Shown: piece after piece, positions 1-64,000 of the stretch
Layout of the letters: the number at the start of each line of letters is the position of its first letter
How positions within the stretch are numbered: position 1 is the stretch's first letter
Origin: Candidatus Heimdallarchaeota archaeon
GTDB lineage: Archaea > Asgardarchaeota > Heimdallarchaeia > Heimdallarchaeales > Kariarchaeaceae
Direction: 5' to 3'
Assembly (NCBI GenBank): GCA_030149205.1
Contig: JASBSB010000004.1
Span: 34,058 to 98,057 of the forward strand
Length of the DNA stretch: 64,000 nt
Position numbers and translations under genes: made by a program
Notes under the pieces: generated by a model
The model's input: the letters and a program-made list of their open reading frames with translations, nothing else
The model's database searches: none
Told to the model about the DNA's origin: nothing

Positions 1-269
1 AGAGATTGTCCAGCTATATAAAGCCATGGAAAAAAAGACATTGCATAAACAAGCTTAACATCTAATCTAAGATATTTAACCCATTTATTTCTAAATTTAA
101 TTCTAAAATAGTACAAGCTATAGGTCTTGGAGATTATGAAAAATACAATAATACCCCACAAAACAATCTGACGGAGGGGATGTTCATAAAATAAATAGAC
201 TGGGTAGATCGTCAGGGTTAGGATGGTTCTCAAATAGAAATTTAATGAAACAAAGAGCTCTGTTTTCAT
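1..269 (-). CDS. NFxLRQ-family multi-pass membrane protein, partial (runs off window start); likely cognate partner of 273..1400
   Basis: Minus-strand frame opens with ATG at 267-269, 3 nt after the stop of 273..1400, and stays open to position 3. Translation begins MKTELFVSLNFYLRTILTLTIYPVYLF...ISKTYS and aligns with the N-termini of 13847..14614 (NFVLRQIMVLLFPIVLYF) and 20652..21431 (NFFLRQVIMLLFPIMLYI). Not in the ORF track because it lacks a stop within the window. Confidence 0.5.
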   Translation of the reverse strand, partial: MKTELFVSLNFYLRTILTLTIYPVYLFYEHPLRQIVLWGIIVFFIISKTYSLYYFRIKFRNKWVKYLRLDVKLVYAMSFFPWLYIAGQS

Positions 270-272
270 AAT

Positions 273-1400
273 CTACACCGCAGATGAAAATATTTTCAAA
301 GTCCAAGTGACTAATAGAAGGACGGTTGGTAAAACAATAGGAGATAAGAACTTTTTGTCCCCAAATCCTATTTTTGCCTGTGGGTCAGTTTTACCAAATT
401 TATCCATCAATGCATAGGTTACTACTTCTGAAACACCAATAACAGCCAACCATGAGTACATAATGGGTGTTAAGCTCGCATTTATCACATTGTCATAAAA
501 ATCATTCACTTGGGCTAAAAAGACAGCTAAAGTATATCCTACCTTTGCAGCTGGTGTATACTTCTGAGTTGATTGCTTTTCAATTACATCCCTTTCAATC
601 TTTTGATTTTTGCCTTTAAAAATTGTTTTTAAGGACTTTCCTGTTTCATAAATTAGAAAAGATAATGGTAGTATAAACTTCAATGCTGAGAGCCAGGCTA
701 ATAAGAGTTTATCAAATTCATCCAAGTCAGATTTCGTCCAAGGATTCAGGTTTCCAGGTGTGACTCGGTTCCTTTCTCGAATCATAATTAGAACACTAAA
801 GAGCAAAACAATAAGACCAGAAACCCGTCCAATCACTGAGCCTATCATCATGACCAAGGGCCCACCGGGCATCCAGCCAGTCTTCTGTGACAATGCTTGC
901 AAGATGTATCCTGCGTTAAGAAGGTTTAACCCAATTCCCTGTGCCCACACAAGGCTGTCGATGCTGTCTGTAGCGGGAGAGGGCGTCTCAGCTCCGAGCA
1001 CTATTTCAAGCAACACCTTGAGTAAATCCATCTCAATTGACTTTTGGCCAACACTCAGTCTTATAGTCGAGGTGCCCACGAGCAGCACATCAATGTTGAC
1101 AGTGACTCCATCAATGTACGATGTCACACCGACACCCGTTTGAGTTGTGACCGTGTGATGCCCAATGGACAGTTCTTCAGGCATCTGAAATATAGCTGTG
1201 ATCGTTTTTCGGATCATAGAAACCAGCGCTTCCATTATTGGTTTGATCACACTGTTCACAAGAAAATCACTAATTACCTTGACCCTAGGGACGTAAACAC
1301 CTTCCCTGAATACCTCTAGATTAATAAAAGAGTAGCTGTAGTCACTTTTACTTGTAAATGACTTCTGATGGAGGCAAGGATACACATATCTGATATACAT
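273..1400 (-). CDS. CxHQ-family hypervariable protein, short form with type-A C-terminal module (about 4 predicted TM segments)
   Basis: 375-aa ORF. The N-terminus MYIRYVYPCLHQ is shared with 6145..6579, 13205..13708, 19867..20238, 60719..61834 and 63700... Residues about 45-375 align with the C-terminal about 330 aa of 21424..23268 and 60719..61834 (VIKPIME.L, SLVWAQGIGL, NLNPWTK.DLDEFDKL, KFGK.DPQA). The conserved AAACTTAAATG element abuts the start at 1401-1425. Confidence 0.6.
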   Translation of the reverse strand: MYIRYVYPCLHQKSFTSKSDYSYSFINLEVFREGVYVPRVKVISDFLVNSVIKPIMEALVSMIRKTITAIFQMPEELSIGHHTVTTQTGVGVTSYIDGVTVNIDVLLVGTSTIRLSVGQKSIEMDLLKVLLEIVLGAETPSPATDSIDSLVWAQGIGLNLLNAGYILQALSQKTGWMPGGPLVMMIGSVIGRVSGLIVLLFSVLIMIRERNRVTPGNLNPWTKSDLDEFDKLLLAWLSALKFILPLSFLIYETGKSLKTIFKGKNQKIERDVIEKQSTQKYTPAAKVGYTLAVFLAQVNDFYDNVINASLTPIMYSWLAVIGVSEVVTYALMDKFGKTDPQAKIGFGDKKFLSPIVLPTVLLLVTWTLKIFSSAV

Positions 1401-1776
1401 TTAAGTCATTTAAGTTTATTGTACATGCTTACATTGTCGTTTCACCCAGATTTAAACGATTTACCTTTATAACAAATATCAAATCCTTTTGATTTATCGA
1501 GAAGTCCAGACTCAACGGAAGAAATAACTAAAGATTTCTGACAATTAAAATAGATCAATATAAATTTCCTGAATTAAATTTGTTATTCAATTTATAACAC
1601 CGCTTTTCTATTTTTTACACTGATAATTGTCCGCAAAAGTGTTAAATAATAGTATTTTGCAAAAATCCTTATTTGTTCTTTTGTTTGTTCTTCTGTATCT
1701 CTGCCTTTACAATTTTTGCATATTCAGGAGATGATAGCAAACCAAACAAAAAAATAAAAATTATTGCATTCCCTAA

Positions 1777-2277
1777 TTAGAAGAGAAATATACTAGATGA
1801 AAGATTACTGTTAAATGTACCAAAGATCAAAGTATACAGAAAATTGCCTGGGAGAGCATCACAGGTGTCAATGCTACTGTAAATGTTACAAGAAAGAATT
1901 GTCTGTCCCACTATCAAATAACCAAACTCTATCATGTAAACAGCTCCTAAAATCAGATATTTTGTTCTTTCTACTGAATTATCACCATTATCAAGGATTG
2001 TGGTAGAATAAAGCAAGAAAGATGATAAGATTAAAGCAAAGCCAAATGTTATACTAAATAGCACTATGGTTAAAGATAAAGACCCCCTATCCCTTAACTG
2101 CCAAATCCAAGGAAAAAATGAAGGTGTAAGAAGGACAGCAGGTAGGATCAGGGACCAGTTTAACCATCTTATCAGATGATTCTGCCAATACTCAAACCTT
2201 AAAATTCCTGTGAAGAAAGATGTGAGCAAAATCAGCAGAAAGATGAAAAGACTCAAATCTCTCAATAATCCAATCAC
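1777..2277 (-). CDS. hypothetical multi-pass membrane protein
   Basis: 166-aa ORF, strongly hydrophobic (about 5 TM segments). Lies in the operon-like string downstream of long-form gene 4041..4979 and overlaps 2274..2528 by 4 nt. Confidence 0.4.
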   Translation of the reverse strand: MIGLLRDLSLFIFLLILLTSFFTGILRFEYWQNHLIRWLNWSLILPAVLLTPSFFPWIWQLRDRGSLSLTIVLFSITFGFALILSSFLLYSTTILDNGDNSVERTKYLILGAVYMIEFGYLIVGQTILSCNIYSSIDTCDALPGNFLYTLIFGTFNSNLSSSIFLF

Positions 2278-2528
2278 CAGTAAATCACTCCATCATTAAT
2301 CCTTATATTGTGGAATTGATACTTTAAATATGCAAAATATCCTATCAAAAGGGCAATTAGTAAATTTAATGCATAGCTCATAGGTGAAAAAGCGGCTATT
2401 GAAGTTATTATCCCAGCTATGCTGTAGATAGCAATAAATGAAAAGTCTCCAATCATTGGACTCGAAATCTCAACTAACAAGTATGACACTTTAACATCAC
2501 CCTCGTTGATTTTCCTTTGGATAGACAA
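2274..2528 (-). CDS. small hydrophobic protein
   Basis: 84-aa ORF with two hydrophobic segments. Overlaps neighbours on both sides in a coupled arrangement. Short, so uncertain. Confidence 0.3.
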   Translation of the reverse strand: MSIQRKINEGDVKVSYLLVEISSPMIGDFSFIAIYSIAGIITSIAAFSPMSYALNLLIALLIGYFAYLKYQFHNIRINDGVIYW

Positions 2529-3654
2529 CCAAATAGACTGGTGGTAAGTTTTCCCTTTCTTTCACATATATGGCATATGGCATCCCATGATCATCAATTT
2601 CCTTAGGAATTGGGAGGTCAATCCCATCTATCTGTCCATACAGCTCAAATTCAGATCGAAGGGTTTCATCAAGTCCCTGATACTCTGTGACCAGAATATA
2701 TTTATAGTCAAGGGTTTGAAAGAACAAATCATCATTGAAATTTAATGGGTTATAGCGAAGATCTAATAGCAAACCTTTGTTTCCTTGGAAATCAGTTGAC
2801 ATGATTTTTGTGATATTGTTATGCTTTAGATCAAAATATCTTATATAATTACCATTGACCCCAAACCTTGGAACTTTGGTAAGAGTAAGGTGAGAAAGGA
2901 TCAGAACAGGTTCAGATTTGAACCTTGAGAATTTTAAGTATCGGACTATGATTGTGAGAATCCTGATTAGGGGAAAATAATAGTTTATCAAAAGAATTGT
3001 TTTGCTTTGATTTGCTGCCTTTGACTCATTTCTTGTGCTTAGAATGAAATCCCGCAATCTTATACTCTGAATGAAATCAATTTGTTGCTCAGCTAAAAAT
3101 TTTCTAAAGCTAATGCTATCTAACAATGAATTTTTCCAATAGAAATAAAGAATGACATCAAGGAACAAGATTGAACAACCGACCAAGAGAGAAATTTTTG
3201 TTAAGTCAATAGAAATTGTGGTTTCTTTAAGATATCTAAGTACCACAATAGTAACAATGACTGATGATACAGACATAAAGGTAATTAACACTGTCCAACG
3301 TGAATTAAAGATTGACTTGTAAAAGTTTAAAGGGGTTACGAGTGTTAGGGCAAATCCAAATGGTACCATGTAAATAGAGAAGAACATCATTATAAGATAA
3401 TAGGTATCCCCCCAGCTATACTGTATTAAAGAGAAACTCTGATTCAATGAAGCAGCACCAATTACTATAGTTTGAGCAACCACTTGCATCAGCAATGAGA
3501 GATTTAGTACGCGAAATTCACTAAAGTTTGAGATAAATGGATAGTCAGTCGCAGCATTTGAATTGATTCTGTTGTAGAAATCATTGATTAACGCAAAAGT
3601 GTAAAATTCCGAAAGATAGTCTGCTTCAATCTTAATAGGTTTTTGTCCATCCAC
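2497..3654 (-). CDS. hypothetical multi-pass membrane protein (partner-type gene of long-form cassette)
   Basis: 385-aa ORF with many hydrophobic helices. Sits directly downstream of 3660..4022 and 4041..4979 on the same strand. Confidence 0.5.
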   Translation of the reverse strand: MDGQKPIKIEADYLSEFYTFALINDFYNRINSNAATDYPFISNFSEFRVLNLSLLMQVVAQTIVIGAASLNQSFSLIQYSWGDTYYLIMMFFSIYMVPFGFALTLVTPLNFYKSIFNSRWTVLITFMSVSSVIVTIVVLRYLKETTISIDLTKISLLVGCSILFLDVILYFYWKNSLLDSISFRKFLAEQQIDFIQSIRLRDFILSTRNESKAANQSKTILLINYYFPLIRILTIIVRYLKFSRFKSEPVLILSHLTLTKVPRFGVNGNYIRYFDLKHNNITKIMSTDFQGNKGLLLDLRYNPLNFNDDLFFQTLDYKYILVTEYQGLDETLRSEFELYGQIDGIDLPIPKEIDDHGMPYAIYVKERENLPPVYLVVYPKENQRG

Positions 3655-3659
3655 TTTAC

Positions 3660-4022
3660 TTACCTCGTCATTATTGAGAAGCTCAGAAACCTTAAAAATA
3701 AATCAATTGTGTTTATCAAAAGATTGAGCTTTGTATCTGGAATGAGTGCATCCAAATTTGAATACTTTTTTGCTGCTTCCTTGAGCTTTTCTTCTGTACT
3801 TATGGTGAATCTCTCTGTTTTTGGAGTTTTTTCTCCAGTATTGATTATATTTATAAAGGTTAGTACTACTTCTTTCATGGATCCGATATAAGTTAAATCA
3901 CCACTCATTAATAAATTCTCTGCTGTCCCAACCCTAATACCTATCAAATGAGCAATAAACAAGACTGGATCCCCAATTATCAAATCTCTGTCTGCGATTA
4001 GTTTGTACAGGAATGAAAACAC
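3660..4022 (-). CDS. hypothetical soluble protein
   Basis: 120-aa ORF between long-form gene and membrane-protein gene. No recognisable motif. Confidence 0.3.
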   Translation of the reverse strand: MFSFLYKLIADRDLIIGDPVLFIAHLIGIRVGTAENLLMSGDLTYIGSMKEVVLTFINIINTGEKTPKTERFTISTEEKLKEAAKKYSNLDALIPDTKLNLLINTIDLFLRFLSFSIMTR

Positions 4023-4040
4023 CTTTGATTGAAATATTTC

Positions 4041-4979
4041 TTAAAATATCGGAAATAAGATAAGAGATATTACCTTGGTTGATTTGCTTTTGTCTGAGAG
4101 AAGCATTCCTCTATAATAAAACAGGTTGATCACAAACATTGTAAAATATACCCTTGCCAGGAACTGGTTGATAAACAGGAAGGTCATAGAGTTAAGGCTC
4201 GATTTCAGGAGTAGAGCGGTTGCCAATGCAGCAAACAGGTTTGAAACTGAAAGAGCAATCTGTATCCCTGTAGCCTTCGGCTTGTCTGTGCTGAGCAGTG
4301 GGTAGATCAACCAAAAGCTCACCATGTTCAGAGCCTCAATTATAAGAACTGAAAAGATGGTGAATCCAGCTGTCCGATAATCAATTAAAAGCGTCTCAAT
4401 TGATACAGCAACCTCAGAAAGCAGTTTGTTGAAGTTGATGACAAAAGAGTCAATCTGAAATTTAACATTGTCACCTGTCACAAGCATGGCGAAGCCTAAT
4501 TTTGTACCTGCGATTGATACTGTGGGAACTGCCCCTGAAGACCTTGTGACGTCAGGGAAAACGGCACTTAATAGTGAGAACAGACCATCTGTCAGGGTGT
4601 TAGTAAAGACCCCCAATACCTGAAGTATGACCTTAAAGACCTCTGCCATAATATAACTACCGGCCGCCTTGGTCCCGTCGACGAAGCTGGTGACGCCGTC
4701 CTTGATGGTCTGCAGGGCTGTGGTACTCATTGTCCAAAGCTTGCTGACAAAGTCCACCAGGGTCGCCCCAGGCTTGCCAATGATGCTCATCACCCACCGG
4801 TTCTGCTGCCAGCTGCCAGCAACATCAACGCACATCGTGATTAATCCATCATAGACAAAGTCAGCAAAGATCAGAGAAACAAAATTTGTTGGGTTCAACA
4901 AGTCTGCAATACTGTGGTTAGGCAGGATGAGTAAGGTCTCATAAGAGGTCTGGTGCATACAGGGTACTGGTCTGTTCAT
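4041..4979 (-). CDS. CxHQ-family hypervariable protein, long form (conserved 110-aa N-domain + unique hydrophobic C-terminal module)
   Basis: 312 aa. The N-terminus MNRPVPCMHQTSYETLLILPNHSIADLLNPTNF...MCVDVAGSWQQNRWVMSIIGKPGATLVDF...QTIKDGVTSFVDGTKAAGSYIM is almost identical to 10521..11930, 14611..14922 and the core of 21424..23268. The C-terminal 200 aa is unique with 4-5 TM segments. Own TATA promoter at 5011-5027. Confidence 0.65.
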   Translation of the reverse strand: MNRPVPCMHQTSYETLLILPNHSIADLLNPTNFVSLIFADFVYDGLITMCVDVAGSWQQNRWVMSIIGKPGATLVDFVSKLWTMSTTALQTIKDGVTSFVDGTKAAGSYIMAEVFKVILQVLGVFTNTLTDGLFSLLSAVFPDVTRSSGAVPTVSIAGTKLGFAMLVTGDNVKFQIDSFVINFNKLLSEVAVSIETLLIDYRTAGFTIFSVLIIEALNMVSFWLIYPLLSTDKPKATGIQIALSVSNLFAALATALLLKSSLNSMTFLFINQFLARVYFTMFVINLFYYRGMLLSDKSKSTKVISLILFPIF

Positions 4980-5007
4980 AAGTAAAAGTACAAGACCATT
5001 AAAGCTT

Positions 5008-5030
5008 CCCTTTATATAAATTTATCCTAC
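5008..5030 (-). promoter_or_regulatory. archaeal TATA/BRE-like promoter of long-form gene 4041..4979
   Basis: Coding-strand GGATAAATTTATATAAAGGG lies about 30 nt upstream of the ATG. The same GGATAAAYTTAT(A/T)(A/T)A element recurs upstream of the other long-form genes. Confidence 0.55.
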
Positions 5031-5290
5031 AGAAAGTGATCGGTAGAACAGAAGCTTGATCAAGTATATGTCCTGATGAAAAGAGAGATACAAAAATCTT
5101 TGACTATACAATGGAGTTGTTCCTAGCCTATAAGGATTGTAAGTAGTCACTTTGGAAGCTTAATAACGATATAAATCCTGTAGAAGTGAGAATTTTTGGT
5201 TAAAATAACTTCAGCCAAATACAATGTGAACTTATTCATTTATTGGTCTATTCAGGATCAAATTCTAATCACGTTCTACTTAAAAAAAAT

Positions 5291-6148
5291 TTACAAAAGA
5301 TTTTCCACAAAAGGATTATTGACACCCATTATTTCTTGCATGAGATACAAAATCTGTGTAGATAGTTCATGCTTTTTTATGAAATTTACTATAACACTCT
5401 CATTTTGTAGTAAAATGATTGGGGGATAGAGCTGATCCAAATATTCCTCAGTCACCTTCAATTTTGTATTAAAAACTTCTATAATCAAATGAGAGGTTGT
5501 GTTTGACTGCCTAAATTCTTTTATAACATCTTGGGAAATGTTTAGGTCTTCTATCGGATTGTTTGAGAGGCTTACAAACAATGTTGATTCAGGAAGGTGT
5601 AAAAGCCAATCTGAGGGGAGAATGGTCAATTTTTGGAATGCAAGGTTTACAAAATAGGGTAACTTTGATCTGTTGGGAGATAACAACGCACCATACCTCC
5701 CAATATATCTCAAAAATTGAATTGATTTTTGATAATCATCCCAGTCCTCCATCCGATTGCGATAAATTAGTGGAATACCTATAAATGCCAAAAAGAAATA
5801 CATCAGTGGGAAATAAACTCTAATCAATTGAATTAGCAAACCTTTCTCGAACACAGAGAAATTGGTTAAAAAATCTGGCTGGACAACCATGTATAAAACA
5901 AAATATCCCATAGCTCGCTTGGGGGACAATTCAATAGAAACTTTAATGTGTAAAACTGCGAGGAGTATGAAACTAATGAAGATTAAGAAAATTAAATTAA
6001 AGTACCAAACAAAACTATTGGGATTATTGGACAGATTAAACTCAGTTCCATAGGTTATAAAACTTAGAAATCCAACATCAACAGAAACAATGAATATTGA
6101 AATACCAAACCTGTTCCAATATCTATTAATTATATCTGAAATATTCAT
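5291..6148 (-). CDS. hypothetical multi-pass membrane protein, cognate partner of 6145..6579
   Basis: 285 aa and hydrophobic. Its start overlaps the stop of 6145..6579 by 4 nt (translational coupling). Confidence 0.5.
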   Translation of the reverse strand: MNISDIINRYWNRFGISIFIVSVDVGFLSFITYGTEFNLSNNPNSFVWYFNLIFLIFISFILLAVLHIKVSIELSPKRAMGYFVLYMVVQPDFLTNFSVFEKGLLIQLIRVYFPLMYFFLAFIGIPLIYRNRMEDWDDYQKSIQFLRYIGRYGALLSPNRSKLPYFVNLAFQKLTILPSDWLLHLPESTLFVSLSNNPIEDLNISQDVIKEFRQSNTTSHLIIEVFNTKLKVTEEYLDQLYPPIILLQNESVIVNFIKKHELSTQILYLMQEIMGVNNPFVENLL

Positions 6149-6579
6149 TGATGTTTCGCCACCAGATCTGCATAGACCACACTAAGTCTCAGGTGATAGA
6201 TTATGAACTTACAGATGCGAAAAATGCTTACTGGAATAGCAAAATTTACTGTAATTTCATAAACAAATTGTTGTGAAATCTTCTTTAGCAGGACTTCAAA
6301 CTCTTTAGTTGTACTCATAAACTCAATGAAATAAAAGCTTTGAAATGAAAAAATTGTTATTTTAATTAAATTATAGAAACAGACCATTACCTGCTCTAAA
6401 ATGGGTTTTAGAAGTTTATTCACTATATAATCCCCGACTCCCCTCACCTCGTTGACAGTAACGCAGCCCCTGATGGTCTGTTGGTTAATAGACCTGACAA
6501 TGAAGTCGCTGTGTGTTCCAATTCCAAAGGTTTCCTGATGAAGGCAAGGGTACACATACCTGATATACATTAAAACCAT
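6145..6579 (-). CDS. CxHQ-family hypervariable protein, short form (type-C C-terminal module)
   Basis: 144 aa. MVLMYIRYVYPCLHQETFGIGTHSDFIVRSINQQTIRGCVTVNEV, then a unique C-terminus. The upstream AAACTTAAATGG element is conserved. Confidence 0.6.
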   Translation of the reverse strand: MVLMYIRYVYPCLHQETFGIGTHSDFIVRSINQQTIRGCVTVNEVRGVGDYIVNKLLKPILEQVMVCFYNLIKITIFSFQSFYFIEFMSTTKEFEVLLKKISQQFVYEITVNFAIPVSIFRICKFIIYHLRLSVVYADLVAKHQ

Positions 6580-6690
6580 TTAAGTTTTTCTCACATTTAA
6601 GATGGGTTCACCCCTCTCCCATCATCACTGGAGAGTCTTTTTATAAGAACGTTCTAACATAATACAAGTACAACAATGAAGCAATACCAA
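6580..6690. repeat. about 105-bp direct repeat, copy 1 (copy 2 at 20239..20347)
   Basis: Near-identical to 20239-20347: TTAAAACCATTTAAGTTTTTCTCACATTTAAGATGGGTTCACCCCTCTCCCATCATCACTGGAGAGTCTTTTTATAAGAACGTTCTAACATA. Contains a CTCTCC-N10-GGAGAG hairpin. The repeat extends into the 3' end of 6641..7183. Confidence 0.7.
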
Positions 6691-7183
6691 GAATAAAGGT
6701 AAGAAGTGTAGCTAGGTTGGGAAATAGCCGTCTCACATCCTTGTGATACTCAGTTAATGTTGAATCATGGGTGAAATAAAGCTTGAGAAGAGCAACGAAG
6801 AGCAGATGGTCTTGCTGTGTCTTTAGATAAGTTATTGTGTCCTTTTCCAGTGGAAGTTTGTACTCAATTGATCCAGGTATAGTTATAACCATAATAAACA
6901 AGAAGCTGTAATAGAAGGGGTCATCAATGTAACCTTGAAATATCACAAGCATAACAAATATACCCCCAAATCCAAAAAATGAATAAATTAATGCATTGTT
7001 ATAGTACATAAATCGACCACGTCCTCTTTTAAGGTTTAAGTATGACTCAGAAAAAGAGTTATACTTCTGTAGCCCAATAAATCTTGAGAGCCTAAATTTC
7101 ATATAGCTGAGGCTATAAAACATAAGAATGACATAGATTGTATACAGCAATGAAATCAATATCCTGAGTAGCACTAAACTCAC
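6641..7183 (-). CDS. hypothetical multi-pass membrane protein (paralogue of 60012..60539)
   Basis: 180 aa. Aligns with 60012..60539 (SESYLNLKRGRGRF vs LESYLTLKRRNGRSF, similar TM layout). Starts 2 nt after the stop of 7185..7448, the same spacing as 60010/60012. Confidence 0.55.
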   Translation of the reverse strand: MSLVLLRILISLLYTIYVILMFYSLSYMKFRLSRFIGLQKYNSFSESYLNLKRGRGRFMYYNNALIYSFFGFGGIFVMLVIFQGYIDDPFYYSFLFIMVITIPGSIEYKLPLEKDTITYLKTQQDHLLFVALLKLYFTHDSTLTEYHKDVRRLFPNLATLLTFILGIASLLYLYYVRTFL

Positions 7184-7184
7184 C

Positions 7185-7448
7185 CTATTTCACCCTATTT
7201 TGTGCATCAGCCCAGAGGTATGTGTTAAGGAAGTGGTACCCAGTCAAAGAGATACCATACAGACACTTTATTGGTCCCATTCCATATGCAGATGGTTTCT
7301 CCTCTATATGTTCCTTTCCTACCTCAATCAGTGATTTTATTAATTTAACTGGACTTATAGAACCACCCAGCTTTGTCAACAAGCTGGGGAAGAGTGTAAC
7401 CGCAGCAAAACTATGAAGGAACACATATCCTTTATTACACCATATCAT
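7185..7448 (-). CDS. small family-related protein with soluble C-terminal domain (degenerate CxHQ N-terminus)
   Basis: 87 aa. The N-terminus MIWCNKGYVFLHSFAA resembles a decayed YVYPCLHQESF. The C-terminus EEKPSAYGMGPIKCLYGISLTGYHFLNTYLWADAQNRVK is reproduced in the truncated ORF 59888..60010. Confidence 0.45.
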   Translation of the reverse strand: MIWCNKGYVFLHSFAAVTLFPSLLTKLGGSISPVKLIKSLIEVGKEHIEEKPSAYGMGPIKCLYGISLTGYHFLNTYLWADAQNRVK

Positions 7449-7523
7449 TTAAATCTATTGTGCATAAAAATTCAGCTCGATAACTTTCAACAGGTAAATA
7501 AACTTATCAGAGAGTATACCAAG

Positions 7524-8000
7524 TTATGATGGGACTTGTTGTACATGAGATGGGGTATTCATCCTAAAATCTCTTGCTCTTATAACCCTTTGAATTAAAT
7601 AGAGAACCAAAATGATTAGGTAATAAGCGTAATTTGAAACAATAAAATTGGAAACATCATCAAGAAAATTCAATGGCTTTCCAGATACAACAAATGGGGT
7701 GTCCTTAAAGGGGTTAAACAGGAGAAAAAGCCCATAAAGAACCAGAAGATTCTGATAGACTATTTTAAAAATTTTCTCTGGTGTCAGCCTTCTAAGCTGA
7801 AGCGGATCCATCTTTCCTGTTGAAATTGAAAAGAAGATTATGATGAGAAGAATCTTTAGCCTGTAAGGAAACGGGACAAACAGATTCCACGTTCCAAACA
7901 AGACCAGAAGTAGCACAAAAACCCTTAATTTGTTAGAGGATGGGGATTGATCATTTTCAAACTCAGCATTGTTAAATGAGAAATCAACAAAAAATAACAC
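7524..8000 (-). CDS. hypothetical membrane protein
   Basis: 158-aa hydrophobic ORF in the same string as the 10521..11930 cassette. Confidence 0.4.
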   Translation of the reverse strand: MLFFVDFSFNNAEFENDQSPSSNKLRVFVLLLVLFGTWNLFVPFPYRLKILLIIIFFSISTGKMDPLQLRRLTPEKIFKIVYQNLLVLYGLFLLFNPFKDTPFVVSGKPLNFLDDVSNFIVSNYAYYLIILVLYLIQRVIRARDFRMNTPSHVQQVPS

Positions 8001-8030
8001 AAAAAGCTGAAATACTGTAAGCTCTATCCC

Positions 8031-8333
8031 TCATCGAAGCCAAAAAGGTGGGAGATTTCCTATATAGAGGAAAATCCAAACAGATTTTTTGGAAAGAACA
8101 TCCATATAAACATGATCATCAACTTCATCCTTCTCTTTCATTATTAAAAATAGTGAAATCAAAAGAGTAAAAAATATAAAGGACCCAAAAATTATTAAAA
8201 TAATGCCAATTGGTCTTAATTCTCCGTAGACTTTCACTGAGAACCAGTGATTTGAAACACCAAAAAAAATATAAATCTGTGTTAAGAGAACTAAAAATTC
8301 TCTGAGCCAAAAAACAATCTCTCTCTTCAACAT
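8031..8333 (-). CDS. hypothetical small membrane protein
   Basis: 100-aa ORF with two TM segments. Confidence 0.35.
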   Translation of the reverse strand: MLKREIVFWLREFLVLLTQIYIFFGVSNHWFSVKVYGELRPIGIILIIFGSFIFFTLLISLFLIMKEKDEVDDHVYMDVLSKKSVWIFLYIGNLPPFWLR

Positions 8334-8788
8334 CTCAATTCACCACCTGTTAGTAATGGATTTAAACACAAATATCTGGAGTAGGTAAAAAATTCCCAAG
8401 AAGACTGAAAGCATTTGTATTGCTCTAATGAACCCTTCATTTGTTGGATCAGTTCCTATCAATACTCGAGTTGTGAGTCCACTTACTCCCATTGCAAAGA
8501 GGCTTAGTATCATTGGTACGGTAAGACCTGTATTGAAAATGTCTGATATGATACTTAGACCTGAAAGTGAGGCTGTTTTCTGTTTCTATTGTTAAAATTG
8601 GTTGATGGACACAGCTATGCATAGAACTATTAACCAACGTTGCCATATATAGTTTTCCCATAACCCTTTAGGGTACTGTTAAAACCATAGAGATCGAATA
8701 CTTCCACAGTGCACAATTTGTTCGAATTAGATGTGACCTCTTCATGCTAGGTAGAGGGGGACTGTAAGACTCCTGCTATTAAACTAAC

Positions 8789-9604
8789 CTACTTTTTACC
8801 TATGCCAAATGGTAACCCAGATGTCATTCTCCCATAAAAATAGATTAACTCACCCAGTAGAAATACCCTTATAAGAAGTTGAAGGAAGTCTGCACTAATT
8901 CTAAGTCCAAACAACAAATTTAAGGGGGAAGGGGTGAAAAATTGACTTGAAACGGGATTCAACACAAGAAAGTAAACCAGAGCAAACTTTACCATCCAAA
9001 CAATCAGCATCAGATATGTGTTAACATCTTTCTTTACCTGTTTCATCCACAAAAACACTGTCAGAGGGATGAAGAATCCCCAAAAAGTTACTAACTGAAA
9101 GAGCCAGACACCTGGGATCAAATAGATCAGGAACAGAAGAACGAGAGACACAGCGGGTAGACGGTATGCTTTAGGGTTACCTTTTTCAAGATAGGTTCTC
9201 ATCAACAGAGCTTTGTTTATTAACAACGGTTGCCAAAACAAGAAGATAATTCCTAAGAAGAATGCTAAAAAGAATGCGTAGAAACCTGAACCTGAGGAGG
9301 TAAAGAATAAAAATGGGATAGCCAAATAGCCTATTTGAAAAACTGCATCAGCGATCCCATTATCTTTGTCTGAATGTTCCTCGTTATCAATATACTCCGT
9401 AAAGAGAACTGGATCATAGCAGCTAATTATTGCAGTTACCCCTGTTAATAAAACAAAACCGCCAACTTGATGACGATTGAGTGAAAAACTGACGGAAAGT
9501 ACGACCAAAAGGTTAAGAGAGAAAAGAATGATAAACTTGATCCAGAGATACAACTGCAAACCTTCTCCCCTTATTTTTCCTTTGACCAAATTTCTTGACT
9601 CCAC
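8789..9604 (-). CDS. hypothetical multi-pass membrane protein
   Basis: 271 aa with about 7 hydrophobic helices. Second gene downstream of long-form 10521..11930. Confidence 0.5.
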   Translation of the reverse strand: MESRNLVKGKIRGEGLQLYLWIKFIILFSLNLLVVLSVSFSLNRHQVGGFVLLTGVTAIISCYDPVLFTEYIDNEEHSDKDNGIADAVFQIGYLAIPFLFFTSSGSGFYAFFLAFFLGIIFLFWQPLLINKALLMRTYLEKGNPKAYRLPAVSLVLLFLIYLIPGVWLFQLVTFWGFFIPLTVFLWMKQVKKDVNTYLMLIVWMVKFALVYFLVLNPVSSQFFTPSPLNLLFGLRISADFLQLLIRVFLLGELIYFYGRMTSGLPFGIGKK

Positions 9605-9703
9605 CGTTATAACTCACCTTCAGAAATTACTCTAGAGGAAAATGTGCCTGCTGGTATATATAGCACTCTAATAAATATTGGATTGATCATATATCTAAAA
9701 TCC

Positions 9704-10528
9704 TTATTTATCCTTACTAGACAAATTTTGAACGATTGAGCTACCGATTAAAAATAAGAATATAAAAACAAAGAGTCTAAATATTAAACTTGACCACATC
9801 ATAATTTGAAAGGGCATATTTTTTGTTCTGTATAGTTGTGAGCTATAGCCAATTAAAAATACGACTGTGATTAAAATGTGTTGGATCAAAGCATTAATTA
9901 TCTCCCAATTGACTCTAGAGATTGATTTTTTGCTTTCACTAATTGGGAAATAGCTATAATCTTTCATTTTATTTATAAAGTCATCAATTGAATTGGAATT
10001 TACTAAAATATAATTTATACCATCCCAAATATAGAGCTTGCTTTTAAAATTTTGACTTAGGGTTGCTTGAAGGTTAAACAAAAATTCTAGCATCAGAAAC
10101 GGTTGTAAAAAGACGGGGAGAGGAATTATCTTCCTTATATACTCATTTTGTGGTGTCGTATAAGTTTTCGAAGGATTATCAATAATCTCTTCTTCAATTA
10201 TTTCAAATATTTCCCTTTTTATTAAGATATTTTTTTTATTTGTAAAATCAACGTGATTGAACTTCTTGGAATAAATTTTTATCCTTGAGACTAAGAATAG
10301 ATATATCGTTGCTTGTATTAATACTTCAGTTAAGACTACAAGTCCTATATAACCCACTTGAGAGGGGAGTCTAGTAAAATCTTCAATAGTTTTTGGACGC
10401 ATAATTTGGTATACAAAAGGATATAACAAATAAATTAAATAATAACGAAGAAAGTAATTTACATTCCCATTATAGAAAATTAATTTTCTGTTGAGAGTGA
10501 GTAATTGTTTGATATTCATCTTAAACAC
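9704..10528 (-). CDS. hypothetical multi-pass membrane protein, cognate partner of 10521..11930
   Basis: 274 aa and hydrophobic. Start overlaps the stop of 10521..11930 by 8 nt. Confidence 0.5.
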   Translation of the reverse strand: MFKMNIKQLLTLNRKLIFYNGNVNYFLRYYLIYLLYPFVYQIMRPKTIEDFTRLPSQVGYIGLVVLTEVLIQATIYLFLVSRIKIYSKKFNHVDFTNKKNILIKREIFEIIEEEIIDNPSKTYTTPQNEYIRKIIPLPVFLQPFLMLEFLFNLQATLSQNFKSKLYIWDGINYILVNSNSIDDFINKMKDYSYFPISESKKSISRVNWEIINALIQHILITVVFLIGYSSQLYRTKNMPFQIMMWSSLIFRLFVFIFLFLIGSSIVQNLSSKDK

Positions 10529-11930
10529 GAACTCTAAATCCTAAGGCATAATTAACTAAGCCAAAGATTATATGGTAGTAAGCATAAAGCATAATAGATT
10601 GACCGTAGGCCATAAATCTTGAGGCTTGATCAGCTTTCGCTCTAGAATCCTTTACTTTTGGAAATGCAAACCTGAATGGTAAGTATCCTGCAATTAAACC
10701 CAAACCTGCTCCAATGAGCAACCCAACGAAGTTGTTATCAGAAAGTGCAGAAAAGTCTAGGTTATAGATCATATTATTTACCTCTTCCCCAACCCTAAAA
10801 ACAAGACTTATAGATGAAGCCCTTTGTGCTACTAAATTTAATATCTTCCACATTAATCCATCTTGTTTTAGAAATGAAACGATTGATTTTGCCAGCTTTA
10901 ACTTTGAATTTTTATCCATATTTTTGGCTAAGTTTTCAAAAATTGTTTTACCAGATCTAATTTGTGTGTTAAGTTTTCCCAATCTTCCATTTCCTGAGTT
11001 ATATTTAATTATTCCATCATCTATAAACTCACTGCGCTTAGTGTGTATTTGTTTTAACAGACTTAACCCCATTATTATATGAAATACGGTATTTATGCCA
11101 GTAACTTGCTGAAACCTCTTTTTATCATCCCAAAATGTAATCAAGGGGGCTATATTTGCAATAAGGTTTACGAGTGTTGCAGCCAACACGGCGAAATTAA
11201 GAGTCCCTACTGTTTCAGGGGTTGGTGGGAAAGGCTTTGCAAAAATCTGAATTGCTAAGTGACCGATCAAATCTACAAGGTGTAATCCCAATGCAGTAGA
11301 TTGTGGGGTGGATAACCCCCCTAATGTTTCAAATTTAAACCCTGATAAAAAGACCGGATCTAGCACACTAAATTTAAAATTTTTTAAATTATCAGAAGAA
11401 ATAATCAGGTAAACCCTATTTACATCAAATTGTACTTCTAAACCTAACAGAATCGAACTTCCCTCTTTGAGTTTATCTCCAGAAACTGTATCATAACTCA
11501 ATTGTGGTATCAATGTTGACATTGTAAAGAAGAATGTTTTGATTATCATTTTTAATAAAATTTGAATTACAGCATTAATTACTAATTTTAATGTATCAAC
11601 TATGTATTGTCCAGCCGCCTTGATCCCGTCGACGAAGCTGGTGACGTCGTTTTTGATGGTCGTTAAATCATCTTGTGTCACGCTGAACACCCCAAAGAAA
11701 AAGTCCACCAGGACCCAGCCGGGGTGCCCAATCAGCCCCATCACCCACAGGTTCTGCTGCCAGCTGCCAGCAACATCAACGCACATCGTGAGTAATCTGT
11801 CATAGACAAAGTCAGCAAACACCTGAGAAATAAAATTTGCTGGGTTCAACAAGTGTGCAATACTGTGCTTAGGCAGGATGAGTAAGGTCTCATAAGAGGT
11901 CTGGTGCATACAGGTTGCTGATCTATTCAT
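10521..11930 (-). CDS. CxHQ-family hypervariable protein, long form (unique 350-aa C-terminal module)
   Basis: 469 aa. The N-terminal 110 aa (MNRSATCMHQTSYETLLILPKHSIAHLLNPANF...MCVDVAGSWQQNLW...DVTSFVDGIKAAGQYI) matches 4041..4979 closely, including at DNA level. The C-terminus is unrelated to the other members. Own TATA promoter at 11961-11978. Confidence 0.65.
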   Translation of the reverse strand: MNRSATCMHQTSYETLLILPKHSIAHLLNPANFISQVFADFVYDRLLTMCVDVAGSWQQNLWVMGLIGHPGWVLVDFFFGVFSVTQDDLTTIKNDVTSFVDGIKAAGQYIVDTLKLVINAVIQILLKMIIKTFFFTMSTLIPQLSYDTVSGDKLKEGSSILLGLEVQFDVNRVYLIISSDNLKNFKFSVLDPVFLSGFKFETLGGLSTPQSTALGLHLVDLIGHLAIQIFAKPFPPTPETVGTLNFAVLAATLVNLIANIAPLITFWDDKKRFQQVTGINTVFHIIMGLSLLKQIHTKRSEFIDDGIIKYNSGNGRLGKLNTQIRSGKTIFENLAKNMDKNSKLKLAKSIVSFLKQDGLMWKILNLVAQRASSISLVFRVGEEVNNMIYNLDFSALSDNNFVGLLIGAGLGLIAGYLPFRFAFPKVKDSRAKADQASRFMAYGQSIMLYAYYHIIFGLVNYALGFRVRV

Positions 11931-11959
11931 AAGGAAAAGTACAAAACCATTAAGGCTTC

Positions 11960-11980
11960 CCTTTATTTAAATTTATCCTA
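11960..11980 (-). promoter_or_regulatory. archaeal TATA/BRE-like promoter of 10521..11930
   Basis: Coding-strand GGATAAATTTAAATAAAGGGAAGCC lies about 30 nt upstream of the ATG and is paralogous to 5008-5030. Confidence 0.5.
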
Positions 11981-12615
11981 CAGAAAGTGATCGGTAGAAC
12001 AGAACATTCTTTGTGGAGAGATTTCCACAGAATTCCTCTACAATCAACATCCCTCGTCACCCCCTTAAGCTCCACCGTGCACGCCAGCACTCCGCGTGTT
12101 CACTCTCCTCCCCACTGCTTAGCTTTTCTATCTGTCTGTAGTATCTTTTGTTTATGAGCTGCTTCAGATAATTCAGTACAAGTTAGAAGAATATTCCTAG
12201 TGAAGTAGTTAATTCTAATATCGCGATAAATTGAAAGATCTCAAGCTTTGAGTTAGCAACAATTAACAAAACTATTGTGATAAACGCCAAAAGAGAGGCT
12301 TCGCTTAAACTTAAAATCTTCTCATATTCTATATTTGATACAAACTGATATTCCTCTATGTACCCATTGTATTCCATGTTTGAGAGATAAAAATCAAAAG
12401 TTCTCGGATAAATGATAAAAAACATGAAATGACTAAGTGTTATAAAGACAATAGTAAAGACAAAAAAACCTGAGGTAAGCGTTTAATTTAGATAAAGCAT
12501 CAATTCAGATACCAATAACCCAGAGAGAAGGGAAGCATCAGCAAAAATGAAAACAATGGACTCAATGTGGAGGTAAGTACACATTAATTATTCAAGCTGA
12601 CCCGCAAACTGCTTC

Positions 12616-13176
12616 TTATTCCTCTCCTTTCTGATTTCTGTTTTTTCTGATTTCTGTTCCAACAGTTGACGCAAAGGCCACGAAGATAAAATCAAACAAG
12701 ATATAAGGTGAAAAAACATACCTGATCCCAGAAAATGATAGAACATAAAATGGTGGATCTGAAACAGATGGGCTATAAGTTATACTAGGTGGCTTTCCTA
12801 AAACATTGATGAGAAAGCCAGTCAAGAGTGCTACCAGCAGTGGAATTGATAACAGCAGTGGTCTAACGACTACAACATAGATTACTCCCTCAAATTCATC
12901 ATGGGATTTCCAAAAAGAATATTTTTTCCTCAGCATCAGGCGAAAAGACCAGAGACGGTCATCTATATCAGGGTAAATAAATCCCATAATAACTGAGAAA
13001 AACAAAAAATAAATCATAAAATACCAGAAATATAACCACTGATAAATCGGTATACCAATTAAAATAATTCCGATCACGGTCAAAAGTAGCCTGTATTTTC
13101 GCAAGTTAAATCCAGCTTTTCTGGCAAATAATTGCCTCAGATTTATTTTAGAACACACGTCTTGAACTCGAAACAC
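12616..13176 (-). CDS. hypothetical membrane protein, partner of 13205..13708
   Basis: 186 aa and hydrophobic. Lies 28 nt downstream of the short-form gene on the same strand. Confidence 0.45.
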   Translation of the reverse strand: MFRVQDVCSKINLRQLFARKAGFNLRKYRLLLTVIGIILIGIPIYQWLYFWYFMIYFLFFSVIMGFIYPDIDDRLWSFRLMLRKKYSFWKSHDEFEGVIYVVVVRPLLLSIPLLVALLTGFLINVLGKPPSITYSPSVSDPPFYVLSFSGIRYVFSPYILFDFIFVAFASTVGTEIRKNRNQKGEE

Positions 13177-13204
13177 CCCAGACGCTGATCAACGCTATAA
13201 GGTT

Positions 13205-13708
13205 TTACAAAAATAATGAGATGTAGTAATACCCAAATTTTATTTTCTCTATAGCTGATTCCTTGATATAATATTGCTGTTTCTTGGTATTTATATCTTG
13301 ATAGGCTTTATTTTGTTCATTGACTAGATCTACTGCATTTTTATATTCCACATTTCTATAAGCTAATCCATCTTTGCCCAAATGACTAAACCGATATTCC
13401 TTCACCCTTTTATTAATTTCATTAAGGCCTTTTTCCATCTTAGATATTTGGTTTTGGTCGTTTTGAAGCATCAGTTTAGGAAGGCGAAGTGCGAAAAAGT
13501 TCACCAGTATAGATTTTATACCTCTGGCAATTGGCAGGAGTATATTGTTTGTGGTGAACTCCCCGACAGCCTTTATCCCGACGACGGTGACGCCGTCCTT
13601 GATGGTCTGCTGGTTGATAGACCTGACAATGAAGTCGCTGGGTATTCCAATTTCAAAGGATTCCTGATGAAGGCAAGCATACACATATCTGATATACATT
13701 AAAACCAT
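13205..13708 (-). CDS. CxHQ-family hypervariable protein, short form (type-D, soluble coiled-coil-like C-terminus)
   Basis: 167 aa. MVLMYIRYVYACLHQESFEIGIPSDFIVRSINQQTIKDGVTVVGIKAVGEF, then a unique lysine/glutamate-rich C-terminus. Junction DNA motif at 13581-13609. Confidence 0.6.
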   Translation of the reverse strand: MVLMYIRYVYACLHQESFEIGIPSDFIVRSINQQTIKDGVTVVGIKAVGEFTTNNILLPIARGIKSILVNFFALRLPKLMLQNDQNQISKMEKGLNEINKRVKEYRFSHLGKDGLAYRNVEYKNAVDLVNEQNKAYQDINTKKQQYYIKESAIEKIKFGYYYISLFL

Positions 13709-13846
13709 TTAAGTTTATCGCACAAAAATCATGTACGTAATCTTGCCCTCTCATGAAAATTAATGATGGACCCCTTAGTTTACCATATCTTTGCTCCTTG
13801 GATTCTGTTTAATCTTCAATCAGTTTCACGGAATAGGTTAACACAT

Positions 13847-14614
13847 CTATGTCTCTATAGGAGAGCTATTCTTGTCAAGAGGAAAGTCAATTTTAAGCGT
13901 AAACAAATCAATTAAAACTAAATTAAGTAACACCCATGTCTTCGCAACCACATGGCCATTTACCAATGGAATTGAGTTTGTGATGCTTTCAAAAAATGTG
14001 AAGAGTAGCAAATTTCCAAGATAGTTGAGTGTCAGAAAACCAAGGATACCTAATTTCCAAATCGTAAAGTCAGTCAATGCTATATTCTTGATCATATTTA
14101 CAAAGTATAACACCATAATCAGAAACATCCCTAAAATTCTTTGAAGAATCCAGTCACCAGCAAAGAAACTCAAAAAATACAATGAGACTATGGTGATTAC
14201 CCTAAAAAAGTAGAAACCAATACTATTTTTCTCAAGGGTCTTGGGAGATATTATAAATTTAAACTTAAATTTCGGGTCATCTGAATTGGAATCTGTGAAA
14301 AACATGAGATATAATACCAGTAACATGAAAATTAAGTCTCTACTTACTATACTACTGATCAGTATTAGCACACCTATGACATAAAAACCCTGGTAGTTTT
14401 CCTTGGGGTCAGGCTCAATTATCCCTCGAAGTGATATCCGACTAATTATTTTGGAAATAACAAGCAAGATCACCATTCCTCCAAGGAGACCGAAACCTTC
14501 CCAACTTGAAAATGTTACATTATTAAGGAGCTGAAAGTAAAGCACTATTGGAAACAGCAGTACCATTATCTGCCTCAGAACAAAATTTACAATAGGGATG
14601 GGTTTTCGTTTCAT
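13847..14614 (-). CDS. NFxLRQ-family multi-pass membrane protein (immunity-like partner)
   Basis: 255 aa. Homologous to 20652..21431, 61845..62657 and partial 1..269 (NFVLRQIMVLLFPIVLYFQL..SWEGFGLLGGM). Start overlaps the stop of 14611..14922 by 4 nt. Confidence 0.55.
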   Translation of the reverse strand: MKRKPIPIVNFVLRQIMVLLFPIVLYFQLLNNVTFSSWEGFGLLGGMVILLVISKIISRISLRGIIEPDPKENYQGFYVIGVLILISSIVSRDLIFMLLVLYLMFFTDSNSDDPKFKFKFIISPKTLEKNSIGFYFFRVITIVSLYFLSFFAGDWILQRILGMFLIMVLYFVNMIKNIALTDFTIWKLGILGFLTLNYLGNLLLFTFFESITNSIPLVNGHVVAKTWVLLNLVLIDLFTLKIDFPLDKNSSPIET

Positions 14615-14922
14615 ATTCTAACTCCGTCGACGAAGCTGGTGACGCCCCTTTTGATCTCTGTGAGTGCCTTGTCTGTCAAACTCCACAGTTGGTTCACCGC
14701 ATCCACCAGGGTCCAGGTGGGATGCCCGATCAGCCCCATCACAGTTTTCCACAGGTTCTGCTGCCAGCTACCTGTCACATCAACGCACATTATAATCAAC
14801 CTGCTAATTGTGTGACTATCAAAGACCTGTAAAAGTGTAGATTTCATCATGTCTTCACCAATGTAGTTAGAGGATGAAAGCCTCAGATGAGGGTGATGTT
14901 GACAACTAGTTATTTCGTCCAT
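14611..14922 (-). CDS. CxHQ-family long-form N-terminal stub (truncated right after the junction motif)
   Basis: 103 aa. MDEITSCQHH...MCVDVTGSWQQNLW...GVTSFVDGVRI, then a stop immediately after the conserved junction. No C-terminal module, yet still coupled to an NFxLRQ partner gene. Confidence 0.5.
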   Translation of the reverse strand: MDEITSCQHHPHLRLSSSNYIGEDMMKSTLLQVFDSHTISRLIIMCVDVTGSWQQNLWKTVMGLIGHPTWTLVDAVNQLWSLTDKALTEIKRGVTSFVDGVRI

Positions 14923-14952
14923 AGGTAATGGTACAAGAAAACTAAGATTTAC

Positions 14953-14972
14953 AGCTTAATAAATTTATCCTA
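14953..14972 (-). promoter_or_regulatory. archaeal TATA-like promoter of 14611..14922
   Basis: Coding-strand GGATAAATTTATTAAG lies about 30 nt upstream of the ATG and is paralogous to the other long-form promoters. Confidence 0.45.
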
Positions 14973-15363
14973 CCAAAGGTAGCAGCTGGATTGGGTTGTT
15001 GATACAATGTTTCAGAGAAAACTCCTTGAGGAGGATTCTTCACTAAAAAATAATTCTGTGGTTAAGGAGGTCCTCAATTATATGAATAATAGAATTACTA
15101 TCCGGGGTCGACTCCATTTACCAATATCTGCTAACGTTATCATAAAATTTTGATGAGAGAGCTATATCAAAGAATATTGTAAAACCTTAAGCTCTTCTCT
15201 AGTTGTATATTTTATCTATATATATTATAAATTATCAACATTACGAATTGACACTTGCTCATAGATTAGATTCATCCTTATAATTTGAATTATACTCGTT
15301 AGCTTTTGCTTGGGTAAAAGAATTAAATACGCAGGAGCTAACCTTTGTATTTATACCTCAATT

Positions 15364-16215
15364 CTAGTCCTGTCTTGTGTATAAAGTGAATATTACAAGA
15401 AGGAAAGTGGTGGCCCAGATTGTAACAAGACTGAAAGTGTGGAAATTAAAGGAAACTCCACTGAGAAAAAAATAAATTAAAAAGATAAGACTCCAGTATA
15501 AAATCAAGATGTATTCTGCCAATAGGAATAGCCATAAAAAGAGTCCAGGGTACTTTAAAAGTATTTCTACCAATGGATTAGCAAGCAGCAGTATAAGTAA
15601 GGTGGGAGTTTCGTGTGCAAATGGATTATTAACCACTTTCGGATCAACTGTTTTGCGGAGGGCAAGCATGCTTCTTCCCATAAGTATCAGGCTCAGAAAA
15701 TAAACAGAGAAAAATACAAAAGCGGTGATAATTGTGATATACCATTCTGGACTGAGGAGGATGAGCATCAGAAAAGCAGAAAACAAAAGTGTTGATTCTT
15801 CAAATATCTGTGACTTGTTGATATAATTTTCGGCTTTTGCTCTAATCTTTATAGAAACATAGGTTAAGAACAACCAAGACAGGTATGATATGACCGCAAA
15901 AGATAATTGATAACCACCAACATCAGATAAAGCACCTTTCCTAAGCAGAAACATTGTGTTAATCAGGAGCAAAATCCATCTTACCCCCCGATTTTTCAGT
16001 TTTCCTCTTAGATTTATATTTCCAAAAACCTTGTAAATCCAAAAATAGGTAAGGATCATTGCAGTTCCTAATAGAATTTGTGAGATTACACCTGTAATGT
16101 AATTCTCAGATAAGATATACAGAAGAAGCAATCCAAATGTGGAAATTGAGACCTTGTGTACCCTCGTCTCAGTCAAGAGTGCAAAAAATTTCACATCCCA
16201 TTTTCTTTCATTCAA
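15364..16215 (-). CDS. hypothetical multi-pass membrane protein (orphan partner-type gene)
   Basis: 283 aa with about 8 TM helices. No family toxin-like gene lies immediately upstream. Confidence 0.45.
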   Translation of the reverse strand: MNERKWDVKFFALLTETRVHKVSISTFGLLLLYILSENYITGVISQILLGTAMILTYFWIYKVFGNINLRGKLKNRGVRWILLLINTMFLLRKGALSDVGGYQLSFAVISYLSWLFLTYVSIKIRAKAENYINKSQIFEESTLLFSAFLMLILLSPEWYITIITAFVFFSVYFLSLILMGRSMLALRKTVDPKVVNNPFAHETPTLLILLLANPLVEILLKYPGLFLWLFLLAEYILILYWSLIFLIYFFLSGVSFNFHTFSLVTIWATTFLLVIFTLYTRQD

Positions 16216-16315
16216 ATATTCATGATATATTATATCCCAGTCTTCTCTTTCTGATTTGATCCCATTGGAATCGGAACTGGATAATGAGGGTTGTTTGTTT
16301 ATCCTACATCATCTC

Positions 16316-16564
16316 CTACATCAATGAGTATATTAAGAACTTCCCAAAATAATATCCAAGCTGTACAAGTAGTAACTCATAAATGGGAACGGAAATTGAT
16401 TTGATCTCATCAACTTTTTCTAAATCCTTTAGTATTATAAAAGTATTCCTACCTTTTATATTTTCTATAAATTCATTTTTTACTGGATGAGAGATATACC
16501 TTCCTTTACCTTTTTTCTCAAACAATGACCTTATTGCGATTTGATCTTTCATCATTTTAATCAA
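16316..16564 (-). CDS. hypothetical small protein
   Basis: 82-aa ORF with no motifs. Weak. Confidence 0.2.
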   Translation of the reverse strand: MIKMMKDQIAIRSLFEKKGKGRYISHPVKNEFIENIKGRNTFIILKDLEKVDEIKSISVPIYELLLVQLGYYFGKFLIYSLM

Positions 16565-16602
16565 ATCACCTATATAATAAAGAGAAGAGGTTCTTACATT
16601 CT

Positions 16603-17178
16603 TTAGAATTGAAAAACGATGGATGCTAAATTTATCACCAGAAATGAGGTAAAATAAATGTAAACCAGAATTTCTGAAAAATGACCTCTGTTAGAGACTT
16701 TAGATTGTTTCTCTTTATCCTGAATGAGCCCATTATCAGCTCCCCTTTTAGATGAGATTCTTGAGAGAACAAATTCTAACAAAAGGTAAAGAATTACTGT
16801 TGTGACTTCCACGACACCAAGAAAAATCAACTGCTTAGCTATAAGATCAAATAAGACTCCACTCCTTGAGTAGAAATAGATTATAATAAAAGGGGTCATT
16901 AATAAAATAACTATCAATGATCCAAGATATATTGTCCTTTCTAACTCAGATCTTAGTGTTTTTGTCTTGTAATAGATCATTTTTAGTGAAAATGGTAATA
17001 TTGAAAGATTCAGACCAACCAAAAAAAACAACAAGCTTATAGAATAAAAGACCATGTTGAAAGTCGAAAGTACGAAGAATAGTGCCGAAAAGAAGTACAG
17101 AAAGAGGTTTGCTTTCAATAAGAGTTCAAGTGTCTTTTCTGAATATGAGGGGTTACATTCTTTTATTAAAAATTTCAT
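16603..17178 (-). CDS. hypothetical membrane protein, partner of 17203..17460
   Basis: 191 aa and hydrophobic. Lies 24 nt downstream of the short-form gene. Confidence 0.45.
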   Translation of the reverse strand: MKFLIKECNPSYSEKTLELLLKANLFLYFFSALFFVLSTFNMVFYSISLLFFLVGLNLSILPFSLKMIYYKTKTLRSELERTIYLGSLIVILLMTPFIIIYFYSRSGVLFDLIAKQLIFLGVVEVTTVILYLLLEFVLSRISSKRGADNGLIQDKEKQSKVSNRGHFSEILVYIYFTSFLVINLASIVFQF

Positions 17179-17202
17179 TGTATTTACCTCAGAGTTTAAA
17201 AT

Positions 17203-17460
17203 TCACAACTGTAGCACCTGTGTTGTAAGGGTGAGGAAAATCATTTCCGGTATTTTCACAATAATGGTATGAACTCCTTCCCCTATGGGTCTGATGATAT
17301 TGTTGGAATTGAACTCACCAGCGTATTTCACCCGCTCGTTAAAGTTGGTGATACAGTCCTTGATGGTCTGCCGAAATACATCTGTCATTGAAAAACGAGT
17401 GAATGATCCAGCATCAAATGAATCCTGATGGAAACAGATGTACACATATCTATCATCCAT
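17203..17460 (-). CDS. CxHQ-family hypervariable protein, short form (type-E, 85 aa)
   Basis: MDDRYVYICFHQDSFDAGSF...QTIKDCITNFNERVKYAGEF. Junction DNA motif at 17348-17370. Confidence 0.5.
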   Translation of the reverse strand: MDDRYVYICFHQDSFDAGSFTRFSMTDVFRQTIKDCITNFNERVKYAGEFNSNNIIRPIGEGVHTIIVKIPEMIFLTLTTQVLQL

Positions 17461-17972
17461 TAATCTTATTTAAGTTTATTTCCCAAATTTTAGTTATTAG
17501 AAATTCTAAATCTTTGTGTGGTTTTATTTTTTGTTTAAGTTTGAGTACTTCATAACCTTTTGCCATTGCAGGGAATAAAAAGCTCAACCAATGACCAGAG
17601 ATGCAAACACCAAGAAATCCAGCAATTACCAGATCATTTCGGGGAGGAAAGCCAAACCTAATCTACCACTGCTGCTATACCCGCTTTCAACAAATTCTGT
17701 AGTGTTTGCGGTGTTGTTTTTATGATAGGAAATGACTATTTGTTAGTGGGTCTGGGAACTGTTTTTTATATTAGTTACCTTGTCACAGGGATCTGTGATG
17801 ATCTTTCAGGAAATTTCCGCATCCATTGACCTTCACTACATTTAACTACAATGTTTCATCAAGTTTTTTCTCTTTTAGTTAGGAAATGCAGTTTAGCTTG
17901 ATTAATATAATTTTATTCGGATCACTAACCTAGTAAAGCCTAAAAAGACAACAATGTGTTGTAAGCTAGTCT

Positions 17973-18452
17973 TCATTGAGCGACTTCAATATTGACGCCA
18001 AATATTTCTATTATGTCATCCGAAATTTGAGTTGCCAAATCCAATAGCACTTCTGAATCTCGATCTTGAAAGATACTTGCTTTATTCTCGTTCAACTCAG
18101 CAATAAGATCATAATAATCTAAATTTTGCTCAATAATAAATTTTTTAATCTTATCTATTGAAAGAATGTTCTTTGGTGATTCAGAGTTAAAGATCGATTT
18201 TTCTGGAATATTGATTATTATTTTCATTCCAGTTGATAAACAAACGGGTAGAATTATCAGGATAATGAACACCCCAATGATCTCAACATTCAAAAGGATA
18301 GGATTGATTGAAGGCACGAATAATAGAACATAGATATTTGCAAGGATACTTATTAAAACGAAAAAGAAAAATATTTGAATGCTGTTTTTTCTGCAATTCC
18401 GAGCAGAAAAATAAATGATTTTTTGGTCTTTTCTATTTCTTCCTAACACCAT
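17973..18452 (-). CDS. hypothetical membrane protein, partner of 18476..19048
   Basis: 159 aa with 2-3 TM helices. Lies 23 nt downstream of the family gene. Confidence 0.4.
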   Translation of the reverse strand: MVLGRNRKDQKIIYFSARNCRKNSIQIFFFFVLISILANIYVLLFVPSINPILLNVEIIGVFIILIILPVCLSTGMKIIINIPEKSIFNSESPKNILSIDKIKKFIIEQNLDYYDLIAELNENKASIFQDRDSEVLLDLATQISDDIIEIFGVNIEVAQ

Positions 18453-18475
18453 AAATTTCTCCTCACTTATTAACC

Positions 18476-19048
18476 CTAGTAAAATACAAGTACCAGGAGT
18501 ATCCTATATGCTTTTGGTTCCCAACTCATCCGAGCATTTAACATTAACAACGTTGCAATAGCTCCCATAGATATAGTCCAAGTACCTCCAAGCAGTAATG
18601 TATGTTCAAATACAACTTGGTTTATGTCTAAGGTTTCATAAATTAAATCTGTGGATGAAATCAATGGACTTTTAATTATAAATACATTATTATTTACGTT
18701 AAATTGTATGCCTTTGATTACTCCTTGTACATCAATGGTTAAAACTAGAGTATTTTGCTTTTTAACACAAATAAAATTGTTCAAAAGTTCAACAACATTT
18801 CCATCTAACATTGAAATTGTTTTGAAAATAGCAAAAAGCATTGTTTTTACAGTTATTGCTATAAATTGATGAATTACCTCAAGGACTGCATTCATAATAT
18901 AACTACCGGCTGCTTTCACCCCATCGACGAAGCTGGTGACGCTGCTCCTAATACTCTGAAAGTTACTATACATGGTAATTGAGTGCTTTTCAGTTTCGAA
19001 ATCAAATGACAGCTGATGGAGACAGCAGTACACAGAAGTAATATCCAA
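18476..19048 (-). CDS. CxHQ-family hypervariable protein, short form (type-F)
   Basis: The track ORF 18476..19297 has a spurious 5' extension. The family-type start is ATG at 19046-19048 (MKSLDITSVYCCLHQLSF...SSVTSFVDGVKAAGSYIM), preceded by the AAACTTTATATG element. The C-terminus is unique. Confidence 0.55.
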   Translation of the reverse strand: MDITSVYCCLHQLSFDFETEKHSITMYSNFQSIRSSVTSFVDGVKAAGSYIMNAVLEVIHQFIAITVKTMLFAIFKTISMLDGNVVELLNNFICVKKQNTLVLTIDVQGVIKGIQFNVNNNVFIIKSPLISSTDLIYETLDINQVVFEHTLLLGGTWTISMGAIATLLMLNARMSWEPKAYRILLVLVFY

Positions 19049-19088
19049 TGATTTCATATAAAGTTTCCTCATTCCAGTTGAAGTATGA

Positions 19089-19856
19089 CTAATGACTCTT
19101 TCTATCACTAGAAAATACAAATTCGTTGGTGGTTGATGACCCTTCATCATTTTTAGAAGGTGAGTGATTGACATCCTCTGAAGCATTTGAATGTTGAATT
19201 GAGAACTGAAATGGGTAACTTCGTAAGATAGGAACTCCATTAATCTCAGAGTTAAAAAATGGCTCAGCGAGGATTTTAAGCAAAAGTAGTAATGCAAACA
19301 ACATGATTGTGAGTATCAAAAGTGTGTTCGTTGTAAGATAGACACTTAATTTTTCATTTTGCATCCTCCATCCAGAAGAGAGTAATAGAGATAAAAGCAT
19401 ATAAATTCCGGATAACAAAGAAGAGACATATAACCCCTGTCTCTTCTCCAAGTTGGATCGCAAATTGGTTTTAACTTTAATTACCTTGTAGATGACACCA
19501 GTTCCGATAAGGAACGGACAAAATATTGCAAGATAAACAGTGTAAATATTTATCCATTCTGCATAGGTACTAAAAAGCAGAAATTCGAATGGATAAAGCA
19601 GGAACAACAACAAAACGCTGATCTTTAGCAGTATTTGGTCTGGTAGCTCGATGAGTGTATAGAAAACATAGAAATTAGAAAAGTTAGATAATCCCCACCA
19701 CATTAGAATGAGAATGCCCTGTAAAGTTAGAGCTACTATCCCTTGGTGCCTTACTGCATAAAATAATTCCCAAGTCAAGCTGTATACGAAAACCACAGTT
19801 AGAGCAGACAGTGTTAGGACAATGTTCTGTTTGTAATATTTAAGAAACGCTTTCAT
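19089..19856 (-). CDS. hypothetical multi-pass membrane protein, partner of 19867..20238
   Basis: 255 aa with about 7 TM helices. Lies 10 nt downstream of the short-form gene. Confidence 0.5.
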   Translation of the reverse strand: MKAFLKYYKQNIVLTLSALTVVFVYSLTWELFYAVRHQGIVALTLQGILILMWWGLSNFSNFYVFYTLIELPDQILLKISVLLLFLLYPFEFLLFSTYAEWINIYTVYLAIFCPFLIGTGVIYKVIKVKTNLRSNLEKRQGLYVSSLLSGIYMLLSLLLSSGWRMQNEKLSVYLTTNTLLILTIMLFALLLLLKILAEPFFNSEINGVPILRSYPFQFSIQHSNASEDVNHSPSKNDEGSSTTNEFVFSSDRKSH

Positions 19857-19866
19857 GAATACACCT

Positions 19867-20238
19867 TTAAAATGATTGGTTGTCTATCATCGCATACATC
19901 ACTGCTAAAACAACATGGTAAAATGTGTAAAACATCATGTATGTATTAGACTGAATCAAGATATTCCCTGAGGAATCCACAGTCACACTTACTGAAATTA
20001 TTGTTTCAACAATCTGTAACAGGCCAAGTATTGCTGAGCGATACACATTCATCATTTCTTCTGCAATAGGCAGGGGTGTATTGTTGGCTATGACCTCCCC
20101 AGCAGCCTTGATCCCGTCGACGGTGACGTCTCCCCTGATGGTCTGCAGGGCTGTGAAAGTGAAGCTACTGTGTGTTCCAGTTTCATAGGATTCCTGATGA
20201 AGGCAAGGGTACACATACCTGATATACATTAAAACCAT
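19867..20238 (-). CDS. CxHQ-family hypervariable protein, short form (type-B C-terminal module)
   Basis: 123 aa. MVLMYIRYVYPCLHQESYETGTHS...QTIRGDVTVDGIKAAGEV...PIAEEMMNVYRSAILGLLQIVETIISVSVTVDSSGNILIQSNT. The 3' part is about 98% identical at DNA level to the partial plus-strand copy at 63850-63960. Confidence 0.6.
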   Translation of the reverse strand: MVLMYIRYVYPCLHQESYETGTHSSFTFTALQTIRGDVTVDGIKAAGEVIANNTPLPIAEEMMNVYRSAILGLLQIVETIISVSVTVDSSGNILIQSNTYMMFYTFYHVVLAVMYAMIDNQSF

Positions 20239-20347
20239 TTAAGTTTTTCTCACATTTAAGATAGGTTCACCCCTCTCCCATCATCACTGGAGAGTCTTTT
20301 TATAAAAATGTTCTAACATAGTGCAAGTAGAACAATGTTTAGGTGAA
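20239..20347. repeat. about 105-bp direct repeat, copy 2 (copy 1 at 6580..6690), including a remnant 3' end of a 6641..7183-type gene
   Basis: Near-identical to 6580-6690. Its distal part retains the last about 45 nt of a 6641..7183-like ORF, but no such gene follows. Confidence 0.65.
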
Positions 20348-20651
20348 TATTTTTATAGGTGTTTCTCATGGAGCTTCTTAGCATTGGCCCTTGAAAATTG
20401 CTGCCTTCCCCTTTGATGATCTATTGTGTGATTGTTTTAGAGACGAGTGGAGGAGATCCTTTAAATGGGGATCCTTTTTATGTGTATAACGGGACACAAT
20501 TCCATGACTCCTTTCTTCTAAATTTATCATATAGGATTAATTATCCTATCCAGAATATCTATGGTAAGTATTCCTTTTCAGAATCTATCAAATTTGAAAG
20601 TCAATAGGAAGATTAATCACTAAAAACAGTCTCAAACGAATCTTTTTATAG

Positions 20652-21431
20652 TTACACAGCTGAGACAACTTTTATTTTGCAAAATGAACAAATCTTGACT
20701 GTGAGCCAGTCAAGATACGCAGCAAAAACCAATATTCCAGCCTTAGAAACTACAAATACTACTAAAACACCTGATCCTCTGTCCGAGATGAAATTTTGTC
20801 CCAGAAATGCCAGTGCTATTAAGTTTTCAACAAAAATTAATGCTATAACACCATAAGCGATTAAGTCCCAACTTCCCAAATCAGATAACAGTTTATCCTG
20901 AAAAATGTTAACAAAAAATAGGAGAATAAACAGAAGCAATGCAGTTATCTTTACTGTATCCCATTCATTGTCTAGGAAACTCAAAACAAAAAGAGAAATT
21001 AAGATAATCAATCGAGCAAAAAACAACCTATATTTTCTTACCTCAAATTTTTTCGATTCAGAGTTAAACACCTTTCTAAGCACAGGATCATCAGAAAAAA
21101 TATCTGAGGCAATTATGGCATAGATAGCTAGTATCATCAAAAATAAATTTCTACTAATTATTACACCCAAAAACCCTAGAATTGAATAGCTGTAATATAC
21201 CAAATAGTCTTTATCTCTTTCAGTAATTTTATGGAGAAGTATTCGACTAATTGTTTTAGAAATTATTACTAAGATCATCATTCCTCCTAGGATACCAAAC
21301 CCCTCCCAGCTTAGGAAAGAGACCCTGTTTTGGAGTTGAATGTAAAGCATTATTGGAAACAGCAACATAATTACTTGTCGCAGAAAAAAATTCGTTAGAC
21401 GCAAATTTTCTGGTTCCATAATATCACACAA
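20652..21431 (-). CDS. NFxLRQ-family multi-pass membrane protein (immunity-like partner of 21424..23268)
   Basis: 259 aa. Homologous to 13847..14614 and 61845..62657. Start overlaps the stop of 21424..23268 by 8 nt. Confidence 0.55.
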   Translation of the reverse strand: MCDIMEPENLRLTNFFLRQVIMLLFPIMLYIQLQNRVSFLSWEGFGILGGMMILVIISKTISRILLHKITERDKDYLVYYSYSILGFLGVIISRNLFLMILAIYAIIASDIFSDDPVLRKVFNSESKKFEVRKYRLFFARLIILISLFVLSFLDNEWDTVKITALLLFILLFFVNIFQDKLLSDLGSWDLIAYGVIALIFVENLIALAFLGQNFISDRGSGVLVVFVVSKAGILVFAAYLDWLTVKICSFCKIKVVSAV

Positions 21432-23268
21432 CTGATGAAAACAGTTTTAGCACCTCTTTGAATATAAAAAACAAAAAGGGTAAAACCACAAGAGAGTACC
21501 CTTTTTTGCTAAAGAAGGTTGCTGCTGCCTGAGGGTCTCCTTTTCCAAATTTATCCAGCACTGCATAGCTGACGATCTCTCCACTTGCTACGCCTGCGAG
21601 CCAGAAGTACATCGTTGGTGTCAGGGGATTATCAATCACATTGTCCTTAAAATCGTTGTAGCTCGAGATGAAAATATATAAGAGTTTAGCTAAACTCGTC
21701 TTAGCTGTTAATTTGTTCTCTTTTGCGAACTCTTCTAAGACCTTTTTGAATCCATTTTTACCCTCCTTGACTATCGTTTTGACTGCCTTTCCAGCATTAT
21801 ACACTGTATATGAGAATGGTAAAACAAAGATCAGCGCAGAAAGCCATCCAACCATAAGTTTGTCGAATTCATCAAGGTCTTCCTTTGTCCATGGGTTAAG
21901 GTTTACGTCAGCAAAGAGATACCTGTTCCTCTCTCTGAATATATTTATGAAAGTCAGTAATAGTACGGCTTGTGATGCAATAAAGAGCCCTAGGGACGTA
22001 AGGGTGGCACCCAAGGGGCCCAACACAGGTACAGCCCCATTGGTCTTTTGTGATAACGCACTGGCAATATAGGCTGCATTAAGCAGAGAGAGCCCTATCC
22101 CCTGTGCCCAAACAAGGGAATCAGCACTTGACCCAGCGGGAGAAAGGGTCTCACTGCCGATGATCAGCTCTAAAATGGTCTGGAATAGATCAACTGTGGT
22201 TGTTTTGCCCCCAACCACCATTTTCATTGTTGATACACCAACAAGCTCTATGGTTATATCTAACACCTTGTTATCGATGTATGAGGTGAGACGGAGGCCA
22301 TTTGGGATTAGCACGGTGTTATATCCGGGAGAGGTCTCACCAAGTGTTAAAAACAACGCATTAACGACATTTCGAAAGATAGAGATCAGACCCTCCATTA
22401 TAGGCTTAATCACCTTGTTGACGAAGAACTCTCCGGCGAATTTCACCCCATCGACGAAGCTGGTGACGCCGTCCTTGATGGTCTGCAGGGCTGTGGTACT
22501 CATTGTCCAAAGCTCACTGACAAAGTCCACCAGGGTCGCCCCAGGCTTCCCAATGATGCTCATCACAGTGTTCCACAGGTTCTGCTGCCAGCTCCCCGCA
22601 ACATCGATGTAGGTGTCATAGATGTGGTCAGCAAAGACCAGGATGGCAACCTTGGCGACAGCCACATAGTCCAGGCCTGTATTGGGGTCATACCTCAGAT
22701 TGTTTGGATGGTCAAGGTTCAGCTCAGTGATCAAGGCGTCGTCCTTCAGGATCACGTTTGCCAGCCGGTTCTGCTGGGGCTCCTCCTTGTACCAGTTGAT
22801 GATGCGCTCCACTGAGCCAAAGCCATAGTCGTTGATCTTGCCCCAGACGAAGTCAAAGAGCTTGTACTCCCTGTAGATGACCACATTTCCAATCTTGATG
22901 TCATAGCCAAGCCAGCTGTTCAGGATGCTCTTGGTGTTGGCCCTCAGGCTGTTGAAGTCCTGCACCACCTTCTCCAGCAGCAGAGAGACATCAAAGACCC
23001 GGTCCTTGGTGGGTTGTGTCTCACTGGCAGTCTTCATGGAGGCACGCGCAGTTGGTGGCACCTGTGCCGCCTGCTTCTCATTGTCCGGGCTCCAGCTGAA
23101 GCCTGTCCCCTTGATCAGGGCTGTCAGCACCGAGTGGTTGGCAGCCAACTGGTGACGTGGGGCAAACTCAAGGGTTTCCTGATGTTTTAGGATTTGAGCT
23201 CTGTATCGATTTAACCCGAGCTCAAAGGGTGTAGAATTGCCGCATTGAACTCTGTATCTTTGATGCAT
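21424..23268 (-). CDS. CxHQ-family protein, full-length archetype (GC-rich 230-aa N-terminal extension + conserved core + type-A C-terminal module)
   Basis: 614 aa. Its N-terminus (RYRVQCG..FELG and ILKHQETLEF..HQLAANHS) contains degenerate versions of both the short-form and the long-form N-terminal motifs. The core IDVAGSWQQNLW...GKPGATLVDFVSELWTMSTTALQTIKDGVTSFVDGVKFAGEF is DNA-identical in stretches to 4041..4979. The C-terminal 330 aa is paralogous to 273..1400 and 60719..61834. 22600-23268 is about 55% GC against about 33% background. Confidence 0.65.
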   Translation of the reverse strand: MHQRYRVQCGNSTPFELGLNRYRAQILKHQETLEFAPRHQLAANHSVLTALIKGTGFSWSPDNEKQAAQVPPTARASMKTASETQPTKDRVFDVSLLLEKVVQDFNSLRANTKSILNSWLGYDIKIGNVVIYREYKLFDFVWGKINDYGFGSVERIINWYKEEPQQNRLANVILKDDALITELNLDHPNNLRYDPNTGLDYVAVAKVAILVFADHIYDTYIDVAGSWQQNLWNTVMSIIGKPGATLVDFVSELWTMSTTALQTIKDGVTSFVDGVKFAGEFFVNKVIKPIMEGLISIFRNVVNALFLTLGETSPGYNTVLIPNGLRLTSYIDNKVLDITIELVGVSTMKMVVGGKTTTVDLFQTILELIIGSETLSPAGSSADSLVWAQGIGLSLLNAAYIASALSQKTNGAVPVLGPLGATLTSLGLFIASQAVLLLTFINIFRERNRYLFADVNLNPWTKEDLDEFDKLMVGWLSALIFVLPFSYTVYNAGKAVKTIVKEGKNGFKKVLEEFAKENKLTAKTSLAKLLYIFISSYNDFKDNVIDNPLTPTMYFWLAGVASGEIVSYAVLDKFGKGDPQAAATFFSKKGYSLVVLPFLFFIFKEVLKLFSSVV

Positions 23269-23294
23269 GGACAGATACTATAAAATAAAGACTG

Positions 23295-23315
23295 GAGCTA
23301 TATAAGTTTATCCAG
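23295..23315 (-). promoter_or_regulatory. archaeal TATA-like promoter of 21424..23268
   Basis: Coding-strand GGATAAACTTATATAGC lies about 29 nt upstream of the ATG and matches the long-form promoter consensus. Confidence 0.45.
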
Positions 23316-23406
23316 TGGGAGTTAGATAACTGAGGAACCTCTCCCCCGTACTTTTGGTTCAGCCAGCCATCCACAGCTATTTATACAATCTCTGCTGAGG
23401 GGGGCT

Positions 23407-24309
23407 GTGGCGTTTGACAGCAGCTTCAAGAACATCCTGAAAAGACTTTTTGCAGGGCTTGGGGTGACGGTAATCACCGAGAGTGAGGTTCCGGTGGCAA
23501 ACCAGCGTATCGATTTTCTCATCCCTAACAACCCTCGTCTGAAAGGCACCCCCTTTTTTCATGCACGTGAGCTGGTAATTGGAGAGTTCAAGAGTGAGCG
23601 AGACAGGCTCTTCCCTGGGGATCTGTTGATGCTGATCAGCAAGGCTTACAGCCACCTGGCAGTCAGCTATGGCTATGCTGGCAAGAGAAGCGAGCTCCCG
23701 AAAAGCGCACTCAATCAGGTGAGCTGTGTCCTGATCCTGGGTGGCAACAAGTCAATTGAGACGCTCTCACCGCTTGGGCTGGACTTTCAGGAGCTGGAGG
23801 CAGGTGTGCATGAGTATCAGGGACTGCTACACCTTTTGGTGATAGAGCTTGACAAGATCAGGGAGATGGGGGATATGGATCTGCTGCTGCTCTTTGCCAG
23901 TAAACAGAGAAGAAGACAGGTGATTCAGGATGCTCTCACACAAAACGACAGGTTTATTAGCTCTGTTAGTTATTTGTTATATAAGAAGGAGTGGCAAGAG
24001 ATGTCAACAGACCCCGAATCAATCAGTATTAAGGAGGCAGTGGAATTCTTGGGTGTGGCCAGGGTGATCAATGAGGTGGGGCTGGAGCGAGTGATCCAGG
24101 AGGTTGGGATCAACAGGGTGGTTGACGCAGTGGGACTGGAGAAGGTGGTCGAAGCAGTGGGACTGGAGAAGGTGGTTGACGCAGTGGGATTGGAGAAGGT
24201 GGTCGATGCAGTGGGATTGGAGAAACTGGTCAAAAGCATTGATCCCAAGAAAATTAGCCCTGAGGTCAAGCAAGCTCTTCAGGATTTGTTGAATAAAATA
24301 AATAGCTAA
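23407..24309 (+). CDS. PD-(D/E)XK-fold nuclease family protein (Rpn/YhgA-like putative recombination nuclease) with C-terminal tandem decapeptide repeats
   Basis: 300 aa. RIDFLI...ELVIGEFKSE fits a D...(D/E)xK nuclease motif. The C-terminus has VVDAVGLEK repeated 4-5 times. The gene is GC-rich relative to the genome and divergently oriented from 21424..23268. Confidence 0.5.
   Translation: MAFDSSFKNILKRLFAGLGVTVITESEVPVANQRIDFLIPNNPRLKGTPFFHARELVIGEFKSERDRLFPGDLLMLISKAYSHLAVSYGYAGKRSELPKSALNQVSCVLILGGNKSIETLSPLGLDFQELEAGVHEYQGLLHLLVIELDKIREMGDMDLLLLFASKQRRRQVIQDALTQNDRFISSVSYLLYKKEWQEMSTDPESISIKEAVEFLGVARVINEVGLERVIQEVGINRVVDAVGLEKVVEAVGLEKVVDAVGLEKVVDAVGLEKLVKSIDPKKISPEVKQALQDLLNKINS
24058..24233 (+). 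repeat. 30-bp tandem repeat (about 4 perfect + 2 degenerate units) inside the nuclease gene
   Basis: GTGGTTGACGCAGTGGGACTGGAGAAGGTG repeated head-to-tail, encoding (AVGLEKVVDA)n. It is open in several frames, which explains the overlapping track ORFs on both strands. Confidence 0.8.
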
Positions 24310-24918
24310 GATCATCCATCTCTCAAAATCAGCTTTTATATCAATTTATGTGATATTGGATATTGAAAAAGATTAATTTTTAAATTATTTCAATTTCTCT
24401 TTAATCTCGATAGTAAGAGCTCAGGCAAAAAATTTACACACGAATCCGCTTCAATCCAAGGTTATTTTGGTTAAGATGAACTTATTGGACATACAGTCTT
24501 CAAAGTAATTAATATCTTGGCAATTTTTGCTTCTGGAATCCAACCCCTTGCTGATGCATTAAACGGTGCTTCAAGGTTTGCCAAAGCAGCTCAATATGTC
24601 ACAGACTTCTTAGGAGTAATGCAGATCATTAGAGATGCTCCTAAAGTCTATAATTTATAAGAGCAGCATGTGAAATGGGAAAATTTGGAACATCAAAAGT
24701 TCAAAAAAAAAAAAACGTTAAATCTTGCAATTAAATACTTCTATTAGTATTGAGCAATACTGAAACTTAATTGTAATAAATAAATTATTGATAAATATTT
24801 TGAAGATTTAATTGGAATTATCTAAGTCAAAGTAAAATTCGATAAAATATTGGATTATTTTGCAAAATATATTGTATCATATCTTAAAATTTTATTAACT
24901 TTAATTGGAACAAAACCC

Positions 24919-26319
24919 ATGAATTATCGAGTAGAAAAAGATTCGATGGGTGATAAACAGGTTGAGGCAGACAAACTCTGGGGTTCACAAACTCAAAGGT
25001 CTCTAGAAAACTTTCAAATCTCAGACAGAAAATTTCCTGTGATTTTTATTAAGTCTTTAATTGAGGTCAAAAGAGCTTGTGCAATAGCGAACAAAGAGTT
25101 AGGTGATTTAGATCCAAAAATTGCAGATGCAATTATTCAAGCAGCTGATGAAATTATTGACCAAGACAAGTTTTTGGACATGTTTCCACTGGATATTTTC
25201 CAGACTGGAAGCGGAACACAGACCAATATGAATGCAAATGAAGTGTTATCCAATCGAGCTATACAAATTCTCGGTGGTGAAGTTGGTTCGAAAAAACCAG
25301 TTCATCCAAATGACCACGTGAATAAGGGACAGAGCTCAAATGATGTGATCCCTGCTGCGATGTACATCTCAGCAATACGTGAAATAAAGGATCGACTGAT
25401 ACCTTCACTAGAAAGATTGATCAAATCATTTCAAATCAAATCTGAAAGCTTTAAGGACATAATTAAGATTGGAAGAACTCATCTTCAGGATGCAGTTCCT
25501 ATGAGTCTAGGTCAAGAATTTAGTGCTTATGTCTACCAGTTAAGCGTATCTCGTCATGCAATTGATGATGCATCTAACCTTCTCAAAGAGCTGGCGCTGG
25601 GGGGTACAGCTGTTGGAACAGGTTTAAATGCCAATCCAAAGATGCCTCCACGAGCTATTCAAATCATCTCAGAAAGGTTAAAGATACAGTTTTCACCCAA
25701 TGGGAACAAGTTTGCACTTTTAGCTGGCAAAGAGGCAATGGTGGCAACGAGTGGTGCTTTGAACACCTTAGCAGTGGCTCTGCTGAAAATTGCCAATGAT
25801 ATCCGTTTGCTAGGTTCAGGTCCTCGTGCAGGTATTGGCGAATTAAACCTCCCTGCTAATGAACCAGGCTCTTCAATTATGCCAGGAAAGGTCAACCCAA
25901 CTCAGGCTGAGATGATGGTTCAGGTTGCTACACAGGTGATGGCTAATAACCTCGCAATTACAAACGGTGGATTTTTGGGGTTCTACCAATTAAATCTAAT
26001 GAAACCTCTATTAGTCTCAAATATGATAGAATCTATAAATATTCTGACAAATGGGATGGATTCATTCAGAGTACATATGGTCGATGGAATTGAACCTAAT
26101 ACCAAACGTCTTGAGTCGTTTGTAGAACAGTCTCTTATGCTTGCAACTGCTTTGAGTCCATACATTGGTTATGATAAAGCAGCAAGCTTGGCAAAGAAGG
26201 CATTTAAAGAAAACAAGACAATTAGGGAAGTGGCATTAGAGGAACAAATTATGTCAAGTGAAGAGTTAAACAAGGCACTTGATCTTACTCACATGGTCTT
26301 TCCTGAGAAACCACATTAA
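24919..26319 (+). CDS. fumC: class II fumarate hydratase
   Basis: The N-terminus MNYRVEKDSMGDKQVEADKLWGSQTQRSLENF, the GSGTQTNMNANEV motif and the family signature GSSIMPGKVNPTQAEMM identify the aspartase/fumarase family, fumarase-type. Start taken at the internal ATG at 24919 by alignment to FumC N-termini. Confidence 0.9.
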   Translation: MNYRVEKDSMGDKQVEADKLWGSQTQRSLENFQISDRKFPVIFIKSLIEVKRACAIANKELGDLDPKIADAIIQAADEIIDQDKFLDMFPLDIFQTGSGTQTNMNANEVLSNRAIQILGGEVGSKKPVHPNDHVNKGQSSNDVIPAAMYISAIREIKDRLIPSLERLIKSFQIKSESFKDIIKIGRTHLQDAVPMSLGQEFSAYVYQLSVSRHAIDDASNLLKELALGGTAVGTGLNANPKMPPRAIQIISERLKIQFSPNGNKFALLAGKEAMVATSGALNTLAVALLKIANDIRLLGSGPRAGIGELNLPANEPGSSIMPGKVNPTQAEMMVQVATQVMANNLAITNGGFLGFYQLNLMKPLLVSNMIESINILTNGMDSFRVHMVDGIEPNTKRLESFVEQSLMLATALSPYIGYDKAASLAKKAFKENKTIREVALEEQIMSSEELNKALDLTHMVFPEKPH

Positions 26320-26711
26320 TTAAGAAAACCCTCATCCAAATTTTCAATTTCAGTTTTTGCTTGATTATACCATACTTCAAGAAGTTTATTCATCTCATTT
26401 TTTAGGTCATCAAATGATATAGTGGAGTAGAGAAAAGAATGATTTCCAGCTTTTCCTGTCTTAACTCGCTCTCTTTTCATGAGGTTCAGCTCAATCAAAT
26501 GATTCAATGCCCTATTAATTCGGGTTCTTTCACCATTTTGCAACTCATCGAGTAAATCTTTAATGGTTGCTGATTGCTTGCCATGAATCAGATGACAAAA
26601 AATTTGAAATTCTAAATGATTAAGACCATAAAATGCTTGAACCAAATCCTGACAACTCTGGTTTCCTCGAATTAATTCAGAAATTTTCAAAAGATGATTT
26701 CGTTCAACCAT
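26316..26711 (-). CDS. putative winged-helix transcriptional regulator
   Basis: About 131 aa from the MVERNHLLKISELIRGN start. Has a helix-turn-helix-like segment (TIKDLLDELQNGERTRINRALNHLIELNLM) and overlaps the fumC stop by 4 nt. Family not assignable by eye. Confidence 0.4.
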   Translation of the reverse strand: MVERNHLLKISELIRGNQSCQDLVQAFYGLNHLEFQIFCHLIHGKQSATIKDLLDELQNGERTRINRALNHLIELNLMKRERVKTGKAGNHSFLYSTISFDDLKNEMNKLLEVWYNQAKTEIENLDEGFLN

Positions 26712-27092
26712 ATGATAATTTGGGTTATCCTTTATATATAGATAGAGATTGCCACACAACCATTCAGAGACACCTAAAATTTAATTAAATTTTCAGTAGA
26801 ATCTTCATACTTTTTTAGTATCATTTCATTATCCTTAATTTGAAACTGAAAATATTATTTTGTGACTATTATTGAACTTATTATTGTAATTTCGCTTTGG
26901 TGAACTTTTGGTGCCTTTCACTCAATTCTAAGCACAGGTTTTATTAAAAATAGGTTTAAATCCTCCGGTATACAATGGTATCGAGTTTTCTACAATTTTG
27001 TAGTTTCAGCTCAATTCATATTTATTGTATATTTTTATCCCCCAGAAATCAGTATACATCTGCTACCCCTTTCATTTGTAAAGGGTTTTGGA

Positions 27093-27479
27093 TTGTTGGT
27101 ATTACTTATTGGAGGAGGAATTGCACTCCTTGGTTTAAGTCATTGGGATCTATTGAATTTTGCAGGATTAATTGAAGACTCTAAATCTGCAATCTCAACC
27201 AGTTTTGTCACCTCTGGGGTATATTCATTTACAAGACACCCCGTCTATCTGGGGAGTATGATTGCGTTGTTTGGATTATATATCTTCGCACCCTATGATC
27301 GAAATCTAGGGTATCTAATAGGAATCTCAAGCTATTTTATTGTGGGGTCTATTTTTGAGGAATGGAAATTGAAAAGTGTCTTTTCTGAATATACGTCTTA
27401 CAAACTTAATGTTGGTAGATTCTTTCCATCAAATATTAGACAACTCAAATATTTTATTAAACAATTTAAGAATTTGTGA
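27093..27479 (+). CDS. isoprenylcysteine carboxyl methyltransferase/phospholipid methyltransferase (ICMT/PEMT)-family membrane protein, possibly N-terminally incomplete
   Basis: Contains the family motif TRHPVYLGSMIALFGL and the C-terminal EEW/EE..L region. At 128 aa it is shorter than typical members. Confidence 0.45.
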   Translation: MLVLLIGGGIALLGLSHWDLLNFAGLIEDSKSAISTSFVTSGVYSFTRHPVYLGSMIALFGLYIFAPYDRNLGYLIGISSYFIVGSIFEEWKLKSVFSEYTSYKLNVGRFFPSNIRQLKYFIKQFKNL

Positions 27480-28113
27480 TTTCTTGATTTCTTCTTCTGC
27501 TATAATAGATGAATATCCCAGACAGAGCAAAGAACAGTATGAAAATGTAACTTACCACAACAGATACTTCGGCAATTCCAAGCTTTGGTATGTTCAAAAA
27601 CCCGTAGATAAACCCTAGCCTATAATTTCCATAACCGTTCATCAGAGCATAGGCAAGATAAGCCAGGGGATAAATAACCCAATACAACACATGTTTCCAC
27701 CTGTAACGAACATTATTGGTCATAAGAAAGTCAAGGATAAATAAGACTGGGACAAAGAAATGTTGGGAGAAATTTCCAAAAGTCCAAAAATAGGTGTCTG
27801 TTGGTGCAATTAGTATTGAGTAGGCTATAAAGGTTATAGAGATATAGACAGTTAATGCTCCCTTTATAGGTCCATTTAAGAATTCTTGTTTTTTGGGGTT
27901 CGTCCTCCATAAGAGATACAACCCTAGCCAAATTATTACAAAATAGTTTGATTGAATTGTCAAAAATTTATTCCTGTCGAGACAACCTAGATTCAAACTA
28001 TTAATGCAACTCTCAAACTGTAAATATAATTGTGTCCCCAAGCCTAGCAAAAAGAGAAATAATCGATATGTTGTAACGAATCTTTCGGATGGCACTATAT
28101 TACTTGTTTTCAA
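27466..28113 (-). CDS. hypothetical multi-pass membrane protein
   Basis: 215 aa with about 6 TM helices. No diagnostic motif. Confidence 0.45.
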   Translation of the reverse strand: MKTSNIVPSERFVTTYRLFLFLLGLGTQLYLQFESCINSLNLGCLDRNKFLTIQSNYFVIIWLGLYLLWRTNPKKQEFLNGPIKGALTVYISITFIAYSILIAPTDTYFWTFGNFSQHFFVPVLFILDFLMTNNVRYRWKHVLYWVIYPLAYLAYALMNGYGNYRLGFIYGFLNIPKLGIAEVSVVVSYIFILFFALSGIFIYYSRRRNQEITNS

Positions 28114-28225
28114 GTATCCATAAGTGTTTTTCTTTTCCTAATAAAAATTCACATAAAATTTAACATATAATAAAATCATTATAATTAATCAAGAATACCA
28201 ATATCTAAGTGAAAGTTAGGTATCT

Positions 28226-29503
28226 TTGGTAAACTCTATATCATATTTCTTAGACATAAAATTGAGGACTGTTATAACGAAAGAGCAAGAAGATGGTCTA
28301 AGTTTCAGGGTTGTCCAGATAAATGGACCTGATAAGGGGGGTATTTTTGTAGAATTTTGTAAATATTTTGCTGATAACAACATCAACATTCTCGATATCT
28401 CACAAAATGTATTACGAGGGTATCTTTCAATCACATTTTTGTTAGACATCAAAGATTCAGCAATAAATGAAGACAGGATAGCATTGGGATTAAAGCAGAT
28501 AGGCAGAAAAAAGGATTGTATTGTAAAGGTGAATGATTATCGTGTCGGACAAAGAGCCCGAGTGAGAGATCTGTATGTTTTAACTATCATCGGAGAGGAT
28601 AAAATTGGACTTCTCTATAATGTTTCCTCAATTTTACATAAACATAGAGTCAATATTGAGACAATTCAGGTTAAGGTTAATCAGAAATTAATTTACAACC
28701 AGTTTGTAACTGATTGTGGAGAAGTGCAATCAATTTCCTTGTTAAGAAACGAATTAAGACATTTATGTGAAACACTGAATCTTTCAATGACCCTGCAGAA
28801 AGAGCAGACTTTCAGGAAAAATAAAAGATTAATTATTTTTGACATGGATTCAACTTTGATTGACGGCGAAACAATTGTTGAAATTGCGAAGCTCTTAGGA
28901 AAAGAAGATGAAATGGCAAAAACCACCGAAATTGCGATGTCAGGGAACTCAAATTTTTCTGAATCACTTAAATATAGAGCTAAACTAATTGCAGGAGTTC
29001 CTGAATCTGATTTAAAAAAACTTGCTGACAACATTGAGATCATGCAAGGTGTTGAGGAACTAATCAGTGAACTGAAGGATATGGGATGGAAAATTGGAGT
29101 TGTTTCATCTGGTTTCTCTTACTTCACAGATTCTGTTAAGGACAAACTCGGTCTGGATTATTCCTTTGGAAACACTCTTGAGATAAAGAACGGGGTTGCC
29201 ACAGGAAAGGTTGTTGGGGAAATAATTGATTCTGAAGGGAAGTGGGAGATAGTTAAGGAGCTGGCAGAGCAATTAGGGTTAAAAACTGACCAAATAGTCA
29301 CGATAGGAGATGGAAGTAATGATATTTCAATGATAAAGAATTCTGGGTTAGGGTTCGGATTTAACAGTAAAGAAATATTGTCTGAGGTTGCTGATGGAAA
29401 AATTGAAAAAAATCATCTATTAACACTTTTACTGATGATTGGTCTTTCTGAGACAGAGATAGATAAACTTTTTTTCGCCGACAAAATGACATCAGATGTC
29501 TGA
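28226..29503 (+). CDS. serB: phosphoserine phosphatase with N-terminal ACT domains
   Basis: HAD motif I IIFDMDSTLIDGE, motif II/III VVSSG...GDGSNDISM, and a tandem ACT-like N-terminus (GPDKGGIFVEFCKYFADNNINILDISQ). TTG start as in track; start uncertain. Confidence 0.75.
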   Translation: MVNSISYFLDIKLRTVITKEQEDGLSFRVVQINGPDKGGIFVEFCKYFADNNINILDISQNVLRGYLSITFLLDIKDSAINEDRIALGLKQIGRKKDCIVKVNDYRVGQRARVRDLYVLTIIGEDKIGLLYNVSSILHKHRVNIETIQVKVNQKLIYNQFVTDCGEVQSISLLRNELRHLCETLNLSMTLQKEQTFRKNKRLIIFDMDSTLIDGETIVEIAKLLGKEDEMAKTTEIAMSGNSNFSESLKYRAKLIAGVPESDLKKLADNIEIMQGVEELISELKDMGWKIGVVSSGFSYFTDSVKDKLGLDYSFGNTLEIKNGVATGKVVGEIIDSEGKWEIVKELAEQLGLKTDQIVTIGDGSNDISMIKNSGLGFGFNSKEILSEVADGKIEKNHLLTLLLMIGLSETEIDKLFFADKMTSDV

Positions 29504-29580
29504 ATATTAAAAGCAAATTAACGCTGAGAAGTGACCTAGAACTGTTTAGTTAAGTTCTCAAAATTTTTCATGAGTTTGAT

Positions 29581-30924
29581 ATGGATGAGGCAAATGATAC
29601 TGTAAACGTCTCAAGTATCTATACAGGTACTCCTCGTGATATTCCAGTCTATCCCAAGAAACATCGATTTAAATTTCACACTGCAACACTCGTTCAATCA
29701 TTGATGTCCAGTGGGGATAACCTGGGTGGTTCATTCATATTTCTTTATGCGATATCAAGAGGATCAGTAGGTGTCTTACAGGGGTTAATTACTGCTATTA
29801 GAGAATTGGGGTCTGCTTTGTTTCAACCAATTTGGGGGAATCTTTCAGATAAATTTGGAAGAAGACCGTTTTTAGTATTAGGATTCCTTGTTCAAGCTTT
29901 ATTTTGGGGGGTGTTTATTCCTTTATCTGTAACACCTCTACAAATCTTGTTGGTTCTTTTGTTTCAAACCCTGTTAGGAACTATGGTGATACCATCATTT
30001 AATGGATGGTTAGGTGACTTTACCGAGAGAACAACCAGAGGTAGAATCATTGGTAAAGTTGGCATGATTTCTTCATGGATGGCTCTATTTGCTCTATTGC
30101 TTGTCTCAATAATAATGCAAATCCAAGATCCAAACAGGTTGTATGTTAGTACATATTCGCTTGCCTTTATTGTGGGTGCTGGATTCTATGTTCTTGCAGC
30201 TATTGTCTCATTGTTTTTACCAGAGAGAGAGCGAAAGAGCCCTCAATCAGTATTTACAGATTCATTGATGTCATCGAGTGGACAGTCTATTCAATCAAAA
30301 TATTTTATCAGGTTTAAAATCAAATTCGATAGTTATATAGCTGGATTCAACCCTGAATTCAAGAGATTAGTGATAGTAGAAGGAATATTCAAACTAGGAT
30401 GGGCGATAGCCTGGCCTCTATTTCCATATGCAACCTTAGACGCAACTAATGGCTGGATAGAGATTGCTGTGCTTCAAATTACTATTGGAATATCATTAGG
30501 TATCTCTCAGATGATAGGTGGAACCATATCAGATAAGATTGGGAGAAAGCGGGTTATAATTTGGTCTCGTCTATCACTCATTTTTCCCCCGCTACTCGCT
30601 GGATTAGCCATGCAATATCAAAATATTTGGTTTTTAATCTTCTCCAATTTGCTGGTTGGGTTAACTCTAGGAGCTGGAACTATCGGACTGAACGCCATGA
30701 TTTTAGATATAGCCCCTGAGGGAAGAGAAGGGAAATACTTTAGCAATTTTTTGATGTTGCAGGGATTGATCTCATTCTCAGCTTCTTTTATTATGGGGTT
30801 AATATTAAACCTGTTTGACAGTACTGCCCCTAACTTTTATGGGATAATCGCTTGGTTGCTGATATCAGTGTCATTTCTGAGGTTCTTGCTCTGGTTTGTG
30901 TACTTCTTCCTCCCAGACCTTTAG
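29581..30924 (+). CDS. MFS-type transporter
   Basis: 447 aa with about 12 TM helices. The GxLaDrxGrR-like motif WGNLSDKFGRRPF and a second half-repeat SDKIGRKR are typical of the major facilitator superfamily. Confidence 0.7.
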   Translation: MDEANDTVNVSSIYTGTPRDIPVYPKKHRFKFHTATLVQSLMSSGDNLGGSFIFLYAISRGSVGVLQGLITAIRELGSALFQPIWGNLSDKFGRRPFLVLGFLVQALFWGVFIPLSVTPLQILLVLLFQTLLGTMVIPSFNGWLGDFTERTTRGRIIGKVGMISSWMALFALLLVSIIMQIQDPNRLYVSTYSLAFIVGAGFYVLAAIVSLFLPERERKSPQSVFTDSLMSSSGQSIQSKYFIRFKIKFDSYIAGFNPEFKRLVIVEGIFKLGWAIAWPLFPYATLDATNGWIEIAVLQITIGISLGISQMIGGTISDKIGRKRVIIWSRLSLIFPPLLAGLAMQYQNIWFLIFSNLLVGLTLGAGTIGLNAMILDIAPEGREGKYFSNFLMLQGLISFSASFIMGLILNLFDSTAPNFYGIIAWLLISVSFLRFLLWFVYFFLPDL

Positions 30925-31312
30925 CTGAATAAGACCCTGGTATGAAGTTAATGCACTTGTTATCCTGATTAACTATGTTTGTGTACCAAAAGATTTGAAA
31001 TTTTGATGTGTTTCTTCCTTACCGATTCTTTAAATTAAGGGTTATCAGGACTTACCCTAATTGTGTCAGTTAGATTTTTGTATTTTCTGAGGAAATTTTC
31101 GTTTTAAAATCGAACCATAAGGACATTTTTACTAAGAACATGGCTAAGAAATTTCTCATAAATAATCCTGAGCTAGATATATTCTTGATATGTTTAGAAA
31201 TATCCTTACAGCACATTCTCTTCTATACATTTGGATGTTTTTTCTACTGGATAATCACTCAACAACTAAGGTGAATTTTTTTGCTAATTCCAAATATTTT
31301 TAATTATACTAA

Positions 31313-32521
31313 ATGATATTTTTGATTGTGGATACTTTTATAATTAAAAAAAATAAGATTTATGTTCCGGTTACAATCCTGGTTTCAGGGTTATTTATAA
31401 TCTTATTCACAATTATTTATGGCGGAGGAGTTGGAATGGGGGACTCTGACATTTATATTTCACTTTCCTTTGGACTTGCAATATTCTTCATCCTTCTTCT
31501 TTGCTCTCCATTCATCCTTCGAGACGAGGGGTATTTCACAAAGCCATTTTTGTTTCTCTATCCTACTTTACTGATTGTTCTTGGATTATTTAGTTTTATC
31601 TTTCGCTCTCCACTATTATTCGATGCTCTTTATCAAACTCTATTTGCGTCAATCTTTGTTATATATTATGTTGCTTATTACCCGCTTAAAGTTGAAATAA
31701 ATAAATATCAAAAAAATGGCAAGATAGAGTTGATTGTGACTCACTATTTTTTTCTCAACAGAAGGTTCAAGGTGAGTTATCTGCTTAATATAAGAACACC
31801 GCTGTATATATCATCACATAACAAAATAGTCGCACCCTTTATTTATCCTAGTCCAACCCATAAATTCCATAAGATTTTTGCTGTTGAATCTGGTGTGAGA
31901 CAGAATCTCTATCTTCTTCCCGAATGGTTTCGAGGTATGAATTTGGTTTCATTTGAAAAAGAGTTTCTCCCTGAGCTTGATATTCAAATTGAGACACCAA
32001 AGGTCTTTAACAGACCAAACAAGTTAATTCGGTCAATCCGTATTCTCCCCACAGGGGAGCTTGAAAACGTCCAACCAGAAAAGGTATTTTTTATAAATCA
32101 ATTTCGAGACAGAATTCTCTTCAAATCCTTCTTAGCTGTTTTGATTCTTCAGGTATTAGGACTATTGGCTGGAGCAATTTTGGTTGTGATTATAATTACT
32201 TTGTTCCTTTCGTCACAAACTTATTTTATGTATCTTATGTCTTGGGTAATTGCACTTATAGGAGGTATTACAATTTTGGGTTTTGAAATAGTTCTTTTAG
32301 GGATGTTTCTTTACCCATTAACAATACTGTTATTTGGTTCTCCACAGGTAACCCTAACAGAAAACTTACTTTCTGTGAATTTCAGGTGGTACCGGTTCTC
32401 AATTGACAGGTTCACACTCCCAACAGCCTCTATCAGATTCGGAAACAAGGATGGAACCGTGTATCTTCTCTGGGAAGATAAAAACCCAACTTTTGGATAT
32501 CCGATTGGGATCAAGAAATGA
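31313..32521 (+). CDS. hypothetical membrane protein (inserted gene)
   Basis: 402 aa. N- and C-terminal TM clusters surround a soluble middle. Flanked by the MFS 3' end and a duplicated fragment of that same 3' end. Confidence 0.45.
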   Translation: MIFLIVDTFIIKKNKIYVPVTILVSGLFIILFTIIYGGGVGMGDSDIYISLSFGLAIFFILLLCSPFILRDEGYFTKPFLFLYPTLLIVLGLFSFIFRSPLLFDALYQTLFASIFVIYYVAYYPLKVEINKYQKNGKIELIVTHYFFLNRRFKVSYLLNIRTPLYISSHNKIVAPFIYPSPTHKFHKIFAVESGVRQNLYLLPEWFRGMNLVSFEKEFLPELDIQIETPKVFNRPNKLIRSIRILPTGELENVQPEKVFFINQFRDRILFKSFLAVLILQVLGLLAGAILVVIIITLFLSSQTYFMYLMSWVIALIGGITILGFEIVLLGMFLYPLTILLFGSPQVTLTENLLSVNFRWYRFSIDRFTLPTASIRFGNKDGTVYLLWEDKNPTFGYPIGIKK

Positions 32522-32639
32522 TCCTTTTTTTAGGTGTATACCACTCAAAATTATCAATGTTTAAATTCATTAAATATTCAAATATAACACTCATAAGGAT
32601 CCTGATTACATTTGGTTAACAATGATAATTAATTTCTAA

Positions 32640-32965
32640 TCAATTAGCCATACAATATCAAAATATTTGGTTTTTAATCTACGCCAATTTGCTGCTTGGT
32701 TTAACTCTAGGAGCTGGAACTATCGGATTAAACTCAATGATTTTAAATATAACCCTGAGGGAAGAGAGAGAAAATACTTTAGCAATTTTTTGATGTTGTA
32801 AGGATTGATCCCATTCTCACCTTCTTTTGTCAAGGGGTTAATTTTAAACCCGTTTGACAGTACTGCCCCTAACTTTTATGGGTAATTTCTTGGTTGCTTT
32901 TAACAGTGTCATTTCTGAGGTTCTTGCTCTGGTTCGTATATTTCTACCTTCCAGATCTTTAACTG
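32640..32965 (+). pseudogene. degenerate duplicate of the 3' end of MFS gene 29581..30924
   Basis: About 325 bp aligning to 30600-30924 at roughly 85-90% identity, with frameshifts and stops. Sits 3' of the inserted gene 31313..32521. Confidence 0.7.
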
Positions 32966-33021
32966 AACTAAGAACCTCATATAAAGTCACTGAACTTTTA
33001 TTCATGTTATTTGTTTGGAGA

Positions 33022-34035
33022 CTATATTTCGATTCCATTTGGTGCTAGGGCAGTAAATGTCTGAACAGCCATTTCAACTGTAGATCCAAAAGGAACTGTC
33101 ACAAGTGGAGTTGTTGCACCAGCTTTCATAATCCTTACTAACTGTTCAATTGCATCGTTCTTTGAGCCCATTAGACAGGTTTGATTTAATATCTCATCTG
33201 TCACAGACAGAGCAGCACCTTGCCTATCACCATTTAACCATTTGAGTCTGATATCTTCAGCTTCCTCCTCATAACCGATTCGTTTAAGCATATTGTTGTA
33301 AAAAGTACCCATCCCACCAAAATAATAAGCAAGGTGACCTTGTAACAATAACTTGGTTTTTGGATCAGAGCCTATTCCTGCTAAAACAAAGGGTGTGATC
33401 TGAAAACTGTCCCTTGGTTTATTAAACTCGTCCAAATGTTTATACACTGTCTGAACTTCTTCCTTAAATGCGTTAAGTGGCATTATTACCGGAATCCAAC
33501 CGTCTGCGATCTCAGTAGTAAGTTTTACATTTTTTGGACCTAATGAGGCTATATGGATGGGTTGATTTTCTCTGACTGGGTTTACTGATAGCTTAAACCC
33601 TTTGACAAGGCCTAATGTGTCACTTTGATAATCCAATCTCTGACCTGAAAGAAGCAATCTGAGCATAGTTACAAAATCGCGTGTGTGTTGTAAAGGTTTC
33701 GTAAATTTCCTTCCATGAAATCCTTCAATAACTTTAGGGCCACTCAATCCTAATCCCACGGTGAATCTGCCACCTGATAGTTCATCTAAGGAAACTGCTG
33801 TCATTCCCACAACACCGGGAGTCCTACTGTACATATTCAAAATGCCTGTACTTAATCTGGCAGATTTCGTTATATATGCTAGATTTGCGAGTAGGGAAAT
33901 TGAATCATGTCCCCAAATCTCTGGGACGGAGATTTGTGAATATCCAAGAGCTTCTATCTGTGGAGCATACTGAAGAAGAGCTTTAGCAGGGAGATAATCA
34001 GCACCCACTACAACTCCCACTGAAGGGTTTGTCAT
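33022..34035 (-). CDS. luciferase-like monooxygenase (LLM) family oxidoreductase, probably F420-dependent
   Basis: 337 aa. TIM-barrel LLM-type sequence (GVVVGADYLP...ISVPEIWGHDSISLLANLA..., GGRFTVGLGLSGPKVIEGFHG). Confidence 0.7.
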   Translation of the reverse strand: MTNPSVGVVVGADYLPAKALLQYAPQIEALGYSQISVPEIWGHDSISLLANLAYITKSARLSTGILNMYSRTPGVVGMTAVSLDELSGGRFTVGLGLSGPKVIEGFHGRKFTKPLQHTRDFVTMLRLLLSGQRLDYQSDTLGLVKGFKLSVNPVRENQPIHIASLGPKNVKLTTEIADGWIPVIMPLNAFKEEVQTVYKHLDEFNKPRDSFQITPFVLAGIGSDPKTKLLLQGHLAYYFGGMGTFYNNMLKRIGYEEEAEDIRLKWLNGDRQGAALSVTDEILNQTCLMGSKNDAIEQLVRIMKAGATTPLVTVPFGSTVEMAVQTFTALAPNGIEI

Positions 34036-34238
34036 AATTGTTATATTTGAGGTATCTAAATAAACCTCATTAATTTGATTGGAATTTCTGCTGATTCAGC
34101 TAAGAAGAATACTTGAATAAGAATTGGTTGCTTGCAATTATAATTTACATGAGATACTTATAATTTGAATAAGATACCTACTAGCAATAATCTTGAAATA
34201 TTAGGAAATATTTGACTGTTATTGATTGAATTGCTAAT

Positions 34239-35612
34239 TTAATGTTTACTCTTACTTACAAATCTTAGATTCTCTAATTTGTAAAACGGGATATTACCAG
34301 CATTCCCAAACTCATCTAGAAGTGCAGTCTGTGTATTTGAAATTAAATCAACTGATTTAAAGAATTTAAGGAGAGAGTCAGTAAACCTCAGGTTTTTGAC
34401 TGCATGTTTTATCTCTCCATCTTCTATCAAATAAAGTCCATCTCTAGTAAGACCTGTGATAACACCTTTTGGACCATTTACTATGTTTGTGTACCAAAAT
34501 GTCTGAACATATAATCCTCGTTTTGTCTCAGATATCATCTCCTCTCTTGAGGAATCTCCAGTTTTCATTGAGATATTGCTCGGGCCACTTCCACCGAATG
34601 AGTAATCTGAATAGGGTAACCCCATTAACCCAGAGGCCAATGATGGGTCACCTAAAAATTCTGATGCTGATAAAATTGAATAAAATACACTCTTAGGTAC
34701 CCCATTCTCAAATATATTTTGATTTTTTGTTGGGACACCTTCAGCATCAAATGGTGTTGCCATTAATGACTCCGGGTTTAAGGGGCTATCATATAAGACA
34801 AAATTTGAACTTAACACCTGTTCTCCAAGTCTATCAGAAAACGGACTGTATTTTTGGTGATACGGAGAGGCAGATAACTGAAATAGCGTGTATGAAAGTA
34901 GCTCAGCCCCTGCTTGAGGTGCAAGAACCACAGGGTATTCACCTACATCTACAGATTTTGCTTCCAAGGTATCTTTACTAATTTGAACTGCAGATTGTGT
35001 CAATGTTTCGACGTCTGGTTTTGCAGTAGTTTTGTTAGCTGCTACCTCTCTTCCAAACCCTCTTTTCTCCCCCTCTTCAATTATACTAAGAATTTTTAAG
35101 TCATTTAATCGAATGGAATGAGATCCCTCTAATCCATTTGATGTTAGAAGAGCATAGTCCAACTTTATTCTTTCGACTTTTCCAAAGAGCTTAGCTCGTG
35201 GATCTAAATCAGTCCCAATATTTACAATTTCACTTACTATTTCTGCTGCATTTTCTGCTGTGTAATTTTCCCCAATTGGTTTGAAATTCTGATATTTTTG
35301 TTCCTTTGCCAACCCCTTAAAAAATGGGATTTCGGGACTAACTTTGATTGTTTCAACCAAGTTTTGAACTACCTTAGATATATTGTTCTCAGAAATTGAT
35401 GCTGAGACAGTCCCTAATTTCTTACCTTTGTACCCTCTAAGATTTGTGAAAGTTGACCCAGATTCCACCTGTTGGTGTATGACATTGTTAGCATACCTTG
35501 TAAGTGCATCCTTTCTAAATGAGGTCAAAATCTCAAAGCCATCGAGGTTTGATTTTTCCAATTCTTTTGCCAATAATTCATTGATATGTGTTAATTCAGT
35601 CATCTTTATCAC
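34239..35612 (-). CDS. pmbA: PmbA/TldE-family metalloprotease modulator
   Basis: 457 aa with TldD/PmbA-family architecture. Overlaps the tldD stop by 4 nt. Lacks the HExxxH of TldD, as expected for the PmbA partner. Confidence 0.7.
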   Translation of the reverse strand: MIKMTELTHINELLAKELEKSNLDGFEILTSFRKDALTRYANNVIHQQVESGSTFTNLRGYKGKKLGTVSASISENNISKVVQNLVETIKVSPEIPFFKGLAKEQKYQNFKPIGENYTAENAAEIVSEIVNIGTDLDPRAKLFGKVERIKLDYALLTSNGLEGSHSIRLNDLKILSIIEEGEKRGFGREVAANKTTAKPDVETLTQSAVQISKDTLEAKSVDVGEYPVVLAPQAGAELLSYTLFQLSASPYHQKYSPFSDRLGEQVLSSNFVLYDSPLNPESLMATPFDAEGVPTKNQNIFENGVPKSVFYSILSASEFLGDPSLASGLMGLPYSDYSFGGSGPSNISMKTGDSSREEMISETKRGLYVQTFWYTNIVNGPKGVITGLTRDGLYLIEDGEIKHAVKNLRFTDSLLKFFKSVDLISNTQTALLDEFGNAGNIPFYKLENLRFVSKSKH

Positions 35613-37054
35613 TCCAACAATCCTACCTGTACATTGCTAAATCTTGTAGGAGGACCTCCATGCCCTGTGTACATCGTCTGACCTGGTTCTCCTTTTCCAC
35701 AGAATGGGGTTCCTAATACCTCCATTTCATCTGGTCTGCCAACAGCACTGACACTATTCCAAAACTCATTGGTTATTCCTGTGTAGGTGGGGTTTTTAAC
35801 TAAGCCTGTTATCTCCCCCTTCTCTATTCTATATCCAACTTCACATCCAAATTGAAAATTTAACCTAATATCATCAATAGACCAGCTACGATTTGTATTA
35901 AAATAATATCCATCCTTGGTTTCTGCAATCATTTCGTCCAATGAATAACCTGTTTTATCTGGCTGAAGTACAATGTTTGTCATTCGGATCAATGGGATCT
36001 TATCATATCCATTGCTTCTCATTGTCCCACCGCTATCCTTTCTTCCAATCTTTAAGGCAGTCTCTCTGGAACTCAAATAATCATTGAAAACACCCTCTTT
36101 GACAAGTTCCAATTTTTTGGCTTTCACACCCTCATGATCATAATAAAATGTTCCAATAGCACCAGGAATAGTGGCATCAGCATGGATCGTTACTTTTTCA
36201 TTCCCATACATAAAGTTCTCCTTAAGAAGATTAGGCTTTAAGAAGCTCGTTCCTGCATAGGCTGCCTCATAACCCAGAGCACGATCAAGCTCAGTAGGAT
36301 GACCACAGCTTTCATGGAGTTGAATGCCAAGTTGAGATGGATTTAAAATTATGTCTGCTCTTCCTGGTTTCATTTGTGGTGCCTCCAATAATTTAACAAG
36401 CTCTTTGGCTTTCTCTGGTATCTGTCCCACTAGGTCAAATTCTTTCATTGATTCCCATCCTCGTGTTGAGAACATATCATCCTTAAATTTTCGAGTCTGG
36501 GTATCACCATTCCCAGAAGCTGTCATGGTAACATATCCCCCATTCCATGTTATCCTTTGATCAATTTTAGTACCACTTGAGTTGTAAAACACCATATAGT
36601 CTTGGGCTGCTACATACACAGAGTTTGTAAACTGGATTGCTGGATCTACTCTGGCTGCCTCTTCAGCAGTAACAAAATGTTCCAGCTTTTCTTCAAGTTC
36701 AACATGAAACGGATCAATCTTTATAGGATTTTCCACTGTGTCAACAACAATAGGTTCCTCTGTTAAAGTTACATGTGGATTACATAAACTCGCAGCTTTT
36801 GCAAGTTTGACCGCACGTTTTATTGTTTCAGAAACGCTTTCTTTTGTCAGCTTATCAGTAGCAGAAAATCCCCAAGCACCATTCAGTAGCACCCTGATAC
36901 CAAATCCCTTACTGTCATCTTTTCCACTCCCAATGATGACTTTGTTTCTTGTGCTGAAATAATCTGTTTTGTCTTCCATATACTTGAACTCTAAAAGACT
37001 AACTCCTTCAGGAGTATTCGTTATGGCAAAATCCGCTAAATCATGAGGATTCAT
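35609..37054 (-). CDS. tldD: TldD-family zinc metalloprotease
   Basis: 481 aa. HExxxGH motif (LHESCGHPTELDR), and the C-terminal GxC...G region is conserved. Confidence 0.8.
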   Translation of the reverse strand: MNPHDLADFAITNTPEGVSLLEFKYMEDKTDYFSTRNKVIIGSGKDDSKGFGIRVLLNGAWGFSATDKLTKESVSETIKRAVKLAKAASLCNPHVTLTEEPIVVDTVENPIKIDPFHVELEEKLEHFVTAEEAARVDPAIQFTNSVYVAAQDYMVFYNSSGTKIDQRITWNGGYVTMTASGNGDTQTRKFKDDMFSTRGWESMKEFDLVGQIPEKAKELVKLLEAPQMKPGRADIILNPSQLGIQLHESCGHPTELDRALGYEAAYAGTSFLKPNLLKENFMYGNEKVTIHADATIPGAIGTFYYDHEGVKAKKLELVKEGVFNDYLSSRETALKIGRKDSGGTMRSNGYDKIPLIRMTNIVLQPDKTGYSLDEMIAETKDGYYFNTNRSWSIDDIRLNFQFGCEVGYRIEKGEITGLVKNPTYTGITNEFWNSVSAVGRPDEMEVLGTPFCGKGEPGQTMYTGHGGPPTRFSNVQVGLLE

Positions 37055-37195
37055 GTATCTAGGTTTACGACCTCAACTTAAATTTTGTTCAGGGGATAAC
37101 TCACATACGTAAATTTTGTATAGAATATTTATGTTCATCACCCTAAATCTTAGAATAGCTACTAAAGACTTTATTATGAATCTTCAAACAAATAC

Positions 37196-37837
37196 ATGGT
37201 GGAAAAACCCGAGAGATTCTATCTACAGTCAAATCGAGAGAACATTATTACCGATACCATGATTCAAAAATTTCTTTCTGATAATCAAGAGCTGACAATT
37301 TTCCTGAAAGATGCAAATATAAAACTCCATCCGGTTCACTTTGGTGCTTATGAGAGCTTTTGCTACTGGATTATTGCACAGCAGTTGAGTGGTCACGTAG
37401 CAGAAATTATCATGAATCGACTGCGGTCAGAGGTTCAACCATTAAAACCAGAAAATTTATTAGCACAGCCATCTGAGGTTCTTAGAAAGGTAGGAATCTC
37501 AAAATCAAAAATTGTGTATCTCAATAATATTTCTACCTTCTTTTCTGAGCATCCACAGGCAGATAACCTTGAAACTTTGTCAAATGAAGAGATAAAGTCT
37601 CTCCTGTTACCAATCAAAGGAATTGGTCCATGGACAATTAACATGTTTCTAATATTTAATTTGGGTAGACTTAATGTTGTTGCTGTTGGAGACCTCGTGG
37701 TCAGAAAGGGAATCAGAATACTTTATGGTTTGCAGGAGATTCCAAGTATTACTGAGGCAAAAATACATACTCAAAAATGGGGAAAGTTAGGGACGATTGG
37801 ATCTCTCTTAGCTTGGAAAGTGGCGGAAAACACATAA
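37196..37837 (+). CDS. HhH-GPD superfamily DNA glycosylase (AlkA-like 3-methyladenine glycosylase)
   Basis: Helix-hairpin-helix plus Gly/Pro-rich loop and catalytic Asp (LLPIKGIGPWTINMFLIFNLGRLNVVAVGDLVVRKGI). Confidence 0.65.
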   Translation: MVEKPERFYLQSNRENIITDTMIQKFLSDNQELTIFLKDANIKLHPVHFGAYESFCYWIIAQQLSGHVAEIIMNRLRSEVQPLKPENLLAQPSEVLRKVGISKSKIVYLNNISTFFSEHPQADNLETLSNEEIKSLLLPIKGIGPWTINMFLIFNLGRLNVVAVGDLVVRKGIRILYGLQEIPSITEAKIHTQKWGKLGTIGSLLAWKVAENT

Positions 37838-37845
37838 TAATCAAT

Positions 37846-40260
37846 TCAATAATCCTCTCTTACTGCTTCAGAAGTGGGTATCTGAGTGGCTCTGTTAAAG
37901 GAGAAGAGAAGAGATACAAAAATGGAACCAAAGGTGAAGAAAAATATGAAGATATTTATGTAATCCGGGAAAACTGGTTCTAGGTATATCAAGGTCTGGG
38001 AAATTAACTTGAGCCATAGGAAAATTGTAACATAAGGTGAAATAATGTAGGTGACAATTAATGAGGAGACTGCAATAATTAAAAATTCCAAAGACGTTTG
38101 AAATAGAATCTCTGATTTAAAGAATCCAAACACACGCATTAGTGCTATCTCCTTATCCCTTTCAATTAATGAGATGTACTGTGTTGTAAATACACTAAGA
38201 AAGCCAATAAGAAGGCTTAGTATAACCAGTATAAGAATAACCTGAGCCTGGTTATTTAGCAAATTTACCTGTTGCACTCTAAACGTTTTGGTGGAGATAG
38301 CGATGGTCACCAAAGGGAAATTTGAATTCAGATTATCAACCTGTTTTGATACATCAGAACCAGAATTAAACTTGACTAGGAATTTATTGTAGAATGGTAA
38401 GTTATTCATTCCATAGCTTGTAGTTGAGGTTGGAAGTTTAACAAAATAAGACAGGTATTCAATAGAAACCCTCATTGTAGATGTTCTAAAAACATCATTT
38501 TCTATACCCACCACTGTAAAATTAAGTACAGATCCAAAGAATCTCAGTGATAAAGTGTCCCCTAATTTATAACCTCCAACAATGGATAGATATGAAGAAA
38601 TCACTATATCTGAGCTGTTCTGAGAAATATCACGTCCAGAGATTAGGTTTGAGGTGTACAAAGTCGTGTTGTATAAAATACCATGGAGATAAGCCACAAT
38701 GTTGGGACGATCTTTAATTACATTTAAGCCCTCATAAATTGGCTCAGCCCTCTGTATTGGAAGTGATTTTCCTAAATTCAGCAGAAATGACTGATTCAAA
38801 GAGTTTGAAAATCCAATGTCGACCAAAGTGTCAAATTTGATATGATTGTCAAAATAAGTATTAACTGTATAATCCAAACTAGAATTTGTATAAAGGATTG
38901 AAGTAGCAAAGACCAAGGCCCAAATAAAGCTGACAACAGTTAACACAGTCCTTGTTCTGTTTCTGGTTAAATTTCTAAATCCAAACCTAAGAGGTCTATA
39001 GGGTATTCTTCTAGATAATTTTAAAAGGAATCCCTTGCTCTTTAACTCAGATGATTTTCCACGCATTGCCTCGTATGGGGTTAGCCTTAAAATAATCTGT
39101 AAAGCCAACATAGAGAATCCATAGATGAATATCACCCCAAGCAGAAGAACTGAAATAATGCTAAATCTAGTGTAGACAGCAGACACAGAAAAAAGTCCCC
39201 AAGATGAACCCAATGAATCAACTATAGAACGCAGCAATAGAATTCCAAAAAAGTATCCCAGAACCCAACCAATAACAAAGAGGATTGTTAACCGTAGGAG
39301 AAAGGATTGAATCAACTCTCGTTTCGTCACTCCAAAGGCATGGGAAGCTCCAATTATTACCTTTTGATCATTGATGTACCTGTTCATAACCACAAAAATG
39401 ACGATTCCAGCAATCAGGTAAATAAAAAGTGTTGAAATTTGCATATACTGACCAGTAACAGTTAATGCATCACTGAGGCTCTTTCTGAAACTTACCTCTC
39501 GAGTCAACCAAGAAAAGGCAATAGGAGGAAAACCACTTTTTGAGAGGTCTCTTACCTTGTTTTCCACTGTTTTAACAACCAGTTTTTCCTGATCTAAACT
39601 TAAATTTCCATAATAATAGACGAAACTGTTCCGATAATCTGAAGGACGTGGAACAAAAAGATAATTAAGAGCAGTTTGAGGATTCATGAATACAACTGCA
39701 CTCTGAACCAAATTGAAAGAACTAAATTCTATTGTTCTACCAAGTCCAACAATTTTATATTCAGTCGCAATTCCTCTGGGGTAAAGCTTAATGCTATCAC
39801 CTAATGTGTAATTTTCAGCTTTGGCAAATGAATCTAACAAAACTACCTCATTATTTTGTTTTGGATACTGACCTTCTGTTAAGACAAGATCATTGACCTT
39901 GGGGATTGGATTTTCAACAGAGGTGATGGTTGAACTTATCCAGTTTCCATTGTTTCTTAAATATTTTGAGGCTAAAAATACTCTTGCAGTCGAACCTGAG
40001 GCATTGAGGTGAATCGCATCATAAATCCAGCTTTGGATTGTGTTGCTAAAGTTTGAGGGAATGAAATCAGAGAAGATAAAATTAAAATGCGCAAGATGAT
40101 ATTGATCTGCCTCTGAGTTAATGCTATGGGTTAAATTAGGAGTAACATTGTTTAATGCCAAAGGAAATGCCGTGACCAAGACTACCGCTAGAATGATTAT
40201 GACACTTCTTGACTTGTGAAATCGAATATCTCTTAAAGCAGAAAGGTATACCTTCTTCAT
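37846..40260 (-). CDS. ABC transporter permease, FtsX/MacB-like with two permease modules
   Basis: 804 aa. Two blocks of TM helices, each preceded by a large extracytoplasmic domain. Overlaps its ATPase gene by 4 nt. Confidence 0.7.
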   Translation of the reverse strand: MKKVYLSALRDIRFHKSRSVIIILAVVLVTAFPLALNNVTPNLTHSINSEADQYHLAHFNFIFSDFIPSNFSNTIQSWIYDAIHLNASGSTARVFLASKYLRNNGNWISSTITSVENPIPKVNDLVLTEGQYPKQNNEVVLLDSFAKAENYTLGDSIKLYPRGIATEYKIVGLGRTIEFSSFNLVQSAVVFMNPQTALNYLFVPRPSDYRNSFVYYYGNLSLDQEKLVVKTVENKVRDLSKSGFPPIAFSWLTREVSFRKSLSDALTVTGQYMQISTLFIYLIAGIVIFVVMNRYINDQKVIIGASHAFGVTKRELIQSFLLRLTILFVIGWVLGYFFGILLLRSIVDSLGSSWGLFSVSAVYTRFSIISVLLLGVIFIYGFSMLALQIILRLTPYEAMRGKSSELKSKGFLLKLSRRIPYRPLRFGFRNLTRNRTRTVLTVVSFIWALVFATSILYTNSSLDYTVNTYFDNHIKFDTLVDIGFSNSLNQSFLLNLGKSLPIQRAEPIYEGLNVIKDRPNIVAYLHGILYNTTLYTSNLISGRDISQNSSDIVISSYLSIVGGYKLGDTLSLRFFGSVLNFTVVGIENDVFRTSTMRVSIEYLSYFVKLPTSTTSYGMNNLPFYNKFLVKFNSGSDVSKQVDNLNSNFPLVTIAISTKTFRVQQVNLLNNQAQVILILVILSLLIGFLSVFTTQYISLIERDKEIALMRVFGFFKSEILFQTSLEFLIIAVSSLIVTYIISPYVTIFLWLKLISQTLIYLEPVFPDYINIFIFFFTFGSIFVSLLFSFNRATQIPTSEAVREDY

Positions 40261-40961
40261 CTCGTATCATCCGTAATTTGTCCAGAAGATAGGTGTACTA
40301 ATCTATCTGCAAAAGATCTGAGTCCCTCATCATGTGTGACCATTATCACGGTTGCACTAGACTGTTTAGCAAAGTCTTTTAACAGTTGAACCATATTTCT
40401 TCCTGTTTTCTCATCTAATTGCCCTGTTGGTTCATCTACCACTAACACCCGAGGATGCTTTACCATTGCTCTGACCAGGGCCACACGCTGCCTTTCTCCC
40501 CCTGAGAGCTGAGATGGGTATGCAGACTCTCTACCTTTTAAACCAGCTAGTTCCAGTAGCTCTTTTGCTCTGGAAATGAGGTCTTTTCGTTTAATTTTTA
40601 TTAGCTCGCCTGCCAACTCAATATTTTCTATTGCGGTCAGGGTGGGAATCAAGCTATAAAATTGAAAAACAAAACCTACATATTGTCTTCGGTATCTTGT
40701 TAACTCTCTAACTCCCAATTTGTCTAAGTTAAGGTTTTTGTCCCCTACATTTACACTTACAGTTCCAGTTGTGGGTTTGTCAATCCCACCAATCATATTA
40801 ACCAGAGTCGATTTTCCTGATCCAGATGGCCCCATGAAAATTACGAACTCCTCCTCAAAGATCTCAAGGTTTATTCCGTCAAGCGCCCGTATCTTATAAT
40901 CACCTAACTGGTAAATTTTCGAGAGTCCTTGGATTGTGACCGCTACATTAGAATGAACCAC
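40257..40961 (-). CDS. ABC transporter ATP-binding protein (MacB/LolD-type)
   Basis: Walker A GPSGSGKST, signature LSGGERQRVALVRA, Walker B LVVDEPTGQLD. Confidence 0.85.
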   Translation of the reverse strand: MVHSNVAVTIQGLSKIYQLGDYKIRALDGINLEIFEEEFVIFMGPSGSGKSTLVNMIGGIDKPTTGTVSVNVGDKNLNLDKLGVRELTRYRRQYVGFVFQFYSLIPTLTAIENIELAGELIKIKRKDLISRAKELLELAGLKGRESAYPSQLSGGERQRVALVRAMVKHPRVLVVDEPTGQLDEKTGRNMVQLLKDFAKQSSATVIMVTHDEGLRSFADRLVHLSSGQITDDTR

Positions 40962-41082
40962 ATCCTTAGGACTTGATAAGTTGTTAAAATATTTTGGTTC
41001 AGATAGTTCTTGGTCTGTTAAGTATATCCTGAATTTTTCATAAACTTATTAATTTCCCAAGTTTCTAGGAGAATGGGAACAA

Positions 41083-42498
41083 TTGAAAGACGTTTTTAAA
41101 TCATATTTTGAGTTTACTAAAGGGCTTATCAGTAGCCCTAAAGATGAGATACTCGGTACCATAATTGGATATGGAATAATAGCGGTTGCCTTAGCTGTTA
41201 TTCTGATTCCCTTTCTGTTTCTGGGTTCTTTTTATCTGTCATTCTATCTTCCGCCTAGTTTTTCAAATTTATTTACATGGTTTTACCTCTCTTACCCTCT
41301 GACATTTATTGTTTTGACTTATCTGTTTCAAGGGTACCTATACCACAGAAAAACCCATCCTAAAATAAAGACCTCAAGTGAAGAAATTCTAAAATTACTC
41401 AGATCTGAAGATGAACCAACATTAATACAGGGAATAAAGCTTATTAGTCATGCACGAATAGATGATCAGGTCAAAATAAACATTTTAGAAAAAATTATTG
41501 AGAAACAGCCTAGATCAAGTAAATTATCAAGAATGGCAAATTCTGCTTTGTTAAACACCTACACCGAGATGAAAGAAAAGAAGCATCATAAGTTGCCAAA
41601 TTCCGTATTTTTATCTTCAGAAATGCGAATCGGGAGAGATTTGGACAATGCAGAAATTTCCCTCAAAATTATGGAAATAGGCAATTTTAGCAATCCAAAA
41701 TTGTTTTTAAATGGTTCTAAGAACATCGTCCAACATATTAATCCAGCTCAATATGTTCATCACAGAACTGAGGAAACAACAGAGATTGATTTATCACAGA
41801 TCACGGACATACAAGCAATTTATGATCTAAGTCAAATCCCATTGGGACTCGAGGTATTATCAGATTCTACAGAAAAAGATGAATTTATTTTTGTCACAAA
41901 AAACATCACTATTTCAAATCTAGATAAATTCACCCCTGAAGACCTTCAATTCGTTTTCTTTCCTTCTGAAGACCAAGAAATATTATCAATAAACACGATT
42001 ACAGGACAATCGCAATTTAATAAGGAGGGATCGGTTCAGATAAATATTTCTAAACTAGAAACCAATTTCCTGACTGTAAACATTCAATTTAAGACAAAAT
42101 TGAAGTCAATGAATCAATTAAATTTCTTGATAGAAGCCAATTGCTCTGAATTACCAAAATTGTCAAATTATTATTTGAAACTTACCGAGAATATTAGCTC
42201 AAATCTTTCCATTATCAAACAAGAAACCTCTGGCTTTGTATCAGAGATTAACTACTCAAATCTTAAAATTTATAAAAAAGAGCTTGAAGAATTGAAAATC
42301 TCATGGTTTACTGATGGTGATAATGGAATAGACTTACATACCATCAAAAAAGAACTTTCCCCTGGTGAAAATTACACCCAATCATATCCTCTGAGTTATA
42401 CTGGCAATTCAATTCCGTCTGTAAGTGGAGACATGACTTTCCTGACAGAGAAGTTCAAAATTAATAAACTCAAGCTAAATTGGAAGTCCTCCTGTTGA
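41083..42498 (+). CDS. hypothetical membrane-anchored protein
   Basis: 471 aa. Two N-terminal TM helices, then a large Asn/Ser-rich domain. No recognisable motif. Confidence 0.4.
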   Translation: MKDVFKSYFEFTKGLISSPKDEILGTIIGYGIIAVALAVILIPFLFLGSFYLSFYLPPSFSNLFTWFYLSYPLTFIVLTYLFQGYLYHRKTHPKIKTSSEEILKLLRSEDEPTLIQGIKLISHARIDDQVKINILEKIIEKQPRSSKLSRMANSALLNTYTEMKEKKHHKLPNSVFLSSEMRIGRDLDNAEISLKIMEIGNFSNPKLFLNGSKNIVQHINPAQYVHHRTEETTEIDLSQITDIQAIYDLSQIPLGLEVLSDSTEKDEFIFVTKNITISNLDKFTPEDLQFVFFPSEDQEILSINTITGQSQFNKEGSVQINISKLETNFLTVNIQFKTKLKSMNQLNFLIEANCSELPKLSNYYLKLTENISSNLSIIKQETSGFVSEINYSNLKIYKKELEELKISWFTDGDNGIDLHTIKKELSPGENYTQSYPLSYTGNSIPSVSGDMTFLTEKFKINKLKLNWKSSC

Positions 42499-42583
42499 GC
42501 ATCTTTTCAATATTTCTTAATTTTCAGCTACACTAAGGTAAATTCTAGTAGAAAGTTTAAATCATTGTAATCATAGCTAAGGT

Positions 42584-43387
42584 ATGGGGAAAAAAACTGC
42601 AGATTTGTATGAATATTCCAACTACTTCAAACTACCTGAGTTTTCAGTTCCACAGGATTACAACCTGTTAATTGGGTTTGCTGGATATGGGAATGTAGGG
42701 TATCTCATCGCAAATCACATGGTAGAGGATCTAGAGGTAGAAACAATTGCAACTTGGGGGAACACCACATGGTTTTACAACGGACAGCTAGAGTCTCTGT
42801 TGACACTTTATGCACATCACAAATCAAAAACTCTCATTTTAACATCGAGATTCCCTGTCTCTGTTACGTCTATACCTCATGAAAATTGGGAAGAACTGGC
42901 ATTGGAAGTTTTGTCTTGGAACTGTAAGGCATATTATATTCTAGGGGGATTAAGAGAGGAAACTCGAACCAACAACTCAGATAAATGGTATGTATTTGCA
43001 CCAACCAAAAAATACATTGAAACATATCATCTAGATCTCAGTTTAGATGAAAAGTTAACAATGATTGGGCCACTTTCAGCATTTTTAAGTCTCGGGACTT
43101 CATTAAAGGTACCAGTCTTGGGGATACTCTTTTACTGTAACTTTGAAGAGGACCCAGAAGCAAGTCTGTTAGGTTTAGGTGTTATTAAAGACCTACTTCA
43201 AATAGATGACTTATCTGTTGACTCTCTAAAGTTCTTTGATTTTAGTTTCATCCCACCTCAACCTGTTAATGAGGTAAATGTCGGGCAACTTAACAACCTC
43301 TCACAGAATCAATTTTCAGATGAAAACGAGGATGATAATGATGATGACCATCTAGATTTTGGATTAGATATGGATGATCTCCTATAA
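42584..43387 (+). CDS. PAC2-like (proteasome assembly chaperone family) protein with acidic C-terminal tail
   Basis: LIGFAGYGNVGYLIANHMV resembles the glycine-rich PAC2/COG1938 motif. C-terminal DENEDDNDDDHLDFGLDMDDLL tail. Confidence 0.45.
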   Translation: MGKKTADLYEYSNYFKLPEFSVPQDYNLLIGFAGYGNVGYLIANHMVEDLEVETIATWGNTTWFYNGQLESLLTLYAHHKSKTLILTSRFPVSVTSIPHENWEELALEVLSWNCKAYYILGGLREETRTNNSDKWYVFAPTKKYIETYHLDLSLDEKLTMIGPLSAFLSLGTSLKVPVLGILFYCNFEEDPEASLLGLGVIKDLLQIDDLSVDSLKFFDFSFIPPQPVNEVNVGQLNNLSQNQFSDENEDDNDDDHLDFGLDMDDLL

Positions 43388-43527
43388 AACTATAAGTAGA
43401 TAAAGATTAACTCATCAATGAATTCTCACCAGTCAAATTCGTATTCTTTGTATAGAATTGTGACTTAGGACTTTTCCCATTTGTTTTTGTCCATAAACAA
43501 TATTCTTTTATCAATATTGAATCTTGT

Positions 43528-45309
43528 GTGTTAATGGTCACTCCCACTGATGGTTTCTCTGAATTTAGGGGGAAAATTGATTACAGGACGAGTAAGAGGT
43601 CCCCAGTTTGGTGGGTAATTTCACATATCAAGCGGTATTGGCATCTTTTTACAATAACAATTATTGTTCAATTGATTGCCAGTTACTTCCAGGCTTCAAT
43701 CCCAAGGGTGATTGGTCAAATTGCCCAAAATCTCATAACACCCAATTTTAGCGTAAGCAATTTTGATAGTTTAGTTTTGCAGATTGTTTCTCTGGGTGTT
43801 GGAGCTGGATTACTTCTGCTAGTTCGATCTTTCACAATTGAGATTGTTTCCCAAAAAATGGAGCAGAATACCAGAGATGAGTTATACGCCTCCCTGTTAG
43901 GGAAGAGTCTAACGTTTCATGATAAGCAACAAATAGGGGATTTAATGAGCAGAGTTGCCACTGATGTAAGACAGCTCAATTTTTTGGTAAATCCTGGATT
44001 TTTACTGGTCTTTGCTGCTGTTGTCAACCTTATCATTCCCTTTGTTTTGATGTATCAAATTAACCCATTGCTGGCAATTGTTCCACTCCTTTATGTAATT
44101 GTGTTTTTGGTAGAGTTGCGGTTATACATAAACAAACTTACTCCAGTTTCCTTTATGATGAGAAAAGAAATGGCATCTATGAGTTCCACCTTAAATGAAT
44201 CTATATCCGGAATTCAATTAGTCAGGGGAAGTGCAGAAGAAAAATCAGAAAAGAAGAAATTTTTGCAAGATGTCGAACGATACACCAAATATGCAATAGA
44301 GAGTGGAAAAATTCAAGCGCGGTATAGACCCTTGCTTTGGATAGGAATTTTTACTGCAATAGGCTTTTTTGTGGGCTTAATCATGGTAGGAAATAACATG
44401 ATCACCCCTGGACAGCTAATTGAGTTTGTTCTTCTGTTTCAGTTGTTTAGATTTCCAACCTTTATCAATATCTTTGCCCTGCTCTTTTTTACGGTCGGGA
44501 ACGCCTCTGCCAAACGTATTCTTGAGCTTATTAATGAGACAACTGATATAGATGATAATCCCAGTGGACATAAAGGTCTGATCAAAGACTCAATAGTATT
44601 TGATGATGTCTCATTTGGCTACCATTCAGATAAATTCGTGTTAAAACATATCAGCTTTACAGTAGAGGCTGGTCAGACAGTGGCACTTGTAGGTATGACA
44701 GGGAGTGGAAAGACATCAATCACCAAATTACTTTCAAGATTATATGACCCTCAGGAAGGAACTATATACGCAGATGATATAAATTTGAGAGATTGGAGTC
44801 TAGAATCCTTGAGAAATCAAATAGCAGTTGTAGAACAAGATATCTTTTTGTTCAGCAGGTCGATTAAAGATAATATCGTACTAGGTGTTCCAAATCCAAC
44901 AGAAGAGGAAATAATAAATGCCGCAAAGTTGGCTCAGGCACATGAATTTATTATGAAGACAGAAGATGGGTATGATACCATCGTTGGAGAGAGAGGTGTA
45001 ATGCTCAGTGGTGGCCAAAGGCAAAGAATAGCGATTGCAAGGGCTATTCTCAGAAATCCAAGTATTTTGATACTTGATGATGCCTCATCCGCAATAGATT
45101 CTAAGACTGAGGATGAGATTCAAAAAGCTATCTCTTCTGTTTTAAAGGGAAGAATCTCCTTCTTGATCACTCACAGATTGGCACAAATCAAAAAAGCCGA
45201 CCTTATTTTGGTAATAGATAAAGGAGAAATCATAGCACAAGGTTCACATACCACATTGATGCAGGTAAGCGAAAAGTACAAGTCACTTTTCACTACCCTC
45301 GCAGTATAG
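43528..45309 (+). CDS. ABC exporter, fused permease/ATPase (half-transporter 1)
   Basis: 593 aa. Six-TM domain, then Walker A GMTGSGKTS, signature LSGGQRQRIAIARA, Walker B ILILDDASSAID. Confidence 0.85.
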   Translation: MLMVTPTDGFSEFRGKIDYRTSKRSPVWWVISHIKRYWHLFTITIIVQLIASYFQASIPRVIGQIAQNLITPNFSVSNFDSLVLQIVSLGVGAGLLLLVRSFTIEIVSQKMEQNTRDELYASLLGKSLTFHDKQQIGDLMSRVATDVRQLNFLVNPGFLLVFAAVVNLIIPFVLMYQINPLLAIVPLLYVIVFLVELRLYINKLTPVSFMMRKEMASMSSTLNESISGIQLVRGSAEEKSEKKKFLQDVERYTKYAIESGKIQARYRPLLWIGIFTAIGFFVGLIMVGNNMITPGQLIEFVLLFQLFRFPTFINIFALLFFTVGNASAKRILELINETTDIDDNPSGHKGLIKDSIVFDDVSFGYHSDKFVLKHISFTVEAGQTVALVGMTGSGKTSITKLLSRLYDPQEGTIYADDINLRDWSLESLRNQIAVVEQDIFLFSRSIKDNIVLGVPNPTEEEIINAAKLAQAHEFIMKTEDGYDTIVGERGVMLSGGQRQRIAIARAILRNPSILILDDASSAIDSKTEDEIQKAISSVLKGRISFLITHRLAQIKKADLILVIDKGEIIAQGSHTTLMQVSEKYKSLFTTLAV

Positions 45310-45320
45310 GAGGTTATCTT

Positions 45321-47180
45321 ATGGGTTTTATTTTAAATGGATTAGACAAAGAAGATTATGACAGAGAATATTCAGATTTAGTTTTGGTAAGACGTATCCT
45401 TGGATATTTCAAACCTTACAAAAAAGAGATTCTAATTATTTCTTTAACTCTCTTTTTAACCTCATTATCAAATACACTTATTCCAATTTACATCTCTCAG
45501 GGACTTGATGCCATACAAAAAAATCCAAGTTTTAACAGTCCACTGATCTATCAAATCGTTGGTTTACTGTTATTCTTCTCCGTATTTGCTTATTTTATGA
45601 ACAGACTCACCCAAGAAAATACAGCAACTGCAGTACAGTCAGCGGTTCAAGATCTTAGAGAAGACACCTTTGGGGAGGTTATAGAACGTGATCTTTCTTT
45701 TTTAAACGAACAACCGACAGGTCGTCTGGTCTCAAGAATCACCAATGATACCAGAGATTTTGGAACAACTGTCTCTCTGACAACCAATCTTCTATCACAA
45801 ATATTGTTGGTCGTTTTTATCACCATCATTCTTTGGAATACTTCTGCCAGATTGACAGTGTTTCTATTGATAATGGTTCCAATTATCTTTTTTGTCGCAA
45901 TTGCTTTTCGTGGGTTAGCCAGGTTTGTTGCCTTACAATCTAACCGTGTGCTTGCAAAAATCAACGCCCTTATTCAGGAGACCATGAGTGGAATAATTGT
46001 TGCAAAGTCGTTCAGAGCTGAACAATACATCTATGATGAGTTTGATGATATGAACTCAGAGTCCTTTTCAATCAACCTAAGACGTGGATTGGTTTTTAAC
46101 AGCATCTTTCCAGTGCTTAATATCTTGTCCGCACTTGCCACCGCAATCATTGTATATTTCGGTGGACTGGAGGTGCTTCAGGTAGGAAGCTTCATTAGCT
46201 CCACTCTTTACTTTATCCCAGGAAGAGCATTGACCTATGGAGAATGGTTCCTTTTCATTCAAGGGGTAAATTATTTCTTCTTCCCAATCATTCAGATTGC
46301 AAGCTTTTGGTCACAATTTCAACAGGGTCTTGCTGCATCTGAAAGAGTTTTCTCACTTATAGACTCTGAGAACACTGTCACTCAAACCGACAACATAACT
46401 GTCGAAACACTCAAAGGAGACATCAAATTTGATCATCTAAAATTCGGGTACAAACCAGAAATTTTAATCCTTGATGACTTTAACCTTCACATCTCTGCAG
46501 GAGAAAATCTGGCCATAGTTGGGCATACAGGGGCTGGGAAATCAACAATCGCTAAACTAATCGCAAGATTTTATGAATTTAATGGAGGAGAATTGCTAAT
46601 AGATGATAAGGATATCAGAACCTTCGAACTCAAATCTTATCGTAGACATCTCTCTATTATCTCACAGGAGGTTTTCCTATTTAACACCTCACTTGAGGAT
46701 AACATATTCTATGGTGTTCCAAAAGAAAATCGGGATTATGAGTATTTAAATTCCCTCTTTAAACAGATTGATGCTCTCGACTGGGTTGAGAACCTAGAGC
46801 AAGGATTTCAGACCAAGGTAGGTGAACGAGGAAACAAATTAAGTCAGGGTCAGAAACAATTGATTGCCATTGTGAGAACTCTGATGCGAGACCCCCATAT
46901 CCTAATTATGGATGAAGCAACCAGCTCTGTCGACCCATTCACTGAGGTTCAGATCCAGAAAGCAACTGATATACTTATGGAAAACAGAACCTCTATCGTC
47001 ATAGCACACAGATTATCAACCGTCGTAAAGGCTGATCGAATCATTGTGATGAGAGAGGGGAAGATCATTGAGTCTGGAACGCATAATGAGCTACTAAAAC
47101 AGGGTGGTCATTACTCTGAGTTGTATGATACCTATTTTAGACATCAAACCTTGGAATACATAGAGTCCGAAAAATCTTGA
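45321..47180 (+). CDS. ABC exporter, fused permease/ATPase (half-transporter 2)
   Basis: 619 aa. TM domain, then GHTGAGKST, LSQGQKQLIAIVRT, ILIMDEATSSVD. Lies 11 nt after the previous gene, consistent with a heterodimeric pair. Confidence 0.85.
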   Translation: MGFILNGLDKEDYDREYSDLVLVRRILGYFKPYKKEILIISLTLFLTSLSNTLIPIYISQGLDAIQKNPSFNSPLIYQIVGLLLFFSVFAYFMNRLTQENTATAVQSAVQDLREDTFGEVIERDLSFLNEQPTGRLVSRITNDTRDFGTTVSLTTNLLSQILLVVFITIILWNTSARLTVFLLIMVPIIFFVAIAFRGLARFVALQSNRVLAKINALIQETMSGIIVAKSFRAEQYIYDEFDDMNSESFSINLRRGLVFNSIFPVLNILSALATAIIVYFGGLEVLQVGSFISSTLYFIPGRALTYGEWFLFIQGVNYFFFPIIQIASFWSQFQQGLAASERVFSLIDSENTVTQTDNITVETLKGDIKFDHLKFGYKPEILILDDFNLHISAGENLAIVGHTGAGKSTIAKLIARFYEFNGGELLIDDKDIRTFELKSYRRHLSIISQEVFLFNTSLEDNIFYGVPKENRDYEYLNSLFKQIDALDWVENLEQGFQTKVGERGNKLSQGQKQLIAIVRTLMRDPHILIMDEATSSVDPFTEVQIQKATDILMENRTSIVIAHRLSTVVKADRIIVMREGKIIESGTHNELLKQGGHYSELYDTYFRHQTLEYIESEKS

Positions 47181-47423
47181 GATAAAAGTTGGGAATGAAT
47201 TAGAAATTAAGCTCACCAGAAAAACTAATTTTCTATCTACCTTCTCCCCCTATCTTACCCTCTTACGTTAACTTAACAGAATTATAGCTTGATAAAGAAA
47301 CATCTTGTAAACTTACATTCTATAAATAAGGTTAATAAAACCTTTAAAAGTCCATACAATCTATTAAATTTAGAGAAGGTTCAATCTTAATTTAACCTTT
47401 CTCCAGGATTGTTTGAGTGAAAA

Positions 47424-48836
47424 GTGAGTTCACAACTAAGTCTTGATGTAATGATTTTATACTCATTTGCATTTGTACTATTTATACTAGTTAACATGTT
47501 TTTTGTGGCATCGGAATTTTCCTTTGTGAAAGTCAGATCCTCAAAAATGAAACTTTTGGAAAAAGAGGGAAACAAACGAGCAACCAAAGTGTTGTTTATC
47601 TCCAAACATTTGGATGATGCACTTTCCAGTACACAACTTGGAATCTCCCTTGCCTCAATCGGTATTGGGTTTGTTGCAGAGGCATTATTTACCTCATTTT
47701 TGTTGAGTTTTCTTGGAATTTTTGGGATCACTGAAAAGAGTATTCCAAGTCTTGCAGGAATCGGATTTGTAACTGGTTATGTGTTAGGTACATACTTTCA
47801 TGTTGTACTTGGTGAGTTGTTTCCTAAATCCATAGCGATTAGAAAGGCAGAAGCAACTGCTTTATGGTTATCTTCTCCGATGTACTGGTTTATGAAGGTT
47901 TCAACCTACCCAATGCATTTCCTAAATTGGTCTGCTGAGCACGTTTTAAGGCTCTTCAATATACAGCCAATCTCAGAGTTTCATGGTAATGTATTTGGTG
48001 AAGAAGAGCTTAAGCTAATTATTCAGCAGTCCCTTAGAGGTGGTGAACTTGAGGAGTATGAATCCAGACTGATCTATAGAATCTTTCAATTCACTGACAC
48101 CCCTGTGAAATCTCTTATTACTCCACGACATGCAATTAAAGCTTTATCCTCAACTGCAACATTGGATGAGGTGATAACACTTGCCAAGGAAACAGGTTAC
48201 AGCAGATTCCCGATCTATCAAGACAAACTCGACAGCATCATCGGATTTGTTCACATTAAAGATGCCATTGCAAAACTTGATGAGAAAACCAATGGATCCA
48301 AAAATTTAGTCAGTGGGTATCTACGCCCCGTCATCACAGTTCATGAGAATCACCCCGTTGATGACCTACTTCAAGAAATGCAAAAACAGAGGACCCAGGT
48401 ATCTGTCGTCGTTGATGAATGGGGATCAGTCGCAGGAATAATCACTATAGAAGACATTCTTGAGGCAATTGTCGGACCCATTCGAGATGAATTTGACTAC
48501 TATGAAGACGGGTCACTCATCTCCAAGTCAAAAAATGGACTTATTGTGCTCCCCAAGATCACAATAGCTGAATTTAATGAGTACTTACAGAATCTCCGTC
48601 CTAACGTGTTCCTTCGTGAAGAAGGTGATGCAGTCACACTGGCTGGATACCTCCTTGACCTCATAGATTCTAAAATTCCAAATGAGGGGGACACCTTGTC
48701 AGACAGTACTTTTGACTACAAGATCTTAAAGATGAACGGCAACAGAATTGAAAAGGTTTTGGTGCTGGATCACGGTTCCGATAAATTTGATTACTCAGTA
48801 CAAAAATCTGAAGAAGAACTCATGGATCAGCTTTAA
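47424..48836 (+). CDS. CNNM/CorC-HlyC family transporter (DUF21 membrane domain + CBS pair + CorC_HlyC domain)
   Basis: N-terminal 4-TM DUF21-type region (ASEFSFV), tandem CBS domains, and a C-terminal transporter-associated domain. GTG start in track; ATG at 47451 is an alternative. Confidence 0.8.
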   Translation: MSSQLSLDVMILYSFAFVLFILVNMFFVASEFSFVKVRSSKMKLLEKEGNKRATKVLFISKHLDDALSSTQLGISLASIGIGFVAEALFTSFLLSFLGIFGITEKSIPSLAGIGFVTGYVLGTYFHVVLGELFPKSIAIRKAEATALWLSSPMYWFMKVSTYPMHFLNWSAEHVLRLFNIQPISEFHGNVFGEEELKLIIQQSLRGGELEEYESRLIYRIFQFTDTPVKSLITPRHAIKALSSTATLDEVITLAKETGYSRFPIYQDKLDSIIGFVHIKDAIAKLDEKTNGSKNLVSGYLRPVITVHENHPVDDLLQEMQKQRTQVSVVVDEWGSVAGIITIEDILEAIVGPIRDEFDYYEDGSLISKSKNGLIVLPKITIAEFNEYLQNLRPNVFLREEGDAVTLAGYLLDLIDSKIPNEGDTLSDSTFDYKILKMNGNRIEKVLVLDHGSDKFDYSVQKSEEELMDQL

Positions 48837-50333
48837 TTACTTATATGGAAAGATTTTATCATAAAGGTAGACTGAAGCATAACTGAAGCTTTCAACAATA
48901 TCATATGGATAATAGTTTACCTTTCCGCTCCAAAATTCATTAAGTGGTTTATTTGCATATTTCTCTGGTCTGAGTATTCTATCTTTAACAAGAATATAAT
49001 ACGGAACGATATATCTATCCAAATAATTCATACTTATCATTTTGTGTTTTAATAGATATAAAAAAGTGAAAAGAACCATATTCATTTCTTCATAAACTAA
49101 TTTTTCTTTTTTATCTTCTTTGTCATTAATTAGATTTAAAAGTCGTAAGAGGTACAGCTGAGTGATTTCTTCATTAAATGGTGTGACGGCAAGGATTACC
49201 ATACAAATTTGATTGATTTCTGATACTATATACTTTGAATTCAGCAACACTTTGTCAACATTTTTTTTGAGATACCCTGAAATCTTTTTGATTATGTCTT
49301 CTTTGTTAGCGATGTCTAGAGTTAAAGCTGCCTCCAAAATATGTACATTTGAAACAAACGATGAACCTAATTCAAAGGGATATGTGTAATAATATTCATC
49401 ACCCCGATAGTTTTCCAACACATCAAATAATTTTGAAGAATCTTGGCTACTATACTTATCTAATAATAATAAAGCAATAGATGTGTCATCACTATCGGGA
49501 ATTTGAAAGCTTTTTCCTAAGCTTAATCCATTCTGAATCCATCTAGACTCAATTAAATCTATCTTTCGTTTAACTGGTTCGCTAATGGGGATTTCACTTT
49601 TATAAAAAGGATACAGAGAGTATACATTGTTAAAATTCTCAAAGTCATTTAATGTTTGCACAAGCAACTCTTTAGTTGTAGAGTGAAATAAATAATCTAC
49701 ACCTTTTACTTCGAATCCTTTGACCCTATATTTCAACAATATGGTTGTGCTTGACGGAGAATTCCCCAACGAATTGTTATTCCCAACTAGATTTGCTACA
49801 ATATTTGCATCAATTTCATTGTCAACAACACCTTCCATTGAATGCAACATTGGAGTGTAATCAGTAAAAGCCTTTTTCCCTAATAATTTAAGTTTCATAT
49901 TTTTTGTTTTTTCCAATTCAGAGATTGTGGTTCGATGTGACGATATTTTTTCTGTGATATTCGAAAAAAGCTTTGAATAAGTGAACTCGAAACCGGTGGG
50001 ATAAGTAAAATTTGATTTAAACACCTTTTCATGTCGATCTAAAAGCCAGGATAACCCTCTTTCAAACTTCTCAATGTACTCTGGTTTTTTATAATATCCT
50101 AGTTCCACCATCATTGAAAGTACACTGGCTGTGTTTACCAAGTTGTCAAATGGTGTGTTGGGATTATTTGCCCCCCAACTTCCGTCATTTTTCTGATGCA
50201 TCAACACGCTTTTTGCATGTCTAGGAAACCTAGGATTTCCTAATATATCCTTAACAGACCCCACATAAGCTGTGTCATATATTGTTCCTTTCATACCTCT
50301 TACCCCAAGGTTGAACAAAAATGATGATATCAT
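48837..50333 (-). CDS. class II terpene cyclase-like protein (copalyl-diphosphate-synthase/squalene-hopene-cyclase fold)
   Basis: N-terminal IYDTAYVGS resembles the conserved SAYDTAWVA motif of class II diterpene synthases. HQKNDGSWG is a QW/DGSWG-type repeat. IPDSDDTSIALLL matches the catalytic DxDDTA motif. The track ORF extends to 50525; start chosen at the in-frame ATG at 50331-50333 (alternatives at 50294 and 50354). Confidence 0.5.
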   Translation of the reverse strand: MISSFLFNLGVRGMKGTIYDTAYVGSVKDILGNPRFPRHAKSVLMHQKNDGSWGANNPNTPFDNLVNTASVLSMMVELGYYKKPEYIEKFERGLSWLLDRHEKVFKSNFTYPTGFEFTYSKLFSNITEKISSHRTTISELEKTKNMKLKLLGKKAFTDYTPMLHSMEGVVDNEIDANIVANLVGNNNSLGNSPSSTTILLKYRVKGFEVKGVDYLFHSTTKELLVQTLNDFENFNNVYSLYPFYKSEIPISEPVKRKIDLIESRWIQNGLSLGKSFQIPDSDDTSIALLLLDKYSSQDSSKLFDVLENYRGDEYYYTYPFELGSSFVSNVHILEAALTLDIANKEDIIKKISGYLKKNVDKVLLNSKYIVSEINQICMVILAVTPFNEEITQLYLLRLLNLINDKEDKKEKLVYEEMNMVLFTFLYLLKHKMISMNYLDRYIVPYYILVKDRILRPEKYANKPLNEFWSGKVNYYPYDIVESFSYASVYLYDKIFPYK

Positions 50334-50568
50334 CTCTTCTTTTGCGTTTATCATTAGGAGTACGACTCTTAATCTTTTTTTGTATAAAAAGGTAACGAAA
50401 TAATGTCTTGAAAAGAAATTTTGCTGATGTTTTACACATCCCATTGAATTATTGCTACCTGAAAAGTAGTTATTAGGCCAGAATACTTTCGGTGTGCTCT
50501 CTCTCCTGCCAGAATCCTGATTCAAAAGTGTTTTAGTCTAGAAGTACCAAATATATTTAGAAAAAATA

Positions 50569-51492
50569 ATGGCAGTAAGTAATCATGAAGGTGTTGAAAG
50601 TACAAAAACACAAAATAATAAGACTACAGAAAGTCAAGCAGCAAAATCTGCATTAGAAAAATTGGCTGTAAATTCTTATTCGTTTGAAAGCGCCTTTTCG
50701 GTTCTCAAAAAACGACAGCAATACTTTCGGATATCCACTGGAGCAAAATCACTAGATGAAATATTAGGTGGTGGAATCGAACCTTCAGCAATCACAGAAT
50801 TTTATGGTGAGTTTAGAACTGGAAAGACACAGATTTGTTTGCAGTTGGCAGTTCATACAGTCATGTCGAAGGAGCTTGGTGGTTTGGATGGAAAGGTGAT
50901 TTACATTGACACTGAGGCAACCTTTAGACCAGAGAGGCTTCTGCAGATGGCAAAGCGATACACATTAACTGATGTTCTTGAAAATATCTATGTTGGCAGA
51001 CCCCAAAGTGTAAAAGAACAGATGCAGTTAGTACAGGAGCTTAATGATATAAAGCCAGATGAAAACGTAAAGCTTTTGGTTCTTGATTCCTTAACCAGTC
51101 ACTTTCGAGCAGAATACATTGGGACACCTCAGTTATTGGAAAGACAGCAACTCTTAAACAAACATATGAGTGACCTGCTGAAACTGGCACTAAACAAAAA
51201 TATCGCTGTTGTTGTAACAAATCAAGTGATTTCAAATTTCTTGACTAATGACAAACTTGCAGTTCAAGCGGTTGGAGGACATATTGTGGCACATGCATCC
51301 ACACACAGACTTGAGTTAAGCAGGCCATACTCTCAGCCCAGTCAAAAACCATTTCTAAACGCAAAGCTTGTGGATTCTCCAAACCTTCCTGAAGCCACAG
51401 CATATTATGAAATCACTGCATTTGGTATTGAAGATATTAAAAGTAAAATAAATCCGAAACTTTTACAGGAAATTCAAAAACAGAAACATTAA
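50569..51492 (+). CDS. RadA/Rad51-family recombinase paralogue
   Basis: Strong colinearity with archaeal RadA core (LDEILGGGIE..AITEFYGEFRTGKTQ...IDTEATFRPERL...LLVLDSLTSHFRAEYIG...LLERQQ.L.KH...VVVTNQV). The Walker A has RTGKT instead of GSGKT, and the N-terminal HhH domain is degenerate. Confidence 0.65.
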   Translation: MAVSNHEGVESTKTQNNKTTESQAAKSALEKLAVNSYSFESAFSVLKKRQQYFRISTGAKSLDEILGGGIEPSAITEFYGEFRTGKTQICLQLAVHTVMSKELGGLDGKVIYIDTEATFRPERLLQMAKRYTLTDVLENIYVGRPQSVKEQMQLVQELNDIKPDENVKLLVLDSLTSHFRAEYIGTPQLLERQQLLNKHMSDLLKLALNKNIAVVVTNQVISNFLTNDKLAVQAVGGHIVAHASTHRLELSRPYSQPSQKPFLNAKLVDSPNLPEATAYYEITAFGIEDIKSKINPKLLQEIQKQKH

Positions 51493-51493
51493 T

Positions 51494-52699
51494 TTATTTC
51501 TCTAGCAACATTTCAAGACCAGTTTCCTCTATAAAACCTCTGGCCTTGTTTGCCTGTTCAGCAAGCATTTGTGATGAGGCAGTCATCTCTTCCATCGATG
51601 AGGTCATCTCCTCAGCCACCGATGCAACTTCTTCGGCTGATGCAGCAGTTTCCTCAGAGAGAGCTGCAATTTCCTCAACCTTCTGATAGATCTCCTCAAA
51701 TGCCTTGGTCAACTCATCAGAAACTGATTGGGATACCTTTTGGATGTTTTCTGAGGCAACCTTTGATTCATCTGAAAGTCTTCTTACATTATCCGCAACA
51801 ACAGCAAACCCCCTTCCATAATCGCCTGCTCGTGATGCTTCAATTCCAGCATTCAGAGCAAGAATATTTGTCTGAATTGCAATCTTGCTGACCTCTCCAG
51901 AGTTTTCCTGAATGGTGCCAACGATCCTCTGTACATTGGCTTTTACATTGTCTAACTCATTTAATATCTCCTGAACACGTTTTGCCTGTTCATTTGCAAC
52001 ATCAGACATTGATTGACTGGTAGATGCCACCTCTTCGGCTGATGCATTCATATCCTCTGCGGTGCTGGAGAGTCCCTCTGAGGTCATAGTTATTGTGGAT
52101 GTTGAATTAAGGTTTGTGATTAAATCATTTGTCATCATTAACACATGATTCACTCGCTCACCAAGCGACCCGAATACAGAATCGTTTAAAACTCGTGTGT
52201 TTGTGATTTGATAGCTAAACTTTCCTTGGAGGAAATTTCCAAAAGCAGTATCAAATTCAGTGTAATAAGCTTCCACTTCATTGAGTAGTGATAGAAAAAC
52301 GGAAAATCCAAATATTAGGATTAATGCCATTGGAATTATAAATTCCTGATAATTAAAATTTGTGCTTTTCAATACACCACTAATTAAAAATGCAAAAATG
52401 ACAATTATAATAGCTAACGTAAACTGATGAAACATCAGTCTAACTTTATAATCATTGGTTCCCACTAAAAACATGAAAAGAAATATTGCTATAACCCCAG
52501 GTGAAACAGCAACAATGAAGAAGGTATTCCATTCGCTCCTACTCCAATTAAAGTATGATTGTTGAGTATTTACATATAGTACGAGAAAAATCAAAGTGAA
52601 AAGTGACAATATCTCAAACAAATTAGCCAGTGAGACCTTTCTCGCTCCAACTTGAAAGAGAGTGCCAGTCATAAAATTGCTTCTTGTGTTTTCAGACAT
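51494..52699 (-). CDS. methyl-accepting chemotaxis protein
   Basis: The C-terminal signalling domain is highly conserved (NILALNAGIEASRAGDYGRGFAVVADNVRRLSDES). The N-terminal half has about 6 TM helices. Confidence 0.8.
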   Translation of the reverse strand: MSENTRSNFMTGTLFQVGARKVSLANLFEILSLFTLIFLVLYVNTQQSYFNWSRSEWNTFFIVAVSPGVIAIFLFMFLVGTNDYKVRLMFHQFTLAIIIVIFAFLISGVLKSTNFNYQEFIIPMALILIFGFSVFLSLLNEVEAYYTEFDTAFGNFLQGKFSYQITNTRVLNDSVFGSLGERVNHVLMMTNDLITNLNSTSTITMTSEGLSSTAEDMNASAEEVASTSQSMSDVANEQAKRVQEILNELDNVKANVQRIVGTIQENSGEVSKIAIQTNILALNAGIEASRAGDYGRGFAVVADNVRRLSDESKVASENIQKVSQSVSDELTKAFEEIYQKVEEIAALSEETAASAEEVASVAEEMTSSMEEMTASSQMLAEQANKARGFIEETGLEMLLEK

Positions 52700-52855
52700 G
52701 TCGAATGGTTATCTTCTGTAGGTTATAAATTTTGTCCAAAAAAATGCATGTCACGATTAATTATGCAAAGAAATGAATCAATAATGTAATACTAAAGATT
52801 CATTCCTCCGTCTTTAGCTTAATAAACCCGTATATCATAAGGTATTTGAGAATTT

Positions 52856-53677
52856 TTGAACCTTAAGAAACGTCGTGTTGAGGAGAATCAAGAGCTGCTT
52901 TTTCAGGAGCTGAGAGATTCAAAAAACCCCGTGATTAGACGGGAGGTCACCTCACTATTGAGCAAAGAGGATTACCTGATCTATCTTGCACTCAAGGACG
53001 AAGACAGCTCAATAAGAGAGATAGCCACAAAGAAAATCACAAACCAGGAGGTTTTGAAAAAAATTATTTTAGCGGAGGAATCTTGGACAGTCAGATATGT
53101 GGCTGTGTGGAAGGTACAAAACAAGAATCTGCTGGAAAAGGTGGCAGTCTCAGACACACACTTTCAGGTGAGAGCAGCCGCAGTAAAGAGGCTGGACTCT
53201 CTCGAGCTTTTAAAATCTGTGGCACTCTCTGACCCCCATCCCAGGGTGAAACAAGCGGCTGTGGCACGTATCAAAAATGAGAAGACTCTTGCGGAGCTGG
53301 TATTTTCCTCAAAAGATTCTCAGGTGAGAGAGAGCTGTGCGGATCAGATCTGTACCGAAGAGGTATTGAAGAAAATTGCGTTCACTGACAAAAATGCATG
53401 GGTAAGGTACACTGCGGTAGGGAAAATTTTCGATGATGATGTTCTTATGCAAATCGCACAGACAGACCCAGATGAAAATGTGCGCTATTTTGCGACCAAA
53501 GAGATAAATGATCATGAGAAACTGATCACCCTTGCTTTAAGCTGTCACCATTCTGATGTGCTGAGATGTGTCATTAAGCGACTCAACAATCCTGAGGAGT
53601 TGGCACAGCTTAGAATGCTTGGCAATCAATTTATACAACAACTGATTCAACAGAAAAACAATGAATTCCAAATATGA
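52856..53677 (+). CDS. HEAT/PBS-lyase-like repeat protein
   Basis: About 30-aa repeats each containing (V/P)R..A(V/A)..(I/L/V) (VRYVAVWKV, VRAAAVKRL, PRVKQAAVARI, VRYTAVGKI, VRYFATKEI). TTG start in track. Confidence 0.6.
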   Translation: MNLKKRRVEENQELLFQELRDSKNPVIRREVTSLLSKEDYLIYLALKDEDSSIREIATKKITNQEVLKKIILAEESWTVRYVAVWKVQNKNLLEKVAVSDTHFQVRAAAVKRLDSLELLKSVALSDPHPRVKQAAVARIKNEKTLAELVFSSKDSQVRESCADQICTEEVLKKIAFTDKNAWVRYTAVGKIFDDDVLMQIAQTDPDENVRYFATKEINDHEKLITLALSCHHSDVLRCVIKRLNNPEELAQLRMLGNQFIQQLIQQKNNEFQI

Positions 53678-53776
53678 GAATTATTGCTATCTTAAAATTA
53701 CTGCCACAATTATTGAAGATACATTTATCCATTTTATAAGCTCAAGCTATAAATTTGAGAACTTTTCTTTCAGGTA

Positions 53777-54211
53777 ATGATCAAGGTACCCATCACCCAT
53801 AAAACTCTGGTGCGAGCTCCTCAGAAAGATGTCTTTGATGCGATGACCAAACCTCACCTGCTTAATCAATGGTTTACTGAGGGAACCACTGCTGACCTAA
53901 TAAACGGTGGTGAGCTTATTCTCAGGTGGAAGGATTGGGGTCCAGATAAAGTTACAACAGAAGCTACTTGTCCTATTGTTACCTATCAACCTAGCTCTAA
54001 GTTTGTGTTTAAATGGTGGGAAGACCATTACACAACAGTTTCAATTCATTTCCAAAAACTCAGTGATTCTGAAACTCTCGTCCTATTATCTGAGGAGGGG
54101 TATGAAGACAATGAGGAGGGTTGGAGAAGATGTCTAGAGTGTGCCACAGGTTGGGGAGAGGCAATTACTCTCCTCAAGATATTTGTTGAACATGGTATCT
54201 CTTACAAATGA
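53777..54211 (+). CDS. SRPBCC-superfamily protein (AHSA1/activator-of-Hsp90-ATPase-like)
   Basis: 144 aa. The pattern AP.e.V..A.T.P..L..W...G (VRAPQKDVFDAMTKPHLLNQWFTEG) is typical of the AHSA1/polyketide-cyclase-like fold. Confidence 0.65.
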   Translation: MIKVPITHKTLVRAPQKDVFDAMTKPHLLNQWFTEGTTADLINGGELILRWKDWGPDKVTTEATCPIVTYQPSSKFVFKWWEDHYTTVSIHFQKLSDSETLVLLSEEGYEDNEEGWRRCLECATGWGEAITLLKIFVEHGISYK

Positions 54212-54236
54212 ATATTCACGTATGTCTTCCAAAAAA

Positions 54237-54350
54237 TTACCAAACATCTACCAAACCTTTACCAAACATCTACCAAGTATCTACCAAGCATCTATCAAAC
54301 ATCTATCAACAATTCCCAATCATTTATCAAATATCCATCAAACATTTGCC
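54237..54350. repeat. degenerate 11-12-bp tandem repeat array (TACCAAACATC-like units, about 9 copies), intergenic
   Basis: ACCAAACATCTACCAAACCTTTACCAAACATCTACCAAGTATCTACCAAGCATCTATCAAACATCTATCAACAATTCCCAATCATTTATCAAATATCCATCAAACATTTGCC. The track ORFs crossing it are frame artefacts. Confidence 0.6.
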
Positions 54351-54527
54351 AAGCTTATTCCGAACAACTTTCAAAGATTTTCCTCGGGTTTTTCAAAATT
54401 ATCATTTTCATATCAAATTTCCATTTAGGTATATTAGTCGTAAATTATATGCTAATAATAACAAATTGTATCTGACAATTGTTTACCTTACTCCCTCAAA
54501 GTTCAAAAGTCATGAGAAGCTTAATCG

Positions 54528-55655
54528 TTGATGGAAACAGAGGATATCCTGTATCAGTTTCAGATCATTATCGGGAGCATCTGGTTCTTGCTTTACTTTG
54601 AGATTCTGTTGCACTTGTTCTCCATGATATTTGTCCTCAACTTCACAACTGCCGGGATTAATTCCACTGTATTCTTGGTTCTTCTGACCCTTACTGGTAT
54701 CAGTATCCCAGTGGTTCAAAGAAAAATCTTTCAATCAAAAAATACCTTGTATTTTACCATAGTGGTTGCTGGAGTTTCAGGTATGTTAACTGTTGTTCCT
54801 AATGCACTGTTCTCGATAATCATCTCCTTAGGTTTTCTCTATTTCAGCCTTCCATTGATCTTGATGATTGCAAATCATGTCAACAGACGTTTTGTCTTTT
54901 CAATCTCATATGCATTAGTTTTGGAATATTTCTTTCAATCAATGTTTGAGGGCATTGGGTTCTTTGGAACTGTCGTTAATAAAACCATACTTGCATTTCT
55001 GGTTCTGTTTTGGACTGCTTTGTCACTTTACTTCTTAAACAAGTATTATCATGACTACATAGAATCACCAAGTGCTCAGACAAATAACTTTACCATGGTG
55101 ATGATTTTTGGCTATTTTTTTATTACAACCCTAGAATCACCATATCTTATCGCATCCTGGATTAACCCCCACAGTATTTTTGGTCTTAACGGAACCAACA
55201 ATTTCTTCTATGTCGTAAAACTTTCCCTGATCCTATTTTTTGCATTGGGTGCTGTGTTGTTGGATTTATTGACCTATCGAGAGGATTTTTCTCTGTGGTT
55301 TCTAAGAGGAAGATATACACCTGTTATTTTATCTGGGGCCTTTCTTGTAGGATTGGCAGATCTGATGTGGTTGGATCTTATCACCCCCATTGATATTTTT
55401 ATTCTTGTCTATGTGTCATTGACCTTTATCCGGGAAAGTGGTCATGCGTACAGACAAAATGGGCACAATAAGCTTATAATTCTGCAAATCATACAAACAT
55501 TGTTGATATTTCTTTATGCAACAGCTGGGAATTGGGCATTTGTTCCAGGTGTCTTAAAGCCCATAGTCAGAAACAACGCACCCCTATTCATTTTTTTGAC
55601 AGGTGTTGTAGTTGTAATTACATATTTAGTATCAAGAGGTGCTGATATTACATGA
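54528..55655 (+). CDS. hypothetical multi-pass membrane protein
   Basis: 375 aa with about 10 TM helices. Overlaps the next gene by 4 nt. Confidence 0.45.
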   Translation: MMETEDILYQFQIIIGSIWFLLYFEILLHLFSMIFVLNFTTAGINSTVFLVLLTLTGISIPVVQRKIFQSKNTLYFTIVVAGVSGMLTVVPNALFSIIISLGFLYFSLPLILMIANHVNRRFVFSISYALVLEYFFQSMFEGIGFFGTVVNKTILAFLVLFWTALSLYFLNKYYHDYIESPSAQTNNFTMVMIFGYFFITTLESPYLIASWINPHSIFGLNGTNNFFYVVKLSLILFFALGAVLLDLLTYREDFSLWFLRGRYTPVILSGAFLVGLADLMWLDLITPIDIFILVYVSLTFIRESGHAYRQNGHNKLIILQIIQTLLIFLYATAGNWAFVPGVLKPIVRNNAPLFIFLTGVVVVITYLVSRGADIT

Positions 55656-56503
55656 GATATAGAACAAACATCCTGGTTGTGTTGTTAATGGTCTCAACAT
55701 TGGTCTATCCACCAATAGTTTATATTGCACATAGACCTCCTCAGACCTCTCCACCAGAGTATCTAAAGGTTATGACCTTCAACATCCACCAATTTTTTGT
55801 CGAAGATTATGTTTCTATATCAGAAAAGACAGGAGAATTGAATTTCAATAATCTTTTACAGACAATCTATGAGATAAATCCAGACATTATAGGTCTACAA
55901 GAAAGCGAAGGTGGGAGATTAACTCATGGAAACCTAAATGGAGTTCATTGGTTGGCAACTAAGCTCAAAATGTATTATTTCTTTGGACCTGAAACAAGTG
56001 ATCAGATCTATGGGGTGTCATTGCTCTCGAAATTTCCAATCTCCTCTGCTGAGGTTATCCCACTCCCAAACCAAGAATCCATTGAAAGGGTTTTGGTAAG
56101 AGCAACATTAGCCATAGGAACCAAAAATGTCCAGGTCATGATCACCCATCTTCAGACAAGTTCATACAAGCTAGACCAAAGATTACAGGTACAAAAAATA
56201 ATTTCTGAGATCGGGACGACACCCACGCTACTTTTAGGTGACTTTAACACACGCTCAGACCTGAACGATGAGGCATACACCATGCTTAATGCAAGGTATG
56301 ATGACGCATTTGAGATGGCAGGTAACAACCCCAACTCATCCTTAGGATTTAGCTCACCAGCTGGGAATCCCTCTCACAGAGTGGACTACATTTGGTTGAC
56401 AAGAGGCCATTGGCTTGTTAAGTCAGATTCTGTCAAAACAGCAGGAAATGAGTTTGTTTCAGATCATCTTGCTGTGTATGGCTTGATAAAGATCAATTTT
56501 TAA
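55652..56503 (+). CDS. endonuclease/exonuclease/phosphatase (EEP) family protein, probably secreted or membrane-anchored
   Basis: N-terminal TM/signal helix. EEP motifs GLQESEGG, ITHLQT, LLLGDFNTRSD, SDHLAVYG. Confidence 0.7.
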   Translation: MRYRTNILVVLLMVSTLVYPPIVYIAHRPPQTSPPEYLKVMTFNIHQFFVEDYVSISEKTGELNFNNLLQTIYEINPDIIGLQESEGGRLTHGNLNGVHWLATKLKMYYFFGPETSDQIYGVSLLSKFPISSAEVIPLPNQESIERVLVRATLAIGTKNVQVMITHLQTSSYKLDQRLQVQKIISEIGTTPTLLLGDFNTRSDLNDEAYTMLNARYDDAFEMAGNNPNSSLGFSSPAGNPSHRVDYIWLTRGHWLVKSDSVKTAGNEFVSDHLAVYGLIKINF

Positions 56504-56539
56504 AATTTTTAAGGGTGTTTTTAAGAGAAACCCGCAGCT

Positions 56540-57145
56540 TTAAAATAGGTCATTTTTACGATGCTTTGGACAAACTGGACTTCTGTACTCAACGGTTCCA
56601 GCCCCTAAGGTTATTTCATATATATTTAACATTCTTGTCTTCTTTCCACAGAAATGACAATAAAAATGATCCTGAGTGATCTCAGTCCTGGTTGGAAACC
56701 TATAGAATCGGTTATGAATCCTTCTCTTTTCGTTTTGCCAATTTGAGGTTAACTCCATCCCAAACTGAGTGTTCTTTGGTCTGTCTCCTGTTTTCGATGT
56801 GATATAATACCAGAGAATGAGGTCAAACAACTGAACAAGTTTTTGTGTTGGTATCAATCTTACAGCATTGATCTTGATTATGAACTCCTCAAGGTTTATC
56901 TGCACATCTACACGGTTCATCGTATCATATTTAGTTTCCATATATTTTTTATCTATTGAGGACATTGCTTGAGCAAGCTTCTCAACCAAATTATACAATA
57001 TCTTCTGCTTTCTGAGTTGTGAGGTTTTAAACACAATATACAACTCATTGGACTCAACCCGAATCAGCTTTTCTTTGATAGTTAGATTGAAGCTTTGAGC
57101 AAATACCTTCATTAATTCAATTGGGTATTGCAGTTGAAGTTTCAT
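56540..57145 (-). CDS. hypothetical protein with C-terminal zinc-ribbon-like CxxC...CxxH
   Basis: 201 aa. CHFCGKKT...SPVCPKH at the C-terminus. Confidence 0.35.
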   Translation of the reverse strand: MKLQLQYPIELMKVFAQSFNLTIKEKLIRVESNELYIVFKTSQLRKQKILYNLVEKLAQAMSSIDKKYMETKYDTMNRVDVQINLEEFIIKINAVRLIPTQKLVQLFDLILWYYITSKTGDRPKNTQFGMELTSNWQNEKRRIHNRFYRFPTRTEITQDHFYCHFCGKKTRMLNIYEITLGAGTVEYRSPVCPKHRKNDLF

Positions 57146-57363
57146 CTTATACTATATAATATACTTTCTCCTTTATAAAGCTCTTCAGACTGGCATAAAA
57201 GTGAATATTTATTTGCTTTTCCTTCATCTTTTTAAATCTTTGATTTGGTCAGAATAAACTGAAAGTTTTGTGCATCAGGGTTAGTTATGTATTTCTTATT
57301 GATATTCACCACAGCAAGGACTTCAACCTATAAGGTTATCTAAGGACTGAACTTTGGACACAA

Positions 57364-58296
57364 GTGGTAGTCTCTGCAGCAGTCTTTGCACTTGTCAGTG
57401 TTGTGATCTTCAGTGTTACCTCAGTTTACACCAAATTTCTTATCCCACAGCTTGGTGGTCCCTACAAATTTCTTGCCACTCAACTTACAATAGGTGGGGT
57501 ATTCACAACAGCTATCCTGCTCTTTTCAGGTGATACAATACCTCAAGACCTGCTCCACTCACAGTCTGTTCAATTGGAATTTCTGATATCATCACTGTTT
57601 GCCTTCTTTGGTTTTCTAACCCTGATGCAGGGCTTTGCAAAGGGAAATGCCTCTGTGGGTGGAATCTTTATCTCCTCCAGATTGATCATCAGTATTCCCA
57701 CTGCCTTCATTTTCCTTGGAGAAAAATTCCCACCTTATATCTATCTTTTTATTTTTGTCACTTTTATTGGTGCCATCATAGTCTCATGGGATGAAAGCCT
57801 ATCATTAGGGGACGTACTCTTCTTTCGTGCAAAGGGTGTAAAATGGTTTCTCATGACAATGATCTTCTGGGCACTATCGAATGTATTTATTCGTAAACTT
57901 AGCCCCTCTTTGTCCACAGTACAGTTCATTGCTTACAGACAGTTAGTTATGATAGCTCTGGTTTGGATCTTTTGGGTAAAGTTCCATGCATACTTCGACC
58001 CTGAAGATAAAAAGGTCACCCTCACGAAGGTTAGAAACGTTGTGCTTTATCTCTTAATGACATTGACTGCCCAGTTTCTCTTTGTCTATGCCCTTCAACA
58101 ATCATTGACACTCTCTGAGGGGATTGGGGTCTTTGAAGGAGTATCAACATTTCTTGTCAGCCTGCTCTTTGCCAAATTCTATGGCAATGAGGTCTTACAA
58201 GAACAGCTAAGCAAGCGTGGGCTTATTATTCGGAGTGTTGGAGTTGTCCTCGCAACGTCTGGAACCCTTCTGATTATTCTTACTCAACAGTTTTGA
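57364..58296 (+). CDS. DMT/EamA-like transporter family membrane protein
   Basis: 310 aa with about 10 TM helices arranged as two 5-TM halves. Assignment by topology only. Confidence 0.45.
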   Translation: MVVSAAVFALVSVVIFSVTSVYTKFLIPQLGGPYKFLATQLTIGGVFTTAILLFSGDTIPQDLLHSQSVQLEFLISSLFAFFGFLTLMQGFAKGNASVGGIFISSRLIISIPTAFIFLGEKFPPYIYLFIFVTFIGAIIVSWDESLSLGDVLFFRAKGVKWFLMTMIFWALSNVFIRKLSPSLSTVQFIAYRQLVMIALVWIFWVKFHAYFDPEDKKVTLTKVRNVVLYLLMTLTAQFLFVYALQQSLTLSEGIGVFEGVSTFLVSLLFAKFYGNEVLQEQLSKRGLIIRSVGVVLATSGTLLIILTQQF

Positions 58297-58371
58297 CTTG
58301 GATTAGAGGATCCAAGGAATACCTGCCCTGATTATACAGCAGTTTAAATACTACATTTTGAATTCTGCCTG

Positions 58372-58719
58372 ATGAGACTCTCTCTCACATTTTCAAAAGA
58401 GTTCTGGGAGTTTGTCAAAGACTGTGCAGAGAGCCCAGAGCTGATCAATCAGGAAGATGAGCTGCCTGTGTTTATTGAAAAGATGATCATCTTCTCATTC
58501 GGTCACTTTCACCCTATTCCACCCCATATAATCTATAATGCCCCTGCAATTCTTCCTGATACCAAATTTCTGCTGACCGATTATTACATAAACAAAGAGA
58601 CCATAGATTCGTACAAACGCGAGTCCAAAGCCCATGAGTCAGTTGATATGTTTATTATGAGACGCGTCTATGAGAACTGGGAGGAGCTGACCACAATATT
58701 TTATGAGGTACTCAGATAA
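58372..58719 (+). CDS. hypothetical protein
   Basis: 115-aa ORF with no motifs. Confidence 0.3.
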   Translation: MRLSLTFSKEFWEFVKDCAESPELINQEDELPVFIEKMIIFSFGHFHPIPPHIIYNAPAILPDTKFLLTDYYINKETIDSYKRESKAHESVDMFIMRRVYENWEELTTIFYEVLR

Positions 58720-58853
58720 CTATTCAGAGAATTATTCAATAATCATTCAGTAATTATTCAGACAACTATTGCGTATAGCGGGGCTTAAACGCAAAAAAAA
58801 CTGTTGATGCAAAGCTGCAAAACTTAGGATCCAAAAACTGAGACACGATGAAC

Positions 58854-59378
58854 TTAAAGTCGTGATTTACCAACCCACTTGGCAGGTTCCAAACCATTTG
58901 CTTTCAGTCTCTGATTCAAGATAGCTGTATGCTCCATGATATGCCTGATGTTGTAAATAATGAGCTCAAACTTGGAAAAGGATAGCCAGGTAAAATTACA
59001 TGGCTCCTCAAACTGTGAGGCTATATCATTCTCAAAGTATAATCTGAACTTTTCGCGAATGATCTTCAAAAATTCAAGCAATTCTGATTTAGGTACAATT
59101 TCCTCTGGCTTTTTATCGAAGAACCCCTTTCCCACATGCTTTTTCAAGCCATCAGGTAAGGAGTACTCTGTGTTTGGATCATCGAACTCAAAAGTAGAGA
59201 GATAAAAGTCCATAGAGTTTGTAATATGGAAGGCATGCTGCCAAAAGGGGGGTACACCGTCGGTCCAGACATGCTCATTAGCATTTTCAACTGCCTTGGT
59301 CAACATGTCAAGAGATGAGGCAAGTTGTGTATCAAGTGCTGTAACTAGATTTTGAGGATCCATATTGAGATTCTGCAA
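58854..59378 (-). CDS. hypothetical protein (possibly DinB/YfiT-like helical bundle)
   Basis: 174 aa. Spaced His residues (HVW...H...H..EH) and a helical profile. Weak. Confidence 0.35.
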   Translation of the reverse strand: MQNLNMDPQNLVTALDTQLASSLDMLTKAVENANEHVWTDGVPPFWQHAFHITNSMDFYLSTFEFDDPNTEYSLPDGLKKHVGKGFFDKKPEEIVPKSELLEFLKIIREKFRLYFENDIASQFEEPCNFTWLSFSKFELIIYNIRHIMEHTAILNQRLKANGLEPAKWVGKSRL

Positions 59379-59887
59379 AGGGCATATAAGAAGATTATCA
59401 GAGTCAATCGGATTGCAAGCAATTGATGGAATAAATCGCTTATTGCATATTTCGTATAAATATAGAGATGGTAAGATGCAAGAAAGGTAAAGAATGTGAG
59501 TAAGATATTAATAGATAGAAAAGGTGACAATATTAATTGCCAGACAGAAAACCCCAACTTTAAGTATTAGACCTCCGTAGTTAATTTCGCTTTTGGGATG
59601 GATATCCGGAATTATTAGATTTCTCTTTAAATTTCAAAATTTCGTTCTTAAAACTCAGTTTGCGACATCTAAAATTTTTTTTATTCATTGATTTTAAATT
59701 TTAGAGTGTTGAAAATAATCTCTGTCAATCTAGATTCGGGAGGTTAGGCATGTTTTTGATAGTCTCTATAGACTATAGTAATCTATAACAATATGGACTC
59801 AGATAGCTTACTTCCCTTTTATCAAGATACTAAATTTTTATTTATAGTACTAAAAGATTATAATTTATTCTTGACAATCATTAATAT

Positions 59888-60010
59888 ATGCAGGAAAAAC
59901 CATCAGTTTATGAAATGGGACTAATAAAGTACCTGTATTGTATCTCTTTGACTGAGTACCACTTCCTCAATACATATCTATGGGCAGATGCTCAAACTAA
60001 GGTGACCTGA
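59888..60010 (+). pseudogene. truncated copy of the 7185..7448-type small protein (40 aa)
   Basis: MQEKPSVYEMGLIKYLYCISLTEYHFLNTYLWADAQTKVT aligns with the C-terminal 38 aa of 7185..7448. The next gene starts 2 nt later, as at 7183/7185. Confidence 0.45.
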
Positions 60011-60011
60011 T

Positions 60012-60539
60012 TTGAGTATTGGTCAAATTGCGGGAATAATCTATTTTACATTTTGGTCTGTGTTTGTCTTCTACCTCTTAACCTATGTAAAATTCCAATT
60101 GTCCAGCCTTTTCAGACTTCAAGACACGAGGTCTTTCCTAGAATCATATTTAACTTTAAAACGAAGAAATGGTAGATCTTTTGCTTATATCAACTTTTCT
60201 GCAAATCTGCTATTTGGGTTTATAGGTTTTTTTATACTATTTGGAAGAATCATTGAGCTATTTTACAACCTCTATTATTACATTCTGATGTTTGGGGTGA
60301 CAGTGATTTCACTCATGGCTGTTGAAAGCAGACTTCCCTTAAGCGCAGACACTCGTGAATATATCATGAGTCAACGTGTTCCTGTAATCTCCCTTTTCTC
60401 CCTTTTTTTCACCAGGAATGGTGAAAAGTTAAAATACAGGGCGGATGTATGGAAGCTCATTCCAATCAAAGAATTAATTGGGTATTATAGCCTTGCAATT
60501 TTAGGGTTAATTTTTTATCAATTGTTTTATATCCCTTGA
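60012..60539 (+). CDS. hypothetical multi-pass membrane protein (paralogue of 6641..7183)
   Basis: 175 aa with TTG start. Shares the conserved LESYLTLKRRNGRSF block and TM layout with 6641..7183. Confidence 0.55.
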   Translation: MSIGQIAGIIYFTFWSVFVFYLLTYVKFQLSSLFRLQDTRSFLESYLTLKRRNGRSFAYINFSANLLFGFIGFFILFGRIIELFYNLYYYILMFGVTVISLMAVESRLPLSADTREYIMSQRVPVISLFSLFFTRNGEKLKYRADVWKLIPIKELIGYYSLAILGLIFYQLFYIP

Positions 60540-60589
60540 GGAAAGTTGATTTTTATCTAGATTCATCATACGGGGATGGGGGGAAAAAA

Positions 60590-60718
60590 AAAATTATTCT
60601 GGTAAAAAATGTTATAGTTCAGACATACAGGGTGGCTTACAAGTAGTTTTTGAGACTTAGGATAATAAAGAAAGATAAGATTTTTTGTTAAGATATGATT
60701 TTTGTGCGATAAACTTAA
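60590..60718 (+). repeat. conserved about 130-bp upstream element of plus-strand short-form genes, copy 1 (copy 2 at 63560..63699)
   Basis: CTGGTAAAAAATGTTATAGTTCAGACATACAGGGTG..TTACAAGTAGTTTTTGAGACTTAGGATAATAAAGAAAG...TTTTGTGCGATAAACTTAAATG, about 85% identical to 63560-63699. Confidence 0.6.
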
Positions 60719-61834
60719 ATGAGATTGATAGATAACAGATATGTGTATCTTTGCCTTCATCAGGATTCATTTACAATTAATACAGGTTACAAATACGCTA
60801 TTTACATCTATTCTCAGACCATCAAGGACGGCGTCACCGTAGATGGGGTGAAAGCAGCCGGGGAGTTCATCGCCACCAACATCATCAGACCCATAGTGGA
60901 GGGCTTGGCAACCGTGTTTCGAAGCATCCTCACCGCTATGTTTCTCACACTTGGTGAGACCTCGTCAGGATACCAGACGACGAAAACAGCCACTGGATTT
61001 ATCTTTAAATCATTTATTGACAATAAGGAGGTAAGTGTATCAGTGACTGTGGACAGCTCAAATCAACTAATGTTTACTGTTGGTATCAAATCATTCACTA
61101 TAGATTTGTTTAAGCTCATATTAAATTCAATAATACCTTTTGAAACCCTTTCTCCCGAAAGTGCGATTAATGGTATAATAACAGCCACAGTTTTCGAGAA
61201 CATTTTTACAAATATCGCATTTGTTGCTATGGATAAATCTAAAGAAGCTGGTGCCGGATCAATGGGAATAGGAGCGGCGGTTGCCTTAACAATTTCATTA
61301 ATGTCAATGTTATATGGTTCAGCAACATTTTTAGGAAATTTTTTAGCTCGATGGCACAATAGAAATAAATTCAGTGGAGAGGAATTAAAACAATATGATC
61401 ATCTATTTAAGTCATGGATTTCTTTATATAAGGTTACACTCACACTCTCAATAACCTTATATTATTTGGGTAGAAATTTATATAAACTCCGCAACATTAT
61501 GAAACAGGAAGGCCAAACTTTGACTTCAAGTATTTCTAAAGTTTTAAAAGAAAACTTTGAAATTCAAGGCTACACAAGTCCTGCAATTGCGTCAGGTTTA
61601 TTTTTTGTAGCATTAAGTACAATAGTTATGGATTTTACGGAAGTCATATTACTTCAACCAACAATGACGATGTGGATAGCTTTCTTAATCGTATTAGCTT
61701 CAGAAATAACTACATACGGTCTTCTTGATTTGGGGAAAACTCCTCTGTATAACTTAAAAATTTTTATATCTGCAATTGTATTTCCAAATACCTTATATAG
61801 GTTAGAGTTACTTATTTTGGATAATTTTGTATAG
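60719..61834 (+). CDS. CxHQ-family hypervariable protein, short form with type-A C-terminal module
   Basis: 371 aa. MRLIDNRYVYLCLHQDSF...SQTIKDGVTVDGVKAAGEFIATNIIRPIVEGL, then a 4-TM C-terminal domain paralogous to 273..1400 and the C-terminus of 21424..23268, but strongly diverged. Confidence 0.65.
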   Translation: MRLIDNRYVYLCLHQDSFTINTGYKYAIYIYSQTIKDGVTVDGVKAAGEFIATNIIRPIVEGLATVFRSILTAMFLTLGETSSGYQTTKTATGFIFKSFIDNKEVSVSVTVDSSNQLMFTVGIKSFTIDLFKLILNSIIPFETLSPESAINGIITATVFENIFTNIAFVAMDKSKEAGAGSMGIGAAVALTISLMSMLYGSATFLGNFLARWHNRNKFSGEELKQYDHLFKSWISLYKVTLTLSITLYYLGRNLYKLRNIMKQEGQTLTSSISKVLKENFEIQGYTSPAIASGLFFVALSTIVMDFTEVILLQPTMTMWIAFLIVLASEITTYGLLDLGKTPLYNLKIFISAIVFPNTLYRLELLILDNFV

Positions 61835-61844
61835 GTGACCTATT

Positions 61845-62657
61845 ATGAAACTTATTTCAATTCTTGGTTTAAATTTTTTCCTAAGACAATCCTTAGTTTT
61901 AACTCTGCTAAGTTTTTTGATCTTTACTCATTTCATAGCTTATCCAGTTAAAATTTACTATTTTTACGAAATTTTAACATTTTCGGGTATCTATTTAATG
62001 AGTGTAATGTTTTCAATTATTGGTCAATACCAACTCAAAGATACTAACCATGGAATAATTTTTGTTAATAAAGAAAGGTGGAAAGTCTTGACACCTATGA
62101 TGATTTTTTGGTTTGTTTTAATATTTAATGTGTTTTCAAACATGATGTATCAGGCAAATACAATATTCCGACACCTTTTTGCTATAATGACTTTTTTTTT
62201 ACTATTGCATTATTTTGAAACCGTCATTGAAGGGTCACTATATCCTCAGTTAATTAAAGAAAGCAGATCCAAATCAGCAACAAAAGTTAACCGTTTCTTG
62301 TTCTTATTGAGGTTCTCACTAATTTTTACTATATTTGCATTGATTCTTACAAAAAATTCTATTGAGATTCTCCTTATTATTACTACTGTATTATTTGGGG
62401 GTTCACTGGTGTCAAGTGCCTTGTTTAACTTAAAAACAAAGTCCTCCTTAAAAATAACTATCGAGGTGATTCATGCAATTTTCCTCATGGACTTCCTTCT
62501 AGTTTTTATCGATTACCTGATTAGTCCTGATTCTAATATATTTATATTGGGATTAACTTTTCTTCAGTTGATATTTATATATTTATTAAGTGAACTTCCA
62601 TACTTATATCAAGTTCCTCAATTGATTTTACAATCATTCATAATAAATGATAAATGA
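61845..62657 (+). CDS. NFxLRQ-family multi-pass membrane protein (immunity-like partner of 60719..61834)
   Basis: 270 aa. MKLISILGLNFFLRQSLVLTLLSF is homologous to 13847..14614 and 20652..21431. Lies 10 nt downstream of the family gene. Confidence 0.55.
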   Translation: MKLISILGLNFFLRQSLVLTLLSFLIFTHFIAYPVKIYYFYEILTFSGIYLMSVMFSIIGQYQLKDTNHGIIFVNKERWKVLTPMMIFWFVLIFNVFSNMMYQANTIFRHLFAIMTFFLLLHYFETVIEGSLYPQLIKESRSKSATKVNRFLFLLRFSLIFTIFALILTKNSIEILLIITTVLFGGSLVSSALFNLKTKSSLKITIEVIHAIFLMDFLLVFIDYLISPDSNIFILGLTFLQLIFIYLLSELPYLYQVPQLILQSFIINDK

Positions 62658-62868
62658 GGGTGGCATCCTAGCAATACTCTTGACTCTGACACCTTATGTT
62701 GGATCACTTGCATATCTCATCTCAGAGGCAGTGGGTTCTGCTGGTTTAACGGCATTAAAGGCAATCTATAAAACATATCAGATGGGAACTGTATTAATGG
62801 TAGCAAGTATAACACATCTGATACTTGCCTCTCTCTTTGCTTTAAAAGGTGGGAATAGGTTCTTGTGA
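62647..62868 (+). CDS. small hydrophobic protein
   Basis: 73 aa with two TM segments. Overlaps both neighbours. Confidence 0.3.
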   Translation: MINEGGILAILLTLTPYVGSLAYLISEAVGSAGLTALKAIYKTYQMGTVLMVASITHLILASLFALKGGNRFL

Positions 62869-63488
62869 ATAGGCTGGTGAATAACATGAAGCTTAAAAAT
62901 AGATTTAAACTGGATGATGCTGTATATTTGATCACACTTCTATCAGTCCTTATCTTGCTTTATTCTCGCTTGATTGATAAAATAGGACTTATCGTAACAG
63001 CTCTAGCAGTGTTCCTTTATCCCCAGCGTTTCTTTGTGATAGCTATTTATCAACTATTCAGGGAACATAGAACCAAAAAATTAGTCTATAACCTTTTGGG
63101 ACTAATACTAATTTTTTCTGCCCTATCACTCTTACTAACTATTTCTGTTAAAACAAACTCGTTTTTGATCTTAACCCTCACATTCTGTAGTTTTTATGTC
63201 CTAAAGGCAATTTTTTTCTACAGGGTTTATGATAGAGACCTCAAAGATAGGAAATACCGTAAAACAGTTACAGGGGCGGTATTCAGGGTATCCACACCGT
63301 ATTATTTTCTTGTGTTCTTTTTAGTAGCAGTGATTCTTCAGCCTGTGAGTCCTTTAGATCCCAGTGGATTCACATTTTTGATGCTTGTAATGGTCATTTC
63401 AATTTTCTTTAATGGCTTCTGTAATTGCGATGATATCGATCATGAACTAAAGAGCATTTGGCCAAAAGGTATCCCAACTTGTTGTTAG
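62865..63488 (+). CDS. hypothetical multi-pass membrane protein
   Basis: 207 aa with about 6 TM helices. Confidence 0.45.
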   Translation: MNRLVNNMKLKNRFKLDDAVYLITLLSVLILLYSRLIDKIGLIVTALAVFLYPQRFFVIAIYQLFREHRTKKLVYNLLGLILIFSALSLLLTISVKTNSFLILTLTFCSFYVLKAIFFYRVYDRDLKDRKYRKTVTGAVFRVSTPYYFLVFFLVAVILQPVSPLDPSGFTFLMLVMVISIFFNGFCNCDDIDHELKSIWPKGIPTCC

Positions 63489-63559
63489 GCAAGCTGTATA
63501 TGTACGTTGAAAAATATTAATTTCTATAACCGATGTATGATTAGGGTCGAAGAAGTAAA

Positions 63560-63699
63560 TTGATGTGATAACATTAATTCTGGTAAGAAATGTTATAGTT
63601 CAGACATACAGAGTGAATTACAAGTAGTTTTTGAGATTGAGGATAATAAAGCAAGATTAGAAGCTATGTTAAGAGATAAATTTTGTGCGATAAACTTAA
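63560..63699 (+). repeat. conserved upstream element of plus-strand short-form genes, copy 2
   Basis: See 60590..60718. Confidence 0.6.
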
Positions 63700-63999
63700 A
63701 TGGTTTTAATGTATATCAGGTATGTGTACCCTTGCCTTCATCAGGAATCTTATGAAACTGGAACACACAGCGACTTCATTGTCAGGTCTATCAACCAACA
63801 GACCATCAGGGACGGCGTCACAGTCTACGAGGTGAGGTATGCTGGAGAGTTTATCGTCAACATACCCATGCCTATTGCAGAAGAAATGATGAATGTGTAT
63901 CGCTCAGCAATACTTGGTCTGCTACAGATTGTTGAAACAATAATTTCAGTAAGTGTGACTGTGGATTCCTCAGGGAATATCTTGATTCAGTCTAATACA
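63700..63999 (+). CDS. CxHQ-family hypervariable protein, short form, mosaic copy (partial, runs off window end)
   Basis: MVLMYIRYVYPCLHQESYETGTHSDFIVRSINQQTIRDGVTVYEV...PIAEEMMNVYRSAILGLLQIVETIISVSVTVDSSGNILIQSNT. The first 24 aa match 19867..20238, residues 25-52 match the 6145..6579/13205..13708 type, and the rest is DNA-near-identical to 19867..20238. Confidence 0.6.
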   Translation, partial: MVLMYIRYVYPCLHQESYETGTHSDFIVRSINQQTIRDGVTVYEVRYAGEFIVNIPMPIAEEMMNVYRSAILGLLQIVETIISVSVTVDSSGNILIQSNT

Positions 64000-64000
64000 T

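What the first reader, a model, noticed from the sequence alone, without database searches (positions are those of the whole stretch)
4640..4860. GC-rich, nucleotide-level-conserved junction element (GTCGACGAAGCTGGTGACGCCGTCCTTGATGGTCTG) marking the constant/variable boundary of every family member
The peptide QTIKDGVTSFVDG is encoded by an almost invariant 30-40-nt GC-rich element in an otherwise AT-rich genome. Minus-strand copies lie at about 4676-4712, 6458-6480, 11628-11662, 13581-13609, 14625-14650, 17348-17370, 18923-18945, 20115-20155 and 22450-22490. Plus-strand copies lie at 60825-60870 and 63799-63826. Flanking conserved DNA extends for 100-150 nt in several copies: 4660-4800 and 22450-22590 are nearly identical. 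Similarity among paralogues stops abruptly downstream of this element. This looks like a recombination breakpoint or demarcation motif, functionally analogous to VENN in CdiA or DPxGL in Rhs proteins. It may be a target for homologous or site-directed recombination that swaps C-terminal modules. Because the element contains no stops on the antisense strand, it also generates the spurious plus-strand ORFs seen at 4669..4854, 11602..11805 and 22160..22612.
Basis: seen in the sequence. Interest (0 to 1): 0.75.

Follow-up and report, generated by a model that had tools for sequence, protein, structure and literature searches.

The report
Recombination junction of archaeal polymorphic-protein cassettes
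The GC-rich 36-40-nt element is real: it is the last conserved stretch of an unannotated archaeal gene family whose variable, membrane-embedded C-terminal ends (each with a partner membrane-protein gene) are swapped by recombination, and two mosaic copies show exchange tracts ending in or just after it.

Summary
Observation confirmed. The window holds 11 recognisable copies plus one eroded copy, against 0 expected by chance.

- **What the element is.** It is the 3' end of a GC3-rich "constant" block (GC3 0.79; background genes 0.33). It is not an isolated GC island.
- **Sharp DNA boundary.** Synonymous sites stay conserved through codon 13 (nt +39). They randomise immediately afterwards, although amino-acid similarity continues (Fisher p=5e-7).
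- **Recombination evidence.** Two independent mosaics place 3' breakpoints at +16..+35 and +37..+73 (p=4e-13 and 2e-11).
- **Host and family.** The host is an archaeon (RadA). The family has no Pfam, NCBIfam, PDB, PADLOC or PHROG match. Only about 70 representative clusters exist among 1.84 billion proteins.
- **Relatives.** Full-length relatives have a signal peptide, lectin-like domains, the constant region and a hydrophobic variable C-terminus. Seven copies in a second archaeon diverge at the same point, but the motif DNA there is AT-rich. GC-richness is therefore specific to this lineage.
- **Cassette anatomy.** Every cassette also carries a promoter-like leader. Each is followed by polytopic membrane-protein genes, which I read as putative immunity genes.
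- **Reading.** The element works like a VENN or Rhs-type demarcation motif serving homologous recombination, in a new archaeal polymorphic effector family. Toxicity is inferred, not shown.
- **Open lead.** Relatives carry a conserved tyrosine recombinase next to the locus.

The parts
22450..22485 (-). Junction motif in the longest family member (codons 262-273 of ORF 21424..23268)
   Evidence: One mismatch to the 36-mer. It marks the end of the GC3-rich constant block.
4677..4712 (-). Junction motif, class A cassette (ORF 4041..4979). This is the copy flagged in the finding.
   Evidence: Exact match. The 3' breakpoint of an exchange tract lies inside it, at +16..+35.
11628..11663 (-). Junction motif, class A cassette (ORF 10521..11930)
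   Evidence: It is an island of 83% identity flanked by 47-70% upstream.
14626..14661 (-). Junction motif, class A cassette (ORF 14611..14922). The ORF stops 3 codons after the motif and abuts a partner membrane gene.
18923..18958 (-). Junction motif in ORF 18476..19297. Only the motif is retained from the constant region.
   Evidence: 77-97% identity at 0..+30 only.
13574..13609 (-). Junction motif, class B cassette (ORF 13205..13708), with the SF codons deleted
17335..17370 (-). Junction motif, class B-like cassette interrupted by stop codons (pseudogene, about 17180-17480)
20110..20145 (-). Junction motif, class B cassette (ORF 19867..20238)
6445..6480 (-). Junction motif, class B cassette (ORF 6145..6579), the most diverged of the 11 copies
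60815..60850 (+). Junction motif, class B cassette of the second, inverted array (ORF 60719..61834)
63799..63834 (+). Junction motif, class B cassette that runs off the window end. The copy is a mosaic.
   Evidence: The breakpoint lies at +37..+73.
1277..1316 (-). Eroded 12th copy of the motif position (LEVFREGVYVPRVKV) in ORF 273..1400
   Evidence: The C-terminal domain is 46% identical to that of the longest member.
22447..23200 (-). GC3-rich constant region of the longest member. It is homologous to the constant region of full-length relatives.
   Evidence: GC3 0.79 against 0.46-0.57 in the rest of the gene and 0.33 in background genes. tblastn homology starts at about 23200.
21424..23268 (-). 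Longest family member (614 aa): leader, full constant region, motif and type-1 hydrophobic C-terminal domain. It lacks a signal peptide and the N-terminal domain.
4041..4979 (-). Class A cassette gene (312 aa): leader, about 80 constant codons, motif and a distinct C-terminal domain
10521..11930 (-). Class A cassette gene (469 aa)
14611..14922 (-). Class A cassette remnant (103 aa): constant tail and motif only
18476..19297 (-). Cassette gene with the motif only (the ORF as listed probably over-extends 5')
13205..13708 (-). Class B cassette gene
19867..20238 (-). Class B cassette gene. Its C-terminal domain is nearly identical to that of the 63799 copy.
6145..6579 (-). Class B cassette gene
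273..1400 (-). Cassette gene with type-1 C-terminal domain and eroded motif (= P0001)
60719..61834 (+). Class B cassette gene with type-1 C-terminal domain (= P0016)
23300..23312 (-). Promoter-like leader box GATAAACTTATAT upstream of the longest member
5014..5026 (-). Leader box upstream of ORF 4041..4979
11965..11977 (-). Leader box upstream of ORF 10521..11930
13707..13719 (-). Leader box of class B cassette 13205..13708
6578..6590 (-). Leader box of class B cassette 6145..6579
17468..17480 (-). Leader box of the pseudogenised cassette
20237..20249 (-). Leader box of class B cassette 19867..20238
1408..1420 (-). Leader box of cassette 273..1400
60708..60720 (+). Leader box of cassette 60719..61834
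63689..63701 (+). Leader box of the cassette at the window end
4696..4787 (-). Minimal exchange (gene-conversion) tract shared with the longest member. It is flanked 5' by sequence that groups with the 11663 copy.
   Evidence: Informative sites: 41 versus 5 in the 5' segment, 8 versus 40 in the tract, Fisher p=3.7e-13.
63771..63836 (+). Segment of the 63799 copy that groups with the 6480 and 13609 copies. From about 63870 onward the copy is nearly identical to the 20145 copy.
   Evidence: 16 versus 2 sites, then 2 versus 69. Fisher p=1.8e-11 on the -40..+70 versus +70..+220 split.
20652..21431 (-). Partner gene of the longest member: a protein with 7 hydrophobic helices, overlapping the stop by 8 nt (putative immunity, type 1)
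13847..14614 (-). Type-1 partner gene (39% identical to 20652..21431) directly abutting the truncated cassette 14611..14922
61845..62657 (+). Partner gene of cassette 60719..61834 (8 hydrophobic helices; shares the N-terminal NFFLRQ motif)
9704..10528 (-). Partner gene of cassette 10521..11930 (overlaps by 8 nt; membrane protein)
5291..6148 (-). Partner gene of cassette 6145..6579 (overlaps by 4 nt; membrane protein)
19089..19856 (-). Partner gene of cassette 19867..20238 (6 hydrophobic helices)
12616..13176 (-). Partner gene of cassette 13205..13708 (4 hydrophobic helices)

Best explanation
**What it is.** The element is the 3'-terminal ~39 nt (13 codons, QTIKDGVT[SF]VDG) of the conserved constant region of an unannotated archaeal family of polymorphic proteins.

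**Family architecture.** Full-length relatives are secreted or surface proteins. They have a signal peptide, a large lectin-like N-terminal part, a ~190-residue constant region and a ~300-residue hydrophobic variable C-terminal domain. Each is followed by a polytopic membrane-protein gene.

**Organisation in this genome.** The family occurs as arrays of at least 13 cassettes. Each cassette consists of:
- a promoter-like leader;
- 0 to ~190 codons of constant region, always ending in this motif;
- a variable C-terminal domain;
- one or more partner membrane genes.

**How it works.** The motif is the shared homology tract at which homologous recombination or gene conversion joins a constant 5' part to different C-terminal-domain-plus-partner modules. 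I presume this is RadA-dependent. Repeated conversion keeps the tract's synonymous sites identical up to nt +39, while everything 3' of it evolves independently. The peptide it encodes is also a family-wide signature that lies within a long predicted helix, so protein constraint adds to the conservation.

**Why it is GC-rich.** The whole recombining constant block is GC3-rich. Either GC-biased gene conversion or import of the block from a GC-richer relative could explain this.

**Function.** By analogy with polymorphic toxin systems, the C-terminal domains are most likely membrane-acting effectors and the partner genes their immunity proteins.

**Shown:**
- copy number of the element;
- the sharp synonymous-site boundary at +39;
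- two mosaics with breakpoints at the motif;
- the same junction position in a second genome;
- the family architecture.

**Inferred:**
- the recombination enzyme;
- toxin and immunity functions;
- promoter activity of the leader;
- the cause of the GC bias.
For: 1. **Copies.** 11 copies plus 1 eroded copy, against 0 expected by chance.
2. **Synonymous sites.** Among codons for the same amino acid, 93 of 105 are identical in motif codons 1-13, against 70 of 119 in codons 14-36 (p=4.6e-7). Third-position identity is 82-100% and then 36-55%, although the amino acids stay similar.
3. **First mosaic.** The 4712 copy groups with the 11663 copy from -260 to -109 (41 informative sites versus 5). It groups with the longest gene from -75 to +16 (40 versus 8 in the -140..+39 bin). 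It switches back at +35. Fisher p=3.7e-13.
4. **Second mosaic.** The 63799 copy groups with the 6480 and 13609 copies from -28 to +37. It groups with the 20145 copy from +73 onward (69 versus 2). p=1.8e-11.
5. **Motif as an island.** The motif is an identity island in copies whose upstream constant sequence has diverged: 11663, 14661 and 18958.
6. **Composition.** GC3 is 0.65-0.95 across constant codons 31-290 of the longest gene, and falls after the motif. In the other cassettes only the retained tail is GC3-rich. The constant region has higher GC3 than the rest of the gene in 5 genes from 4 genomes, while GC at codon positions 1 and 2 is almost flat.
7. **Second genome.** Seven copies in MAG GCA_024278115.1 share ...GDTLVDIVAD.FTGVS.ALQTIKDNVGEFVDGVK and diverge right after GVK. 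Other lineages in the representative set do the same.
8. **Module logic.** Type-1 C-terminal domains occur behind three different 5' contexts. Each is followed by a related polytopic membrane gene. All cassettes are followed by genes with 1-8 predicted hydrophobic helices, most with three or more.
9. **Full-length architecture.** Seen in L003 (955 aa, signal peptide) and L009 (2661 aa, Laminin_G_3).
10. **Archaeal host.** RadA is encoded in the window.
Against: - No copy in the window has a signal peptide or the N-terminal domain. The longest gene is itself fused to the leader at about codon 20. An expressed, secreted recipient gene was therefore not seen here.
- Every cassette has a promoter-like leader, which classical silent orphans lack.
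- No C-terminal domain matches any known toxin. No partner matches a known immunity family.
- In L003 the break between main gene and orphan lies about 15 residues upstream of the motif.
- The second mosaic's breakpoint lies just after the motif rather than inside it.
- In class B copies only about 39 nt of homology remain. This is short for efficient homologous recombination.
- The structure model is of low confidence (pLDDT 47).
- Related loci carry a conserved tyrosine recombinase, so a site-specific component cannot be excluded.
Confidence: 0.65

Rival explanations
1. Cassettes are moved by a dedicated tyrosine recombinase, in the manner of an integron or shufflon. The conserved DNA at cassette borders is its recognition site. 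That site could be the GC-rich motif or, more plausibly, the leader.
For: - An orthologous tyrosine recombinase (55-61% identity) lies next to the family locus in three other archaeal genomes: L003/L002, L009, and fragments in L004 and L008. In L003 and L009 an orthologous partner ORF of about 220-235 aa lies beside it.
- In L003 an 81-nt direct repeat (83% identity) brackets the orphan cassette, and one copy abuts the recombinase gene.
- The same TCATCATCCTAAT-CAC element recurs in the second MAG beside the recombinase and at contig ends.
- In the window every cassette has a conserved ~60-nt leader, found nowhere else.
Against: - No recombinase gene lies in the 64-kb window or in the 2.4 kb beyond its left end. 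Both arrays do continue off the window, however.
- The motif shows no significant hairpin or dyad (z from -0.63 to +1.72).
- The motif's DNA sequence is not conserved between genomes.
- The window leader shows no similarity to the boundary element of the relatives. It looks like the promoters of housekeeping genes.
- The observed mosaics are patch-like tracts inside homologous sequence, as gene conversion would produce.
Confidence: 0.15
2. The element has no role in recombination. It is conserved only because it encodes a structurally essential helix, and its GC-rich codons are a relic of a recently imported GC-rich gene that was then duplicated.
For: - The peptide is a family-wide signature with a nearly invariant K.
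- It sits inside a long predicted helix.
- The longest gene and its upstream neighbour form a ~2-kb island of 50-58% GC, suggesting import.
Against: - Protein constraint cannot explain synonymous-site identity of 89% that falls to 59% at codon 14, while the amino acids stay similar.
- The sequence 3' of the motif is saturated at synonymous sites, so the copies are old. The motif must have been homogenised or selected at the DNA level.
- Two mosaics demonstrate exchange.
- GC3 is elevated in the constant region in 4 genomes. This argues against a single import event.
Confidence: 0.1
3. The family is not a toxin/immunity system. It is a variable membrane-protein system for self/non-self recognition or virus evasion. 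The junction serves the same recombinational diversification but with a different biological purpose.
For: - No known toxin domain is detected.
- All variable parts and partners are membrane-embedded.
- Each cassette seems separately transcribed.
- Archaeal hypervariable modules of unknown function with similar organisation have been described: VARTIG, PMC8416519.
Against: - One variable domain tightly paired with one co-varying downstream membrane gene is the hallmark of effector/immunity modules.
- Pore-forming effectors in bacterial systems typically have membrane immunity proteins (general knowledge).
Confidence: 0.2

Closest known systems
Rhs/YD-repeat polymorphic toxins (GC-rich core, PxxxxDPxGL demarcation, AT-rich C-terminal tips, orphan tip+immunity cassettes)
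   Same: - A conserved core is joined to variable C-terminal domains at a short demarcation motif.
- There is a sharp compositional break: a GC-rich core and AT-rich tips.
- Downstream arrays hold orphan cassettes that keep a piece of core.
- Each cassette has a small partner gene.
   Different: - There are no RHS/YD repeats and no Pfam match.
- The host is archaeal.
- The motif sequence differs.
- The C-terminal domains are hydrophobic and membrane-embedded rather than mostly nucleases.
- Every cassette has a promoter-like leader.
- No autoproteolytic aspartyl protease motif was recognised.
CdiA contact-dependent inhibition toxins (VENN pre-toxin motif, orphan cdiA-CT/cdiI modules)
   Same: - The motif marks the constant/variable boundary.
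- Orphans retain nucleotide-identical homology 5' of and including the motif.
- Homologous recombination swaps the toxin and immunity pair. Some CdiA-CTs are pore formers with membrane immunity proteins.
   Different: - There is no two-partner secretion partner, no FHA repeats and no PT-VENN domain.
- The system is archaeal, and the secretion route is unknown beyond a Sec-type signal peptide in relatives.
Predicted archaeal polymorphic toxin systems (Makarova et al. 2019 mBio, as cited in PMC8416519) and VARTIG modules of Thermococcales
   Same: - Archaeal loci with a long first gene.
- Downstream genes homologous to its C-terminal region.
- Adjacent membrane proteins that track the variant.
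- Recombination-driven variability.
   Different: - According to PMC8416519, the commonest toxins in archaeal PTS are DNases and RNases. Here no such domain is present.
- VARTIG varies an Ig domain and recombines between strains. Here a helical constant region with a defined junction motif recombines between paralogues in one genome.
- I could not read the 2019 paper. I therefore cannot exclude that this family is listed there.
Integron or shufflon-type cassette systems driven by a tyrosine recombinase
   Same: - Relatives have a conserved tyrosine recombinase at the end of the array.
- A repeated boundary element flanks a cassette in one relative.
   Different: - No recombinase lies in the window.
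- The junction motif has no attC-like structure.
- The cassettes carry promoter-like leaders rather than being promoterless.
- The observed exchanges look like homologous conversion tracts.

Membership tests
Polymorphic toxin system (general definition of Zhang et al. 2012, PMC3482391) | Conserved N-terminal or central region joined to hypervariable C-terminal domains | tested here: met
   The constant block is shared, and the C-terminal domains fall into unrelated or 30-46% identical types.
Polymorphic toxin system (general definition of Zhang et al. 2012, PMC3482391) | Arrays of standalone C-terminal cassettes that keep a stretch of homology to the main gene | tested here: met
   Twelve cassettes lie in the window and more lie beyond it.
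Polymorphic toxin system (general definition of Zhang et al. 2012, PMC3482391) | A cognate immunity gene immediately downstream of each toxin domain | tested here: inconclusive
   Every cassette is followed by membrane-protein genes, often overlapping it. Type-1 domains are followed by related partners. The immunity function itself is untested.
Polymorphic toxin system (general definition of Zhang et al. 2012, PMC3482391) | N-terminal secretion or trafficking domain on the full-length protein | tested here: not met
   It is not met in this window: there is no signal peptide and no N-terminal domain. It is met in relatives: L003 has a signal peptide, and P0004 and P0014 have a signal peptide or Laminin_G_3 domains.
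Polymorphic toxin system (general definition of Zhang et al. 2012, PMC3482391) | The C-terminal domain is a toxin | not testable with these tools
   No match to Pfam, NCBIfam, PADLOC, PHROGs or PDB. The domains contain 1-4 hydrophobic helices.
CdiA / PT-VENN | VENN pre-toxin domain, FHA repeats and a CdiB partner | tested here: not met
   No Pfam hit at E<=0.1 for any member. No TPS-type gene was identified among the window ORFs scanned against Pfam.
Rhs / YD-repeat toxins | YD/RHS repeats and a PxxxxDPxGL motif | tested here: not met
   No RHS Pfam hit. The motif here reads ALQTIKDGVTSFVDG.
Rhs / YD-repeat toxins | GC-rich core versus AT-rich variable tip | tested here: met
   GC3 is 0.79 in the constant region and 0.1-0.5 in the tips. 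This is a resemblance only.
Tyrosine-recombinase cassette system (integron-like) | Recombinase gene adjacent to the array | tested here: not met
   None lies in the window or in 2.4 kb beyond it. One is present in relatives. The arrays run off the window, so this remains open.
Tyrosine-recombinase cassette system (integron-like) | Structured or dyad recombination site at each cassette border | tested here: not met
   Folding of the motif is no better than shuffled sequence. The leader was not analysed for recombinase binding.

The most novel reading that the evidence does not exclude
The loci could be an archaeal cassette-exchange system with two layers.

**Layer 1: capture.** A dedicated tyrosine recombinase, conserved next to the family in three other genomes, would capture or excise promoter-bearing C-terminal-domain-plus-partner cassettes at a boundary element.

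**Layer 2: grafting.** RadA-mediated conversion at the junction motif would then graft those cassettes onto a secreted carrier protein.

The synonymous GC enrichment of the recombining block, seen in all four genomes examined, would then be a footprint of GC-biased gene conversion in archaea.
Probability: 0.15. Interest if true: 0.85.

Novelty: new member of a known kind. Interest (0 to 1): 0.6.

Why it matters
**A new family in a poorly studied domain.** According to PMC8416519 (2021), archaeal polymorphic toxin systems had been predicted but not experimentally characterised. This family has no annotation in any library searched. It is rare: about 70 representative clusters in 1.84 billion proteins, and no hit in 185,579 species-representative genomes with the four conserved peptide patterns scanned.

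**A locus suited to experiment.** The composition labels the recombining segment naturally. The exact end of conversion tracts (nt +39) can be read directly from synonymous sites, and two exchange events can be reconstructed.

**What it would allow:**
- a test of cassette swapping in archaea;
- a test of GC-biased gene conversion in archaea;
- a test of whether these membrane-embedded C-terminal domains are new pore-forming effectors with membrane immunity proteins.

**A practical consequence.** These repeats break assemblies. Contigs end in the leader or the constant region, and the repeats create spurious antisense ORFs.

Tried and rejected
- **RNA or DNA structural element.** Rejected. Folding of six copies is no better than shuffled sequence. 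Rfam gives no hit in the window.
- **Known protein families.** The family members and partners tested give no hit in Pfam or NCBIfam below the curated cut-offs. PADLOC gives nothing apart from one weak SIR2 hit for P0002 (E=9e-4), and PHROGs nothing. A PDB profile search of the family alignment also finds nothing.
- **Structure route.** AlphaFold2 with an 11-sequence alignment gave a mean pLDDT of 47. I ran no fold search because the matches would be meaningless.
- **Other genomes.**
  - Two genome-contig scans with conserved peptides found no relative. Such scans only find exact peptide patterns.
  - The metagenome scan found one locus.
  - The DNA 24-mer is absent from viral contigs and from all fetched loci.
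  - blastn of the constant block against plasmids found nothing.
- **The search for homologous proteins with a 25-sequence core alignment.** It returned nothing, probably a limit of the word index.
- **Link between the window leader and the boundary element of relatives.** No similarity above shuffled controls. TCATCATCCTAAT is not enriched in the window.
- **Taxon identification.** Only "archaeon" can be stated.
- **Makarova et al. 2019 (archaeal PTS).** The paper is not held in the library.
Full report

Yes. The 36-mer occurs exactly at 4677-4712 and with one mismatch at 22450-22485. None is expected in shuffled sequence. On the coding sense it reads CAGACCATCAAGGACGGCGTCACCAGCTTCGTCGAC (QTIKDGVTSFVD).

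A tolerant search finds 11 copies. Nine are coded on the minus strand, with 3' ends at 4677, 6445, 11628, 13574, 14626, 17335, 18923, 20110 and 22450. Two are on the plus strand, at 60815 and 63799. A twelfth, eroded copy sits at 1277-1316 in ORF 273..1400.

The window is about 35% GC, while the copies are 44-64% GC. BLAST confirms that 4674-4826 and 22447-22605 are 91.8% identical over 159 nt. They are the expected by-product of a GC-rich coding segment.

**2. What surrounds it?**

*Cassette layout.* Every copy lies in frame in a minus-strand ORF (1-23 kb) or a plus-strand ORF (60-64 kb) of one paralogous family. The longest member is 21424..23268 (614 aa). The copies fall into three groups:
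- Three class A copies keep about 80 codons upstream of the motif (...VDVAGSWQQNLW...GKPGATLVDFVS.LW...).
- Six class B copies keep essentially only the motif and lack its two SF codons.
- One further copy (18923-18958, in ORF 18476..19297) keeps only the motif but retains the SF codons.

*Variable parts and partners.* After the motif the proteins diverge into C-terminal domains of several types, with 1-4 hydrophobic helices each. Every cassette is followed, often with a 4-8-nt overlap, by genes for membrane proteins with 1-8 predicted hydrophobic helices, most with three or more.

*Pairing.* Type-1 C-terminal domains occur in 21424..23268, 273..1400, 60719..61834 and a fragment just outside the window. 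They are 34-46% identical and are followed by related partner genes. In one cassette (14611..14922) the ORF ends three codons after the motif and abuts a type-1 partner gene. The variable domain appears to have been deleted there.

*Leader.* All cassettes, including the longest gene, share an upstream leader: GATAAAYTTAWAT, an invariant GTA about 25 nt downstream, and a short coding leader (C[LM]HQxS[FY]E). The box has 10 matches in the window against 1.5 expected. All 10 lie upstream of family members. It resembles the A/T boxes found 25-35 nt upstream of housekeeping start codons in this window. It is therefore probably an archaeal TATA/BRE-type promoter. This is an inference.

**3. Host and family**

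*Host.* The window encodes a RadA/Rad51 recombinase (PF08423, E=1e-71), PAC2 and TrmB. The host is therefore an archaeon. I could not determine its lineage.

*No annotation.* The family members tested have no Pfam, NCBIfam, PADLOC, PHROG or PDB relative.

*Rarity.* A word-indexed search of 5.8 billion proteins returned only the window's own ORF and one metagenomic protein. An exhaustive HMMER profile search of 1.84 billion representatives found 70 members, 38 of them below 1e-10.

*Architecture of relatives.* The long members have a Sec-type signal peptide and, in two cases, Laminin_G_3/ConA-like lectin domains. These are L003 (955 aa), P0005 (1199 aa), P0014 (1988 aa) and P0004 (2661 aa). They then carry the constant region (AQVPP.AR.SM...NPT[KE][DN]RVFD...YGFGS[IV]ERII...) and a hydrophobic C-terminal domain. 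Most other members are 330-470 aa and begin inside the constant region, which is the orphan form.

*This window lacks the secreted part.* No copy here has the signal peptide or N-terminal domain. Homology of the longest gene to full-length relatives begins at about codon 23. Two peptide-pattern scans of 185,579 species-representative genomes found no relative.

**4. Is the motif more than a protein motif?**

*Protein level.* The motif belongs to a family-wide signature, TLVD.V..[IV][FW]....A...[IV]K........G[VI]K..G.[FY]I, with K nearly invariant. A low-confidence model (pLDDT 47) places it inside a long helix, residues 246-312.

*DNA level.* The pattern cannot be explained by protein constraint:
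- Across the 11 copies, third-position identity is 82-100% in codons 1-13 and 36-55% in codons 14-24. The amino acids of the latter (VKAAGEFI) remain similar.
- Among codons specifying the same residue, 93 of 105 are the same codon within the motif, against 70 of 119 just after it (Fisher p=4.6e-7). Their GC3 is 0.89 against 0.52.
- The longest gene and the 4712 copy are nearly identical from -135 to +39 and diverge at the next base.

Protein similarity decays more gradually.

**5. Direct evidence of exchange**

*First mosaic.* I examined the triplet of the longest gene, the 4712 copy and the 11663 copy.
- From -260 to -109 the informative sites group 4712 with 11663. In the -300..-140 segment the count is 41 versus 5.
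- From -75 to +16 they group 4712 with the longest gene. In the -140..+39 segment the count is 40 versus 8.
- From +35 they switch back (Fisher p=3.7e-13).

This is a conversion tract of 91-144 nt whose 3' end lies inside the motif.

*Second mosaic.* The 63799 copy groups with the 6480 and 13609 copies from -28 to +37. It groups with the 20145 copy from +73 onward, 69 sites versus 2 (p=1.8e-11). That breakpoint lies within about 35 nt after the motif.

*Motif as an island.* In copies whose upstream constant sequence has diverged (11663, 14661, 18958), the motif stands out as an island of 77-97% identity.

**6. Why GC-rich?**

The motif is not an isolated island. In the longest gene, GC3 is 0.65-0.95 over codons 31-290 and drops after the motif. 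In the other cassettes, only the retained constant tail is GC3-rich. Background genes have GC3 of 0.33.

The constant region has higher GC3 than the rest of the same gene in every lineage examined, while GC at codon positions 1 and 2 barely changes:

| Lineage | GC3, constant region | GC3, rest of gene |
|---|---|---|
| Window | 0.79 | 0.46-0.57 |
| L003 | 0.50 | 0.29 |
| L009 | 0.34 | 0.19-0.26 |
| Second MAG | 0.32-0.36 | 0.18-0.26* |

*C-terminal part only; the 13-14 N-terminal codons of these two genes (GC3 0.43-0.54) are too few to count.

In the second MAG (30% GC) the homologous motif is encoded by AT-rich codons (CAA ACT ATC AAG GAT AAT GTG GGT GAG TTT GTG GAT GGA GTG AAA). Even so, seven copies there diverge at exactly the same point, after GVK.

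GC-richness is therefore a property of this lineage's constant block, not of the junction as such. Two explanations remain open:
- GC-biased gene conversion in the segment that recombines.
- Import of the block from a GC-richer relative. The adjacent ORF 23407..24309 is also GC-rich.

**7. Mechanism proposed**

The motif is the distal end of the homology shared by all cassettes. Homologous recombination or gene conversion between constant tails grafts different C-terminal-domain-plus-partner modules onto the same 5' part. RadA is the obvious candidate enzyme, but this is inferred. Conversion homogenises the DNA up to the point where homology ends.

By analogy with polymorphic toxin systems (PMC3482391; archaeal predictions cited in PMC8416519), the hydrophobic C-terminal domains are most likely membrane-acting effectors. 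The downstream polytopic proteins would be their immunity factors.

The promoter-like leader may keep orphan partner (immunity) genes expressed. It may also serve as the downstream homology arm of the preceding cassette. Both ideas are speculative.

**8. Rivals**

*(a) Site-specific recombination.* An orthologous tyrosine recombinase flanks the family locus in L003/L002, in L009 and, as fragments, in L004 and L008; in L003 and L009 a conserved partner ORF lies beside it. In L003 an 81-nt repeat brackets the orphan cassette, with one copy next to the recombinase. The same element recurs in the second MAG.

Against this:
- The window contains no recombinase.
- The motif has no structure and no cross-genome DNA conservation.
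- The window leader is unrelated to that boundary element.

I rate this at 0.15. It is the lead most worth following, because both arrays run off the window in the direction where the recombinase would lie.

*(b) Pure protein constraint plus recent import.* This is contradicted by the synonymous-site pattern and by the mosaics.

*(c) A recognition system rather than a toxin system.* This cannot be excluded, because no toxin domain is recognisable.

**9. Comparison with known systems**

The element works like PxxxxDPxGL in Rhs proteins and VENN in CdiA. The resemblance to Rhs includes the contrast between a GC-rich core and AT-rich tips. It is not a member of either family: there are no YD/RHS repeats, no PT-VENN domain, and no TPS or FHA components.

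It fits the general definition of a polymorphic toxin system on three structural criteria: a constant region with a variable C-terminus, orphan arrays, and adjacent partner genes. The secretion domain is seen only in relatives. Toxicity is untested.

I file it as a new member of a known kind, from a domain of life where such systems are predicted but uncharacterised.

**10. Verdict**

Interest is moderate to high (0.6):
- The concept is known.
- The family is unannotated and archaeal.
- The junction can be mapped to the nucleotide.
- The recombinase association and the GC3 footprint are new leads.

Noticed in passing
L003 11217-12158(-), L009 18725-19606(-), L004 2387-2785(-), L008 2222-2689(-): An orthologous tyrosine recombinase (55-61% identity) lies next to the family locus in three other archaeal genomes. 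In L003 and L009 an orthologous ORF of about 220-235 aa sits beside it. None is seen in the window, whose arrays run off both ends.
   Followed up: partly
L003 9478-9558 and 11070-11150; L005 4161-4171; L007 23-33; L008 2139-2149: A cassette-boundary element (TCATCATCCTAAT-CAC...) brackets the L003 orphan cassette as an 81-nt direct repeat (83% identity). It recurs beside the recombinase and at contig ends in a second genome. It shows no similarity to the window's leader.
   Followed up: partly
window 22447-23200; L003 6324-9191; L009 10001-17986; L005 734-2218; L006 521-2107: Synonymous GC content (GC3) of the constant region exceeds that of the rest of the same gene in all four genomes examined. 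GC at codon positions 1 and 2 barely changes. This could be a footprint of GC-biased gene conversion.
   Followed up: partly
window 23407-24309 (+), tandem repeat 24117-24231: A GC-rich ORF (GC3 0.6-0.7; 300 aa) lies divergent from the longest family gene. It carries a 27-nt tandem repeat of 4.3 copies (VGLEKVVDA) and matches nothing in Pfam, NCBIfam, PADLOC or PHROGs. Together with the constant block it forms a ~2-kb island of 50-58% GC.
   Followed up: partly
window 14611-14922 / 13847-14614: One cassette ends three codons after the motif and overlaps the start of a type-1 partner membrane gene. The variable domain appears to have been precisely deleted.
   Followed up: no
window 2497-3654 (-); L006 2139-3008: A membrane protein with a weak leucine-rich-repeat match (LRR_8, E=8e-4) sits inside the window array. 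An LRR_8 protein also follows a family member in the second MAG.
   Followed up: no
window 1-23300 (minus strand) and 60000-64000 (plus strand): The two cassette arrays are in inverted orientation. They flank about 37 kb of housekeeping genes, including radA (50569-51492). Recombination between them would invert that segment.
   Followed up: no
L010 6640-6811 (2.4 kb beyond window position 1); L005, L007 contig ends: Short-read contigs end inside the leader or the constant region (for example, the Logan contig stops at ...NWQQNLWVMG). These repeats therefore fragment assemblies, and the family is probably under-counted in MAGs.
   Followed up: partly
L009 20928-21219 and 22947-23238: A 292-nt direct repeat (98% identity) flanks a ~2-kb segment carrying small toxin-antitoxin-like genes (TumE, DUF433, MJ0235-like), next to the recombinase. 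ParE/RelB and DUF433/DUF5615 pairs also neighbour cassettes in L004 and L008.
   Followed up: no
window 13382-13702 (+), 21668-22072 (+), 22160-22612 (+), 4669-4854 (+), 11602-11805 (+): Long antisense ORFs overlap family genes, most of them across or beside the GC-rich constant tail. They are most likely spurious and could mislead gene callers.
   Followed up: partly

Follow-up and report, generated by a model that had tools for sequence, protein, structure and literature searches.

Orphan arrays of C-terminal modules (CTs) and immunity genes are a feature of the polymorphic toxin loci typified by CdiA-CT/CdiI, Rhs-CT/RhsI and the Neisseria MafB-CT/MafI pairs. In bacterial loci of this kind, an orphaned immunity-position gene accompanied by a remnant of its toxin gene is well known, the classical toxins carry unrelated toxin folds, and the orphan cassettes are usually devoid of initiation signals. 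Some effectors, such as the pore-forming colicins and CdiA-CT(EC93), depolarise membranes and are matched by integral-membrane immunity proteins. Integron and shufflon systems, in turn, need a dedicated tyrosine recombinase adjoining the array and sites flanking the cassettes, which are inverted in shufflons. To our knowledge, the polymorphic toxin-like and self/non-self systems of archaea remain almost entirely uncharacterised. A study on the Vibrio cholerae T6SS clusters is reported to describe arrays of orphan immunity genes left by effector displacement (PMC5361080). Among archaea, the VARTIG system of the Thermococcales, of unknown function, features a large Ig-domain protein (arCOG07710) whose C-terminal Ig domain is hypervariable (PMC8416519).

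Here, we analyse a stub gene and its downstream partner in a 64-kb stretch of archaeal DNA (hereafter the window). We interpret the two, with a confidence somewhat better than even, as a decayed long-form cassette from an undescribed archaeal polymorphic family built like the toxin/immunity arrays.

Cassette arrays in a poorly sampled archaeon

The window codes for several archaeal markers, namely an Lrs14/Sta1-type regulator, an archaeal-type TldD, a RadA of the Rad51 family and a PAC2 proteasome chaperone. The host is a deep-branching archaeon; given that this RadA shows at most 49% identity to any GTDB species representative, it is also a poorly sampled one. Two arrays of cassettes were found, with all cassettes in direct orientation. 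The first, on the minus strand, spans the region between about 23.3 kb and position 1 and comprises at least 10 cassettes. It continues past the window: the Logan contig L003 matches window positions 4707..1 at 100% identity and adds 2.1 kb with further cassettes. The second starts at 60.7 kb (60708..64000, plus strand) and contains a short form with a class-A CT (60719-61834) and its NFFLRQ partner (61845-62657), alongside two further membrane genes and the start of another cassette at about 63689.

The cassettes show the order of a BRE/TATA-like element, a short leader with an invariant Cys, a GC-rich core, a junction, a CT and one or more membrane-protein genes. The GC content of the core is 49–54% against 36% overall, with a GC3 of about 70% in both cores measured, i.e., those of the stub and the main gene. 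The cores fall into three length classes: extra-long (the 614-aa ORF), long (about 100 aa) and short (about 35 aa). The reference intact cassette (20652..23312, minus strand) has its element at 23300-23312, followed by the 614-aa main ORF at 21424-23268, with a leader, a 230-aa conserved part, a junction and a class-A CT, and then by an NFFLRQ partner (20652-21419/21431). Throughout the rest of the first array (1..20320, minus strand), membrane-protein genes lie downstream of each cassette, and several of the CTs are truncated. Its long cores are found at 10521-11930, at 4041-4979 and in the stub, and its short cores in six others (19867-20238, 18476-19297, 17203-17460, 13205-13708, 6145-6579 and 273-1400). 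In the intact cassettes, the CT is hydrophobic and 300–370 aa long. The consensus of the BRE/TATA-like element, GATAAAYTTAWAT, has 10 matches in the window against 1.5 expected, all directly 5' of cassettes, and fits the archaeal BRE+TATA consensus, which makes the element a putative promoter. A divergent 300-aa ORF at 23407-24309 was considered as a candidate PD-(D/E)xK or Rpn-like nuclease and set aside, as no search supported this assignment.

This architecture resembles that of the CdiA, Rhs and MafB loci in several respects. First, a conserved region is followed by a short junction motif, a variable CT and a cognate downstream gene. Second, tandem 5'-truncated cassettes keep part of the conserved region. 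Third, recombination or mosaic signatures are seen at the junction. The locus differs from these systems in its archaeal host and in having no FHA, RHS, VENN, PT-TG or MafB domains. It also differs in that its hydrophobic CTs seemingly share one scaffold, its partners are polytopic membrane proteins, its core is strongly GC-enriched and each cassette comes with a promoter-like element, start codon and Cys leader of its own. Among the proteins of the window and their relatives, we recovered no Pfam domains corresponding to the FHA-type repeats, the VENN motif or its equivalent, or the CdiB Omp85 protein of CDI systems. Likewise, there were no RHS matches in the search for RHS/YD repeats, and the junction reads VTSFVDG rather than the PxxxxDPxGL of the Rhs core end.

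The resemblance to VARTIG lies in an archaeal PTS-like layout, with a large secreted protein, the hypervariable C-terminus of which recombines, and small, mostly membrane, proteins after it. The present family differs in having a multi-helix membrane module instead of an Ig domain (the search for Ig domains gave no matches), LamG domains in relatives only, and recombination substrates, in the form of orphan cassettes, within the same genome. As for integrons and shufflons, no integrase was found by Pfam and NCBIfam searches among window ORFs of at least 100 aa, and the cassettes are uniformly in direct orientation; a conserved tyrosine integrase is coded just downstream of the locus in two relatives (L004 and L087).

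A stub gene that ends at the junction

The stub ORF (14611..14922, minus strand) codes for a 103-aa protein, MDEITSCQHH...MCVDVTGSWQQNLWKTVMGLIGHPTWTLVDAVNQLWSLTDKALTEIKRGVTSFVDGVRI, which starts with an ATG and has EIKRGVTSFVDGVRI at its C-terminus, followed by a TGA. A diverged leader beginning MDEITSC (14791-14922, minus strand, GC 37%) precedes a conserved GC-rich core (14611-14790, minus strand, GC 54%, GC3 70%). The junction 20-mer GTCACCAGCTTCGTCGACGG (14624..14643, minus strand) codes for VTSFVDG and marks the point where the homology between cassettes ends; past it, the stub has just three codons (V-R-I) before the stop. The first-pass annotation had described an ORF that stops right after GVTSFVDGVRI, and our ORF and frame analysis bears out both its coordinates and its description. 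It had also reported that this stop overlaps the start of a full-length NFxLRQ membrane gene. This is indeed the case: the stub TGA and the partner ATG overlap as ATGA (14614-14611), and the gene that follows is an intact 255-aa ORF.

The point of fusion and coupling (14611..14625, minus strand) reads GAC GGA GTT AGA ATA TGA AAC. Within it, a Shine–Dalgarno-like GGAG (14625-14622) stands 8 nt before the partner ATG, and a relic TAG (14620-14618) lies in the partner's frame, two codons ahead of the same ATG. The GGAGTTAGAATATGAAA at the fusion is similar to the GCGGTGTAGATTATGAAA found where the CT of the cassette at 273-1400 (P0001) ends and its partner starts, the context there being GCG GTG TAG ATT ATG AAA. 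As a TAG before the partner ATG is the CT-stop/partner-start layout of the intact cassettes, the relic supports the loss of a CT from the stub cassette. Upstream, the stub has a BRE/TATA-like element, GATAAATTTATTA (14957..14969, minus strand), 34 nt from its ATG. An alignment with the regions upstream of 4041-4979 and 10521-11930 showed this spacing to be equal to that in the other long-form cassettes. Hence, the suggestion that the promoter was retained holds for the presence and spacing of the element but not for its integrity, since it has two mismatches to the cassette consensus.

Compared pairwise with its paralogues, the stub core shows a dN/dS of 0.25–0.48, a value from which the period after truncation is not separable, and a dS of 0.6–1.2. 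It is the most diverged core copy in the array (dS ≥ 0.6 against every copy), which points to an old, diverged copy rather than a recent duplicate. The leader shows compensated frameshifts relative to the paralogues, and in the segment IGHPTWTLVDAVNQLWS the stub core is nearer to a distant homologue (P0002) than the paralogues are. A word-index search for relatives of the stub returned none, and no paralogous stub was found. The stub has no entry in the NCBI-derived protein sets, in which its partner is present; in the contig index, neither has a record.

These observations bear on whether the stub is an artefact of sequencing or assembly, i.e., an erroneous stop or a chimeric join of junction and partner. 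The region is rich in repeats, and the independent short-read assembly breaks at them: the Logan contigs from the same sample, the sole independent assembly, stop at the repeats of the cassettes without reaching across the stub, and no strain was found to have the full gene at this site. Nevertheless, we find this explanation scarcely credible. Zero bases separate the junction from the partner gene, such that a change of frame could not restore a CT, and one frame alone is open across 14611..14922. A tblastn search of 12000-16500 with five CT modules gave nothing below an E-value of 0.05 in any frame, and we accordingly rejected a hidden CT behind a sequencing error, the very outcome that would have undone the first-pass interpretation. 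Further, the fusion sequence is unique, having only about 4–5 nt in common with either parent context, which is too little for a mis-join, and the TAG-AAT-ATG context upstream of the partner is kept.

An intact partner and its pairing with a CT class

The partner (13847..14614, minus strand) is an orphan member of the NFxLRQ family with 255 aa, an intact ORF and seven to eight TM helices: about seven by hydropathy and eight by an AF2 model whose pLDDT of 48 makes it unusable. It has the N-terminus MKRKPIPIVNFVLRQ and the motif NFVLRQ. It shows 39% identity (E-value 4e-46) to the partner of the main gene, and the two are equal in length (255 aa) if the latter begins at the ATG at 21419. Sequence comparison thus identifies it as a real paralogue of the gene after the 614-aa main gene. 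The dN/dS between the two is about 0.33 over the whole length and 0.22 when only the first 65 codons are taken, with dS saturated; the partner is intact and shows a signature of purifying selection. Its GC3 is about 38%. A word-index search with the partner yielded only two relatives. An intact paralogue with 77% identity (P0004) is coded on the same 271-kb contig, outside the window.

One could regard both the stub and the partner as dead pseudogene debris, with a partner ORF left intact by chance or by the recency of the deletion and an ATGA overlap that has no role. Many neighbouring cassettes are visibly degraded, and the compensated frameshifts of the stub leader, the two mismatches in its TATA-like element and its absence from the protein databases would all agree with such a view. 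Yet a 255-aa AT-rich ORF is unlikely to stay open by chance, and the partner matches that of the main gene in length, shows a low dN/dS and has the 77%-identical intact paralogue kept elsewhere in the genome. The stub core, too, is old but still open and conserved at the protein level. We consider it unlikely that the pair is mere debris.

What the stub cassette has lost can be read from the company that its partner keeps elsewhere. The NFxLRQ family comprises six genes, namely the partners of the stub and the main gene, P0004, 61845-62657 and two on L003 (4439-5182 and 5840-6550); it is supported by an all-against-all comparison and by profile–profile comparison (probability 95.9%, E-value 5.5e-9). 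We read the upstream sequence for five of the six, leaving out P0004. In four of these five, what directly precedes the gene is a class-A CT or its 3' remnant, i.e., those of the main gene (21424-23268), P0001 (273-1400), 60719-61834 and a 124-aa remnant on L003; the sole exception is the partner of the stub, which is preceded by the stub alone, as expected of an orphan immunity gene. Conversely, the membrane proteins downstream of non-class-A CTs are unrelated to the NFxLRQ family, and each class-A CT in the window has a partner of its own. The downstream gene thus co-varies with the type of CT (class A with the NFxLRQ family in 4/4 cassettes). As the NFxLRQ genes of the other four cases each stand behind a class-A CT, the module missing from the stub cassette is a class-A CT of about 340 aa. 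This pairing rule, the relic TAG and the lack of a hidden CT together corroborate the earlier proposal that the C-terminal module was lost while the partner and the 5' control region were kept. Elsewhere in this array, some cassettes have CTs cut down to 85–167 aa, and L003 has the 3' CT remnant together with its partner; decay with retention of the partner is thus common here.

We propose that a deletion removed the class-A CT, with the junction and the CT's own stop codon as its nearly exact limits. The endpoints of the deletion share GG-GT(G), and microhomology may have mediated it. A later loss of 1 nt would have shifted the stop onto the partner ATG, giving rise to the ATGA overlap. Still present are the promoter-like element, the start codon, the 103-aa leader-plus-core ORF and the intact NFxLRQ-family partner. 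The stub most probably now acts only or mainly as an upstream ORF that would feed ribosomes to the partner via termination–reinitiation, aided by the GGAG, and the partner would then stay expressed as an orphan immunity-like protein against the class-A module of relatives. As in the V. cholerae T6SS clusters, an immunity-position gene is kept after the loss or replacement of an effector. The present case differs in that an internal deletion has spared the conserved 5' part of the gene in the toxin position, which is fused to the start of the partner. It also differs in that no T6SS or other delivery machinery was identified here, and the partner is a candidate immunity gene.

Relatives and recombination at the junction

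A word-index search with the main gene returned two relatives, P0001, which is a gene of the window, and P0002, from an organism of an ENA/JGI metagenome. Only an exhaustive phmmer search with P0002 uncovered the family, with 43 representatives. No relatives were found in the GTDB representative genomes or the viral contigs, and the JGI metagenomes had two contigs with relatives. The family includes giant proteins, namely P0006 (2661 aa, with a signal-like N-terminus and LamG domains), P0015 and P0007, in which the shared core is followed by a variable hydrophobic CT. Many relatives of 300–470 aa begin inside the core and are thus cassettes of the orphan type. L004 codes for a full-length 955-aa protein with a signal peptide (N-terminus MKKRYKIALLSILLITMMIIG...), followed by an 85-aa membrane protein and then by an orphan cassette in which 130 aa of the core are repeated before the sequence diverges; the cassette-array layout of the window is thus seen in L004, and also in L086. 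A secretion signal and a large extracellular region were seen in the 955-aa ORF of L004 and in P0006. Within the 64-kb window, there is no full-length gene with a signal peptide: the 614-aa main ORF has none and is 5'-truncated relative to P0002. A second junction-ended stub was found in another, unrelated archaeal MAG, inside contig JAJRTV010000403.1: this 67-aa protein (P0044) has the C-terminus ...GEFVDGNM* and ends two residues past the junction; a CT-tail-like ORF comes after it.

Alignments show that the conserved N-terminal region gives way abruptly to the variable C-termini at the junction, the protein motif of which reads ...TIKDGVTSFVDG across the cassettes. At the DNA level, the 20-mer GTCACCAGCTTCGTCGACGG, with Y at one position, occurs in five copies in the window against zero expected and is identical at synonymous sites, while the adjoining sequence has a dS ≥ 0.6. 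The core of the long form at 4041-4979 is about 97% identical in DNA to that of the main gene (dS 0.16), and its leader is 89% identical to that of 10521-11930, a combination indicative of gene conversion between cassettes. Similarly, P0005 and P0002 have CTs with about 91% identity, yet about 17 of the 21 residues that immediately precede the junction are not shared between them; this mosaic indicates recombination at the junction. Taken with the truncations and P0044, these mosaics indicate that the junction is a recurrent boundary for both exchange and decay.

The first-pass annotation had further suggested that the stub could reacquire a C-terminal module by recombination. This is plausible in principle and remains speculation. 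In its favour are the gene conversion elsewhere in the array and the junction mosaic in a relative; against it, the stub core is the most diverged of all, and a simple crossover with a direct-repeat neighbour would cost the cassette its partner.

The same data bear on the possibility that the stub is itself functional, as a regulator, decoy or adaptor, or as a maintained "empty socket" for incoming CT modules. Its core is open, with the dN/dS and the affinity to P0002 in IGHPTWTLVDAVNQLWS noted above, a second stub terminates at the junction in another MAG, and the 20-mer of the junction is conserved as DNA. Even so, the dN/dS cannot isolate the time after truncation, the core belongs to a larger helical domain that is absent from the stub, and the AF2 model of the main protein presents the junction as a low-confidence linker. 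Moreover, the stub in L086 is followed by a CT-tail remnant and not an intact partner, and there is no paralogous stub. We hold a function of the stub in its own right to be very unlikely.

What the CT and its partner might be

For the stub, its partner, the main gene, the other partners and the 38-member family alike, no reliable match came from sequence searches of Pfam, NCBIfam, PADLOC, PHROGs and PDB, and Foldseek gave no match in PDB below an E-value of 0.05. The only hits were two weak ones of the junction region to phage tape-measure models (Pfam E-value 0.071; PHROG E-value 1.7e-4), read as noise from helical composition. The AF2 model of the 614-aa protein, built from a 38-sequence alignment (pLDDT 61, with confident islands only), features a confident helical core at residues 95-250 and the low-confidence junction at 253-272. 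Past the junction, it has a confident long helix and five-strand sheet at 285-365, followed by TM-like helices. An "ETL" motif after the sheet recurs in the CTs of the family. With the modelled scaffold, this recurrence makes the CTs look like divergent versions of one membrane-active scaffold, and they accordingly seem, on the strength of the model, to share a single membrane-embedded fold plan.

A CT of this kind with a polytopic partner fits a membrane-targeting toxin with its membrane immunity protein, and equally an allele-specific pair for membrane recognition. As in the pore-forming colicins and CdiA-CT(EC93), a hydrophobic helical CT has a polytopic membrane partner directly downstream, often with a translational link; the present proteins differ from them in showing no detectable similarity in sequence or fold, and the likeness is architectural only.

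Under the second option, the locus would be a variable membrane-anchored system for surface or kin recognition, with a logic like that of Proteus IdsD/IdsE or VARTIG. The CT would then be an allele-specific membrane domain that its partner binds or helps to assemble, and the stub cassette would still be a deletion derivative, with its partner an orphaned component of recognition or assembly. The single predicted membrane-embedded scaffold of the CTs, with no enzymatic toxin domain, would suit such a system, as would the polytopic nature of all the partners, the adhesion-type LamG domains of the giant relatives and the precedent for PTS-like hypervariable surface modules in archaea provided by VARTIG (PMC8416519). 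On the other hand, it is toxin/immunity loci, such as those of CdiA, Rhs and MafB, that most typically have orphaned partners and arrays of 5'-truncated cassettes, each with a small membrane gene downstream, and membrane-depolarising toxins with membrane immunity proteins would look alike by sequence. We therefore give the surface-recognition alternative a low probability. By analogy, toxin and immunity protein is the favoured, if unproven, reading of the CT and the partner, and the grounds for it are architectural, namely the orphan arrays and the orphaned partners.

As for the favoured interpretation of the stub and partner as a decayed cassette of a toxin/immunity-like array, P0044 counts in its support as an independent stub ending at the junction. 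Counting against it are the seeming unity of the CT scaffold, as opposed to the unrelated folds of classical polymorphic toxins, and the absence of matches to any toxin, immunity, trafficking or defence family or solved fold. The same side includes the lack of a full-length signal-peptide gene in the window, the degraded TATA-like element and the omission of the stub from protein sets.

The features that set these cassettes apart from classical orphans also admit a bolder account, namely an undescribed archaeal system of self-contained, promoter-bearing genes, in which the GC-rich core with its DNA-invariant 20-mers is a dedicated recombination substrate and the stub–partner unit is maintained. 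Each gene would start a few residues before the invariant Cys, which would match an internal Cys of the giant LamG proteins and could be a site of autoprocessing or attachment. If this Cys is a processing site, the orphan cassettes would directly encode the mature fragment. The stub and partner would then constitute an "empty socket" or an immunity-only module rather than debris. We rate this account as quite improbable.

Implications

In the decayed-cassette interpretation, the stub is an ordinary decay product, a real instance of a known phenomenon in an uncharacterised archaeal gene family. It adds little new biology, being the expected shedding of such loci, and it marks where the exchangeable module begins. 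The locus offers a clean, internally controlled example of a junction motif serving as the boundary for exchange and decay, and exemplifies a pairing rule between CT class and partner family. The orphaned partner is a candidate immunity gene, the cognate module of which is absent, and is directly testable for protection. Of more interest than the stub is the locus as a whole, with its orphans bearing putative promoters and a Cys leader, its GC-rich recombination core and the adjacency of an integrase in relatives.

Mirror-image remnants and the second array

Just left of window position 1, on the Logan contig that extends the window leftwards (L003), we found 124 aa left over from the 3′ part of a class-A CT (5460–5834), the variable hydrophobic C-terminal module paired with NFxLRQ-family membrane partners. 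The remnant lacks leader, core and junction, and an intact NFxLRQ-family partner (5840–6550) still comes next. Together, these two genes are the mirror image of the stub (14611–14922, minus strand, 103 aa), which ends three codons past the junction and is followed by its own partner (13847–14614, minus strand).

A second cassette array occupies the opposite strand towards the right-hand edge of the window (60012–64000, plus strand). It consists of a short-form cassette of class A, its NFFLRQ partner, a pair of small membrane genes and another cassette start. The gene at 60012–60539 is a paralogue of that at 6641–7183 (34% identity), and each is situated directly upstream of a short-form cassette. 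A tandem repeat of 11 nt (TACCAAACATC, about 10 copies) at 54238–54352 (plus strand), within or overlapping the ORFs 54141–54428 and 54208–54531, bears no relation to the stub and its partner.

The conserved cysteine leader

Irrespective of core length, all cassettes open with a homologous leader featuring an invariant cysteine, with starts at 1400, 4979, 6579, 11930, 13708, 14922, 17460, 20238 and 23268 on the minus strand and at 60719 and ~63701 on the plus strand. The motif around this cysteine takes the form ..RYVYPCLHQxSFE.. or ..CMHQTSYE.., and, across short segments only, the cysteine aligns with an internal cysteine of two full-length relatives, P0002 from a metagenome organism (..YITICHEWQSNPFDD..) and the 2661-aa LamG-domain protein P0006 (..WQYVCSNPSITDE..). 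Orphans from other organisms likewise start with M..C(H/E).. (MICHD, MKKICHD, MCTHC, MEECS). The leader cysteine may indicate either internal initiation or a site of processing.

Weak domain matches

The cassette-associated membrane proteins at 2497–3654 and 5291–6148 (both minus strand) have soluble C-terminal parts, with the former showing a below-threshold match to LRR_8 (E = 8 × 10−4). The junction region yielded two weak, independent matches to phage tape-measure models, namely PHROG 19158 (10521–11930, aa 74–132; E = 1.7 × 10−4) and Pfam Tape_meas_lam_C (21424–23268, aa 255–292; E = 0.071), which are probably compositional.

Base composition and genomic context of the core

The family core shows a strong GC excess over both its own CTs and the genome, in the window (22300–24310; GC 54% and GC3 72% against a genome GC of 36%) and in relatives' loci on contigs from other organisms (core GC3 of 47% versus 27–29% in L004 and 34% versus 18% in L086); in L087, with a single-copy core, the enrichment is weak. 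This excess could stem from gene conversion with a GC bias between the repeated cores, or a foreign origin could lie behind it. Neighboring the GC-rich core, a divergently oriented 300-aa ORF adjoining the array head (23407–24309, plus strand) has a likewise high GC of 50%, and contains a 27-nt tandem repeat (4.3 copies, 24117–24231) encoding VGLEKVVDA repeats. Family and PDB searches with this ORF returned no match, and a PD-(D/E)xK/Rpn-like identity, an impression by eye, was supported by none of the searches.

The Pfam/NCBIfam searches identified no integrase in the set of window ORFs that they covered. Homologous tyrosine integrases lie convergently just downstream of the polymorphic loci of two different organisms (L004, 11217–12158; L087, 18725–19606), alongside a conserved gene of 220–235 aa, and L088 carries an integrase fragment (4728–5126). 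The integrases beside the L004 and L087 loci may point to a mobile-element context or to a part in cassette turnover.

Follow-up and report, generated by a model that had tools for sequence, protein, structure and literature searches.

Does an ORF on the minus strand of this Asgard archaeal contig encode a class II terpene cyclase, as an earlier note on the DNA had proposed, and, if so, which compound would the enzyme make? The question concerns one gene in the window, by which we mean the whole 64-kb stretch of DNA that was analysed. Because no known archaea are more closely related to the eukaryotes than the Heimdallarchaeia, cyclic diterpenoids of the Asgard archaea matter beyond the lineage itself. 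McShea, De Anda, Brocks, Welander and Baker have already made the case for such compounds and backed it with enzymology; their preprint of 2025/2026 lists 64 putative diterpenoid cyclases of archaea, of which 31 belong to Asgards, chiefly to Heimdallarchaeia (bioRxiv 10.1101/2025.02.07.637177). In vitro, OLS20947.1 (Heimdall LC2, Kariarchaeaceae) and WAPZ01000551.1 (Hodarchaeales S146_22) converted geranylgeranyl diphosphate (GGPP) to halimadienyl diphosphate (HPP), and no product was obtained with OLS12628.1 (Loki CR_4) or WAPZ01000470.1; according to the methods of the preprint, the Asgard enzymes were functional only with chaperones, namely GroEL/ES and trigger factor (bioRxiv 10.1101/2025.02.07.637177). 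A text search found the sequence of our ORF in Table S1 of that work, which prints the first part of each entry, and the row concerned, JASBSB010000004.1, describes a putative Asgard diterpenoid cyclase of Ca. Heimdallarchaeota archaeon BWSM_123, a ballast-water MAG (bioRxiv 10.1101/2025.02.07.637177). The literature thus already contains the family and, as a putative member in a catalogue, this very gene, and what the window adds is modest: a single clean, full-length sequence from a subclade with substitutions at known product-determining positions, and a 64-kb context in which a cyclase occurs without the transferase and membrane-protein neighbours of its nearest relatives.

The reading frame ends with a stop codon at 48837 and can be extended at most to 50525. 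It had been described as starting at 50333, which gives a product of 498 aa; the minus-strand frame and its stop are real, and the start is more likely the ATG at 50354, giving 505 aa, because the N-termini of the homologues align about seven residues upstream of the Met at 50333 and the TATA-like box TTTTTATA lies upstream. The 535-aa version held by NCBI (P0001, start 50444) is probably over-extended at its N-terminus. The GC content at the gene (0.35) equals that of its flanks. The features of the locus are collected in Table 1.

Routine annotation would probably leave this protein without a family. Searched directly against Pfam-A and NCBIfam, it has no relevant match, and the family assignment therefore rests on phmmer searches of the PDB sequences and on profile and fold evidence. 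The Pfam family to which the earlier note had looked appears instead in the relatives of the protein, among which SQHop_cyclase_C is matched by 63 of the 73 aligned sequences, SQHop_cyclase_N by 45 of the 73, and the N-terminal domain of the plant Terpene_synth family by 19 of the 73. Against the PDB sequences, phmmer matched the single sequence to Grindelia labda-7,13E-dienyl-PP synthase (9B99, E 3.2e-17), Selaginella miltiradiene synthase (7WAT, E 2.4e-14), the ent-copalyl diphosphate synthase (ent-CPS) of Arabidopsis (3PYA, E 1.1e-13) and Rv3377c of M. tuberculosis (6VPT, E 2.2e-13). A word-indexed search for homologues yielded just four distant relatives, and phmmer, run exhaustively against 1.84 billion representatives, returned 307, typically of about 500 aa, including a tight group (P0006-P0011) with 31-37% identity to the cyclase. 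When a profile of the clade (alignment A1) was compared with the PDB, Rv3377c (6VPT) was the best match, with an E value of 1.8e-58 over residues 17-498; for the same profile the plant enzymes lie at about 1e-46 to 1e-41 and squalene-hopene cyclase (SHC) at 3e-6.

The predicted fold points the same way. AF2 with the 73-sequence alignment (A3) gave a model with a pLDDT of 95.5 and a pTM of 0.94; from the single sequence alone the pLDDT was 40 and the model was unusable. In a Foldseek search of the PDB the aligned model matched 6VPT first (TM 0.79/0.82), followed by AtCPS, the class II domain of Penicillium CPS, PtmT2 and Tpn2. The drimenyl-PP synthases and SHC ranked clearly lower, with an E of 5e-7 and a TM of about 0.6, where Rv3377c reached 1e-15 and 0.8. 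All of the top 42 matches are terpene cyclases, and the TED-type proteins TEP1 and complement C4Adg appear at E ~1e-2. From the sequence evidence, the predicted fold and the conservation of catalytic residues, the protein is very probably an active beta-gamma class II diterpene cyclase, and the original proposal of a class II terpene-cyclase-like enzyme is borne out by all three. It should be mentioned that two other assignments were considered and rejected. One was the toroid of a glycoside hydrolase, a complement TED or the beta subunit of a protein prenyltransferase, for which there was no Pfam match and against which Foldseek favoured the terpene cyclases. The other was a triterpene cyclase (SHC or OSC), set aside on the single DGSWG in place of multiple QW repeats, on a length of 498-505 aa where such cyclases have about 630-760 aa, and on the profile E value of 3e-6 for SHC against 1.8e-58 for Rv3377c. 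No toroid family of another kind outranks the terpene cyclases, and the aspartate motif survives proper alignment.

The three motifs on which the proposal had been built are present at the gene, and each aligns with a motif of solved class II diterpene cyclases. In the phmmer alignments the YDTA, DGSWG and D-S-D-D-T columns fall on the SAYDTAWVA, DGSWG and D-I-D-D-T-A of the plant CPS-type enzymes, and DSDDT is aligned with D293-C-D295-T-T of Rv3377c. In a six-frame translation of the window, DGSWG and YDTA occur once each and D.DDT twice. Since phmmer aligns the motifs onto those of both the plant CPS-type enzymes and Rv3377c, and since D282 is invariant, the agreement is not due to chance. 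The reading of HQKNDGSWG as a QW/DGSWG repeat holds as far as the motif is concerned; it is a single copy, not one of a series of repeats like that of SHC. The clade alignment shows no variation at Y19, D20, T21 and A22; in the 73-sequence alignment conservation is 90% or higher at Q47 and D50-G54, and D282, Y19, K147, E167 and K367 are invariant in 73/73 sequences.

Table 1. Features of the cyclase gene and its neighbours, in window coordinates, with the evidence or the alignment on which each reading is based.
Feature	Position	Strand	Reading and basis
Class II diterpene cyclase CDS, probable	48837..50354	-	505 aa; ORF, homologue N-termini, Rv3377c profile match, AF2 fold
TATA-like box TTTTTATA	50383..50390	-	about 30 nt upstream of ATG 50354; read from sequence; putative archaeal promoter
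IYDTAYVGS, residues 18-26	50256..50282	-	N-terminal (S)AYDTAWVA-type motif; PDB phmmer alignments
HQKNDGSWG, residues 46-54	50172..50198	-	single QxxDGSWG (QW-like) motif; PDB phmmer alignments
H164	49842..49844	-	aligned with Rv3377c F171 and the AtCPS catalytic-base His; product-determining position
T227-L228			against Rv3377c A234-F235; product-determining positions
IPDSDDTSIA, residues 278-287	49473-49502	-	
D280-S281-D282-D283, DxDD motif	49485..49496	-	D282 predicted general acid, corresponding to Rv3377c D295; alignments
Y318			corresponds to Rv3377c Y328, which helps to enforce HPP formation in Rv3377c
H331	49341..49343	-	predicted acid-activating His, corresponding to Rv3377c H341; HMMER and MAFFT alignments
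S366-K367-Y368, (D/E)KW variant	49230..49238	-	corresponds to Rv3377c D378-K379-W380; K367 invariant, aromatic residue is Tyr
K471			corresponds to Rv3377c K476; conserved Lys
Y474	48912..48914	-	corresponds to Rv3377c Y479, catalytic base for halimadienyl-PP; alignments
CNNM/CBS/CorC transporter gene	47424-48836	+	convergent with the cyclase gene; stop codons abut
radA, archaeal	50569-51492	+	divergent from the cyclase gene

The residues that would carry the chemistry can be read against the characterised Rv3377c (MtHPS), the residue numbering of which was checked in two alignments (HMMER and MAFFT); in both, D280, D282 and D283 correspond to D293, D295 and T296. In MtHPS, the D295A substitution abolishes activity, Y479F and Y328F redirect the product to labda-8,13-dienyl-PP, and F171H, at the site of the catalytic-base His of ent-CPS, brings a gain of copalyl-PP formation (PMC9585517). 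The (D/E)KW motif is widely conserved and lines the active site, and the residue that activates the acid, by a hydrogen bond to the middle Asp, is His in bacteria and Asn in plants (PMC9585517). In this family a single substitution can flip the product outcome. As far as the alignments go, our protein keeps the acid machinery and the base for HPP, and H164 and SKY are the two deviating positions that bear on the product. The residue at the F171 position is likewise H in P0006 and P0011, F in OLS20947.1 and Y in WAPZ01000551.1, and the whole subclade reads (S/G/N/T)K(Y/F) at the (D/E)KW site.

That subclade can be placed only coarsely, by BLASTP and a rough NJ tree. By BLASTP, the cyclase shares 33-38% identity with proteins of the Kariarchaeaceae/Heimdallarchaeales (JAJRQD010000059.1, WAKA01000042.1, WAMJ01000055.1 and JAJRWK010000064.1), 32% with OLS12628.1 of Loki, which is the nearest relative to have been assayed and gave no product in vitro, 28% with a protein of Ca. 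Margulisarchaeum, about 23% with each of the validated Asgard HPP synthases (OLS20947.1 and WAPZ01000551.1) and 22% with Rv3377c. In the tree it forms the deepest and longest branch of its Kariarchaeaceae/Heimdallarchaeales subclade, and the three known HPP producers (Mtb, LC2 and Hodarchaeales) are scattered elsewhere. Because the HPP producers are spread across the tree in this way, HPP is a reasonable default for the product. The closest genomic relatives sit in MAGs of Heimdallarchaeota or other archaea (L002-L005), and the divergent neighbour of the cyclase gene is an archaeal radA; the archaeal setting that had been assumed for the gene is sound.

The neighbourhood of the gene says little about a pathway. 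Farther from the cyclase lie two ABC exporter genes and the genes of a PAC2 protein, an MCP and a HEAT-repeat protein. A Pfam search that covered the window ORFs of 120 aa or more, except a few nested in larger ones, yielded neither a class I terpene synthase nor a polyprenyl synthase nor a cis-prenyltransferase; a sub-threshold Pfam match to UbiA at 62865-63488 receives no support from NCBIfam. The loci of the related MAGs are arranged differently. In L002 the order is a membrane-protein gene that we call famA, an Rv3378c-like gene, the cyclase and adenosine deaminase; in L005 it is famA, an intervening ORF, the Rv3378c-like gene and the cyclase; and in L003 and L004 it is a HAD hydrolase, the cyclase and famA. 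The Rv3378c-like gene thus stands directly upstream of the cyclase in L002 and L005, and its proteins (alignment A2) match the solved tuberculosinyl-adenosine transferase with E ~4e-14. The product of famA is a conserved polytopic membrane protein, about 330 aa long, that adjoins the cyclase in the relatives and for which alignment A4 has neither a Pfam nor a PDB match. HMMs of famA and of the Rv3378c-like proteins found no match in the 64-kb window, and in a synteny comparison the cyclase is the only gene that the window has in common with the related Heimdall loci. Elsewhere in the window, the GC-rich island at 21.8-24.2 kb had no match in Rfam, and PHROGs, applied to ten ORFs of the orphan region including the island ORF 21424-23268, gave as its sole match a weak one to a tape-measure protein (E 1.7e-4). 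With high probability the cyclase gene is monocistronic and its product is a soluble, stand-alone beta-gamma class II diterpene cyclase.

Every archaeon makes GGPP for its membrane lipids. In the mechanism that we propose, GGPP would be bound at the beta/gamma interface of the cyclase, where D282, oriented by H331, would protonate the double bond at the end of the chain (C14=C15). The cation so formed would bicyclise to a labda-13-en-8-yl+ diphosphate intermediate within an aromatic-lined pocket (Y318, Y368), and after hydride and methyl shifts, deprotonation by Y474 would yield a bicyclic diphosphate, most likely halima-5,13-dienyl (tuberculosinyl) diphosphate, as for Rv3377c and the two Asgard homologues. 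The homology, the predicted fold and the conserved acid and base are results of the comparisons described above; the substrate, the product and the activity we infer from sequence, model and analogy. Among these, GGPP as the substrate is supported by the in vitro work on Asgard homologues about 23% identical to our protein, and HPP specifically has about an even chance of being the product. Several observations run against this best explanation: the identity to the validated enzymes is 22-23%; the nearest assayed relative, OLS12628.1, yielded no product in vitro; H164 stands for F171 and SKY for (D/E)KW; and an Rv3378c-like transferase, a class I synthase and a dedicated GGPP synthase are all missing from the window.

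The same deviating residues allow for an enzyme that is active on GGPP and makes something else, be it copalyl- or labdadienyl-PP through early deprotonation, or a clerodane-type kolavenyl-PP or a new scaffold. We hold such an outcome to be possible. H164 occupies the site of the base His in ent-CPS, where F171H gives copalyl-PP in Rv3377c; T227/L228 replace A234/F235, SKY replaces (D/E)KW, and the cyclase belongs to a subclade separate from the characterised Asgard HPP synthases. However, Y474 and Y318, the counterparts of the residues by which Rv3377c enforces HPP formation, are kept, the Asn of the His-Asn dyad of ent-CPS is Thr in the cyclase, and HPP producers (Mtb, LC2 and Hodarchaeales) are scattered in this part of the tree. 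A departure at the level of the substrate is far harder to credit and seems very improbable. Archaea do hold several prenyl-diphosphate pools, and the window contains no pathway neighbours that would constrain the substrate, which might then be FPP, as in the drimenyl-PP synthases, a longer prenyl diphosphate or a prenylated precursor of archaeal lipids. Against this, the drimenyl-PP synthases and SHC are far weaker matches by Foldseek, and SHC also by profile; K147, K367 and K471, conserved with the GGPP-using cyclases, are kept; and two Asgard homologues use GGPP.

The protein might also make nothing at all, being a catalytically dead or decaying relic that has been parted from its pathway genes. 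Its place on the longest and deepest branch of the subclade in the rough NJ tree is what might be expected of such a relic, as are the lack of a product from two of the four assayed Asgard homologues, including the nearest one, and the absence from the window of the cluster partners found in all four closest relatives. We nevertheless consider this unlikely: the ORF is intact and full-length with a plausible promoter, the acid, the base and the invariant positions of the family are kept, the AF2 model is very confident and compact, and the in vitro negatives of the preprint may be failures of folding in enzymes that were functional only with chaperones.

The preferred reading, a class II cyclase of GGPP with HPP as its default product, leaves room for a wider speculation about the subclade. 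It is marked by His or a variable residue at the F171 position, by (S/G/N/T)K(Y/F) in place of (D/E)KW and, in the relatives, by famA as a neighbour. Tentatively, and with more doubt than confidence, we suggest that this Kariarchaeaceae/Heimdallarchaeales subclade is functionally distinct from the characterised Asgard HPP synthases and could make another bicyclic diterpenoid or feed an undescribed archaeal membrane-associated pathway. If so, the BWSM_123 cyclase would act without an adenosine transferase of the Rv3378c type.

Among the known systems, squalene-hopene cyclase (1SQC/2SQC) belongs to the same superfamily of beta-gamma double alpha/alpha-barrels and likewise protonates its substrate by a DxDD-type Asp, but it is a far weaker match (TMq about 0.6) and carries many QW motifs where our cyclase has one, and the cyclase is about 130 residues shorter and, unlike SHC, has the diphosphate-binding Lys residues typical of the diterpene cyclases. 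The plant class II enzymes (AtCPS 3PYA, with 9B99, 7WAT and 3S9V) are the best single-sequence matches in the PDB (E 3e-17 to 1e-13) and share the YDTAWVA, DGSWG and DxDDTA motifs, and the cyclase has a His at the catalytic-base position of AtCPS. They are nevertheless larger, at about 730-790 aa, with an extra vestigial or active alpha domain that is absent from the cyclase; their activating residue is Asn where the cyclase has His, and the Asn of the AtCPS base dyad is Thr in the cyclase. Rv3377c (MtHPS, 6VPT), the halimadienyl/tuberculosinyl diphosphate synthase, is the best profile and fold match over the full beta-gamma didomain, and its acid Asp, activating His, Y328 and base Y479 are all kept. 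It differs in reading DCDT, F171 and DKW against DSDD, H164 and SKY, at an identity of about 22%, and in adjoining Rv3378c, a gene of which HMM searches found no homologue in the window. Of the same family and host phylum are the Asgard HPP synthases OLS20947.1 and WAPZ01000551.1. With the Asgard cyclases of McShea et al. our protein shares the DxD motif, the His equivalent to H341 and an aromatic residue where Rv3377c has W380; from the Asgard HPP synthases it is set apart by an identity of about 23%, by its distinct subclade, and by His at the F171 site and Tyr at the W380 site.

The predicted class II diterpene cyclase gene is represented in the NCBI database by a 535-aa protein, P0001, whose start lies at window position 50444 on the minus strand. 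We argue for a start at ATG 50354 instead, which would give a product of 505 aa, because of the homologue alignment and because of a TTTTTATA box located 5' of this ATG, at 50383-50390 on the same strand; the deposited call is therefore probably over-extended by 30 residues at its N-terminus. At the other end, the cyclase gene stops at 48837 and the convergent CNNM/CBS transporter gene at 48836, so that the two stop codons abut (48834-48839) and leave no intergenic room for terminators.

In the closest Heimdall relatives, the cyclase lies in a conserved mini-cluster, found at four loci (L002-L005). In L002 and L005, the gene immediately 5' of the cyclase encodes an Rv3378c-like transferase, which matches PDB entry 3WQK with an E-value of about 4e-14. 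All four loci encode famA, a polytopic membrane protein that is about 330 aa long, lacks annotation and has no match in Pfam or the PDB; an adenosine deaminase gene lies downstream of the cyclase in L002, and a HAD hydrolase gene lies upstream of it in L003 and L004. None of these neighbouring genes occurs in the 64-kb window. A prenyltransferase-like trace is seen there about 12.5 kb away from the cyclase, in a 207-aa ORF whose UbiA match scores 19.6 bits (E 6e-4), below the cut-off of 34.2, and has no NCBIfam support. The three ORFs adjoining it (60012-62657) have no family matches, and the UbiA-like ORF is probably unrelated to the cyclase.

Elsewhere in the window, a run of more than 20 consecutive minus-strand ORFs of 120-469 aa (273-21431) gave no Pfam match at E<=1e-3. 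When 10 ORFs from this region were compared with PHROGs, the only match was a weak, tape-measure-like one (ORF 10521-11930, E 1.7e-4). An integrated virus is one possible explanation of this region; a mobile element and an island specific to the lineage are others. A 2.4-kb island at about 21800-24200 has a GC content of 44-54%, against 35% for the genome, and an Rfam search of it was empty even at E<=1. Neither of the two ORFs that it overlaps matches Pfam; the minus-strand ORF has no PHROGs match and the plus-strand ORF no NCBIfam match. Foreign DNA and an undescribed structured RNA are both possibilities for this island.

Coordinates of the features discussed
Feature	Location	Strand	Source
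ORF overlapped by GC-rich island	window 21424-23268	-	
ORF overlapped by GC-rich island	window 23407-24309	+	
207-aa ORF, sub-threshold UbiA prenyltransferase match	window 62865-63488	+	Pfam
Mini-cluster	L002 50-4651		
Mini-cluster	L003 329-3608		
Mini-cluster	L004 146-3510		
Mini-cluster	L005 1747-6255		
P0002 and class I terpene synthase pair	L001 2628-5161		

At L001, the gene for a distant homologue of the cyclase, P0002 (25% identity), directly precedes one for a class I terpene synthase (Terpene_syn_C_2). Such a pairing of class II and class I genes is typical for diterpenes, and the Asgard loci differ from it. The relatives' mini-cluster mirrors the Rv3377c-Rv3378c pair of M. tuberculosis, halimadienyl-diphosphate synthase and tuberculosinyl-adenosine transferase, an analogy that hints at nucleoside-diterpene chemistry.
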